DNA of 64,000 nucleotides from Basidiobolus meristosporus CBS 931.73 (taxonomy: Eukaryota; Fungi; Basidiobolomycota). The stretch is from NCBI GenBank assembly GCA_002104905.1, contig MCFE01000272.1, positions 1-64,000 of the forward strand, written 5' to 3'. This document shows, piece after piece, positions 1-64,000 of this stretch (the stretch's first letter is position 1; every line of letters starts with the position of its first letter). The position numbers were made by a program, and so were the translations under genes. The notes beneath the pieces were generated by a model. It saw only the letters and a list, made by a program, of their open reading frames with translations, was not told the DNA's origin and did not search any database.

Positions 1-650
1 CACCATTTTCCTTGATGTTTGGAAGCAGATACAACCACTTTGGAGACTACCAGAATGCAGAGTAAGCAAGTTTGAATACAGATAAGCTAAAGAACCGACT
101 TGAGTACCTTACCAACATTGTCTACCCTGCTATCAGTGCCAGAAGTAAGGCCTCTCAGCAAAAGATGACTTCAATGTACGCCTCAAGACACAGGAACAGC
201 AGCTTCCCAGATGGGTCATATGTCATGACACTAGATCCAATCCGGCAATCTAAGCTTGACCCCAAGTATGAAGGACCATTCAAGGTTGTCAGACATGCTA
301 CTGGAGGATCTTATGTACTTCAGGATAACACTGGAGCACTGCCACCCAAAAACTTTCCACCTTCTTCACTCAAACTTATTTCTCAAGACCCAGTAACTTT
401 GGAATCCTATGAAGCTGAAGCTATTGTGGACCATGATGGAGAAGAACCAAATTGCCTTTATTTAGTCAAGTGGAAAGGCTATGATGCCAAACACAACACC
501 TGGGAACCTTACACCAACTTTGATGATGTTGCCATTATTGATCAGTATTGGAGCCGCCAAGGAACCCAGAGGGTATCAAAAAACTCTCTTCTGGAAGGAA
601 GTGATGTAGTGCATCAACATTTAAAACTTAGCCAATTTTACTCCGTTTGA
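1..650 (+). pseudogene. pol: 3' end of chromovirus (Ty3/Gypsy) pol: integrase C-terminus, GPY/F motif and chromodomain; runs off the window start
   Basis: Translation shows PFSLMFG at the integrase end, then KYEGPFKVV (GPY/F) and YEAEAIVDH..YLVKWKGY...NTWEP (chromodomain). The frame reads into the LTR. Confidence 0.93.
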
Positions 651-1301
651 AAATCTAGTACCCTAACAGATTTTCCCTAACCCAAACATAACAAATCCCA
701 GTTACAGTTTATTTTATCCCACCTCAGAATCTATTTTTAGCTATCACACCTGATCTATTTTCAAATGGTCATTACGTTATCAACCTATCTGCCAAGCCTT
801 CCCAGGTGATTAGTCATCTGAGATCTATCAAACCACTGTGCAGTTGCCAAGACATCAGTTGTTTGATGATGTAATTTTCATTTATCTTATGCACCTATGA
901 ACACCCAAATTGATTTCAATCAATCCAGTCCCTTGGCGCTTACTAATTCAACTTGATCAGAAAAGTATAAATAAAGTTTACTGAACCTTTTGGTTTAGTG
1001 TGTGTCTCAACAAAATTAAGATTCTGTCTCAGCAAAAATAAGAATCCAACAATTCCATTCTAGTTTCTATCCAAGCCTAGTATATCTAGCAGTCCAAAGA
1101 ATACCAAGCCTAGCCTGCCTAGCAAACAAATATCATTGTCTTTATAGCCAACCCAGCTATATCCAAGACCAATATTAGATCAGAATCTTTCTGCTAATAT
1201 TTCTGCCACTTGCTGACAATTCTAAGATTCTGCACTTAATTGTCACTTTGGTTCAGTTAAACCATTCAAGAGTTTTATTACACTTTCTCTTGGATACAAC
1301 A
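605..1301 (+). repeat. 3' LTR of chromovirus (697 bp), preceded by polypurine tract ~591-604
   Basis: Starts TGTAGTG after GGAAGGAAGTGA and ends CAACA. Homologous to the TSD-bounded solo LTR at 60843-61519. Confidence 0.9.
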
Positions 1302-1847
1302 TTTACCTAATTTTATATATCCTTAAGTATGTCAAATTACATCAATAGACAGTTTTGACATAAGCCTCAATCTTTAAAAGCTTTCTTAGCAACATTGCCA
1401 CTTTTGTAGCCTCACAGGCAGCCATATACTCTGCCTCTGAGATGGAAAGTGTTATGGTTAGTTGCTTTGTTGATTTCCTTGATGTTGCTCCTTTACGGTA
1501 AAGAAAGGTGTATTCTGTGGTGGATCTTTTGTCTTCTAAACTTGGCCCCCAGTCAGCATCAGAGTATCACAATAGATTCTGTTCCAAGTTCTTGTAGGAG
1601 TATCTTAAATAGATATCTGCAGTTCCTTTTAGGCATCTGAAAATCTGCTCAACTGCTGTAATACAGCCAGATCATTTGATCTGATTATGCAGGCTGATAA
1701 CTCCCCCTAAATATGAGATATCTGGATGAGCTCCAAGCATGATATACATTACACTGCCCACCTTAGTTTGGTAAGGGAAGTCAGGGCTTTCCAATGACAC
1801 CCAGCACTCTTAATTTGATAAATTTGACCAAGTTGAGATTTGCGTCT
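1302..1847 (-). pseudogene. pol: Copia C1-family RT/RNase H fragment (target of the chromovirus and of the CMC element)
   Basis: Minus strand reads SDADWGPSLEDKRSTT...SEAEYMAACEATK. It continues collinearly at 12461 after the CMC insertion. Confidence 0.88.
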
Positions 1848-1929
1848 CCCTATGAAGAGTAATTTTGTCCCACAAGTGGACCCAATCTGGATCAACCATC
1901 ATGGCCCCATTTAGAGACCATCATATTAC

Positions 1930-4900
1930 CAGCAGCTTGTAATTAGTAACCCTCTTAAAAATCTTATGATGGGATCACAAAGGTGTTTTGCTAATTTTAC
2001 TGCCAAATAAAGTGATGAACTTTGCAGGATTTTATTGTTGCTGTGACAATAATTGCATGGCATTGTTGTGGTCTTATTGTGCTCCACAACTATTTTATAT
2101 GGACCCAACAGGCCAGGACATCCAATTGCCTTATATGGCAGAAAACTTGACGGTATCTCAATGGCCCTATAGCAAGACTTGGATGGCATTATAATGGCAG
2201 TATGGTGGCCTACAGCTAGTTCTGTATAATGATACTGTACTAATTTACCAAATGGTATATCCTTTTTCTACCTCCTCTAGTGCAATTCCTATATTCCACT
2301 GTGGATTTACCCATATTTATTTGCTTACCCACTACTACCTTGGGCATTCCACATATAGTTTGAATAAAAAAAAACTATGGCCTCCTGCTTACTAACCTCT
2401 ACAAATGTGCACACCTGCCGCAATTGACATACTTCTATCACTGTAATTTAAGGCTTTTTAGTGTGATACTTGCAAAGTTGCCATATACCTTGTACTGCTG
2501 GTAACATATACATCTTGCAAACATATGCTTGGCTGTTACCACTTCTGGCATGAATACCTCCTGAATATCCACAAAGAACTTCTTGGTATCTGGCCAATAT
2601 ATCCCTTCTCCCTGCTGGATTCTAGTCCCCCTTATTGGTGTGCTCTGGCTTTTGTTTGTGCAAATTCCTTATTGAATGGTGTAGAAGTTGGCTTGTGACC
2701 ATGTGAAATCTGGCATATCTTGGTAGAGCTTTCCTGATAAAATTAGTTGCTTGTTGCACCCAACCCAACTTGGCATCACTTAACTGATTAACCACACATT
2801 GGAGCTGCTTAGCTTCCTAATGCCATAGGCATATGTGTCTCCATGTGCACATTTGTCCTCAGTATTTTCCAACTCTTTCTGGCTGTCCTTCATGTGCCAA
2901 TTCATCACATCCATGGTGGACTTGAAGGTAATATTCTTGATGAGACTGGGATATGGTAGTACCTGCAACTTGACTCATCTTCCTATCTCCCCACACATCT
3001 GCTCCATAGGAAACTGCAAAAAGGTAAAGCAAGGCCCAACATTCTCCACACACCATGCAAGATAGAACAGAGAATGGATACAGTAGTGGCAGAAATCTAC
3101 GCATTCAGCTTTATGTTTGTAGTATAGCTGCTCAAATCATGCTACAAACTCTGCACACAACAGCTGTAGATGCATCAAATTAGCATTGGTGATGTGCTTC
3201 TGGATAAGTACTCCTACAATGTCCACAAATGACTCCCAATGCTTCCAATATACTCTTGGTAGGACCAGCTTCAGAATGCCACTTAAAAAAAAACATATCC
3301 TGCTCATCCAGTGTTTGCATTTGTATTGTTGCATATGCAAATGAATATTAATTGGAGCTGTGAGAAGTACTTAGGGTAGCAGATACTCTGCAATATCTTG
3401 CCAATTCTTTCAAATTTCTCCGGTATCTCAAAGGGCTCATTCAGCTTTAAATGCCTCATGTACAACTAGGTCATCAGTATAGGGATATTGTTGAAAAGCA
3501 AATGCATTGCTCCCAGTGGAAATCTTTTGCTCCAGCAGATACCCTCTATCTTGAATATCTCCAGTCTCCAATTGATTCCATATTCTGGCCAATGGGTTAT
3601 AGCTTGTCTACTTTGCTGCAATTGCATGCTGACTTCTATACATTCTCTCAGTAGAAAGATGATGTTCTTAGCACAGGTGCTTGGGTAATAATAATAGACT
3701 TGTTCCGTTGGATAGTGCCACATTGAGCCATGAGTGCCAAATAGTGCCATAGTGTGCCTGAGAGTCATAGCAGACCTAAACTTGGCCACAAAGTGTGGCA
3801 TATAGTTCTCCATATTCGTGCAAAGCAACCCCTGTGTTTCACCTAGTGTGTGGGAGAAAATCAATTTTTTAACCTTTTTTTTAGGATCAAAATTGTGCAT
3901 GACGTAAAAGAGCACAGACAGACTGAAGATATGCATCTGGTACATAATACCCATGGCACTCTAAATCTAGCCCCACAGGCTTGTAGCATGTCACAAAAAT
4001 GCATGGCACTATCTTGGTCCACTGGTACTATCTGGCACTATATTTAAATATTAGCCCTAAAGTAGAACCTATACAAAGCACTTATAGTGCCAGATAGTAC
4101 CAGTGGACCAAGATAGTGCCATGCATTTTTGTGACATGCTACAAGCCTGTGGGGCGAGATTTAGAGTGCCATGGGTATTATGTACCAGATGCATATCTTC
4201 AGTCTGTCTGTACTCTTTTACGTCATGCACAATTTTGATCCCAAAAAAAAGGTTAAAAAATTGATTTTCTCCCGCACAGTAGGTGAAGTACAGGGGCTGC
4301 TTTGCATGAATATGCAGAACTATATGTCCCACTCTGTGGCCAAGTTTAGGTCTGCTATGACTCTCAGGCACACTATGGCACTATTTCGCACTCATGGCTC
4401 AATGTGGCACTATCCAACGGAACAAGTCTAGTGTGCATGAGTTTTGGAATAAATTCCCTGGATCTCACACATTTGACAGCAATACCATCCATTGTGCCCA
4501 AGAAACCTGCTATCTTACTGATGGCTGAGGTATCTCCAATGCAGATAATAATACATGCTTTTACATGATGGCCATTTACTCTTATCCTGCCTGAAAGCAT
4601 ACAAAGTTCATCCAGCAATGGATACAGGTAGTTATCCAGGTTGGACAGTGATTTAGGCCCAGAAACCAGTGAGACTACCATCAGATTATTGCTCTGATAC
4701 CATAAGATGGGCAACAGATTCAGATTGATGAGAATCAGCAGCTGGCAGAATTTGCTGGTAGAGTACTTGTTTAATGAGAATTCAGCAAATACAAAAGCAA
4801 AGGCATGATCATACATACCTTCAAAGTTGCCCTTGCTTCTTAGCTGTTTGTAATGATTGCCATCAAATATACTGCATATATATGTGCTTGATTGATACTG

Positions 4901-5891
4901 AGTGTGGTGCTGTAAAGCTTTGCAATATTTGTTGGACTGCATCAGCTCCCTCAGACAGGGTATAACCAGAATATATTGTGAGTGTGAAGGATGTTTTCCC
5001 TTAATGGTGGTGGATTCCTGACAATTTTGACACATTGCAATGGTAGCATTTTTGGATGTGAATGCCATGCAACTTTTAACACATGCAGAAACAGGACAGT
5101 CTCTGCATCTTATGTTCCCAGCCTCATGATGGTTGTCCACTTGTACCATGTATATGGTAAGTTGCATCCTGGTATGATTTTGGCAAGAAATAGTAATAAA
5201 TCCGCAAAGCCCCCATTAGTGATATTAGCGGAAATGCGCCACTTCTCTAGCCACAACATACATCATTCACCAGTAGATGGATTACTGGGCTCACTTGGCT
5301 CCATAAAGTATCCTTGGCATCCATTTCAATGGGTGTTATCTCATTGTATATGGAAATTTGACCAGGCTCAAATGTGGCACTATTGTTAGGGGAGATTGGC
5401 TCAAAATCCATCAGTGACCCTTATTTGTCAGAGCTATCACTTTGCATGCCATATTCAGAAGGCTGAGGTGAGCCTAAAGGTGTCACAAACCTACCTGACA
5501 CAGTTTGCGCAAGGTGACAAAGACAGCCAGGTGCCAATATAGAAGTATCAACTAGCCGGCAAGATGATGTTGGTGCAGTAGTGACCAATAAATGGTCAAA
5601 TATGACTTGTGTGGGAAAGCATTGGCTTTTATCCTTGTAATACTTCCTATGCTGTCTGTGTGCTTCAAGGCTGAGAGGCTTGCCACAATAGCCACATGTT
5701 CTTTTTTCTCATCTCTTATGGCATTGAGTCAAAGTAGTCTTGTTCATGGGGCAAACAGTCTGACCTTCAACAATGTAATGCTATTATATCACTTTTAGGT
5801 CAATACTGATATGAACTTAAGACAGTCTGGTATTTGAGACATGGCACCTACATGAATGTAAGATTCAATAATGACCTGCCATAGTAAGCAT
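1930..5891 (-). pseudogene. CMC/EnSpm transposase (Transposase_21/tnp2-like), frameshifted and interrupted by the palindromic MITE; ends approximate
   Basis: Fragments LILINLNLLP..YQ..NLMVVSLVSGPK...YLYPLLDEL, CIGDTSAISKIAGF, MHLLFNNI and HSL..LAW.VENVGP match tnp2-family motifs. Confidence 0.85.
3696..4429. mobile_element. Fold-back (palindromic) MITE, copy 1: arms 3696-4042 and 4083-4429, 40-bp spacer
   Basis: Long inverted repeat with termini AGACTTG...CAAGTCT and flanks AAT/AGT. A 3-bp TSD restores the length of the uninterrupted transposase at ~9370-9395. Confidence 0.92.
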
Positions 5892-5969
5892 TATAGATAA
5901 AGTTGTGGCATCACATACACATGTATATGTAACACTATTTCCCCTTTGGCTTGGCTCACTTCCATATAG

Positions 5970-7923
5970 ATGCCGCCAAAAAATAAAGCAAAGTTGTCTG
6001 GTTCCCAACTAAGCCCCACTGCTGATGGCAGTGGAAGAACAGATGGACAACAGCTTGCTTTGACATTGAGTGCAACAAGCAGGGCTACATCCAAAAAAGG
6101 CCCTGTGGACAGTGTGCCCATTGAAGGTCATAATGTGGACTCCTAAGGCTCTCAGTTAAGTAGGCAATTGAGAACTTCAGCAGAGCCACAAGCTGAACAT
6201 TATGCTCAGGCGGATGAGATTGTAGCAAGCACAGTATCCTCAGTTGGAGGCCAGCATGTGGCCATGATAACATCACCACCACCCATATTAGCAAGTATGT
6301 TGTCAGCTCATACCAAAGCATTAATGAAGCAATTAGGTGGAGTGGCTGATAGGATATATGCAATGGCCCAGAGAAATCAGGAAATAGTCCAGAAGCAGGA
6401 TGAGTGGATAATACATGTAGAGCAATCAATATCCCAGGTAGAGAAAGCGGTATCTTTGCTGCAAAGAAGCAACTCAAGTAGCTCAATGTCACAGCCAAGA
6501 ATTGGGCTATTTCCTGATGTACCAGCAGAGGAACACTGTACTGTCTTTGAAGCACAACAACAGTGCCCAAAGATAAAGCCCACAGGAAAATCTACCAAAG
6601 AATGGGAGGGAGACAATGTGGTGTTTATACCAAAGCTTAAAAATCAAAAGACATTGAAGATCTGTGAAGCCATTGAGTGCAATAATGAAGAGTGCGCTAA
6701 TATTCAAGAGGCCATCAGAAGTCTGGCATGCCATCACCTCAAGGCTGGCATACCATGGGACCATACAGAACTTAAGGCCAAGCAGAATTCACTTAACTTG
6801 TTCCATGAGCACTATCCTGGATTCAAACGGGCAATCAGATTTTGGGCCAGCATTGGTATGCTAAGAGAGTATCTTAAGAATAGCAGAAACTATCAAAGGC
6901 AGAAGAATAAGGGTGCCATGGCTAAAAACCAGCGGCTTCCTCAAGAGCCTGTTACAAGCAGCACCAAAAGCTCTAGACAAGCATCAACAAGATGTCAGGT
7001 AGCTGGCCGAGTGCCAATTAGGGACAAGCAGGCAGACATGGATGCACTGGCACCACATTTAACAAGGAAAAAGCGTAGTACCACACTGGAAGAACCCAGT
7101 CAAAGAAGCAGTGAAGGACCTGGCAGTGATAAAAACCAGCTGCTTTTACAGGAGCCCATCACAACTATGGTGAGGGCTCAAAACAAGTGGAAAAGGAATG
7201 TCAGGTTGCCAGAAGAGTGCTGGCAAGGAACAATCAGGCCAAAACAGATGCATCAGAGCCAATTTAACTAGGAGAAAACATAGTTCTTTACAAGAAGCAT
7301 TCAGACAAAGTAGCAGTGAAAGACCTGACAGTGATAAAGGAAAAGGTAGAGGGAAAAATGTCTACACAATCCTGAGACAGGGAGGCATGCCAAGAAAACT
7401 GCAGTTCTTGTCAATTAGTGCTGTAAGCCAGGAACAGACTGAATCCCATCATAGCCAAGGAGAATTGCCAACAAGAAAACAGCTGTTTTCACAAAAGTTG
7501 GAAGCACATCCAGCTTAGCTACACTCCAGCCAGGTAGATGAGTTTGCAGAAAAAGGCAATTCATCTGGCACAGCCTCCAGATCCTCTGCTGCTGACAGAG
7601 TGGAGATCCCACTGACAGACACAGCTACAATGTCAAGAGCTGGAAAGACTATCACAATGCCTTCTGTGGAGTTTTGGGACACTAATAGGCACACCAAGAG
7701 GTTGCAGCACTTCTTGAAGAGTAGTGCCCAAGAAAATGCACTGGAATATTGCAAGGATTTATTGCAACGGCTGGCAGATGAGGTGTCCAGCCTTGCAGTG
7801 TTGGCTGAAGACCAGGACATGTGGGAACCAATGAATGAACAGTGGCATAAAGCTGTTGGGTCCTGCCAAAGTTGTGGAGCCAGAGCGTTACAGCAGAAAC
7901 ACTTATTGAGTGGTGGATTTTAA
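5970..7923 (+). pseudogene. CMC element second gene (ORF2, TnpA-like position), divergent from the transposase; unknown protein of about 650 aa
   Basis: ATG at 5970 (MPPKNKAK) is in frame with ORF 6168-7271, and the gene continues after a frameshift to 7923. Homologous copies lie at 10303-12190, ~26090-27540, ~33520-34250 (-) and ~52730-53760 (-). Confidence 0.75.
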
Positions 7924-8366
7924 TGGTGTTACTTGTTGAGAATGGGGTTGGGCTTAATGTTAGTGTAGGGTAGAGGGACTTGTACAGGTCAATACAATTG
8001 GCAATTGAGGTACAACTGAAGCTTCAATGGAAATAAATCAACTTGTTTGCATGAAAAGTAAGAGAAATGGTTAAGTCAGGAAGTAAGGAGTGTGAAAAAG
8101 AGGCAATAGCCAATCAATGGTCACAAATGTAGGAGGTGATAGAGCTTCTGGGATCACAAAGGGAGCAAGTTGGCAGGGAACCAATCTAAAGCCACTCATG
8201 TAATGTTGTGATGAAAAATTTTGACAAAGTTTTTTGTGAGACCTGGGGGCAATTATTTTTCAACAGTCTATGGACAGTGGCCTGATGGGATCAGTACCTC
8301 TTGGTCACAGAACTTTAACTTTGTGACAGCCTTTTGACAGGATCATCTCAATAATTTTTCATAGGG

Positions 8367-11300
8367 GTAGAGGTTGGCTTGTGACCAAGAGAAATCCAGC
8401 ATACCTTGGTAGAGTTTCCTAATAAAAATTAGTTGCTTGTTGCACCCAACCCAACTTTGCATTACTTAACTAATTACCCATGCATTGAGGCTGCTTAGCT
8501 TCTTAATACCATAGGCATAGGTGTCTTCATGTGCACCTCTGTCCTCAGTATTTTTCAACTCTTCCTGGCTGTCCTCCATGTGCCAACTCATTACATCCAT
8601 GACAGACTTGAAGGTAATATTCTTGATGAGATTGGGATACAGTAATACCTGCACCTTGACTTATCTTCCTATCTTTCAACACATCTGCTCCATAGGAAAG
8701 TTTCCAAAAGGTGAAGCAAGGCCCAGCATTCTCCACACACCATGCAAGATGGAGTAGAGAATGGATACAGTAGTAGCAGAGATCTAGGTGTTCAGCTTTA
8801 TGTTTGTAGTATAGCAACTCAAGTCCTGTCACAAACTCTTGGCACAACAGCTGTTGATGCATCAAGTTGGCATTGGTGATCTGCTTCTGGATAAATATTC
8901 CTACAATGTCCACATATGACTCCCAATGCTTCCAATATACTCTAGGTAGGAATGGCTTCAGAATGCCACTTGAATAAATACATATCTAGTTCATCCAGTG
9001 TTTGCATTTGTGTTGTTGCATGTGCATATGAGTATTGATTGGAGCTTGTGAGAAGTATTTACAGTAGCAGATACTCTGTAATATCTTGCCAATTCTTTCA
9101 AATTTCTCCGGTATCTCAAAGGGCTCATTCAGCTTTAAATGCCCCATGTACAACTAGGTCATCAGTATAGGGATATTGCTGAAAAGCAAATGCATTGCTC
9201 CCAGTGGAAAGCTTTTGCTCCAGCAGATACCCTCTATCTTGAATATCTGCAGTCTCCAATTGATTCCATATTCTGGCCAATGGGTTATAGCTTGCCTACT
9301 TTGCTGCAATTGCATGCTGACTTCTATAGATCCTCTCTGTGGGAAGGTGATGTTCTTAGTGCTGGTGTTTGGGTAATAACAATGTATGTGAGTTTTTGAG
9401 TAAATCCCTTGGATCTCACACATCGGCCAGCAATACCATCCATTGTGCCTGGAAAAACCTGCTTTTTACTGATGGCTGTGGTATCATCCAAATTGCATCC
9501 TGGAATGATTTTGGGAGGAAGTAGTAATGAATCCTCAAAGCCCCCATTACTGATATTAGTGGAAATGCACCACTTCTCTAGCCACAACATTACATTATTC
9601 ACTAGTGGATATATTACTGGGCTCACTTGGCTCAATAAAGTATTCTTGACATTTGTTTCAACACGTGTTGTCTCATTGCATATTGGGAATTCACCAGGCT
9701 CATACATGGTACTGTTGTTAGGGGAAATAGGCTTACAGTCCATCAGTGAACCTTCTTTGTCAGTGCTATCACTCTGCATGCCATATTCAGAAGGTTGAGG
9801 TGTGCCTAACAGTGCCACAAACCTGCCTGACTCAGTTTGCGTAAGGTGACAACAATGGCCAGGTGCCAATACAGCAGTATCAGCTGGCCAACAAGATAAT
9901 GTTGGTACAGTAGTGACCAATAAATGGTCAAATATGACTTATGTGGGAAAAAAACTGGCTGTGATCCTTGTAATACTTTGTATGCTGTCTGCAAGCTTCA
10001 TGACTGAGAGGCTTGCTACAATAGCAACATGGTCTTTTCTCTCTTCTCTTATGGCATTGAGTCAAAGTAGTCTTGTCCATGGGGCAAACAGTTTGACCTT
10101 CAACAATGTAATTCTATTATATCACTTTTTGGTCAATACTGATGTGAACTTAAGATAGTCTTGTATCTGAGATATTGCACCTACATGAGTATAGGATTCA
10201 ATGATGACCTGCCATAGTAAGCATTATAAATAAAGCTGTGGCACTGCATACACATGCATATGTACAGCTATTTCCCCTTTGGTTTGACTCACTTACATTT
10301 AAATGCCGCCAAAAAAAAAAGCAAAGTCATCTGGTTTCCCACCAAACCCCACTGCTGACAGCAGCAGAAGAACAGATGGACAACAGCTTGCTTTGACATT
10401 CAGTACAACAAGCAGTGCTACATCCAAAAAAGGCCATGTTAACAGTATGCCCACTCAATGTAATAATGCAGACTCCTCAGGCAAATGAGAATGTAGCAAA
10501 TGCAGTACCCTTAGTCAAGGACCAGCAGCCAGCCCTCATAACATCACCATCACCCATATTAGCAAGTATATTATCAGCTCATACCAAAGCATTAATGAAG
10601 CAATTAGGTGCAGTGGCTGATAGGATATATGCAATGGCCCAGAGAAATAAGGAAATAGTCCAGAAACAGGATGAGCCATTAATACGTGTATCAATATCCC
10701 AGGTAGAGAAAGCACTATCTTTGCTACAAAGAAGGAACTCAGGTAGCTCTAGGTCACAGCTAAGAGTTGAGTCATTTCCCAATGAAACAGTAGAGGAACA
10801 CCATACAGTCTTTGAAGCATAACAACAGTGCCCAAAGATAAGTCCCTCAGAAAAGCCTATCACAGCATGTGAGGGATAAAATGTGGTGTTTATACCAAAT
10901 CCTAAAAATCAAAAGACATTGAAGATCTGTGAGGCCATTGAGTGCAATAATGAAGAGTGGGCTAATATTCAAGAGGCCATCAGAAGTCTAGCACGCCATC
11001 ACCTTAAGGCTAGCATACTATGGGAACATCCAGAACTCAAGGCCAAGCAGAATGCACTTAACTTGTTCCATGAGCACTATCCTGGATTCAAATGGGCAAT
11101 CAGATTTTGGGCCAGCATTGGTATGCTAAGAAAGTATCTTAAGAATAGCAGAAACTATCAATGGCAGAAGAATAAGGGTGCCATGGCTAAAAACCAGCAG
11201 CTTCCTCAAGAGCCTGTTACAAGCAGGGCCAAAAGCTCCAGACAAGCATCCACAAAATGTCAGGTAGCTAGCAGCGTGCCAATTAGGGACAAGAAGGCAG

Positions 11301-12460
11301 ACATGGATGCACCAGCACAACATTATTAAGGAAAAAGCATAGTATCACTCAAGAAGCACTCAGTCAAAGTAGCAGTGGAGGATCTGGCAATGATAAAAAC
11401 CAGCAGCTTTTATAGGCACCCATCATAACTACAATTGAGAGCTCACAACAAGTGGAAAAGCAACATCAGGTTGCCAGGAGAGAGCCAGCAAGGGACAAGT
11501 AGGCTAAAGCAGATGCGTCAGAGCAGAATTTATCAAGGAGAAAACATAGATCTCTATAAGAACCACTCAGACAAAGTGGCAATGAAAGACCTGGCCGTGA
11601 TGAAGAAAAAGGTAAAGGGGAAAATGTCTACCCAAGCCTGAGACAGGGAGTCATGCAAAAAAAACTGCAGTTCTTACCAATTAATGCCACAAGCCTAGAA
11701 CAGACTGAATCCCATCATAGCCAAGAAGATTTACCAACAAGAAAGCAGCTGTTTTCACAAGAGTTGGAAGCACAACCAGTTATGCTACACTCCAGCCATG
11801 TAGATGAGTTTGCAGAAAAAGGCAATTTGTCTAACACAGCCTCCACATCCTCCAGAGTTGACAGAGTGGAGATTCTACTGACAGACAAGGTACAACATCA
11901 AGAACTTGAAAAACTATCATGATGCCTTCAGTAGAATTTTGGAACATTAATAGGCACACCAAGAGGTTGCAGCACTTCTTCAAGAGCGGTGGTCAAGAAA
12001 ACACACTTAAATATAGCAAGAACTTATTTTAATGACTGACAGATGAGGAGCTTGACCTTACAGTGCTGGCTGAAGACCAGGACATATAGGAAGCAGTGAA
12101 TGAACAGTGCCATAATGCTGTTGGGTTCCCATAAAAGTTGTGGAACCAGAGCATTACAGCAGAAATACTTATTGAGTGGTGGATTTTGATGGAGTTACTT
12201 GTTGAGAATGGGGTTGGGCTTAATGTTAGTGTAGGGTAGAGGGACTTGTACAGGTCAATACAATTGGCAATTGAGGTACAACTGAAGCTTCAATGGAAGT
12301 AAATAAATTTGTATGCATGAAAAGTAAGAGAAATGGTTGAGTCAGGAAGTAATTTCAATTGTCTCTGGATGGTGTCCTGACAGGATCAGTACCTCTTAGT
12401 CACAGGACTTTAACTTTGTGATGGCCTTTTGATGAGGTTATTACAATAATTTTCATAGGG
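8367..12460. mobile_element. Second CMC unit lacking its left ~840 bp, with an internal deletion in the transposase near 9485; ORF2 copy at 10303-12190
   Basis: Starts at sequence equivalent to ~2685 of unit 1, is collinear with unit 1, and ends TTCATAGGG. Confidence 0.85.
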
Positions 12461-13115
12461 GTCTATTGGGGTAGCTGCTAGTGTACAGTCTTCCATTTGG
12501 TACTTCTTTAGTGTATCTTAAATATACTTAGTTTGACTTAGGGTGATAGTCAGGTACTTTTGTTGATGGAGTAGCTTATCCCTAAGTAGCAACTATGTTC
12601 TCTGAGATCAGACATCTTGAACTGAATCTAACTTGATATTTTATGCTCTTGGTAATTTTTAAAACCATATAGAGATTCTCAAGCTTGCAGACCAAATGGG
12701 GGTAATCTTGATCAACAAATCCATTAGGCTGGTCCATGTAAGTGTCCTTGTCAGGCCTCTATTATAAATGCAGCTCTATATCCATTTGATGTATAAGAAA
12801 CTTATGTGTGGCTAAAATAGCCAATATTAATCTGATGCAGATGAACTTGGCTACCAGTGCAATGGTCACAGTCTAGTCAAGTCCTTTTTCTAGAGAGTAT
12901 TCTTTGGCAAAAAGTATGCTTTATATCTTTCAATTGAACCACCGGCCTTGTATTTTGTCCTGAAGATCTATCTGCATCCTACTGATTTTTGGTTGATTGG
13001 TAATGTGACGAAGTCCCAAATTTGCATTTCCATCAGAGCCCAATACTCCTCAGTGATTGCAGATCTCCAGGACTTTGTCTGCAGGCCATTTAGGGTTTCT
13101 TTTGTATTTTGGGAC
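12461..13115 (-). pseudogene. pol: Copia C1-family RT fragment, continuation of 1302-1847; right end approximate
   Basis: Homologous to C1 RT at ~59170-59960. Confidence 0.85.
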
Positions 13116-13119
13116 TCTT

Positions 13120-16100
13120 GAGCTACAAAGATTTTCATTGGTGATGATAGAACACATGATGCACTGTGATAAGGAATGGTACAAGTAAACCTTAGAAGCA
13201 GTCAAGGAAGCCATACATTAACATTTAAAGGAGTACTCTTTGTATGCAAAATAGCCAAGAATCAACTATCTGTAAGCAAGGCCACAGCTGAAGGACTCAG
13301 TTTCAGCTTTAACAATTGGGGATGAAGGATCACCAATCAAAATGGTGCCAATATTATTTTTGGTATCAGAGATCAGAATCTCTATAATTTGAGTTATATT
13401 CCATAATATCTGGAAGCCAATATAAGTAACTCAAACAAAGAAACACCAATGCTTTGGCACAGGAGATTTAGACACATCAATTTTGATTATTTGCTCAAAA
13501 AGGTTGAAGATCAGCTAGTTTCTGCAGTAAAAGTTTATCCCCCAGCTAACTTGTAGCACTGTAAAGCCTGCATATATAGGAAACAAGCCAGAAAGCTGCT
13601 CAAGAGCTATGAGCTGATTAAGACTAAGAAAACACTAGATCTAATTCACTCAGATCTGTGTAGACCTATGCAAAACTGTCATTAGGCACAACAAGTTTTT
13701 GATCACTTTTATTGATAATTATATAAAGTACATGTTAGTCTACTTTATAGAGGGAAAGGAAGAAGCTCTGTCTAAGCTTGGGGAGTTTAAAACCATAGTG
13801 CAGAGAAAAACTGGGAAAAAATCAAGAAAATATGCTCCAACAATGGTGGAGAATACACCTCAAAACTCTTCATCCACTTCTGCAAAACTCATGATATAAA
13901 GCAAGAAGCTGCTGTACAAGTCTTTCTACAGCTAAACAGTGTAGCAGCGCATGCAAACAGATCAATAATTTAGATGGCAAGATCTATGATCCAAGATCAA
14001 AAATTATCCTATGATTTTTTAGCACAAGCGGCTGCCCTAGCTATATACCTTATAAATAGGAGTTATAGAAGAGTTCTTGGTAGCTCTACTTGACTTGAAG
14101 CATTTTATGGATACAGACCAGTGCATAGCATCTAATATTACTTGGGTGTAGAGCATATACCAAGATACTGCCTGGAAATCAGTTAAAATTTGAGCCAAAC
14201 AGTGTAATATGTATTTCTTTGGGCTACTGCAATGAGTGTAAAGCATACTGACTCTACAGTAACAATGCAAAGAAGCTGATCAAGTCAAGGATGTGATGTT
14301 TGATCAAATTCAAAATTTTCACATGAAATGACATCAGATGATGACAAAAATCTGACCTAAAGTCCACCAACTGTCAGGATTTAATCAGAGCAAAACAATG
14401 AGTATTTTCTGCTCCAGAGGACTCTACAACCATAGCACAGCCTAAAATAGTGCTCAGGAATATTCCAGAAGTGATCATTCCAGTATCCAGTGCCTGGATA
14501 TCCAACCAGACAAGAAAATATCCAAGTTTTCATATCAATGAGGGCATAAACCTAGTTTATGCCTATTTAGTCCATATTGATGGGGCCCAGACTGTAAAAG
14601 AGGGCCTAACTAGCCCTCAGACAAAGTTCTGCGGATCTGCAATGACTGAGGAATTTCAGGCCCTAATAGAATGTCTAACTTGGGACTTAGTCACATTACC
14701 AATCAATCAAAAAATAATTGGATGCAAGTAGATCTTCAAGACAAAATACCAGCCTGATGGAACAGCTGAAAGACACAAAGCAAGACTTGTGGCCAAAGGA
14801 TACTCTCAAGCAAATGACTTGACTATAATGATACCTTTGCACCAGTAACCAAGTTTAATTTCATCAGATTGGTAATGGCTATTGCAGCCTAACATAAGTT
14901 CTTTATTCATCATATGGATGCAAAAGCTGCATTTGAATGTAAAGCTTGATGAGGATGTGTATATGGACCAGACTGATGTGTTTGTAGACCCAGATAACCC
15001 CTATTAGGTCTGCAGGATTAAAAAGTCTTCATATGGACTCAAAATACCAAGAGCCTGGAATTGCAAAATAGATTCTTATTTGAGATTATTGAGTCCCAAA
15101 AGAAATAATGCTAACTATAGTATATACTATTGGCAAGATGGAGCAGATCCAGTATTGTTAGCTCTACATGTGGATGATTTTTTTATAGCCATCAATAAGC
15201 TAAAAACATTGGAAGAGACTAAGTCTATCCTATCTGAAGAGTTGATGATGTCCAACTGAGGAGAGCTCAGTTACTACTTAGGGATAAATTCTCCATATAC
15301 AGAAGTCCCCAGACTATCACCCTAAGCCAATACAAGTATATTGAAGATATACCCAAGAAGTCCCAAAGGATGACTGAAAACTGGCAGCTACCCCAATGAA
15401 GACAAATATTAACTTGGTCAAAACTGAACCAATTCATGAGAGCCTGGTGCCATTTGAAAGCCCTGGCTTTCCTTATAGTTCTGTGGCTGGCAGTCTGATA
15501 TATATCTTGCTTAGAGCATGTCCAGATATCTTATATTCAGTGGGAATTGTTAGCCAGCAGGATCAGAACTATGGATCTGATCATATTGCAGCAGTTAAGA
15601 GGATTTTTAGATACCTAAAAGGAGCTGCTGATATCTGCTTAAGGTACACCTATAAGGACTCAGGACAGGATCCTGTGGGATACTTTGATGCTGGTTGGGG
15701 AAAAAAATTGGAAGACAGAAGATATACCACAGGATAACCCTTTCTTCACTGTAAAGGATCAATTTCATGGAATTCAAGAATGCAACCAACCATAGCACTT
15801 TATACAACAGAGGTAGAGTATATGGCAGCCTGTGAAGCTCCAAAACAAGCAATGTGGTTAAGGAAGTGTTTTAGCAATTTAGACTTACATCAAAAAATGC
15901 ATATTAATTAATTTCAAGATAATCAAGGATGTATACAATTGGGTTCAAATCCAACTTTTCATGTTATAACTAAGCACATAGATATTAGACACCGTTTCAA
16001 ATATCAAGCTATAGAGACTATCTTGGTTAACTTAGCTTACTGTCCTACAGATGAAATGATTGCTGATGTATTTGCCAAACCATTAGCAAGTGACAGTCTG

Positions 16101-16498
16101 AATAACTTAAGTCAAAATTAGGACTACTCAATATGAACATTGAGTTGAGTGGGGGTGTTTAAGTTTGTACTTCAACCTGTATACTCACCTAGCTTATTCA
16201 CTTAGAGCATTACCTTCAAATCCATGAGAATACTAGTCAAAATACTTGTTGGGATTTACTTAGAATATTTTCTCCAAAATATTAAATACCCAGGGCATGA
16301 AAATTCGCAATTTGTCAAATAGCCCCACACTTTGCACACATGCTCTTGAGACCATCCTAAATCTATTCTACGTTTTTGTTATGCCAAGATCATTTTAAAG
16401 TATAAGTACTACTTTTACAATCATTAAATCATAAAGTAAAATCACATAACCGGCTTGTTCTCCCAATTACTTCTAATATCTCCATGAATCTTACAACA
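13120..16498 (+). mobile_element. pol: 5'-truncated Copia (C1 family): protease end, GAG-pre-integrase, integrase, RT, RNase H, PPT, 3' LTR 16156-16498
   Basis: [26 protein letters not shown] and ITKHIDIRH motifs; GAGTGGGGG PPT; LTR TG...CAACA matches the C1 LTRs. Confidence 0.9.
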
Positions 16499-16786
16499 GT
16501 CAGCTAATGATAGTAGTATACTGCTCAAATCCTGTTACAAACTTCTTGCATAAAAGCTGCAGATGTGTCAAGTTGGTATTGGTAATCCACTACTAGATAA
16601 CTATTTCTACAATATCAACATAAGACTCCCAGCACTTGCAATGTACTCTTGATAGACACAACTCTGGGAGGCCACTAAAATAACTACATATCCACTTCTT
16701 CCAGTCTTTATTTGTATTGCTTCATATGCATATGAATATTGATTAGAGCCAATGGAAAGTACTTTGTGTAGCAGATTATATATGAT

Positions 16787-17520
16787 AGACTTGTTCTGTT
16801 GGATAGTGTCACATTGAGCCATGAGTGCCAAATGATGCCATAGTGTGCCAGAGAGACCAAGTGAGCCTATACTTGGCCACAGAGTGTGAAACATAGATCT
16901 GTATCTTCTTGCAAAGCATCCCCTGTGTTTCACCTATGATGCAGGAGAAAATCTATTTTTTGACGTTTTTTTGTGGATCAATATTGTGCAGGATGTGCAA
17001 GAGCACTAGAGGATTGAAGATATGCATCTGGTACTCAATACCCATGGCACTCTGAGTCTAGCTCCTGTGGCTTGTAACATGTCGCAAAAATGCATGGCAC
17101 TATCTTGGTCCACTGGTACTATCCGGCACTATATTTAAATATTAGCCCTAAAGTAAGATCAATACAAAGCACTTATAGTGCCAAATAGTACCAGTGGACC
17201 AAGATAGAGCCATGCATTTTTGTGACACGTTACAAGCCACAGGAGCTAGACTCAGGGTGCCATGTGTATTGAGTACCAGATGCATATCTTCAATCCTTTA
17301 GTGCTCTTGCACATCCTGTACAACATTGACCTAAAAAAAAAGGTCAAAAAATGGATTTTCTCCATCACAATGAGTGAGACATAGGGGCTGCTTTACATGA
17401 AGATGCAGATCTATGTTTCACGCTCTGTGGCCAAGTGTAGGCTCACTTGGCCTCCCTGGCACACTATGGCATCATTTGGCACTCATGGCTCAATGTGACA
17501 CTATCCAACAGAACAAGTCT
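16787..17520. mobile_element. Fold-back MITE, copy 2: arms 16787-17133 and 17174-17520, 40-bp spacer
   Basis: Same length, termini and spacer as copy 1; flanks GAT/AAT. A 3-bp TSD restores the length of the uninterrupted site (~3380-3400). Confidence 0.92.
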
Positions 17521-19375
17521 AATATCTTGACAAGTCTTTTGAATTTCTCCAGTGTCTTGAAGGCCTCATTTAGCCTGAAATGACTCATATACAACCTGGG
17601 CATTAGTATAGTATTGAAATATTGTTGAAAAGTAAATGCATTGCTTCCAGTGGAGAGCTTTGCTCCAACACATATCCTAATCTAAAATACCTCCAGTTTC
17701 CAATTGATTCCATATTCCAGCCAATGACTTATAGATTGCCAACTTTGCTGCAATTGCATGCCAACTTCTATAAGTTCTCTGTCAGAAGATGATGTTCTTA
17801 GTGGTAATGTTTGGGTAATAACAATGTGTGAGTTATGGAATAAATCCATTGGATCTCACAAATTGAACAGCAATACTCTGGATTGTCTCCAGAAGTAGCT
17901 GTCTATCTTGCTGATGGCTGGGGTATCTCCAATGCAAACAACAATATGCACTTGTATATGATAGCAAGTTAGTAGTATCTCACTGGAATACACACATAAA
18001 TCAATCTGTAATGGATACAGATATCTGTTCAGGCTGGATGGCAATTTAGGCCCAGATATCAGTGAGACTACCAACAAACTTCTGCTCTGATACAGTAAGA
18101 CAGGTAGCATCTTCAGGTTGATGAGAATCAGTAGCCAGCTAGATTCACTGGTAGAGTGCTGATATAACAAAAATCCATCAAGTGCCAAGAGAAAGGAATG
18201 GTCATACATACCTTCAGAATAGCTCTTGCTTCTTAGTCACCTGTAAAGTTTGCCATCATGTATATTGCAAATGTTGGCACTTCATTTATGCCAAGTGTGG
18301 TGTAGTGGGGTGACAGTGAAACCCACTGACAGATGTGCTCATTCCCTTATTTTCTACTTCCCTATATCTCTACTACACTTATTTTAGTTTTATCCCATTT
18401 GTCTTACCCAATCAGTGCTATCCCATAAGCCGGTTGACTATCACACCTGCTTACCTTATTGCATATGTTACCCCTCACTTTATGTAAGATTACTAGCTAG
18501 AAGTACTTCTATATTAGGCAAGTACCTGCACCAGTACCCATGACACATGATCAATCCATGTCACCATCCCTACAATTTCCATACCATATATGGTATCCCC
18601 ATGTTACACAGGTTTCAGAATACTGATTCCTGATTGGTTGGATGTGCTGTGCCTCTTAGAACCTTCCAGCACCTACTTAGAACATTCTTAGGTCATTCTG
18701 ATGTCATTAAGATTTCTATTGATCTCCGGAACCTTCTGGAACACCATGATTAATAATCACTTAGCCAGTGAGAAAAGTATATAAGGGAGGCTATCCCTCT
18801 ACAATAAATCATCATCCCTTTTATCAATATACCAACTTGTTGATTAGTGTGATCACTGCTACCTGCTGCTACCTGAACTTCCAACCCCAGACCACAGGAC
18901 ACTCCCAGGAAACCACGCTGACAGCCAACTGACCTTGGAGGCACTACTTGTGAGGAATACTCAGAGTAGGTATCTTTTATTATATTTGATTCTTTCCCAA
19001 GTTTGTTCTTGTACAGGCAAAGATACTTTTCTGTCTTTGTAACTATTGACCACAGCTGCATTCTTATCAAGTCCCTGCTGGTGGAGTTTACAGCTGTTTT
19101 GACTTTGGAAGCTTTAGTACATTGTCATCTCAAAGGACGCTGAACCCAGCACATACTTTTGTTAAGACACCAACTAAGTTGGGGATTGTAGCTCAATAGT
19201 TTTCCCTTGACAAGCTTGTGGCTTTATTCCCCTTCACATTAGATTGGAGACAGAATCCAAGTATTCCTAGCAAGCTTTTGCCAGAGGTTATCGCACCCAG
19301 TGAACACCCCACACACAAAACACTTGAAAAGTGTTGAACGTATCTCTCCCTTGGACCTATACACCACCACATATT

Positions 19376-19392
19376 TGGCACCCAATGTGGGG
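19376..19392 (+). promoter_or_regulatory. Primer-binding site, tRNA-Lys(CUU)-type with two CpG decays
   Basis: TGGCACCCAATGTGGGG versus the known Lys1,2-type PBS TGGCGCCCAACGTGGGG; 4 nt downstream of the LTR. Confidence 0.8.
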
Positions 19393-19511
19393 GTTTCATA
19401 CAAGCTCCCTATGACCCAACAAGATTTACCTGAATATTTGAGCTGTTATCCACCTATTGAAAAGAGACTACCAATATTACCAAGATTACAACACCAACCT
19501 ACCTGCCCAAA

Positions 19512-22500
19512 ATGAACTCTATGCCATTACCACTTTCACATGGAGCCCCACAGTTTGATGGAAAGAATGTGGAAAGCTTCATATTCAAATGGGAGAAGCT
19601 CTGCAAGATGTGCAGCCTATCTGAACAAGAAATGGCTGAAGAATTCCCCTACTACTGCACCAATAATATTACCACTAAGCTTCTCAGACAAGGAGACATT
19701 CTCACTGACTGGGCCTTAATGAAGACCTACCTACAGACCAAGTATGGTAGACCCCATATATACTATGGAATTGAAGACCTCAGGCACTTTGGAAGAACTG
19801 GACTTTCCAAGCTACCACTTGAAGAGTTCATTCAACAGTATGAAGATATGGCCAAGCCACTCCTAGAGTCCCAGGCTATAACTGAGTTTACCATGACACT
19901 TTACCTTGCACAAGGGCTTCCCCAGGACTTGGCAAGGAAAGTTGACTTTCATGCAGCCAAGGATGACAAGTCTGGCATTCCTTGCTTTGCAGAGATGAAA
20001 CGTGTTCTCCTAGAGGCAAAACAAACTTCTACCTTTATGAGACTCCTGACATCTAATCTGCCAGACCAGTCAACCAAGGAGCCAAGGAGTGCTGCTGCTG
20101 ACAATCAGACCTACACTACTGACAGAATTGACCAACTTGCTGAACAGCTACAAAAACTAGCCCTCAAGATTAATGGCTTGGCTGAGGTTGCTACTGAGGG
20201 ACAAAGAGCTTTGCCCAGGCACTGCATCTGGTGTGACTCTACTCAGCATGCCAGACAAGAATGCTCAGAGCTTAGTCAGCTACTCAGAGAAGGAGCAGTA
20301 CAGTTTGATGCTGATGGAATGCTTGCTGACAAGGAAGGAGGAAGGATTCCCACTAATTTCCAAAGAGGAGGAATGAGAGCCCTTTTCCAGAAATCTGACT
20401 CAGCAACCAGAAAGATTACTGCTGATGCCCCTATTGGGACTCATAAAGTGAATCCAAGCAGCCCTGACAACAGACAATACAAAGTTGATGCCTTTGCTAC
20501 CAAAAGACACCTCCCTGAAGAACCTGCCAAACCCATCCTTGGAAGACCACTATTTGAAGAACCTGAAGTTGTTATTGACAAGAGACCTAGTATGCTGCCC
20601 ACCCAAGATCCATTGCCTCACATTCAGATGACCTCAAAGATAGCAAGCTACTCAAGCCCTCAACTGATTACTGAGAAGCTGCTGAAGCAGAACCTCACTT
20701 TGTCAATTGGAAAAATCATGAGTGTATCCCCATCTGTTAGGAAGACCTTTGATGAGCAGCTTAGAACAAGACAACAAGCTGTTGAACATATGGACACCAA
20801 TATAATTCAGACAAACCATGAAGACCACCAAAAGGACAACGACACTACTGAATATAAGACCTTTTACTCAGTTGCAACTGCTGTGGTGAAAGGATATATA
20901 TATGATGACCCTGTTGACTGCCATATTGACAGTGGCTCAGAGATTTGTGTTATGCCGCTAGACTTCTGGAAGACACTTAGAAGCAAGGAGCTACTGCCTG
21001 TTGATAGAGATATTGGATGGAACTTGACTGATGCAAACTCAGGATCTAGTCCACTCTACGGTGTAGTGCACAAGTTCCCTATTGAGGTACAAGGAATCAA
21101 GGTCTGGCTTCCCCTCTTCATCTGCCAGAAGGCAAACTTTGACCTTCTGCTAGGTAGACCATGGGAAACCAGTACTAAGGCTACAACTACCAACTATTCC
21201 AATGTGTCAGTATGGTACACCATACAAGGATCCAACCCAGGACTACAGTCAACCTTCTGTGGTGTAACACACAACAATAAGAGGACACATACTGCTTGCC
21301 AGAAGACACATCTTATTATGGAAGAAGATGAGGAGCCTGACAATATACACCCCAACATTTGGAGCCGCTCATTAGGTATACAGGAGCAGACTGCTATGGT
21401 TTGGACAAAATACAAGACAGTAGAACAGAAGATTAGACCATCACTTACACCTTTGACTGATGGATCCCAACCTGCTGATTACATTAGACCGCCAGAAGAA
21501 ACACCAGATGATACACAACTTACACCTGAGAGACTTAAGCAACTTATCATTGGTGATGGAAACCTAACACCAGAGGAGACACTATTATTCAAGGAGACCT
21601 TGAAAAGGCATGATAAGATCTTCTCATATAATGACAAGGAGATGGGACTCTTAAAGACATTGGTTGAAAAACCCATCAAGATTCATACAGTGCCCCACAC
21701 ACCCTGGTCATTTAAGCCTTACCCACTGCCCAGAGGACTCCAAGCTGATGTGCATGACCTACTTAAGAAGAAGATAGAAGCTGGTATCCTAGAACCTTGC
21801 CATGGACCCTATGCTAACAGATGGTTTGTGACCAAAAAGAAGAATGGAAAGCTCCAATTCATTCAAGACATGCAACCTGCAAATGCTGTCACTATCAGAG
21901 ATGCTGCTATACCTCCATCTATTGATGACTTTGCAGAAAGCTTTAGTGGCCACTCCATCTACTCAACATACAATCTCTACTCAGGATATGACCAGATTCC
22001 CCTTGATGAGACATCAAGAGATATGTTTGCACTACAGACACCATTTGGACTATTAAGGATGGCAAGACTCAGCCAAGGGGCTACAAACTCCGTGGCTCAG
22101 TTCCAGAGATGCATGGTGAATGTGCTATACCAGTTTATACCTGAGAAACCTGCTGTCTTTGTTGATGACATAGGCATCAAAGGACCAAAAACCCGGGACA
22201 CCACTGAAGTCATGCTTGGAGTCAGAAACTTTGTCTATGATCATATTTCAGACAATGATGCCATATTAGGAGCCATTGAAGAAGCTGGACTCACCATCAG
22301 TGGTGAGAAAAGCAGCTTTGGTGTATCAGAGATATCCATTGTTGGACAAAAATGCAATACCTTTGGTCGCTCACCTGGAGATTCCAAGACACAAAAGATA
22401 TGCAGCTGGCCTACCCCCACAAATCTAACACAAGCTTGTGGCTTTGTGGCAGCTTGAGGGTTCTTTAGGATCTGGATCCCAAGATTTTCTGAGATAGCAG

Positions 22501-22985
22501 AACCAATCTACCAACTACAGAGAAAGAATACCCCATCTATCTGGGGAGAAGAGCAAGAAGAAGCCATGCAATTACTGAAAGAGGCCTTAGTATCTCCACC
22601 AGTTCTAAGACCTCTTGACTATCAAAACACTGAATGCCCACCTATTTTGACAGTGGATGCAAGCCCTATAGGAGCTGGAGCACTACTTGGACAAGATGAT
22701 GAAGACGGCAACCGCTATGCCTGCAGATATGAGAGCTGCCTACTCTCACCCAGAGAACAAAGATACTCACAGATTAAGAGAGAGCTACTAGGAGTTGTGA
22801 AGATGCTGAGGAAGCTGAAGTCACAACTCTATATGACACATTTCATCCTGGAGACAGATGCCAAGCCACTTATAGGAATGATCAACAAGCCTGACCTACC
22901 TGATGATGCCACAAACTGATGGATGGCATGGCTGAAAATGTTTGACTTTGAGGTCAGACACATCCCTGGCAAGACAAATGTTTGC
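19512..22985 (+). CDS. gag-pol: Gypsy A gag-pol polyprotein: 981-aa open frame, then RNase H through two in-frame TGA; truncated before integrase
   Basis: CIWCDSTQHARQEC (CCHC knuckle), HIDSGSE (protease), QGATNS..VFVDDIGIKGP (RT), VDASPIGAGA..ETDAKPL (RNase H). Confidence 0.93.
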
Positions 22986-24720
22986 TTTGACCCAAGTTCA
23001 AAGCTGAGAGGGGTGTGGATGTAGTGGGGTGACAGTGACACCCACTGACAGATGGGCTCATTCCCTTATTTTCTACTTCCCTATATCTCTACTACACTTA
23101 TTTTAGTTTTATCCCATTTGTCTTACCCAATCAGTGCTATCCCATAAGCCGGTTGACTATCACACCTGCTTACCTTATTGCATATGTTACCCCTCACTTT
23201 ATGTAAGATTACTAGCTATAAGTACTTCTATATTAGGCAGGTACCCGCACCAGTACCCGTGACACATGATCAACCCATGTCACCATCCCTACAATTTCCA
23301 TACCATATATGGTATCCCCATGTTACACAGGTTTCAGAATACTGATTCCTGATTGGTTGGATGTGCTGTGCCTCTTAGAACCTTCCGGCACCTACTTAGA
23401 ACATTCTTGGGTCATTCTGATGTCATTAAGATTTCTATTGATATCTGGAACCTTCTGGAACACCATGATTAGTAATCACTTAGCCAGTGAGAAAAGTATA
23501 TAAGGGAGGCTATCCCTCTACAATAAATCATCATCTCTTTTATCAATATACCAACTTGTTGATTAGTGTGATCACTGCTACCTGCTGCTACCTGAACTTC
23601 CAACCCCAGACCACAGGACACTCCCAGGAAACCACGCTGACAGCCAACTGACCTTGGAGGCACTACTTGTGAGGAATACTCAGAGTAGGTATCTTTTATT
23701 ATATTTGATTCTTTCCCAAGTTTGTTCTTGTACAGGCAAAGATACTTTTCTGTCTTTGTAACTATTGACCACAGCTGCATTCTTATCAAGTCCCTGCTGG
23801 TGGAGTTTACAGCTGTTTTGACTTTGGAAGCTTTAGTACATTGTCATCTCAAAGGACGCTGAACCCAGCACATACTTTTGTTAAGACACCAACTAAGTTG
23901 GGGATTGTAGCTCAATAGTTTTCCCTTGACAAGCTTGTGGCTTTATTCCCCTTCACATTAGATTGGAGACAGAATCCAAGTATTCCTAGCAAGCTTTTGC
24001 CAGAGGTTATTGCACCCAGTGAACACCCCACACACAAAACACTTGAGAAGTGTTGAACATATCTCTCCCTTGGACCTATGCACCACCACAGTGGTACTGT
24101 ATAGCTTTGCCATAGTTGTTGGACAGTATTAGCTTCTTCAGATGGGGTATTACCTTTGGTGCTTTATAACTTCTCAAAATTTGTTGGACTGCACAAGCTT
24201 CTTTACTTATGGTATTACTGGAGTATATCCAGATAGTGAAAAATATTTTCCTCCTATGGTGGTGGACACCTGACAGGTTGGACACCTTGCAATGGTGGCA
24301 TTTTCAGATGTGAACACCATACAATTGTAACACATGCTGGTAATGGGAAGGTCTCCAGGTCATATGTTGCCAGCTGCATGACAGTTTTCTGTTTGTAGCA
24401 TGTACATGGTAGCTTGCATCCCAGAATGATTTTTGCGATAGGTTGTAGTAAACCCTCAGAGCCTCAAATACTGATAGATGTAAAAACCAGCCATTTCCCT
24501 AGCCAATTCATTACATCATTCACCAGTAGTTGGATTACCTGGCTTACTTGGCTCCAAATAATATCCTTGGCATTTTCACCGTGGGCATTGACTCATAGCA
24601 TATTAGGATCTTACTGGGTCCATTCAGAGTACTGCTGTTATGGGAGAGAGGCTTGCAATCCATCCATGAGCCTTCTTCTTCAGAGTACTCACTGTGTAAG
24701 CCATTTTCAGAAGACTGCGG

Positions 24721-25400
24721 TGTAGTGGGGTCACAGTGACACACACTTACAGATGTGCTCATTCCAATAGTTTCTACTTCTCTATTTCTCTACAACACTT
24801 ATTTTAGTTTTATCCCATTTGTCTTACTTGATCATTACTATCCCATAAGCCAGTTAACTATTATACCTGCTTACCTTATGGTATAACTTATCCCTCACTT
24901 TATGTAAGATTACTAGCTGTAAGTGCTTGAATATTAGGCAGATACCCACACCACTACCTGTGACACATGATCAACCCATGTCACCATCCTTACCATCTCC
25001 ATACCGTATATGGTGTCCCTATGTTATACATGTTTCAGAGTGCAAATTCCTGATTGGTTGGATGTGCCATTCCTCTTAGAACCTTCTGGACCTACTTAGA
25101 ATACTCTTAGCTCATTCTGATGTCATCAAGATTTCTATTGATATCCAGAACCTTCTGGAACATTGTGATTAGTAATTACTAAGCCAGTGAGAAAAGTATT
25201 CAAGGGAGGCAATCCCTCAACAATAAATCATTATCCCTTTCATCAATATTCTGACTTGTTGATTAGTGTGATCACTGCTACCTGAACTTCCCACCCCAGA
25301 CTACAGGACAATCCCAGGAAACTATGCTGACAGCTAACTGACCTTGGAGGCACTACTTGTGAGGAATACTCAGAGCAGTTTTCCCTCAACAAGCTTGCAG
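24721..25400 (+). repeat. Partial, internally deleted LTR of Gypsy A; right end approximate
   Basis: Starts TGTAGTGGGG after GCGG; collinear with LTR-A up to GAATACTCAGAG, then jumps to the GTTTTCCC segment. Confidence 0.88.
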
Positions 25401-28309
25401 ATTTATTTATACTCACTTGACTCCATAAAGTATCCTCACTATTGCTTACCATGGGTGTTGTCTCATAGCATCATGGGATTTTGCTAGGTTCACGCCAAAT
25501 ACTGTTGTTAGAGAATATAGGCTCACAATCCATATGTAGCCCTCTTCTTCAGAGCTATCTTTGTGTGTGCCATATTCAGAAGGCTGGGATGAGCCTATAG
25601 GCATCACAAACTCATCTAACTCAGTTTGCACAAGGTGACAAGTATAGCCAGTAGCTGTGATGGAAGTATCAAGTTGCCAGCAAGATATTGTTGGTACAGT
25701 AGTGACTGGTGAATGGTCAAATATGGCCTTTGAGGCAAAACTCTTGCCATGATCCTGGGGATACTTCCTATTCTGTCTGCATGATTTGTGGCTGCAAGGC
25801 TTGCTACTATAGCCACCAGGCCTTTTTCTCTTCTGTTATGGCTTTGAATCAAAGTAGTCTTATCCATGGGGCAAACAGTTTGATACCAATCAATGTAATG
25901 CTATTTTATCACTTTTCTGTCAATACTCATGTGAGCTGAAGACAGTCTCGTAGTTGAGACATTGCACCTAAATCAATGCAAGATTCAATGCTGATTGGCC
26001 ACAGTAAGCATTATAAGTAAGCTTGAGGCACCACATACATATATAAATGTAACTATATTTCCCCTTTGGTTTGACCAACTTCCATATTCATACCATCAAA
26101 AAAAAGCAAAGGTGACTGGTTCCCAATAAAAACCTACTGCTGACAGCAGTAGAAAAATGGATGGACAACAGCTTGCCTAGACATTCAGTGCAACAAGCAG
26201 TGCTACAACCAAAAAAGGCCTTGTGGACAGTATACCAATGAAGATAATAATGTGAACTCTTCAGGATCTCAATCAGGTAGCCAATTGGGAATCTCTGTGG
26301 AGCTGCAAGCTGACCATAATGCTGAGGCAGATCAGAATATAGCAAGTGCAGTACCTTCAGTTGCAGACCAGCAAGTGGCTGTTATAGCATCACCACAACC
26401 TATATCAGCAAGTGTGTTGCCAGCTCATACCAAAGCATTAATGATGCAATTAGGTGCAGCAGCTGATTGGAAAGATGCAAAGTCACAGAAAAATCAGCAA
26501 ATAGTCCAGAAACTGGATGAGCGGATAATACATGTAGAGCAATCAATATTTAAGGGAAAGAAAGCAGTAACTTTGCTGTATCAAAGAAACTCAGGTAGCT
26601 AAATCTCACAGCCAAGAATTTAGCTATATTCCAATGTAACAGCTGCAGAACACCATACAGGCTTTGAAGCAAACAGCAGTGCCCAACAATAAAGCCCACT
26701 TTACAGCTTATCAATGCATGGGAGGGAGAAAATGGAGTATTTTTATCACAGCCCAATAATCGAAAGACATTGAATATCTGTATAGCTATAGATTGCTATG
26801 ATGAAGAGTATGCTAATATTTAACAGACTGTAAGTGGTCCAGAATATCAGCACTTTTAGATCAGCATAACACAGGACTATCAGGAAATTGAGGCCAAGTA
26901 GAACAGGCTTGACTTGTTCCATGAGTATGATAGGAAAGTATCTCAAGAATAGCAGAAACAATCAAAGGCAGAAGAACTAGAGTGCAATAGCTAGGAACCA
27001 GCAACTTCCCCGAGAGCCCTTTACACGCAGGGCCAAGAGCTACAAATAAGTGTTAACAAGACATTGGGTAGCTGGCAGAGTACTAATAAAGAATAAGCAG
27101 ACCAACATAAATGCACCAGCACTACATTCTCCAAGGAGAAAGTGTAGTTGTACTCAGGAAGCACTCAGAAAAGTAGCAGTGAAAGACCAGGCAGAGCTGA
27201 AGGAAACTGTAAAGGGAGAAAATTCTATTCAAGTCAAAGGCAAGGAAACATGAGAAAAATGCTGCAGCTCTTGCCAATTAATGCCATAAGCCTGGAACAC
27301 ACAGAATCCTTTTGCAGCTAAGTAGAAATACCCACATGAGAACAGCTGTTTTCACAAGAGTTGGAAGTGTGGCCAGTAGAGCTGCACTCTACAGAGGCAG
27401 ATGAATTAGCAGAAAAAGGCTATTAGTGTACCACAGCCTCTATGTCCTTCATTGCTGGCAGAGTGGAGATCCCACTGACAGACAAAGTAGCAACATCAGG
27501 AGCTCTAAAGGTTATCACACTGCCTTCAGTGGGACCTTTCAAAATTAATAGGCACACCAATCTGCATTTTGATCCTCCAAAGTCTGTAGTTCCTCCTTTC
27601 AAACCTCTCCTTTGTAGATAAGATGTCTAAGTATTAAAAGAAAAGAATAGGTTGTAGCACTTCTATTGCAATTTTTGAGGACTATTTTGAATATTCGATG
27701 TATCCATTGTATAGACTAGCAAATGAGGAGCTAGACCTTGCAGTGCTGGCTGAAGGCCTGGATGTGTGGGCACCAGTGGATGAGAAGTTGCATAAGGCCA
27801 ATGGGCTCCTGCCAGAGTCATGGAACCAGTGCATATAGCAGAAATACTAATTGAGTGGTAGATTATGATGGATCTATTTGTTGAGTTTGATTTGGGCATA
27901 ATGTTAGTGCTAGGTACAGGCACTTGTATAAGTCTATACAATTGCAGCTGAAGTACAACAAAGGCTTTGAAGGAAATGAATAAATTTGCATGCATATAAA
28001 AGTAAGCAAATTGGATGAGTCATGAAACAAGATGTTTAAGATAGAGACAAAAGTCAAATAACGTACACAAAAGTAAGAGGGGATTGAGTGTCTGGGATCA
28101 GAAGGTCAGAGAGTTGGCAGGTGACTAGTCAAAAGCCACTTGTGTATTGCTTTGATGAAATATTTTGATCAAGTTTGATGTGAAATCAGGGGTTCAATTT
28201 TTTTTTATGGTCTTTGGAGTGTTTTAATGGGATGAATACCTTTTAGTCATAAGAATTTAATTTTGTGTTGTCCTTGGCCAGGTTCATCACAATTTTTTTT
28301 ATAGGGCAG

Positions 28310-28487
28310 GTATTCTATAGTTACCCATGCAACTATCTTGATTAAAATTTCTTTGTATTAGGTGAAAAGATCTTTTTGATGCGCAAAGTGTTTGATGTAC
28401 CAGAGTCAATATACCACATCCAAGTATCATTATTTGATGTCAAACTTACTGCAACTATAAGCAGTTTCACCTCAATTGCCGATTGTA
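28310..28487 (-). pseudogene. Copia protease fragment; a separate Copia gag-start fragment lies at ~27560-27650
   Basis: WYIDSGTS motif in ORF 28342-28536. Confidence 0.7.
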
Positions 28488-28582
28488 TTGTTCTATTGCA
28501 CCATGCCAGAGTGCGCAGCAGAGTCTGTAGTTGCAAAGAACAATAGGCACAATATTGTAGCTACCAGTTAGCAGGATTGCTC

Positions 28583-28951
28583 TGTTGAAATATTGGACTA
28601 TTTGTAATCACTCTGCAGCTAAAAACTTACTTAACAATTCTCGACTAGTCTTGGTCACTGTGAGACTAATTTACAGCTCTAACTTTGCCACTTTCTTCAG
28701 ATCTATGATCTTATGATAATTCCCCTATAGTCAGGATCCAAGTAACACTAATACTAACTATTATGTACTAACCCTGAAACCGTTACAGAATGCTCCTGAA
28801 TATTGAGAAATCCTCCTTACTTAGTGTTACAGCTGTATTACTTCTACAAAGGTATATATACTGAGCTTCTTTATTAATAAACAACAGTTCAACTGTTATT
28901 ACTATTTCTTGAAAAGTTCCTTATATCCAAATCACTTCTTAAATTGCAACA
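28583..28951 (+). repeat. Solo LTR of Copia C3 with 5-bp TSD TGCTC
   Basis: Matches 31338-31706; TGCTC at 28578-28582 and 28952-28956. Confidence 0.94.
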
Positions 28952-29708
28952 TGCTCTTCAACAGTTTGCACTATGTGGGACAATGTGACACACTGTGGCT
29001 CAATCTAACTTCATCAGGCTGGCATGGATGATAGCACCCACTTGTAATGTCTCCATCACATGCACAAATGAATACCACTATTGTGGTAGGTAAAATCTGG
29101 TATTCAGATATGTTTCATAAATGAAAAGGGTAATTGATGATTATCACACTGTCAACTACATTGATACTTACCATTTTGGTCACCATCACTCCAATTGAAT
29201 GGTGTGTCAATGATTGACTGGTCTAAAGTAGCTAGAAGCACTTAGCCCCCATTCAGTGCTTTGACCAATACACACACCACTTAATTTGACATCAAATATC
29301 CCTTTTGCTCTAAAGTGCACACATTGATCTGACATGCATTGACTGAATGGAAGGCACTCTTATGTAGGGTGTTGGCATAGATTGGACCGACATGCACCGG
29401 TGTGCTGGTATTGCAGACAACAGTAGGGAGTCAAGTAAGATGTGCTGGCAAGATCTTAACACAATTGCTTGTGGTCTGTATTTGTCCTCTTGAAGTTCAC
29501 CTTCTGATTCCTCAAGATACTCGCTTACCTTCTGGCTGAGGCTTTGGAACTGTTGTCTTAATGAGGCTTGTGTATATTGCTCTTGGAAGCCACTAAGCTC
29601 TTCAATTATATCACATAGCGCACTAGTCATTTGAGGCAAAAACTTGTTTAAAATCTCTTTGAATCTTATATCATTTTTGATATGACTTACTCATTTGAAT
29701 GGTCTTTT

Positions 29709-30076
29709 TGTTACAAGTCTTGGTATAAGAGTTGTAAAGGAATAGGGAGTTTAGCTAGTATTGTATTCACTAAAACTTGAACTGATTTTTATTGAGGTTC
29801 CAGCAGCTCCTTATATACATTTTGCCAGATCAATAGCTGACTAATTGTATTTCCTAATGTAGGTTGTGGCTGATGACTCATTTGATTGCATCATCATCAC
29901 CCCATAAGATCCTGCTTAATATATCTATTTCTGTCTGATAAGGATCTGCTGGTTCATTTGCTGACTAATACTACTGATTTCATAGATAATACTGATATAC
30001 TGATAACCTAAGCATATATTAAATGATTTGACTAAAAACTAATCCAACTTAAACATTCAAGCAGCAGATCATAACA
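29709..30076 (-). repeat. Solo LTR of Gypsy B with 4-bp TSD TTTT
   Basis: Reverse complement of 43121-43489. The uninterrupted site GGTCTTTTCTCATC is seen at ~39293-39306. Confidence 0.92.
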
Positions 30077-31337
30077 TTTTCTCATCAATTCCATCACTAC
30101 CACTGGGTTTCCTCTTGACCTGTTAGAGGGGACCTATGCCAAGTACAGTGAACTATCAACACCAATCTACTCAAGGAGCTCCCATATTAAGCTTTTTTAC
30201 TATTACATGAGATATTGCCCTACAAGGTTTCATCACACCATCCATGGCAACAAAAGTCCTAGAAGCTTTTGTTCTTAGCTGACAGCAATTGAGTACCACC
30301 TTGCACAGGGTACAAATGATTTAGAACAAGCTTGGAATACCAGTTTCATGAGCTCCAATAGACTTCCATATTCCAGAGTGCTCAGCAACAGGTTCTATGT
30401 AAGGAACATTTCAGTATCTTTCCAGTTAGGAGTAGCAGACCTTTTAGTGGGCAGAGGCACCTTTATTCTGTCAAATCAAAGGCACACAGTGTGAAATTTC
30501 AAGCTCTGTCTGGCATGGACGGTAACATCATATAGTCTAGTGGGCTCTTTGCTGGATGTAGGCATGACAAATCACTCTGGGTAGCAAAGCATCTTAAATT
30601 CAGTAGAGGGGAGAAATGTATGGTAGACTTGGTTCCTATAGGAGAGGATTGTCAGATATTAGGATGTATTACAGCTCATAGTACGCCAAGGTATGATGTG
30701 CTTAGTAGGAAGCAGGAGCTCTACAATGAGGTATTTGATTATTTCAGAGTGAGAGTAGAGCATACACTAAGATAACTAAAGTTTTTTAGCACAGTGGCAG
30801 GTAAACACGGAGGAAAGTCATATACAGGAGAAAATAGCAGTGGGGGTAAAATAGTCAAGCTACTTATTGATGCACAGGATATCCATACAAGAAGATAGCT
30901 ATAGAGAGAAATATGTCAGGAGATTTATGCAGAATAAATAATGCAAGAGTAGCACAGTTCTGAGCCATATATTTAAGACTGAGTAATAATACTAGTAACT
31001 GTATCCTATCACAGACATTGTGGTGAATATTATAGTGTCAGACAGCTCAGGAGGGTGCTAGATCACACAGCACTACAATCAGGCTGGTACTAAGTGGCAC
31101 TATCCTACAGAGCAAGTCTCACAAATAACTCCATCAAAACCACCATTCAAAAGGGATCTCTGCTCTTATGCCTTTTTTGCATAACTTTGGAGGGAACTCT
31201 GTGGCTTTATGCAATTGATCATTTGCTGGTTCCAATATGTCCTAGTATTCAGCCAGCAGTAAAGATCAAGCATCTCATCTGCTGGTCTTTACAATCAATC
31301 CTCCCAATATTGCAGTGCATTTTCTTGATCACTAATC

Positions 31338-33350
31338 TGTTGAAATATTGGACTATTTGGTATCAATCTGCAGCTAAATATTTACTTAACAATTCTGGAC
31401 TAGTCTTGGTCACTGTGAGACTAATTTACAGCTCTAACTCTGCCACTTTCTTCAGATCTATGATTTTATGATAAATCCCCTATAGTCAGGATCAAATTAG
31501 CACTAATACTAACTATTATGTACTAACCCTGAAACTGTTACAGAATGCTCCTGAATATTGAGAAACCCTCCTTACTTAGTGTTACAGCTGTATTACTTCT
31601 ACAAAGGTATATATACTGAGCTTCTTTATTAATAAACAACAGTTCAACTATTATCACTATTTCTTGACAAGTTCCTTATGTGCAATTCACTTCTTAAATT
31701 GCAACAGGTTATGAGCCCCAATTGCCTTAATCTATTCTAAAGATGACTTCTACTGGCAAGCAGAACAGCACACACATATTCCTTGTAAAGGAGAGGGTTA
31801 ATGGAAAGAACTACAGACTTTGGAGAATCAAGATGCAGATCCACCTTGAGGAAAGGAAGCTTTGGAATATAGTAACAGGAAAAGAAGTTGAGCCCACAGG
31901 AACAGCAGAAGAAGTGGAGAAGTTTCAAGAGAAGGAGAGAAAGGCCTTTAATGCCATATGTATAAATGTGCGCAGTTCCTTCATTGGACAAAACCATGCC
32001 TCAAATACTTCCAAAGCAGCATGGGAATCCGTTGAGAAGATCTTTAGGGCAAAGTAAGTATCAAGCAAGCTGTACTTGAAACAATAGCTCTTCAACATGA
32101 GGAAGAAGCCTGATGATGACATGCTGCAACTCATTACCAAGATGGAGACACTTGCAGAAGAACTTTACAGTACTAATGCTGGTGTAGATGATGAAAAAAA
32201 GATACTCCGTCTGCTTTGCAGCCTACCAGACAGGTATGAGCCACTCATACTTTCTTTTGAAAGCAGAGTAGACAACTTGACTTTAGACTATGTCAAAGGA
32301 AGACTTCTCCATGAAGAACTCAGACATAATGATCAAGCAGAGAAAATCAAAGATAATGCTTTATTTAGTTCAGAAAGGCACTCAGAAAAGAAGGGAAAAC
32401 AACAAAACCAAAGAAAACCTGGTTGCTGCAACTATTATAAAAAGCCAGGACACTGGGCAAGAGAATGCAAGAAGAAACAAGCAGACAAAAAACAGAAACT
32501 AGAGCAGGCAAACCATACAACTACCGATGAACAGTTATTTGTACCTGTACAAAAGAGTGCAAGCAACCAGAGTAATGAATGGTAAATTGACTCTGGAGCA
32601 TCACAGCATATTTGTGTTATAAAGGAGTGGTTCAGCAACTTAAAAACCATTCCCGTAAGAAAGGTTTATCTGGGAGATAACTCTGCTATGGAGGCTACTG
32701 CAAGTGGGTCTTTACAACTAAATATGAGCAATAGCTTAGGGGCAACTACAGCAAAACTCACTGACATACTCTATGTACCTGGAATAGCTAAGCACTTACT
32801 CTCAGTCAGTAAAGCAACTGCTCAGGGACCAAAATTTGTTTTTACTAAGATGAGCTGCTCAGTATTGAGTGAGAATGTACAAAAATTAGCTTTGGGAATC
32901 AGAGATCACAATATATATAAATTACAATGCAAGATCACTTTACCTGAGTATGTCAACATTGCTGAAACTGATGAAACCAACTGGGAGACATGGCATAGTA
33001 GGATAGGACACATTGGGGAACAGAAAATGAGCCAAGTTGTTAAAAATCAGCTTGTTTTGGGCCTTAAATACTCAATTTTGATCAAATTGAATGTTTGTAA
33101 GGGTTGTTAATATGGCAAACAAGCTAGGCAACATTTCAAGAGCTCAGAAGGCATCAATACCACCAAAATATTGGCTGTTGTACACACAGACATATGTGGC
33201 CCCATGCAAACACTGTCCTTTGGAGCCAAGAGATACTTTATGATGTTTATTGATGACAAAACAAGACATATATGGGTGTACTTCCCTAGAACAAAGTTCA
33301 AAGCTTTAGAGATGTTTAAGCACTTCAAGAACATGGCAGAAACACAAACT
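31338..33350 (+). mobile_element. gag-pol: Copia C3, 3'-truncated: 5' LTR 31338-31706, PBS GGTTATGAGCCC, gag, zinc knuckle, protease, start of integrase
   Basis: NYRLWRIKM, CNYYKKPGHWAREC, IDSGAS, VHTDICGPM..YFMMFIDD. PBS resembles the copia half-tRNAiMet type. Confidence 0.92.
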
Positions 33351-33513
33351 GGGGTGACATTTGTCTTGCCTGATCAGTACTGTCCCATAAGCTGGTTGAC
33401 TATCACACCTGCTTACCTTATTGCATAAGTTATCATGCACTTTATGTAAGATTACTAGCTATAAGTACCTCTATATTAGGCAGATACCCACACCACTACC
33501 TGTGACACATGAT
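33351..33513 (+). repeat. Deleted fragment of LTR-A fused to the C3 integrase
   Basis: TGGGGTGACA joined directly to TTTGTCTT...GACACATGATCAA of LTR-A. Confidence 0.8.
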
Positions 33514-36500
33514 CAAGGTGATGCTTTGTTAGACTTCCAAAGGCCTCATGAATATTAGTCTATGCTTAGTCATTTCACTCAGTGACTTCAAATACCGCAG
33601 CCTTGCCCTCCCATGCTGTGATAGGTCATTCTGTGAATTTACCTTAGAGCACTGTTGATGTGATTCAAAGACTTTATGGTGTTTCTTTGCTGTTACATTG
33701 GGAAATGGCTCAAATATTGGCTGTGACATAGGCCATTTGAGTTGCTTCCTTGCAGCAAAGATACCATATACTCTACCTGGGATATTGATTGCTCTGTACA
33801 TATACTCAACTTATCCTGTCTCTGGACTGTTTCCAAATTTCTCTGGGTCATTGCATCTGTACTATCAGCCACTGCACCTGATTGCCTCATTAAGGTTTTT
33901 CATGAGCTGTCAACATTCTTGCTGATACTGGTGGTGATGATAGTATGATGGCCACTTGCTAGCAATTAATCAAGGTTACTGCATTTGCCACATTTGCATC
34001 TGCCAGAGCATTATAGTCAGCTTGTGGCTCTGCAAGTATTCTCATTTACCTACTTGACTGAGTGCCAGAGGAGTCCACATTATTACCTTCAGTTGGTGTA
34101 ATGTCAATATAGCCTTTATAGAATGTAGCCCTACTTGTTGCATTTAATGTTAAAGCAAGGTGTTGTTCAACAATTCTTTTGCAGCTGTCAGCAGTGGGGC
34201 TTTATTCAGAACCCGACAACTTTGCTTTACCTTTTGGTGGCATATATATGAAAGTAAGTGAAGCTAAAGGGGAAATAGAGGTAGTTTTATGTATGTATGT
34301 GGTGCTACAACTTTATTCATGATGCTTGCCATGGTGGGTCATCATTGAATCTTACATATGTACATGTGCAATGTTGCAAATACCACACTGTCTTAAACTC
34401 ACATGAGTATAGACAAAAAAGTGCTATAATAGCACTGCATTGTTGAGTGTCAAAGTGTTTGACACATGAACAATATCACCTTGATTTGATGCTGCAAGAG
34501 ATGGAAAAAAGACCATGTGGTGGTTGTAACAAGCCTCTCAGCCATGAAGCATGCAGACATCATAGGTAGTATTACAAAGATCATGGCCAGTGTTTTGCCA
34601 CACAACTTATATTTGAGCTTTCATCAGTCACTACTTTTATATCAAGATCTTTTCAGCCACTAGATACCTCAATAGAAGCACCAAGCTTTAAAGAGCATTT
34701 GATGCAAATTGACGTAGGTGTTTTTGCAACACTATTCAGCTCACCTTAGCCTTCTACTTATGGCATACAGAGTGCCAACTCTGATGCAAAAGGCTTACTG
34801 ATGGAATTAACTTGTCTCCCCTAATAACAGTGCCTTGCATGAGCCTGGTATAGTCCCAAAATGCAATGAGACAAAACCTGTGGAAAAAGATGCCAAGAAT
34901 ACTTTGCGGAGCCATGTGAGCCTTGTAATCTCTCTACTGGTGAATGATTTGATGTTGTGGCTTGAGAAGTGGTGTATTTATACTACTATCAGTAATGGTG
35001 GCTTTGAGGATTTAAAACTACTTTGTGCCAAACTCATTCCAGGATGCTACTTGCTGTGTACATGGTACAAATGGAAAACTGTCATGCAACTGGTAGCATA
35101 TGACCCAGTGACCATACTCATACCTGTAGAAATATTAAAGAGATATGTTGGAAGTAAAATGGAAAGTTACAGATTTACATTGTTGTGATTTGCCGCTTGA
35201 ATGTTTGAGTTAGATCAATTTTCAGTCAAGTCATTTAGTTGTATGTTTAGTTTATCAGTATATCAGTATTACCTATCAAATCAGTTGCATTAGTCAGCAA
35301 ATGCATCAGCAGATCCTTGTCAGACAGAAATAGATATATTAAGTAGGCTCTTATTGGGCAATGATGATGCAATCAAACAAGTCATCAGCCACAGCCTACA
35401 TTAGGAAATACAATTAGTGAGCTAGTGATCTGGCAATATGTATATAAGGAGCTGCTGGAACCTCAATAAAGATCAGTTCAAGTTTAGTAAATACAATACT
35501 AGCTAAACTCCCTATTCCTCTACAACTCTTTTACCAAGACTTGTAGCATTGGTAGCAGCAATAACCAGAAACATTCCTCCTGAAAAAAGAAGAAGCCTGC
35601 CTCAAGATGTCCAAAAATCAACAATGGTAGAATGATATGCAACAAATCCTGGCCCAGCAGCAACAGTTACTCCAGATCCGCAGCAAGCAGCAACAAGGAA
35701 TGATTACCATAGCTCAAAGCCAGCAAAACCCTGTCAAGAGCAACTTTAGTGTGAAGGTCAACCAGTCCCATGATAGAGTCAATGAAAACCTGGGAACTTG
35801 ACTCTTTCATGTTGAAGAGGCTTTCAAGACTAAGGGAATTGCTCCAGAATGCAAGTTGCACTATGCAGCCTGTTACCTGGCAGATGCAGCTTTACAGTGG
35901 TACTACAACAAGATCAGGTCAGCCACCATGATGGGATGCTCTACAATCTCTACCTGGGATGAGTTTGTGTTGGAAATTCAGGATGCCTTTGAGCCCTCAC
36001 ACCAACAGATACTACTAAGAAGAAAGCTGAAGACATTCAGTTAGAAAGGAATGGTCCAAGAGTACATCTATGAATATAAATGTCTATTTGGGCAAATTGA
36101 AAGAATGGACCCTCTGGATCAAGTTGAATACTTTATTGATGGGTTCAAAGAAAGAACTTGTAAGGAAGTGAATTATCAAAGACCTCAAATTATTGAAGAA
36201 TCCATCAAGATTGCCATTGACTATGACTCAGCTATATTTGGAGTTGGGAAGCCCACAATGATTAATCAGAGAGGTCAAAATCACTATGAAAGAAGACTAT
36301 CAGAAGCAGTGCCAATAGAAATAGATGCTATGCAGAATAATCCTACCTCAGAAGAATGCATGAAGAAAGGACTCTGCTTCAATTGACACCAGCAGGTACA
36401 TACTGCAAAGTACTGCCCTCAGAGAAGAAATGGACACCAGCCATCAAGAACCTTTGACCATATCAAGGCCTTAGATTATAGGAACATGGAGGATGAACTT

Positions 36501-37668
36501 GAAGAAGACTCAGAACTCACCTTCCATATAACAGAAGAATACCTATCCCAGATGACCTCAAAATCAGGAAAGCTATTACACTTGAATGGAGTAATCAATG
36601 AAGTACCTGCCAAGATCATGATTAACTTGGGAGCATTGCATGAGTGCATGTCAGCACAATTTGCTTTGAAGGCTGGAATTAACTTGGAACCTGCCAAATC
36701 AACTTCAGTCTCAACAACTGATGGGTACACTCACATAATTGACTGTATTACTCAGCTACTGAAGATGAAGATCAATGACTATGAAGAGATCTACAGGCTT
36801 ATATATTTAGGAACTGCAAGTTTGACCTTGTAATTGGGAAAACCTGGCTATTTTGTTGTAATCCTTCAATCAACTGGAGAACCATGCTACTCAGATCCAG
36901 AAAGACACCAAGACCTAAGAGTTATTAGACTTGTTCCATTGTACCATGCCAGGGTGTGCAGCACAATCTGCGGTTGTAAAGAGTGATTGGGCATGATATT
37001 ATAGCTATCAGAAGGCAGGATTGTTCTTAGACAATTTTGCACTATGTAGGACAATCTTGCACACTGTGGCATGATCTGACACAATGAGGTTGGCACGGAT
37101 GATTGTGCCAACTTGTAATATTTGCATCATGTGCGCAATTGGATACCGCTATTATGGCAGGTAAAATCTGGGATTTGGATATGTTTCTTCAATGTAAATG
37201 GGAATAAATGAGTATCACACTATATGCTACACTGATACTTACCATTTTGGTTACCATCACTCCAATTGGATGGTATCTCAGTGGTTAAATGGTCCAAAAG
37301 TATCCTGAAGCTGGCAGCCTCCAATTGGCTCACTGACTACTAAACAAGCTACCTGATTTGCTATCAAATATCCCATTTTGCCCATTGAGCAGGTAAATCC
37401 CTGATCCTAGTGATTGGACAAGGTGTCACAGCTAGCACACAAGCAATTGGGTAGGTGCAAAACAGATCCAATAGCTGAACTGGTATTACAAGTGATGTAT
37501 ATATATGCAAGGTGTTTATTTGTAGGGGCTCTGTCTCAAATGTGAGACAACCTTGATATTACTTATTTCAAAAGTTGATGATCACTGATTTGCAAAGGCT
37601 TAATTTGGATTGCAAAAAAAATGGGTTGTTGGGATCATTACAAATAATAGCAATTCAAAGCAATTGCA

Positions 37669-38860
37669 TCATCTTCTCCTGGGTTTTTTTCTCACAGGGA
37701 TTACTACTGAAGCATTTGGTAGTGACTCACTTTGCACAGCTATATTACTTCCTGGCTGACTATCATCTTGGCTACTTGTGTATATGTAGACAGTATTTTG
37801 CCTCCTAGTTGATGAGTGTGATGCTGCAGCTTGGCCACGCTGAATTGTTCCAACTAAACCAACTGAACTGGCCTGGAGTGCCATGCACTGATGCGTTCTT
37901 TTACTAGCCAATGGCTCTGGTGGTTGAGGCACTTCATGTTGGTCATCATCAGTCAGTTCACCAGAAGTAACTTGCTGATGGTCAGACAAACGGCATGTGC
38001 AGGCTCAACTTGACATGTTGAGATGGCCCTTGGCTGAGCTTGATGTGATGCTGCATGTTAATGCAACTTGGTCTGCTCCAATGGACCTGTGTCTAAATGA
38101 GCAGTTTGGCAAGTTCTGGTAGTTTTGCTCTGAAGCGTGCGCGTTGACCCGACGCATGTTGACTCAATGTGGGGCGTTCTGGTAAAGGGTGTTGGCATAG
38201 TCTGGACTGACATGTGCCAGCACACTGTGGTTGCAAGAGATGGTAAGGAATCCAGCAAGGCTTGCTGGCACGATCTGGATGTTGCTGCTTGTGGTCTGTA
38301 TTCTTCCTCCTGAAGCTCACAATCTGATTCCTCAAGGTATTGACTTGCCCTCTGTCTGATTCTTTGGAGCTGTTGCCTGGATGAGTCCTCTGTATATTGC
38401 TCTTGGAAGCCACTAAGCTCTACTGATGTATCACATAGTACATTAGTCATTTGAGGCAAAAACTCATTCAAAATCTCTTTGGTTCCCAAAGTTGAGGCAA
38501 AACAAATGCATCTGGCCCGTACTGTGCAAATTATGCATGAAATTGTTCCTGCCCAGCTTCTTCATCAAATCCCCTCACTCTCAGCTCATTCTTGATTTCA
38601 ATACTTGTCTTGTTATATATCTTCTTACATACATTGGCTGGCATCTTGATGTGGAACTCATGCCACAGCTTTCTACTCAAATTCTTCCATCTTTGTTGAA
38701 TCTCTGAGGTATTGAGTTCTGCTAGATTAATCAGTAGTGCCCAAATATCCGTATGAAGGCTCATCATAGACACTTGGGCCATACTAAAATCATTTGGCAA
38801 GAACTCAAACGGATCCAACATCAACTTTTCCGGTCTGGACTGCACTTGTAAGCTGGGGGA
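37669..38860 (-). pseudogene. PHIS accessory gene with a Myb/SANT-like (trihelix) motif and a basic C-terminus; broken frame
   Basis: WKNLSRKLWHEFHIKMPANVCKKIYNK resembles the Myb/SANT-like helix pattern. The ELSGFQEQY frame is conserved in copy 2 (29310-29639). Ends RKKPRRR. Confidence 0.65.
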
Positions 38861-39273
38861 TGAGTTTTGTCTGGGTTGTACTAAAGATTAGTTGAGACTT
38901 GGTATGGGGACCATAGCAACAGATTTGGATACTTATACAGCAGTATATTGGCATCAATTTGGTCTTATATGAAATATATATGAAAACTAATGTGATTGTT
39001 GAATTTTCCATATATTATGCATGATGCATCTTGGATTGCGTTGACACAGATCAGATCATGTCAATTGCAGATATCCTATTTGATTATAGATCTATGAGTA
39101 AAGCATCAATAAAGGTACCAAAGCATCTTTTGCGGATGATTTTTGCAACATAATGATGGGATACATGGCAGTTGATGGAGATTTAATCATTGTGCATTAA
39201 CAATTAGATAAATAACGCAGATTGCGCCAAATCAATTCAAACCACCTCCATATGATCATCCACCAATGTTAAT

Positions 39274-40158
39274 ATGATTTACTCATCTGAATGGTCTTTT
39301 CTCATCAATCCCATCACTACCACTGGATTTCCGTTTGACACACTAGAGGAGATCTATACCAAGTACTGTGGTCCAACTACCCCAATCTACTCAAGGAGAT
39401 CCCTTGTTAAGCTTCTCTGCTATTACATGAACTATTGCCCTACAAGGTTTCATCCTACCATCCATGGCAACAAAAGTCCTAGAAGCTTTTGTTCCAAGCT
39501 GACAGCAATGGAGAACCACCTTGCATAGTGTATGAATGACTTAGAGCAAGCTTGGAATACTAGGCTCAGAAGCTCCAATAGACTTCCATATCCCAGAGTG
39601 TTCAGCAACAGGTTCCATATCAGGAGTATTTTGGATACCTTCCCAGTGAGGATTAACAGACCTTCTGGAGGGCAGAAGCACTTTTATTCTGGCAAGTACA
39701 AGGCATGCTGTGTGAAGTTTCAAGAACTGTCTAACATTGAGCATAACATCATCTGGTTTAGTGGGCCATTTGCTGGATTTAGGTATGACAAAGCACTCTG
39801 GGTAGAGAATCATCCTGAGTTCAGTAGAGGGGAGAAATATATGGCAGACTTGGCTTATATAGGAGAGAATTGTTACAGATTAGGATGTATTAGAGCTTAT
39901 GGGAAGCCAAGGAATGGTGTGCTTAGCAGGAAGCAGAAGCTCTACAATGAGATATTTAATCATTTCAGAGTGAGGGTAGAGCACACATTTGGATATCTGA
40001 AGAGATTCAGCATATTGGCAAGTAAATACAGAGGAAAGTCATATATAGGAGAAAACAGCAGAATAGGTAAAATAGCTAAGAAACTTATTAATGCACAGTA
40101 TGCTCATACAAGAAGACATCCACTGGGAGATATGTGTCTGGAGCATTATGAAGAGTAA
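39274..40158 (+). pseudogene. Harbinger-like DDE transposase (DDE_Tnp_4), single in-frame TAG at 39526-39528
   Basis: ILDTFPV..RP...QK.FYSGK, MADLAY, RVRVEHTFGYLKRF. Copy 2 has CAG at the stop position. Confidence 0.92.
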
Positions 40159-43100
40159 ATAAAGTAAGGAAAGCACTATTCTGAGTAACATAAGTAAGAT
40201 TGAGTAAATTTACCAGTAACTGTATCATACCACTGGCATCATGGTAGAAATTATAGTGCCAGATAGTGCTGTAGGGTGCCAGATAGATCTGGCAAGTCTA
40301 TTACCTGCCAGACTGGATTTTAACTTGGTCCACTCCAGTGTGTGTGAAACAAGTGAACTTAGCAAGACACAGTTCTGTAGATCACTAAGAAAAGGCACCC
40401 AGATGTTCCTCATGGCAGTATTACTGGAGGATTCCTCTACTTCAGTACCCCACAAGGTCCACACTCTTTTGAAGGAATATTCAGATGTATTTCCAAATGA
40501 GCTTGTAAGCCTACCACCAGTCAGAGACATGGATCATGCCATTGAAACAGGAGATAGCCCTCCAGTGAGTAAGACACCTTACAGAATGTGTACATTGGAG
40601 TTGGAAGAGATGAAGAGACAAATAGATCAGTAACTGGAGCAAGGATATATCAGACCCAACAGGTCACCTTAGGGAGCACCAGTACTTTTTGTGAAGAAGA
40701 AGGATGGAACACTTAGGATACACATTTACTACAGAGCTCTCAACTCAGTTACTGTGAAGAATAAGTACCCCATACCTTGGATTGATGAGCTTTTGGACCA
40801 ACTCAACAGAGCTAATATTTTCAGCAAGATTGACCTCATGTCAGGATACAACCAGATTAGGGTGAAGCCAGAAGACATCCCTAAGACAGCATTCAGGACC
40901 ATATATGGATATTTTGAATACTTAGTCATGAGTTTTGGCCTCACCAATGCCCCTGCAACATTCATGACCCTTATGCAGACTGTCTTCTAGGAGTACTTAG
41001 ACAAGTTTGCAATAATCTACCTAGTTGATATATTAATATACAGCAAGACAGAAGAGGATCACTTGGTGCACATTGAAAAGGTCTTGAAGAAGCTAAGAGA
41101 GAACAAGTACTATGGCAAGCTACCCAAGTGTGAATTCTTCAAGGAACACATTGAATATCTAGGACATGTAGTGACTAGCACAGGAAACCTAAGACCCTAA
41201 GAAGGCTGAAGTTATCAGGAATCTGAAGCAGCCCCACAGCATATCATTGCTCAGATCATTCCTTGGTATGATTTCCTATTATTGGAGATTTGTCAAGTCC
41301 TTTGCAAGTACTGCAGCCCCTTTAACTGATATCCTCAAGAAAGACAATACCTACAAGTCGGACATAGCTTGTGAGACTCCCTTCCAGATGCTCAAGAGAG
41401 AGCTTGCTAAGCTACCAAGCTTAAGAATACCTGACTTCAGAAAAGAGTTTACTCTGTGCACATATGCTTCAGATTATGCAATTTGTGGCGTGTTGAGCCA
41501 AGAACACAAGGGAAAGGACTAACCTGTTGCCTTTGAATCCAAGGATCTGAACTCAGCAGAGCAAAACTATCCGGTGCATGAGAAGGAGATGCTTGCTATA
41601 ATACACTGCTTGAAGACATGGAGATGCTATATTGAAGGAGTCAAATGCACTGTCAAGACTGATCACACCTCCCTCAAGTATATGTTGACTAAGAAGGTAC
41701 TCTCTAGAAGAATGACAAGATGCAGTCAATACATTCAGCAATTTGATTTGGAGATTTTCTACTGCCCTGGAAAAAACAACCTGGTTGCTGACACCTTATC
41801 ATGATTAGAACAAGTTGCACAGCTCAACTTGGTGCATGATTCAGATTGGCCTAGCCTATTACCAAAGTACTTGGAGGACCAAGCCATACCTAATGAAGTG
41901 AATGAAGATATCAAGAAGATAATCCAGGATGAAGCCAGCAAATTTGTAGTATAGGATGAAACACTCTACCAAATTGCTGATGGAAGCCCTATTGCCTATT
42001 ACTCTTATGTTGCTTGCCTGGATTTAATACATATGCTACACAATAGATATGGACATCTTGGAATTGAAGGAATCTATAGCTTTGTGAAAGCCAGAGCATG
42101 GTGGCCCAGAATGAAACATGACATTGAAAGCTAGTGAAAACATGCCCAAATTGCCAAATCAACCAAGGCCAACCACAGAGAATTGCTGAACTCTTTACCT
42201 TGGAGCCTGTAAGATCATTTGATAGATGGGGAATTGACTTTATTGGAAGACTGCCAACTACAAGGAAATGCAACCATTGGATCCTAGTAGCAATTAACCA
42301 TGCCACTAAATGGTCAGTGGCTAAAGCTGTACCTATAGCCAGCAAATCAGAAGTTGTAAGTTTAATCTACCATGAGATCCTTATGAAGTTTGGATGCACT
42401 GTAGAGATTTTATCCAATAGGGGTGCAAACTTTATGGCAAAGTCATTGGAAGCTTACCTGGAAATGCAGCAGATTAAACACTTGAAAACCTTGGTATATC
42501 ACCCCAGAACTAATGGAGTCACTGAATGGTTTAATGGTTTATGTAGAAAATGCTGACCAAGTATGCAAATCAAGTTGTCAGCAGATGGGATGAGTATATA
42601 GACCAAGCACTCTTTGCATGCAGAGTCAGAGTACACAACACCACCCAACAATTGCCATTTTACTTAGTGTATGGATGTGAACCAAGGATTCCAGGAGATC
42701 TCACACAACCAAAGCTTACAGACATCTTAGAAAATGAACACAGTCAGGCTAGCAGACACCAGCAACAGGAACAAAGACGTCAAGAGGCACAGACCAAAGT
42801 ATCTCAAAGTGCGCAAAAGATGAAGCAGAGATTTGATAAGACTATAGCACCAGAAGCATTGACAGTTGGGAACTTTGTATTGCTAAGAAACTACACTTGG
42901 AAGAAGTTTGAGCCACAATGGACAGGACCATTCAAGATCATCAGAGAATGTCCATTTGCAACTTACCTACTAGTGGACAGACAAGGCAATATCTGGGAAG
43001 ACTTAGTACATAGGGACAGACTCAAGCTTGCAAGACTTGCTGATAATACTGAACCATCAAGATATTGGTATCACAAGAAAAGAGATTCAGGAGATCCTTC

Positions 43101-44029
43101 TCAACTTTAGTAGGGGAGAATGTCATGATCTGCCACTTAAATGCTTAAGTTAGATCAGTTTTTACTCAAATCAATTGGTTATATGTTTAGCTTATCAGTA
43201 TATCAGTATTATCTATCAAATCAGTAGCATTAGTCAGCAAATGAATCAGCAGATCCTTATCAGACAGAGATAGAGATATTAAGTAGGATCATATTGGGTG
43301 ATGATGATGCAATCAAATGAGTCATCAGCCACAGCCTACATTAGGAAATACAATTAGTGAGCAATTGATCTGGCAATATGTATATAAGGAGCTGCTGGAA
43401 TCTCAATAAAGATCAACTTAAGTTTTAGTGAATACAATACTAGCTAAACTCCCTATTCCTCTACAACTCTTATACCAAGACTTGTTACAACATGATATTC
43501 AGTTGTTAATTTAATTTTGTACCCTTTTTTTGTCCCACTTGTTAGAAATCCACCATTGAGGGAAAACATTATTTATACGCTGAATATATTCTAGTAACAC
43601 CCCATCTAAAATAGCTCATGCCGTGTGACATCTGCTATAAAGCTATCAAGTACCACACTTACTATCAATCAAGCCCCAACATTATTGATATATTCAATGG
43701 CAAACATTGCAAGTAACTAAGATGCAAGGGCTTCTTGCCTTAGTACTTGATGGATTCTCTATTCACAAGTACTCTACAAGTAAATCCTGCTAGCCACTGA
43801 TTTATATCAGCCTGTTTCTGCCACTTATCTTATGGTGTCAAAGCAGAAGTCTGATTGTAGTCTCATTGGTATCTGGGTCTTTATCACCACCCTGCCTGTA
43901 TTGCTACCAGTATCCATTGCTGAATGAATATTGTATATTTTCCAGCAAGATTCTATCAAATGGCTGTGATATCAAAGTGCGTAGTTTTATCTGCTTTGGA
44001 GATACCCCAGCCATTGTCAAGATAGAATT

Positions 44030-45045
44030 TTGTCAGTTGCACAGTCAACTAACTCCATCAAGTTCTTTTCTACAGCTTCACTCAAATAGTGGTGTTGTAT
44101 ATCTATGTGCTTAGTTCTGGCATGATAAGTAGGATTTCTAGCTAATGAAAGGCAGCTTTGACTGTGTTGCAATATAAGAAATGATTTGGATATAAGGAAC
44201 TTATTAATAATAGTAATAACAGTGGAACTGTTGCTTGCTCATAAAGAAGCTCAGTACTTGTATGTTTCTGGAAGTAATAAAAGTGTAACAATCAATAAGG
44301 AGAACCTTTCAACACTCAGAAGCATGCTGCAACAGTTTGAGGGTTGGTACATAGTGTTTGATAAAAGTGCAAATTTGATCTTGATTGTAGGGGAATTGTC
44401 ATAGGATCATAGATCTGACAAGAGTGGCAAAGCTAGGGCTGGAAGTAAATACTACAGTGACAAAGACTAGTCCAGAATTGTTAAGTAGATTTTTATCTGC
44501 TGAATGATACCAAATAGTACAATGTTTCAGCAAAGGTTTTGTTTTGAATAATGCTTGCTTGATACAGACTTTGCTCTAAAGATCTTCTCTAAAAATTCCT
44601 GTGCTGATTTGGCTGTACCTGAAGTATGAATTTGTCCAATGAAGGAATCTTGCACATTGATATATATGGCATTACAGGACTTTCTCTCCTTCTCCTGAAA
44701 CTTCTTCACTTCTTCTGCAGCTCCTTTGGACTCAGCTTCTTTTTCTGTTACTATATTCCAAAGCTTTTTTCCCCCAGGTGAATCTGCATCTTGACTCTCC
44801 AAAGTCTGTAGTTCTTCCCATCAAACCTCTCTTTTGCAGGTAAGATGTTTGAATTATTGTGCTTGCTGGTATTAGTTATGTGAACAATAGATTGAACTAA
44901 TTAGGTTCATATCCTATTGCAAGTTCTAGCTAATGAAATGCAACTTTGATTATGTTGCAATTTAAGAAGTGATTTGGATATATGGGACTTATAAAGAAAT
45001 AGCAATAATGGCTGAACTGTTGTTTATTCATAAAGAAGCACAGTA
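44030..45045 (-). mobile_element. Scrambled Copia (C3-type LTR): RNase H tail 44030-44164, LTR 44165-44532, gag start 44533-44870, PBS-like ~44904-44914, partial LTR 44953-45045
   Basis: PTYHARTKHIDI on the minus strand; LTR and gag are homologous to 31338-32060. Confidence 0.78.
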
Positions 45046-45715
45046 TTTATATGCCCACTTGGCACATCTACAGCTTTTATGCAACAAGATTGTGGCAGGA
45101 TTTGAGCAGCTCAAGTACAAGTATAAAGCTGAGTGCATAGAGCCCTGCTGCCACTGTATCCATTCTATACTCCACCTTTTGGGAACTTCCTAAGGAGTGG
45201 ATGTGTGGGGTGATAGGAAGTTGGGTCAAGTTACAATACCACCATATCCAAATCTCATCATGAATATAACCTTTAAGTCTATAATGGATATGATGAGTTG
45301 GCACACAGAGGACAGCCAAGAGTTGAAGAATATATATGACAGATGTGCACATGGAGACACCTATACCTTTGGCATTAAGAAATTCAGCAGCCCCTATTTG
45401 TGGGTAATCTGTTAAGTAGTGCTAAGTTTGGTTGGGTGCAACAAGCAGCTAATTTCTATAAGGACAACTTTACCAAAGTATGATGGGTTCTTCTTGGTCA
45501 CAAGCCCATTTCCACACCATTAAATACACAACTCTCACAAACAAGAGCCAGAGCATACCTATAAGGGTGACTGGAATCCAGCATGGAGAAGGAATATATT
45601 GACTAATCAGCAAAAAGTTGTTTGCAGATATTGAGGAGGTAACTTTGGCAACAGTGGCAGCAACCAAGCATATATTTGCAAGATGTATAAGTTACCAGCA
45701 ATCCACAATTATTTC
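45046..45715 (+). pseudogene. CMC transposase C-terminal fragment
   Basis: Homology to 2540-3180 (reverse); PYPNLIMNITFK motif. Confidence 0.8.
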
Positions 45716-45815
45716 TAAAAACCTCTCAAGCTTGAAAAAATATTTTTACAAGAAGTTTTCTGAAACAATAAACCATTATGATTTGCTCTTTATGCAATAC
45801 CTATACGCACACCTT

Positions 45816-46100
45816 TTTTGATTCTAAATATCCTCTTGAGCTTGAAAACCTGTTTTGTCCAAAACTCTCTCCAAATGACAAGTTATTTAAAGTAAGTCCT
45901 ATTGTAATAACTACATATAATTTATCTTATTTCTAAGTATTCTCTCTGAGCTCAAAATTTTTCTTGTCCAAAACTTTCTTCAAAGGACAATTTATTGTAA
46001 GTAAGCCCTACTGTAATAATTGCATAAGCTTTATTTTGATTCTAAATAGTTTCTCCAAGCCCAATTTTTTTTCTCAGCCAAAAAGTTTCTCCAGACAACA
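45816..46100. repeat. Degenerate AT-rich tandem repeat, ~109-bp period, ~2.5-3 units
   Basis: GTCCAAAACT at 45857 and 45966; GTAATAA at 45904 and 46014; TTTTGATTCTAAATA at 45816 and 46034. Confidence 0.7.
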
Positions 46101-46419
46101 ACCTTTTGAGCATGTTAACTCTTAATATATACAACATATTTTTTAAATTAAGAATTCTATTCAGACTTGATTTTTTTTAAGTTTTGTTGACAGCCATCTC
46201 ATGTCTATATATTTTCTACATTTTTAACACGTTCCTCTCATTTAAAAATAAGCTTCAGATTTGTAAGAATATCTCTTTAGCTTGAGCAAGTTTAAACCAA
46301 AAATTATCCCAGACAATATGAATCATGGTTTACAAGTTATTTTTTCCAAAAAATTTCCCAGGCAACAAGAATCATGTGTTATAATAAATAAAAAACAGAT
46401 TCCATTTCATCCACTAGCA

Positions 46420-47190
46420 GGGTGATTCTGTTCATTATATTTTTCATTTCTTCCCCTGGAAGCATCTTTGTGGTAAAATATTCTGTCAACAATATACCTT
46501 CTTAGCAGTACAACTTGACTAGTATGTGTTTCTAATGCCTTCCAGGCATTCTTTGCTGTTATTGCTCTTGAGCATTGAATTAGCAAGTTGACTTTGACAT
46601 TAAGGCAAATGCAGTTAAAGGCACTTTATTCTTTCTTCTGGTACTTTAAGGCTTGCTCTCCCATTCTTTTAGGGGGGCATTCTTCTGCCATGATAATATC
46701 CCAAAGGCCTTGTTCTCAAAGCAGCATCCTCATCTTCACCTTTGACACTTTGTAGTAAAATCCATCCAACTCTTTGGTGGAGGGAAGAATTCTAGTAATA
46801 GCAGTAATAGACATTGAAGAGAATGACAGCCTGGAATTCATAATTGGTTGTGAGAGTATTGTGGAAACTGGATGTGATTGAGAGAAATAGTAGATTATGT
46901 GATTTTCACCTAAGGATATATGGAATGTAAAAGTAGTATTTATACCTTATATAATCATGGCATAACAAACACAGAATAGGCTGAGGAAGGTCCCAAGAAC
47001 ATGATGCAAAGTTGGAGACTGATTGCCTGACTTACCTGATTTTCATTTTCTGGGTATCTGATATTTTTGTGAAAAAATTCAAAGTAGCTCCTGACAAAGA
47101 ACTTGGTTATTATTCTCCAATATATGTAGGTAAGGATATAATTCACCACATTTGGTGAATACTTAGGTGGATTAACAAGCTTTTACAACA
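46420..47190 (-). mobile_element. Copia C1 5' end remnant: LTR ~46846-47190 plus gag start
   Basis: Homologous to 62640-63417. Confidence 0.85.
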
Positions 47191-47200
47191 CAAATACAAC

Positions 47201-47935
47201 TATGGTAGTGTATAAGCCCAAGGGAGAGATATATCTAACACTTTGCAAGGGTCTTTATGTGAAGTGTGCAATATCCTCTGGCAATGTCTTGCTAAGAAAA
47301 TTGAGGTTTTGTTACCATATTCATGAGTAGGGAAGTAAAGCCTTTGCTTCTGAAGGGAAACCTATAGAGCTTCAATGCTCAACTTTGCCAGTATCCTAAC
47401 AAAATATGTGCCAGGTTCAGCATCCTTTGAATGACAATGTACTGAAGGTTTCAAAGTCACAACAACTGTAAACTCCACCTGCAGGGACTTGACAAGAATG
47501 CAGATGTGGTCAATAATTACAAAGCTAAAAGAGTCTCTTTGTCTGTACAAGAACAAGCTAGGGCAAGCATCAAATATAATGAAAGATAACTACTCTTAAT
47601 ACTCCCTACAAGCAATACCTCTAAGGTCAGTTGGCTATCAGTGTAGTTTCCTGGGAGTATCCTGTGGTTTGGAACTGGAATCTCAGGTAGCAGCAGGTAG
47701 CAGTGGTTGCACTTATTACCAAGTTGCAATATTACTCAATGGGGCAATGAGTAATTATTAAGGGAGTGTCTGCCTTATAAAATTTTATCACTGGCTAAGT
47801 GATTGCAAATCATGATGTTTCAGAAGGTTCCTGAGGTCAGTTTAAGTCATAAACTCAACAGAATGAGCTACAAGTACTGAAGTAGGTGCCACCAGGTTCT
47901 ATAAGGCAAAGCACCTCCAACCAATCAGAGCAGAG
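47201..47935 (-). repeat. Old, diverged LTR-A fragment; right end approximate
   Basis: Collinear with 55056-55810 but with many more substitutions. Confidence 0.8.
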
Positions 47936-47944
47936 TATTTAGAA

Positions 47945-48490
47945 ATCTAGATCTGAATCAATGCACTGTGCCAAGATGTTCAATGTAATTCATAGCTGTT
48001 AAGAACTATCAGGTGCATTGTTGTAGCAAGCAATAGGCAAGGTTGTTGTTGGACAATTACTCACTAGGTTGGTTGATCTTTAACACTATGGTTAAATCTT
48101 ACACAACAAGATTGGCATGGATGATTGCACCAATTTGTAATGTTTGCATCAGGTGCATTATTGGACACTTCTATTATGGTAGGCAAAATCTGGTATTCAG
48201 ATATGTGTCATTAGTTTATATAGATATTAATACATATTACACTAAAAACTACACTCTTACTTACCAGCTTGGTGATCATCACTCCAATTCAACTGCATAT
48301 CAGTGATTGATTGGACTAAAGGTATCCCAAAGCAGTGAGCCTCTCATTGGCTCATGTACCAACACACAAGCTATCTAATTTGCCATCAAATATCCCATTT
48401 TACCAATTGAGCAAGTAATTTCCTGATCATAGATATTAGATAAGGCATCATTGCAAGCAGATTGTGTAGGTGCAAATCAGATCAATTAAT
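47945..48490 (+). mobile_element. Left-end remnant of a third Pangu-like copy; ends approximate
   Basis: Homology to 36927-37470, e.g. GGTAGGCAAAATCTGGTATTCAGATATG and ATCAAATATCCCATTTT. Confidence 0.7.
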
Positions 48491-48699
48491 ATGTACTCCT
48501 GAGACTCCCCTAAAAATGAACAAAAATCTTACAAACTAACTTCTAAGTTAATATTCTGAAATATGTAATTTAACTATGTGCTAGTTCATAATATATTGAT
48601 AATTAGGTAAACTCTCGATTATTGAACAGATTTTACTGCTAAATATAGTTACAAAATTGACAGTGTTTGAGCAGTCTTTTGACAAGAATAGCTTATCAT

Positions 48700-51649
48700 A
48701 CTAATGGTCCTGATGAGCTCAACATTTGTTTGAGCAGACCTAACTAGCCAATACATCCAATTGCCTTATATAGCAAGTAACTTGATGGTATTCTGCTGGT
48801 CTAATTATAAACCTCTGCTGGCATTATAACAACAGTATGGCAATCTACAGCTAGTTCTGTATAATGCTACCATACCAACTTAACATATGGTACTTTCTTC
48901 TTGTACCTCACCTGACACCATTTAAATTGCCACTGTAAAATCATCCCTCTTTATTTGCTTATCCTCTACTTCCTTGGGTATTCAACACATAGCTTGAATA
49001 AAAGAAACTATATCCTCCTGCTTACTAACATCTACATAGGTGCACATCTGCTGCAATTGACACTCTTATATCAACTCAACTTCAGTGCTTTTTAGCATGA
49101 TACTTGCAAGCTTTTGACTTACCTTGTCTTGCTGATAACATATACATCTTGCAAAGATATGCTTGGTTGCCACCACTTTTGCCATAAATGCCTCCGGAAT
49201 ATTGTCAAAGATCTTCTCAATAATTAGTCAATATATTCCTTCTTCCTGCTTGATTCTATTCCTCTTATATGTGCACTCTGACTCTTACTTGGGTGAGTTC
49301 CAAAGTAAATAGTGTGGAATCTGGCCTGTGACCAAGAGAAACCTGGCATACTCTGGTAAAGTTGTCCTAATATGTATTAGTTTCTTATTGCACCCAACCT
49401 AACTTTGCACAACTTTGCTGATCACCCACACATCAAGGCTGCTTTGTTTATTATTGCAAGTGGCATAGGTGTCTCCATGCTCCAATTTGTGCTCACTATT
49501 TTCCACTTGTTCCTGGCTGTCCTCCATGTGCCAACTCATCTCATCCACAACAGATTTGAAGGTAATATTCTTGCTGAGACTGGGATATGGTAGGCCCTGC
49601 AACTTGAGTTGTCTTTCTATTTTTTCTTATATGAGCAGCATTAGAAACTCCAAAAAGGTAAAGCAAGATCCATGATTCTCCACACCAGGCAGGATGGAGT
49701 TCAGAATGGACATAGCAGCAGCAGAGATCTACACATTCAGCTTTATGCTTACAGTGCAGTTACTCAAATCCCAATACAAACTCTTTGCATAAAAGCTGTA
49801 GGTGCATCAAGTTGGCATTAGTGATCTGTTAGGGATAAACATTCCTACAATTTCAACATATGACTCCCAGTGCTTCTAGTTTACTCTTGGTACCTTATGA
49901 AAAATAATTTGGTCCAGTGAGCAGATTCAATTTGGATCAGCCCTCAGGAAACTGCAATGAGTCAGTCATAATGCTTACAGCTTGGAATTATTGACCCTCC
50001 ACACAGTCTTATGATGGGATTATGATGGTGATTTGCCAATTTTACTGCCATATAAAGTAGAAATTCTAATGGAGCTTAAGCAATCACATGACAAGAATTG
50101 CATGGCATTCTCGCAATTTTAATGTGCCTCTGCTATGATCTACTGCTTACATGTTTAAGTTAGATATGTTTTTTGCCAAATCAATTTGTTCTATGCTTAG
50201 CCTATCAGTTTATCAGTACTATCTATCAAATCAGTGGCATTATTCAGCAAATGAATCATCAAGTCCTTATCAGACAGAAATAGATATAAAAGCTAGGATC
50301 TTATTGGGTGATGATGATGCAATCAAGTGAGTCATCAGCCATTACCTACATTAGTGGATACAATTAGTCAGAAATTGCTCTGGCAAAGTGTATATAATGA
50401 GCTGGTGGAACCTCAATAAAAATCAGTTCAAGTTTTTGTGAATACAATACCAGCTAAACTCCCTATTCCTCTCTAACTCTTACACCCAGACTTATAACAC
50501 TTTATATTTATTTGAGCAGACCTGACTGGCCAGTGCATCCAATTGCCTTATATGGCAGGAAACTTGATGGTGTCCTGATGGACTCATTTCAAGCCTCTGT
50601 TTGCCTATCCACTACTACCTTGAATATTTTAGATACAACCCATATCCAAAAAAACTATGGCCTCCTGCTTACCAACCTTTACATAGGTGCACACCTGCTG
50701 CAATTAACACACTTCTATCACCTCAATTCTATGGGCTTTTAGCATGATGCTGGCAAGTTCCTATATGCCTTCTGTTGCTGGTAACATATACATCTTGTAA
50801 ACTAATGCTTGGTTGCTACCACCTTTGCCATAAATACCTGCTGCATATCTGCAAAGAGCCACTTAATATATACCAATTTATTCCTTCTCCTGGCAGGATT
50901 TAAGTCCCCCTGATAGGTGTGCTCTGGCTCTTGTCTGTATGAATTCCATATTGAGTGGTGTATAAGCTGGGTGTGTCCAAGAGAAACCCAGCACACTTTG
51001 TTAAAGTTGCGCTGATAAAAACTAGTTGCTTGTTGCACACAGCCCAACTTGCATTACTTAGCATTACCTTGTATTGGGGCTGCCTAGCTGCTTGATGCCA
51101 AAGGCATAGGTGTCTCCTTGTGCTCATCTGTCCTCAACATTTTGCAACTCTTTCTGGTGGTCCTGCATATGCCAGCTCATTACATCCATGACTGACTTGA
51201 AGGTAATATACTTGATGAGACTGGGATATGGTTATACCTGCAACTTGACATGTCTTCCTTTCTCCCCACATATCTGCTACACAAGAAACTCCCAAAAGCT
51301 GAAGGAAGGAGCAATATTCTCCACATACTAAGCAAGGTGGAGTAGAACATGGATACAGTAATGGCAGAGATCTACATGCTAAACTCTATGCTTGTAGTAT
51401 AGCTGCTCAAACCCATCACACACTATTTGAACAGAAGCTGTAAATGCATCAAGTTGGTATTGGTGATCTGCTTTGAGATAAGTAATCCTATAATGTTGCA
51501 TATGGCTCCCAACATCTCCAATGTATGCATGGTAGAAATAGTTTGAGAAGGTCAATTGAATATATACATATCCAGTTCATCCAGTCCTGGCATTTTTATT
51601 ACTGCATATGCACACAAATAATAATTGGAGCACATGAGAAGTACTCCAG
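48700..51649 (-). mobile_element. Two CMC transposase 3' remnants; a second CMC left end at 49893 is inserted in the first
   Basis: CCTTATGAAAAATAATTTGGTCC at 49893; PYPSLSKNITFK and PYPNLIK-type motifs. Confidence 0.78.
50131..50499 (+). repeat. Solo LTR of Gypsy B (TSD decayed, CCTC/CTTT)
   Basis: Matches 43121-43489. Confidence 0.9.
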
Positions 51650-52723
51650 TGTGGTGGGGTGACAGTGACACCCACTGACAGATGTGCTCATTCCCATATT
51701 TTCTACTTCCCTACGTCTCTGCCACACTTATTTTTGTTTTATCCCATTTGTCTTACCTGTTCAGTACTATCCCATAAGCCGGTTGACTATCACACCTGCT
51801 TACCTTATTGAATAGGTTATCCTGCATTTTATGTAAGATTACTAGCTATAAGTACCTCTATATTGAGCAAGTACCTGCACAAGTACCTGTGACACCTGAT
51901 CAACCCATGTCACCATCCCTAGCATTTCCATACCATATATAACATCTCTATATTATACAGGTTTCAGAGTACTGATTCCTGATTGGTTGGATGTGTTGTG
52001 CCTCTTAGAGCCTTCTGGCACCTACTTAGAGCATTCTTAGGTCATTCTGATGTCATTAAGATTTCTGCTGACACCTGGAACCTTCAGGAACACCATGATT
52101 AGTAATTACTTAGCCAGTAAGAAAAGTATATAAGGGAGGCAATCCCTCAACAACATATCACCATCCCTTTTATCAGTAGACCAACTTGATGATCAGTGTG
52201 ATCACTGCTACCTGCTGCTACCTGAACTTCCAACCCCAGACCACAGGACACTCCCAGGAAACCACTCTGTGGTGGTGTATAGGTCCAAGGGACAGATACG
52301 CCTAAGACTTCTCAAGTATTTTGTGTGTGCGGTGTTCACTGGGTGCAATAACCTCTGGCAAAAGCTTGCTAGGAATACTTGGGTTCTGTCTCTAATCTTA
52401 TGTGATGGGGAATAAAGCCACAAGCTTGTCATGGGAAAACTAATGAGCTACAATCCCCAACTTAGTTGGCATCTTAACAGAAGTATGTGCTGGGCTCAGC
52501 ATCCTTTGAGATGACAATGTACTAAAGCTTCCAAAGTCAAAGCAGCTGTAAACTCCACCAGCAGGGACTTGATAAGAATGCAGCTGTGGTCAATAGTTAC
52601 TAAGACCAAAAAGTATATTTGCCTGTACAAGAACAAACTTGGGAAAGAATCAAGAATAATAAAAGATACCTACTCTGAGTATTCCTCACAAGTAGTGCCT
52701 CCAAGGTTAGTTGGCTGTCAGTG
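51650..52723. repeat. LTR-A 5' part forward (51650-52267) joined to LTR-A 3' part reversed (52268-52723)
   Basis: The forward piece covers LTR positions 1-618 and the reverse piece covers positions 1071 back to 616. Confidence 0.9.
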
Positions 52724-52729
52724 CAGCCT

Positions 52730-55700
52730 AAGTCATGCTCTGTTTCCATGACCTTGGCAGGAACCCTATGACTTATGCCACTGTTGATTCACTTGTTCCC
52801 ATACATCCTGGTCTTCAGCTGGCACTGCAAGGTCTAGCACCTCATCTGACAGTCTTTGCAATAAATTCTTCCAGTGTTGAAGTATGTGTTTTTGGGGACT
52901 GCTCTTGAAGAAGTGCTGCAGACTCTTGGTGTGCCTATTAAGGTTCAAAATTCCACTGATGGTATTGTGATAACCTTTTGAGTTCTTAATACTGTTACTT
53001 TGCCTGTCAGTGGGATCTCTGCTCTGTCAACAATGGAGGATGTGGATGCTGTGGTAGACAAATTGCCTTGCTCTGCAAACTCATCTACCTCACTGTAGTG
53101 TAGCTCAATTGGCTGCATTTCCAACTCTTGTGACAACAGCTGTTTTCTTGCTTGTAATTCTACTTGGCTATGATGGGATTTGGTCTGTTCTGGGCTAATG
53201 GTGTTTATTGGCAAGCACTGCAGCTTTTTCTCACACTACCCTGTCCCTGGCTTTGGTAGACTTTTTCCCTTTACCATTTCCTTTATCACTGCCAGGCCCT
53301 TCACTACCATTTTGACTGAGTACCTCTTGAGTAGAACCACATTTTTTCCCTGGTAAATGTTGTGCAGGTACATCTGTGTCTTCCTGCTTTTCCCTTATTG
53401 GTACTCTTCCAGCTACCTGATATCTCTTTGATGCTTACTTGGAGCTTTTTGCCCTGCTTGTGATGGGCTCTTGAGGAAGCCTCTTTTTTTAGCTGTTGCA
53501 CCCTTGTTCCTGTGCCTTTGATAGTTTCTGATATTCTTGAGATACTCTCTTAGCATACTAATGCTGGCCCAGAATTTGCTTGCTAGTTTGAATCCAGGAT
53601 AATGCCCATGGAGCAAATTAGATACATTCTGATTGGCCTTGAGTTCCCAATGGTCCCATTGTATGCCAGCCTTAAGGTGTTGGCATGCAGACTCCTATAT
53701 TTGGACATTTGCCAGTCACTACTGTACCAGTAATATCTTGCCAGCTGCAAAATACTTTTATAACAGCACCCAGCTGTACTTGTTACCTTGCGCAAACTGA
53801 GTCAGGTGAGTTTGTGATGCCTTCAGGCTCATCCCAGCCTCCTAAATATAGCACACATAGGGATAGCTCTGAAGAAGCAGGCTCACTGATGGATTATGAT
53901 CCTATTTCCCCTGACAACAGTACCCTACATGAGCTTGGCAAAGTCCCATTAAGCAATGAGACAGCACCCATGGAAAAAAAAGCTAAGTATACTTTATGGA
54001 GTCAAGTGAGCCCAGAAATCCATCCACTGGTGAATGATGTAATGTTGTGGCTAGAGAAGTGGCACATTCCACAAATATCAGAAATGGGGGCTCTGAGGAC
54101 TCAATAGTACCTCTTGCCAAAATCATCCCAGGATGCAACTTACCATGTACATGGTAAAAATGGACAACCATCATGCAGCTGGCAGCATATGACCCAGAGA
54201 CTGTCCTGATACCAGCATGTGTTGATAGTTGCATGGGATACACATCAGAAAATGCCACCATTACAAGGTGACCTACTTGTCAGGGATCCACCACCATTGG
54301 GGGAGTACATTGTTCATACCCTGGATATATTTGGGTAATACCCCATATGAAGAATCCTGTGCAGTCTAACAAATATTGTGAAGCTATAAAGTACTGCACT
54401 CAGTATTAATTAAGTGTAAACATATCCAATATATTTGATGGCAAATATTACAAACTGCTGGGAAGCAAGGGCTACTTTGAAGGAATGTATGACCATGCCT
54501 TTGCCTTGGTACTTGATGGATTCTCATTAAGCAAGTACTCTACCTGCAAATCTTGCTGGCCGTTGATTCTCTTCAACCTGAATCTGCTGCTCATCTTATG
54601 GTATCAGAGCAGAAATCTGATGGTAGTCTCACTGATATCTGGGCTTAAATGAGCATCCAACCTGGATAGCTACTTACATCCATTGCTGGATAAATTTTGT
54701 TTGCTTTCCCACTGGATAACAGTAAATGGCCATCATGTCCATGTGCATAATATTATGTGCATTGGAGATGCCCTAGCCATCAGCAAGATAGCTGGATTTT
54801 CTAGGCACAGTGGATGGTATTGCTGTCAAATGTGTGAGATCCAGGGGATTTACTACATAATTCACACACATTATTGTTACCATGACACCAACACTAAGAA
54901 CAGCATCTTCCTGCAGAGAGAACATACAGAAATCAGCATGCAATTGCAGCACAGTTAGCAAGCCATAAGCCATTGGCCAGAATATGGTATTAATTGGAAA
55001 CCAGAGATACTTATGATAGAGAGAATCTGTTGGAGCAAAAGCTTTCCACTGGCGGTGTGGTGGTGTATAGGTCCAAGGGAGAGATACACCCAACACTTCT
55101 CAGGTGTTTTATGTGTGGGGTGCTCACCAAGTGCAATAACCTCTGGCAAAAGCTTGCTAGGAATACTTGGGTTTTGTCTCTAATCTAATGTGATGGGGAA
55201 TAAAGCCACAAGCTTGTCATGGGAAAACTAATGAGCTACAATCCCCAACTTAGTTGGCATCTTAACAAAAGTATGTGCTGGGTTCAGCATCTTTTGAGAT
55301 GACAATGTACTAAAGCTTCCAAAGTCAAAACAGCTGTAAACTCCACCAGCAGGGACTTGATAAGAATGCAGCTGTGGTCAATAGTTACAAAGACAGAAAA
55401 GTATCTTTGCCTGTACAAGAACAAACTTGGGAAAGAATCAAGAATAATAAAAGGTACCTAATCTGAGTATTCCTCACAAGTAGTGCCTTCAAGGTCAGTT
55501 GGCTGTCAGTGTGGTTTCCTGGGAGTGTCCTGTGGTCTAGGGTTGGAAGTTCAGGTAGCAGTAGGTAGCAGTGATCACACTAATCAACAAGTTGGTATAT
55601 TGATAAAAGGGATGATGATTTATTGTTGAGGGATAGCCTCCCTTATATTCTTTTCTTACTGGCCATGTGATTACTAATCATGGTGGTCCAGAAGGTTCCA

Positions 55701-57802
55701 GATATCAATAGAAATCTTAACAACATCAGAATGACCTAAGAATGTTCCAAGTAGGTGCCGGATGGTTCTAAGAGGCACAGCACATCCAACCAATCAGGAA
55801 TCAGTATTTTGAAACCTGTGTAACATAGGGATACCATATATGGTTTGGAAATGGTAGAGATGGTGACATGGGTTGATCATGTGTCACGGGTACTGGCGTG
55901 GGTACTTGCCTAATATAGAAGCACTTATAGCTAGTAATCTTACATAAAGTGCAGGATAACCTATTCAATAAGGTAAGCAGGTGTGATAGTCAACCGGCTT
56001 ATGGGATAGTACTGATTGGGTAAGACAAATGGGATAAAACTAAAATCAGTGTAGTAGAGATATAGGGAAGTAGAAAATAAGGGAATGAGCACATCTGTCT
56101 GTGGGTGTCACTGTCACCCCACCACAGTGGCAATGCATTTGCTTTTCAACAATATCCCAATAATGATGACCAAGTGGTACATGAGGCATTTCAAGCTAAA
56201 TGAGCCCTTTGAAATACCAGAGAAATTTGAAAGTATTGGAACAATATTACAGATTATCTATTACCCTAAGTACTTTTCATGGTCCCCAATTAATATTCAT
56301 ACACATATGCAACAATACAAGTGCAAGGACTGGATGAACTGGATATTTACTTGTTCAGGTGACCTTCTGAAGCCTTTCTACCAAGAGTTGATTGGAAGCA
56401 TTGGGAGTCATATGTGGACATTGTAGGCATATTCATCCAGATGCTGATCACCAAAGCCAACTTGATGCATCTACAGCTTTTGTGCAAAGAGTTTGTGATG
56501 GGATTTGAGCAGCTGTACAACAAGTACAAAGCTGAACATGTAGATCTCTGCCACTACTATATCCATTTGATACTTCATCTTGCTTGGTGTGTTGCAAATA
56601 TGGGGCCTTGCCTCACCTTCTGGGAGTTTGCTATGGAGTGGATGTGTGAAGAGATAGGAAGACAAGTCAAGTTGCATGTACTACTATTTCCCAATCTCAT
56701 CAAGAATATTACCTTCAAGTCCATCATGGCTGTGGCAAGTTGCCACATGGAGGACAGTCAGGAAGAGTTAGAAAATTCTGAGGACATATGTGCACATGGA
56801 GACACCTATGCCTATGGCATTAAGAAGCAAAGCAGCCCCAATGTGTGGGGAATCAGTTAAGTAATGCAAAGTTGGGTTGGGTGAAACAAGCAAATCATTA
56901 CATTAGGAAAACTCTACTAAGGTAAGCCAGATATCTCTTGGTTACAAACCAATTTCTAGAGCATTTGTAGCGGAATTTGCACAAACAAGCGCCCAAATGC
57001 ACCTATAAGGAGGCCTAGAATCCAGCAGGGAGAAGGAATATATTGGCTAAATACCAAACAGTCCTTTGCAGATATTCAGGAGGTATTCATGGCAGAGGTG
57101 GTGGCAGCCAAGCATATGTTTGCAACATGTATATGTTACCAGCAATACAAGGTATATGGCTACTTCGCAAGTATCATACTAAAAAGCAGTAAAGTTGATG
57201 TCATCAAAGTATGTCAATTGCAACAGGTGTGCGCATCTGTAGTTGTTAGTAAGCTGGAGGCCATAGTATTTTTTGATTCAGACTATAAGTGGAATACCCA
57301 TGGTAGTAGTGGGTAAGCAAACAAAGAGGGGTGATTCTACAGTGAAATACATCAATTGCACATGGGGATGTAGACAAAGGAAATATCATTTGGTAAATTG
57401 GTATGGTAGCATTATACAGCACTAGCTGTAGGCCACCATACTGCCACAATAATGCATCAAAGTCTTGCAATGAGGCCATCAAAACACTGTCAAATTTTTT
57501 CCAGATAAGGCAATTGGAAGTACTGGCCAGTTAGATCTACTCAAATTGTTGTAGGATGCACTAAGACTGTTACAATACCATCCCACCCTTTGCAAAACAC
57601 CATACACACATTGTACAAGCACCATTATGTTTTTCAACATTATTTGGCTGTAAATTTAGGCAAATGCTGCTATGATTCCATCTTAAGATTTTGTAGATAG
57701 TCATCAATTCCAAGCTGCTGGTATTTTAGAGGTCTCCTGATGAGATCTTAATGGCTGATCCTCATTGGATCCACCTGCAGGACCAAATTATTTTTCATAG
57801 GG
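52730..57802. mobile_element. CMC element in reverse orientation (ORF2 -, transposase +), internally deleted, terminus TTCATAGGG at 57802
   Basis: CIGDALAISKIAGFSRHSGWYCCQMCEIQG, MHLLFNNI, HLILHLAWCVANMGP motifs. Confidence 0.85.
55056..56126 (-). repeat. Complete solo LTR-A (1071 bp), TSD GCGG/GTGG
   Basis: GCGG at 55052-55055, GTGG at 56127-56130; the transposase resumes at the correct length. Confidence 0.95.
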
Positions 57803-58065
57803 GCTGCTGTGCCGCTGTTATAATGCCAACATACTTCAGCATCAAAGCTGTTCAAATACCATCATGTTTTTCCATATATAGCATTTGCATGTGCTGGCCT
57901 GTTGGGTCTGCTGGAATAAGTGTAGGCCACAATAATATGTCAGAATGGCAATCAAATCCTGTCTAAAGACCACCTAAACACCATCAAGCTTGCTTACCAA
58001 TTAAGCAGTAGAATTAGCAAGACACCATCTTAGTCCCATTGTAATATTGTAAAGAGGCTCAATTA

Positions 58066-61000
58066 TGTTGTAAAAGTCTTGAAGATATTGGCAGTGATTG
58101 AGAGAACAAGTAGATTATATAGTTTTCACTTAATGATTTAATGAATGTAAAAGTAGTATTTATACTTCTACATAGTTTTGGAAAATCAAGCACAAAGAAT
58201 AGGTGTAGGAAGGTCCCAAGAATGTGTGCAAAGTTTGGGGCTGTATGGACAACTTTGGGAATTTTCATGTTTTGGGTACCTGATATTTTGGTGAAAGTAT
58301 TTTAACTAAATCCCAACAAGGATTTTGGTGAGTATTCTCTAGGATTTGAAGGTAATGTTCTAAGTGACCAATTCAGGTGATTATCTAGGTGAAATTATGA
58401 ATTTTTACAACACTCCCACTTGGCTAAATGTTTGTACTGACTAGTCCTAATTAGACCTCAGATATTCAAACCTGTCTCTAGGTGATGGTTTGGTGAATAT
58501 GTCTACAATTATCTCATTTGTAGGATAGTAAGCCATGTTGACTAAGTTGCTTGCTATAGCTTCATGTATGAAATGAGGTCTGATATCTCTGTGCTTAGTT
58601 CCAGCATGAAAAGTTGGATCTCTACCTAATTGATTCATCCTTGATAATTGTCAAATAAAGTGACAGGCATTCTTTGGTACAAGCCTAATTCTTTAATAAG
58701 CTTCCTTTACCACATTACTTCTTTGTGGCATCACAGGCTGTCATATACACTGCCTCTGAGGTGGAAAGTGCCACAGTAGGTTGCTTTCTTGAGTTCCATG
58801 AGATTGTTCCATTACAGTAAAGAACAGTGTATCCTGTGGTGGAACTCCTGTCTTCTAAATTTTGTCCCCAATTAGCATCAGAGTACTCCTCAAGATCCTG
58901 CTCTGGATCCTTATAAGTGTATCTTAAGCAGATATCAGCAGCTCTGTTTAGGTATCTAAATATCTGCTTAAGTGCTGCAATGTGATCAGATCCATAGCTC
59001 TTATTATGCTGGCTGACAGCTCCCATTGAGTGCAAGATATCTGGATGTGTTCTAAGCTGGATATACATCAGACTGCTGACCATAGATTGATTAGGAAAGT
59101 CTGGACTTTCAGATGGCACCAAGCTTTCTTGATTTGGTAGAACTTTGACCAAGTTAAGGTTTATTTCCATTGGGGTAGCTGCCAGTTTACAGTCTTCCAT
59201 TTGGTACTTCTTTAGTAGATCTTGAATATACTTGGATTGGCTTAGGGTGATATTCAGGGTACTTCTATCCATGGAAACCTTATCCCAAAGTAGTAATTGA
59301 GTTCTCTTGGATCAGACATGGTGAAATCTTTAGATAGGCTGGAATTAGTCTCTTCCAATGATTCTGGGTTATTGGTGGCCATATTGATATCATCCAGAAA
59401 TAGAGCTAACAGAACTGGATTTACTCTAGCTGGCTTGTAGTAACTACTACTATAGCACTACTCCTTTTGAAACTTGCAGATTTCAAGAAAGAATCTATTT
59501 TTCAAATCCAGGCCCTTAGTGTTTGTTTGAGTCCATATAGAGACTTTTTAAGCTTGCAGACCAAGTGGGGGTTATCTTGGTCAACAAACCCATCAGGCTG
59601 GTATATATTCACATCCTCATCAAGTTCTCCATTCAAAAATACAGCTTTTACATCCATTTGATGTTTAACAAACTTATATTTGGCTGCAATAGACAAGATC
59701 AATCTAACAGAATTAAGCCTGGCTACTGGTGCAAAGGTCTCAGTATAGTCAAGTCCTTTTGTTTGAGAGTATCCTTTGGCCACAAGTCTTGCTTTATATA
59801 TTTTGATTGTACCATTGGCCATGTTTTTGCCTTAAAGACCCATCCACTTCCAATTAATTTTCGATTGATTGTTAATTTGACTAAGTCCCAGTTTGATTTT
59901 CCATTAAGGCCTGATACTCCTCAGTCATTGCACATCTCTAAAGCATTGTCTGAGTGCTATTTAGTGCCTCTTTTACAGTCTGGGGCTCATCAATATGGAC
60001 TGAATAAGCATTGGATATGTTTGTACCCTCATTGATATAGTAATTTGGGCTATTTCATGTCTGGTTGGATCTTCTGGCAATTGATAAAGGAATGATCACT
60101 TCTGGGATATTCCTGGGCACTGATTCAGGCTGAACCACAGTTGTTGAGCTCTCTGTAGTGAAAAACCTCTAACTGCTTTGCTCTGATTTACTCCTGACAA
60201 TTGGTGAACTTAAGATCAGATTTTTGTCATCATCCAATAAATATTTTGTGAAAATTCTGAATTTTCATCAAACAGCCAGTCCCTGGACTTCATCAGCTTC
60301 TTTGCTTTGGTATTGTAGAGTATGTATGCTTTACTCTCATTGCATTAGCTCAAAAATATGTATTTTACACTTTTTTGTCTCAAATATTCATTGATTTCCA
60401 GGCTTTTTCTTGGCATATGCTGTGGACACAAATTTTCTTCAATATGCCTCACTTTGTTTGTATTCATACCATGCTTCAAATGGAGTGGAATCATAAAGTA
60501 TTCTGTTATAACTTCTATTATTAAGGTACACAGCTGTGGCAACTGATTCCACCCAAAAACCATAGGATAATGATTGATCATGGATTATAGATCTTGCCAT
60601 ATCAGTTATTGATCTATTTGCACATTCTGCTACTCTGTTTTACTTTAGGGAATATGGTGCAGTAGTCTCTTGTATTATTCACAAATTTTGCAGAAGTGGA
60701 TGAAGAGTTTTGCAGTATATTCTCCACCATTGTCAGAGCACATTTTCTTGACTTTTTTCCACCTGTTTCTCTCTCCACCATGGCTTTAAACTTCCTGAAC
60801 TTAGACTGAGCTTCTGCCTTTCTCCTCATGAAGTAGTCCCACTGTTGTATCCAAGAGAAACGTGTAATAAAACTCTTGAATGAGTTAACTGAGCCTAAGT
60901 GACAAGTAAGTGCAGAATCTTAGAATTGTCAAGAGTGCCAGAAATATTAGCAGAGAGGTTCTGGTCTAATACTGGTCTTATATATGGCTGAGTTGGGCTA

Positions 61001-63417
61001 TAAAGAAAACAGAGTAGGTCTGCTATGCAGGTTAGGCTTGGTGCTCTTGAGAATGCTAGATATGCTAAGCTTGGGTAGAAACTAGAATGGATTTGTTGAA
61101 TTCTTAATTTCATTGTGACACACACTAAACCAAAAGGTTCAGTAAACTTTATTTATACTTTCCTGATTGAGTTGCATTAGTAAGCAGCAAGAGACTGGAC
61201 TAATTGAAATCTGTTGGGGTGTTGATAGGTGCATAAGATAAATGAAAAGTTGTATCATTAATCAGCTGATGTCTTGGCAACTGCTGAGTGGTTGGATAAA
61301 TCTCAGATGACTAATCACTTGGAAAGGCTTAGCAGATCTGTTGAGGATGTAATGACCACATGAAAATTGATCAGGTGTGACAGCTAAAAATAGATTCTGA
61401 GAAGTGATAAAATAAACCATAACAGGGATTAGTTATGTTTATGTTAGGGAAAATCAATAAGGGTACTAGATTTTCTAACAGAGTGAAATTGGCCAAGTTT
61501 TAAATGTTGATGCACAACACCCACATGTATTGTATATATATTAATCAATAAAAGTGATTAAATAATTCATCTTGCTTGAGGTTAAATTCTGCATAGGTCT
61601 ACACATATCTGAGTGAATTAGGTCTAATTTTTTAGTTTTGACTAACCAGAGCTCTTGAATGGTTGCCTGGCTTGCTTTCCACAGATACAGGCTTCACAGT
61701 GCTCCTGATCAGCTGGGGGATCAATTTTTACTCCAGAAATTAGCTGATCTATGATATTGTGTGGAAATAAGCAAAATTGATGTGTTCAAATCTCCTGTAT
61801 CATAGCAATGGTGTTTCTTCATTCAAGTTACTTATTTTGGCTTCTTGATATGATGGAATATTAGTCAACTTATACAGATTCTGATCCCTGGTACCCAAAT
61901 CACTATGAGCACCATTTTGAATGGTGAACCTGCATCCAGGATTGTCAAAGCTGAAACTGAGTCCTTCTGCTGTGGCCTTGCTTACAGATAGTAGGTTCTT
62001 GGCTATTTCTGGTACATAGAGTATTTCCTTAAAGGTCAGTGCAGGGCTTCCTTCACTGCTTCTAAGGTTTACTTGGATACTTCCTTCTCCCACTGCATCA
62101 ACAGTTCTATTGTCACCCATGAAAACCTTCTCAATTGGGATTTATTTATATTGGGTAAAAGTTCTTTTTGGTGTGTGAGGTGTTCAGATGCTCCAGAGTC
62201 AATATATCATGTCTGCAAATCACTGTTTGTGGTCATATTTAGTGCAGATATGAATAGTCTATCTTCAGTTGTTGCAGCATTTCCATATTCAGGCTTTTTC
62301 TGCTGATTATCTCTCTTTTTGAAGCACCAGTCTGATGTATGTCCTTTGCTTTTGCAGTAGTTGCCAAACAGGTTGCTATTGCCTTTAAAAGGTCTTGGGA
62401 ATCTCCTTTGTAGGTTATTATTGCTGATTAAAACATTTTCTTCTTTCTTCCTATTGGTGCTTGATTTTCTTAATTCTTCATCCAGGGGCCTTCCATATAT
62501 GTGATTTAAGGTCAAATCTTGAGTTCTGGACTCCAGGGTTGATACAAGGCCCTGAAACTTGTCTTTCAGGCTATTCAGGATGGTAACTGTCGCATCATCA
62601 TAAGTAGCTGGTATGCTGCAGATTCCATCTCATCCACAAGCAGGCTAATTTTGCTTATTAGATTTTTCATTTCTTCTCCTGGCAGCATCTTTGTAGTAGA
62701 GAATTTTTGTCTAAGATACATCTTCTTGGTATCTGAACATGACTGGTAGGTGTATTCAAATGCCTTCCAGGCATTCTTTGCTGTTTTTGCTCTTGAGCAT
62801 TGAATTAGTAATCTGTCTTTGACATTAAGGCAAATGCAGTTAAAGGCACATTGTTCTTTCTTCTGGTACTTTAAGGATTCCTCTTCCACATGTTGAGGAG
62901 GGCATTCTTCTCCCAAGACAATATCCCAAAGACCTCATTCTCACAGCAGCATCTTCATCTTCACCTTTCACACTTAGTAGTTAGTTCCATACAGCTATTC
63001 AGCAGAGGGAAAAATTCCAGTAATATCAGTGATAGAAACTGCAGAGAGTGACATATTGGGGCTCATCACCTGTTGTAAGAGTCTTGGAGATATTGGAAGT
63101 GATTGGGAGAACAAGTAGATTATATAGTTTTCACTTAATGATTTATTGAATGTAAAAGTAGTATTTACACTTTTACATAGTCTTGTCTAACAAACACATA
63201 GAGTAGGTTTAGAAAGATTCCAAGAGCATGTGTGCAAAGTTTGGGGCTTTTTGGGCAATTCTGAGAATTCTCATGTATAGGGTACCTGATATTTTGGTGA
63301 AAATATTCCAAGTAAATCCCAACAAGGAATTGGGTAGTATTCTCTAGGATTTGTAGGTAATGATCCAAGTGACTAAGTTAGGTGAACATTTAGGTGGAAT
63401 TACAAATTTTTACAACA
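58066..63417 (-). mobile_element. gag-pol: Full-length decayed Copia C1: 5' LTR 63071-63417, PBS GGTGATGAGCCC, gag-pro-int-RT-RH, PPT, 3' LTR 58066-58412
   Basis: Paired LTRs TGTTG...CAACA; [37 protein letters not shown] motifs; flanks AATTA/GATCA are consistent with a decayed 5-bp TSD. Confidence 0.93.
60843..61519 (-). repeat. Solo LTR of the chromovirus (677 bp) inserted in the C1 integrase, TSD CCCAC
   Basis: CCCAC at 60838-60842 and 61520-61524; reverse complement of 605-1301. Confidence 0.96.
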
Positions 63418-64000
63418 GATCAATCCAAGCTGTCAGCATTATGATGGCCTCATTGCAGGATCTTGATGGCTAATCTAGATTAGATCCACTTGAGGGACCA
63501 TATTATTTTTCCTACGGTATATGAATATTTAGTTGTGTGGGCATGTTGTGAATTTTGTACTTACTACCAAGTATTCACCTAACTAAGTCACTTAGATTAT
63601 AGCTCACAAATCTTGGCAAATTCCACCTAACTTCTTGGTCAGGATTTACTTGGAATATTTTCACCAGAGCATCCAGTACCCAGAACATGAAATATCTCAA
63701 AGTCAATAACTCATTAGGTGAAAGCCACATTATATACTTGTACTCCCAATCACTTCCAGCATCTCCAAAACTCTTACAATGCTTTCTTCTAGTACCTTAA
63801 GCTCATTCTCTTACACTTTTAGGAGGATATTCTTTGCTTTCAGCAATATCCCAAAGGCCTCTTTCCCAGAGCTTCCTCTTTATCTTTGCTGAGAAGTATC
63901 ATGGATCTTATCACCAATTCTGTAAGGCAGAGGGGAAAGCTCCAGTAACAACAGTTTTGGACATCCCAGAGAGTGATAGCCTGGAACTTGTAGCCTGTGG
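63418..64000. mobile_element. CMC terminal remnant (~63418-63520), degenerate C1 LTR (~63545-63780, +) and C1 gag start (~63785-64000, -)
   Basis: Similarity to 57700-57802, to C1 LTRs and to 62850-63075. Confidence 0.65.

Follow-up and report, generated by a model that had tools for sequence, protein, structure and literature searches.

The window, by which we mean the whole 64-kb stretch of DNA analysed here, is a dense pile of nested repeats. Two copies (n = 2) of a 734-bp foldback element lie in this pile, and these, together with two to three copies of a larger, autonomous-type element, form the evidence base within the window. The foldback copies, their target duplications and the open reading frames (ORFs) next to them are as follows.

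3696-4429, no strand given: foldback copy 1 (pal1), with arms at 3696-4042 and 4083-4429 and a spacer at 4043-4082
16787-17520, no strand given: foldback copy 2 (pal2), with arms at 16787-17133 and 17174-17520 and a spacer at 17134-17173
3693-3695: AAT, left half of the pal1 target duplication, whose right partner (4430-4432) has become AGT through one base change
17521-17523: AAT, right half of the pal2 target duplication, whose left partner (16784-16786) has become GAT through one base change
4373-5167, minus strand: degenerate Transposase_21 (CMC/EnSpm-type; PF02992) ORF of the host element holding pal1
17856-18209, minus strand: counterpart Transposase_21 (PF02992) ORF beside pal2

Both copies measure 734 bp, with a 40-nt spacer separating two inverted arms of 347 nt. 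The initial annotation had described two insertions that are about 95% inverted repeat; its coordinates proved exact, and the inverted-repeat share was measured as 694 of 734 nt (94.6%). The arms are 96% complementary in pal1 and 91% complementary in pal2, and the two copies are 82-84% identical to each other. Both carry the termini AGACTTG/CAAGTCT, and a 22-nt terminus occurs five times in the 64-kb window versus an expectation of zero. Two exact-pattern scans of metagenome contigs returned no match to this 734-bp family. Each arm of pal1 is itself bounded by inverted motif clusters (3712-3750 with 4003-4041, and 4084-4122 with 4375-4413), in which every end holds two ATAGTGCC motifs 29 bp apart and the two ends are 72% complementary over 39 nt. 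In this respect, a single arm resembles a small element with putative binding sites at both of its ends.

We then compared the flanks of the two palindromes with related sequences in the window, where paralogous empty sites are present because the repeats are so densely nested. When the flanks of pal1 were joined, they aligned without gaps across 9084-9491 (91.5% identity) and 17525-18122, where a single AAT stands at 9381-9383 and 17823-17825, respectively. The joined flanks of pal2 likewise aligned without gaps across 8792-9378 and 3094-3671, with a single AAT at 9080-9082 and 3392-3394. These gap-free alignments to single-AAT empty sites indicate that each palindrome insertion duplicated 3 bp (AAT), with one base of each duplication mutated since, and they confirm the earlier proposal of 3-bp, ANT-like target duplications. 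The 3-bp flanks of the three complete elements in the window, namely pal1, pal2 and the coding element auto1 described below, read AAT/AGT, GAT/AAT and ATT/ATT; all three thus lie at ANT, for which the chance probability is about 7e-4.

The target sites of pal1 and pal2 are separated by about 300 bp within copies of one host repeat, and the two insertions are therefore independent, as had been claimed; each has its own empty sites. Judging by its ORFs, which match PF02992 with E = 2.5e-07 and 4.5e-07, the host repeat is a degenerate element with a Transposase_21 (tnp2, CMC/EnSpm-type) domain. The initial annotation had both copies interrupting CMC transposase genes; the Transposase_21 ORFs of the host uphold the CMC part of this statement, but the interrupted sequences are decayed copies and not genes. 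We take the two palindromes to be old, dead insertions in decayed CMC-type transposons. A repeated ORF of 367 aa without a Pfam match was also seen inside the CMC-type host copies (6168-7271, 10415-11329 and 26252-26602), and it may be the second gene of the host element.

The junctions bear on another possible classification, that is, a Tc1/mariner-type (Stowaway-like) element with GACTTG termini and a TA duplication. All three complete elements read TA-GACTTG...CAAGTC-TA and the palindrome runs one base further outward on each side (T...A), so that the flanks alone would permit a TA duplication. However, an ANT duplication itself predicts a T before and an A after the element, and the junctions of the empty sites lack a TA: the TA model needs a 3-bp gap there, whereas the 3-bp AAT model needs none. 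In addition, the transposase linked to these termini is of the DDE_Tnp_4 type and not of the Tc1/mariner type. The TA duplication is thus ruled out by the empty sites, and we consider a Stowaway-like identity very improbable. Long-read sequencing is known to produce long perfect palindromes artificially, for example through a chimeric fold-back read. The two copies, however, are only 82-84% identical and occupy separate loci, and the arm mismatches, the target duplication and the empty-site paralogues are particular to each of them. An assembly or sequencing artefact is therefore ruled out, its probability being practically nil.

The window also holds coding relatives of the palindromes, with the following features.

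36927-40299, plus strand: auto1, a 3373-bp Pangu-type element with coding capacity and AGACTTG/CAAGTCT termini
39274-40158, plus strand: transposase gene (DDE_Tnp_4) of auto1, some 294 codons long and interrupted by one in-frame stop at 39526-39528
37669-38845, minus strand: second, divergent gene region of auto1, three ORF pieces with no recognisable domain
40251-40299, plus strand: right subterminal repeat cluster and terminus of auto1, with ATAGTGCC-like 8-mers about 10 bp apart
28484-31119, plus strand: auto2, a degenerate, internally deleted Pangu-type copy whose left terminus is mutated

The element auto1 is flanked by a perfect ATT/ATT target duplication (36924-36926 and 40300-40302). 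Its transposase matches DDE_Tnp_4 with E = 6.5e-16, and both pieces around the in-frame stop are collinear with an intact 294-aa relative (P0001), which was the sole relative obtained from a word search with the 208-aa piece of the transposase. P0001 is 57% identical to the auto1 transposase and contains DDE_Tnp_4 only, with no HTH domain. Both proteins show a weak similarity to the IS5 family in NCBIfam (E = 8.6e-15 for P0001), which is consistent with the Pangu clade although not decisive for it, and an Atlas look-up of the auto1 transposase gave generic DDE_Tnp_4 clusters only. Since its transposase gene contains an in-frame stop, auto1 cannot be the current driver of the family.

The second gene of auto1 is represented by pieces that yielded no Pfam match at E <= 0.1 above noise and no match in the Atlas; the partner protein had been called "Myb-like", a label that these searches fail to support. 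A homologous piece lies in auto2 at 29310-29639. The right terminus of auto2 is the best match to the palindrome ends (a 35-nt match), and a further left-end fragment of a Pangu-type element is located at 47959-48488. As a side observation, auto2 contains a nested short-repeat insertion (29709-30076), and this repeat is also found in inverted form at 43180-43495 and 50184-50499.

These features were compared with the definition of the Pangu group, which is part of the PHIS (PIF/Harbinger-ISL2EU-Spy) superfamily (Han et al. 2015, PMC4482050). Pangu elements have an ANT duplication, terminal inverted repeats (TIRs) starting with AG or GG, a length of about 3.5 kb and two ORFs, of which one encodes a transposase without other domains and the second lacks motifs (PMC4482050). 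In our window, a 3-bp 5'-ANT-3' duplication was found for pal1, pal2 and auto1, and all termini read AGACTTG and hence start with AG. The two-gene partner of the palindromes, auto1, is 3373 bp long (about 3.4 kb) and has a short transposase with DDE_Tnp_4 only, without an HTH and with IS5 affinity, as well as a second gene that is motif-less but fragmented. Every testable feature of the definition was thus found; the Pangu-type assignment is based on the duplication, the TIRs, the length and the ORF content. The earlier reading of the palindromes as a non-autonomous, mobile fold-back family of the Pangu/PHIS kind is supported, and its ANT duplications are confirmed by the empty sites.

The 734-bp element also shows what is expected of a foldback-type MITE: it is short (734 bp), it is non-coding, and it has its termini, its motif and its target duplication in common with a coding family. 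The Pangu survey catalogued transposase-bearing families and states that it may have missed non-autonomous derivatives; a foldback derivative is not described there (PMC4482050). Unlike the catalogued, transposase-bearing families, the 734-bp element is a non-coding foldback derivative. From the sequence features, we regard it as a foldback MITE family that is new within the known Pangu group.

How the palindrome arms relate to the coding elements was examined with several types of alignment. The palindrome termini had been said to equal those of the 36927-40299 element, and indeed AGACTTG/CAAGTCT is shared, with identity over 7-11 nt. The outer 26 nt had likewise been matched to the right end of the second copy (the one ending at 31119), and 23-24 of the 26 positions agree. 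Beyond this, in a sensitive blastn against the coding elements, the palindrome resembled them over nothing but its terminal ~35 nt, which matched the right end of that same copy. Local alignment of the outer ~35 nt of the arm with the right terminus of auto2 scored 21, while no shuffle exceeded 17. In turn, the inner end of the arm (~36 nt) aligned with the right subterminal cluster of auto1 with scores of 18 (pal1) and 17 (pal2) versus a shuffle maximum of 13; this match is in the same orientation and begins exactly at the spacer boundary. The 8-mer ATAGTGCC occurs 14 times in the 64-kb window versus 2.2 expected, and all but one of the 14 (13 occurrences) belong either to a palindrome or to the right end of auto1 or auto2. 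The AGACTTG termini and the phased ATAGTGCC repeats are likely recognition sites.

On the other hand, local alignment with shuffles detected no match between the middle ~270 nt of each arm and either autonomous copy. Neither blastn nor tblastn revealed DNA- or protein-level similarity of the hairpin to the transposase or the second gene, and tblastn against these two genes, which gave nothing below E = 0.03, found no protein remnants in pal1 or pal2. The proposal that the element was built from two right ends therefore holds for about 70 nt of each 347-nt arm (outer ~35, inner ~36) and falls short for the unmatched middle of ~270 nt. "Two right ends" is a reasonable origin for both arm boundaries as far as these alignments go, and it would explain only about one-fifth of each arm.

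The divergence of the four arms is informative about their history. In a four-way arm alignment, 35 sites had one base on both arms of pal1 and a different base on both arms of pal2 (L1=R1 but different from L2=R2), and the number of arm-specific sites across copies was 0. The spacers of pal1 and pal2 are identical at 36 of 40 positions and lie in the same orientation; therefore, the palindrome arose once. Divergence is 4-9% from arm to arm versus 16-18% from copy to copy, which is impossible without homogenisation and thus demonstrates that the arms were repeatedly made alike in the source lineages. In compact form, the 35:0 split of sites demonstrates that the arms of a transposon hairpin have been homogenised. 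Long inverted repeats are known to undergo such copying from one arm to the other. During the active period of the family, the arms would have been equalised most likely by arm-to-arm gene conversion in place or by repair of a snapped-back hairpin strand during transposition or gap repair.

A different explanation of the same pattern is that the hairpin was kept by selection, acting on DNA or RNA, via compensatory substitutions and not by gene conversion. The 35 double changes do preserve the pairing between both lineages, and the outer and inner arm ends, which bear the motifs, are the best conserved parts. However, 35 independent compensatory pairs in non-coding DNA are far less parsimonious than arm-to-arm copying, and the mismatches are found in other parts of the arm than the fixed differences, a layout that resembles patchy conversion. 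We thus find maintenance by selection distinctly improbable and retain copying between the arms. In both copies, arm mismatches cluster at arm positions 100-200 (28 of 45 in total, ~13 expected), and this stretch is poor in differences fixed on both arms, with 6 of the 35. The clustering and the depletion together point to patchy conversion or to a local hot spot of mutation. In the left arms, the mismatch-rich stretch corresponds to 3796-3896 (pal1) and 16887-16987 (pal2), with mirror positions in the right arms, and mismatch positions 123, 133 and 156 are common to both copies. Transitions and transversions between the pal1 and pal2 arms are nearly balanced (~29:26), and this comparison of the two copies gave no strong RIP signature in the arms.

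Taken as a whole, the data make it highly probable that the 734-bp element is a miniature DNA transposon of the foldback kind, non-coding and with very long TIRs, that was moved in trans by a Pangu-type PHIS element. We infer that mobilisation would have been provided by the DDE_Tnp_4 transposase, and probably by the second protein, of a Pangu-type element of the same genome. The transposase would recognise the AGACTTG termini and the ATAGTGCC subterminal repeats as candidate sites, and insertion would occur at A-N-T with duplication of 3 bp. Each arm appears to descend from an autonomous right end (terminus plus subterminal cluster) that acquired ~270 nt of unrelated filler, and this arm unit would then have been duplicated in inverted form around the 40-nt core.

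Tourist-type MITEs of PIF/Harbinger are one long-TIR/MITE comparison for such an element. Other foldback or long-TIR elements include FB and Tetris of Drosophila (PMC4079207) and the Tm1 Mutator/foldback elements of root-knot nematodes (PMC3169594). The 734-bp element shares with foldback/long-TIR transposons and MITEs that it is non-coding and almost entirely inverted repeat, that its transposase would act in trans, that its target duplication is typical of the parent superfamily, and that its arms evolve in concert. It differs from FB and Tetris, which have tandem subrepeats, in that its arms are unique sequence, and it differs from the other foldback examples in its Pangu-type parent. It is a clean, empty-site-verified, non-autonomous foldback derivative of the little-studied Pangu group, for which the catalogue was built from transposases only.

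A question raised by this structure is whether the palindromes could act as hairpin silencers. It had been proposed that read-through transcripts would yield a dsRNA of ~347 bp, from which small RNAs would silence the Pangu family, in the manner of Mu killer and MuDR. In maize, Mu killer is a single locus that does not move; a promoter beside it drives its transcription, and its hairpin includes part of the transposase gene mudrA. The predicted fold agrees with the first step of this proposal: as single-stranded RNA, pal1 would form one unbroken hairpin with -634.7 kcal/mol versus -197 kcal/mol for shuffles (z = -55), so a transcript through the element would give a near-perfect hairpin of about 347 bp. 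In addition, each copy has Transposase_21 ORFs upstream of it on the same strand, and these could supply read-through. Furthermore, RNAi core genes are reported in related entomophthoralean fungi (PMC11105155). In plants and animals, moreover, small RNAs are known to arise from the hairpin RNAs of MITEs, examples being plant MIR810-like precursors and human mir-548 from Made1 (PMC3086885, PMC1784062). The 734-bp element is like these loci in that a MITE forms a long, near-perfect hairpin.

The analogy to Mu killer nevertheless breaks down at its defining feature. Like Mu killer, the 734-bp element is an inverted duplication involving a transposon end and could yield a hairpin RNA; unlike Mu killer, a single fixed locus with part of mudrA, it is gene-free and itself mobile. 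Transposase-gene sequence, and with it any segment of the transposase transcript, was absent from the hairpin by blastn, tblastn and local alignment. What the hairpin shares with the autonomous element is only ~35 plus 36 nt of non-coding end sequence, with nothing from either gene, and small RNAs would therefore match only the non-coding ends and not the transposase mRNA. Further points against silencing are that the host ORFs are decayed and that arm mismatches are accumulating in both copies (4% and 9%), as neutral decay predicts. A silencer role is thus speculative, is weakened by the gene-free hairpin, and appears very unlikely to us. The hairpin was also scored against Rfam miRNA precursors, and all scores were below the gathering thresholds (98.8/170 bits for MIR810, 68/139 bits for MIR5512 and 32/100 bits for mir-2511); identity with these precursors was rejected, with the scores reflecting only a generic long stem.

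A more far-reaching version would see the foldback family as an active player, in which a snapped-back strand re-symmetrises the arms at each transposition or gap repair and transcribed copies become dispersed sources of hairpin RNA. Small RNAs directed against the shared Pangu ends would then make the family a mobile, self-renewing trigger of RNAi or chromatin silencing in an early-diverging fungus. We view this combination as decidedly doubtful, and nothing in the sequence requires that the hairpins feed RNAi. If small RNAs were indeed fed by them, the family would lend itself well to studying hairpin-triggered silencing in a natural setting, in a non-Dikarya fungus; since MITE hairpin small RNAs are already well known elsewhere, a positive result would extend a known theme.

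Finally, several observations concern the wider surroundings of the foldback MITE copies. CpG is extremely depleted in the 64-kb window (observed/expected 0.07 at 40% GC), which suggests heavy repeat decay driven by cytosine methylation; the two foldback copies, with ratios of 0.24 and 0.15, are less depleted than the window. An LTR retrotransposon (18301-24108) is inserted in the same decayed CMC copy as pal2. Its LTRs of ~1.07 kb (18301-19371 and 23020-24108) are 97-98% identical, and its gag-pol ORF (19512-22457) encodes 981 aa with RVT_1 and DUF4100. More LTR copies are present near 24721, near 51650 and at 55038-56126. At the left edge of the window, the ORF at 72-650 has a chromodomain at its end (PF00385, E = 7e-14) and, ahead of this, a weak match to a Tf2-type SH3, and it represents the C-terminus of a chromovirus-type Ty3 integrase that is cut by the window start.
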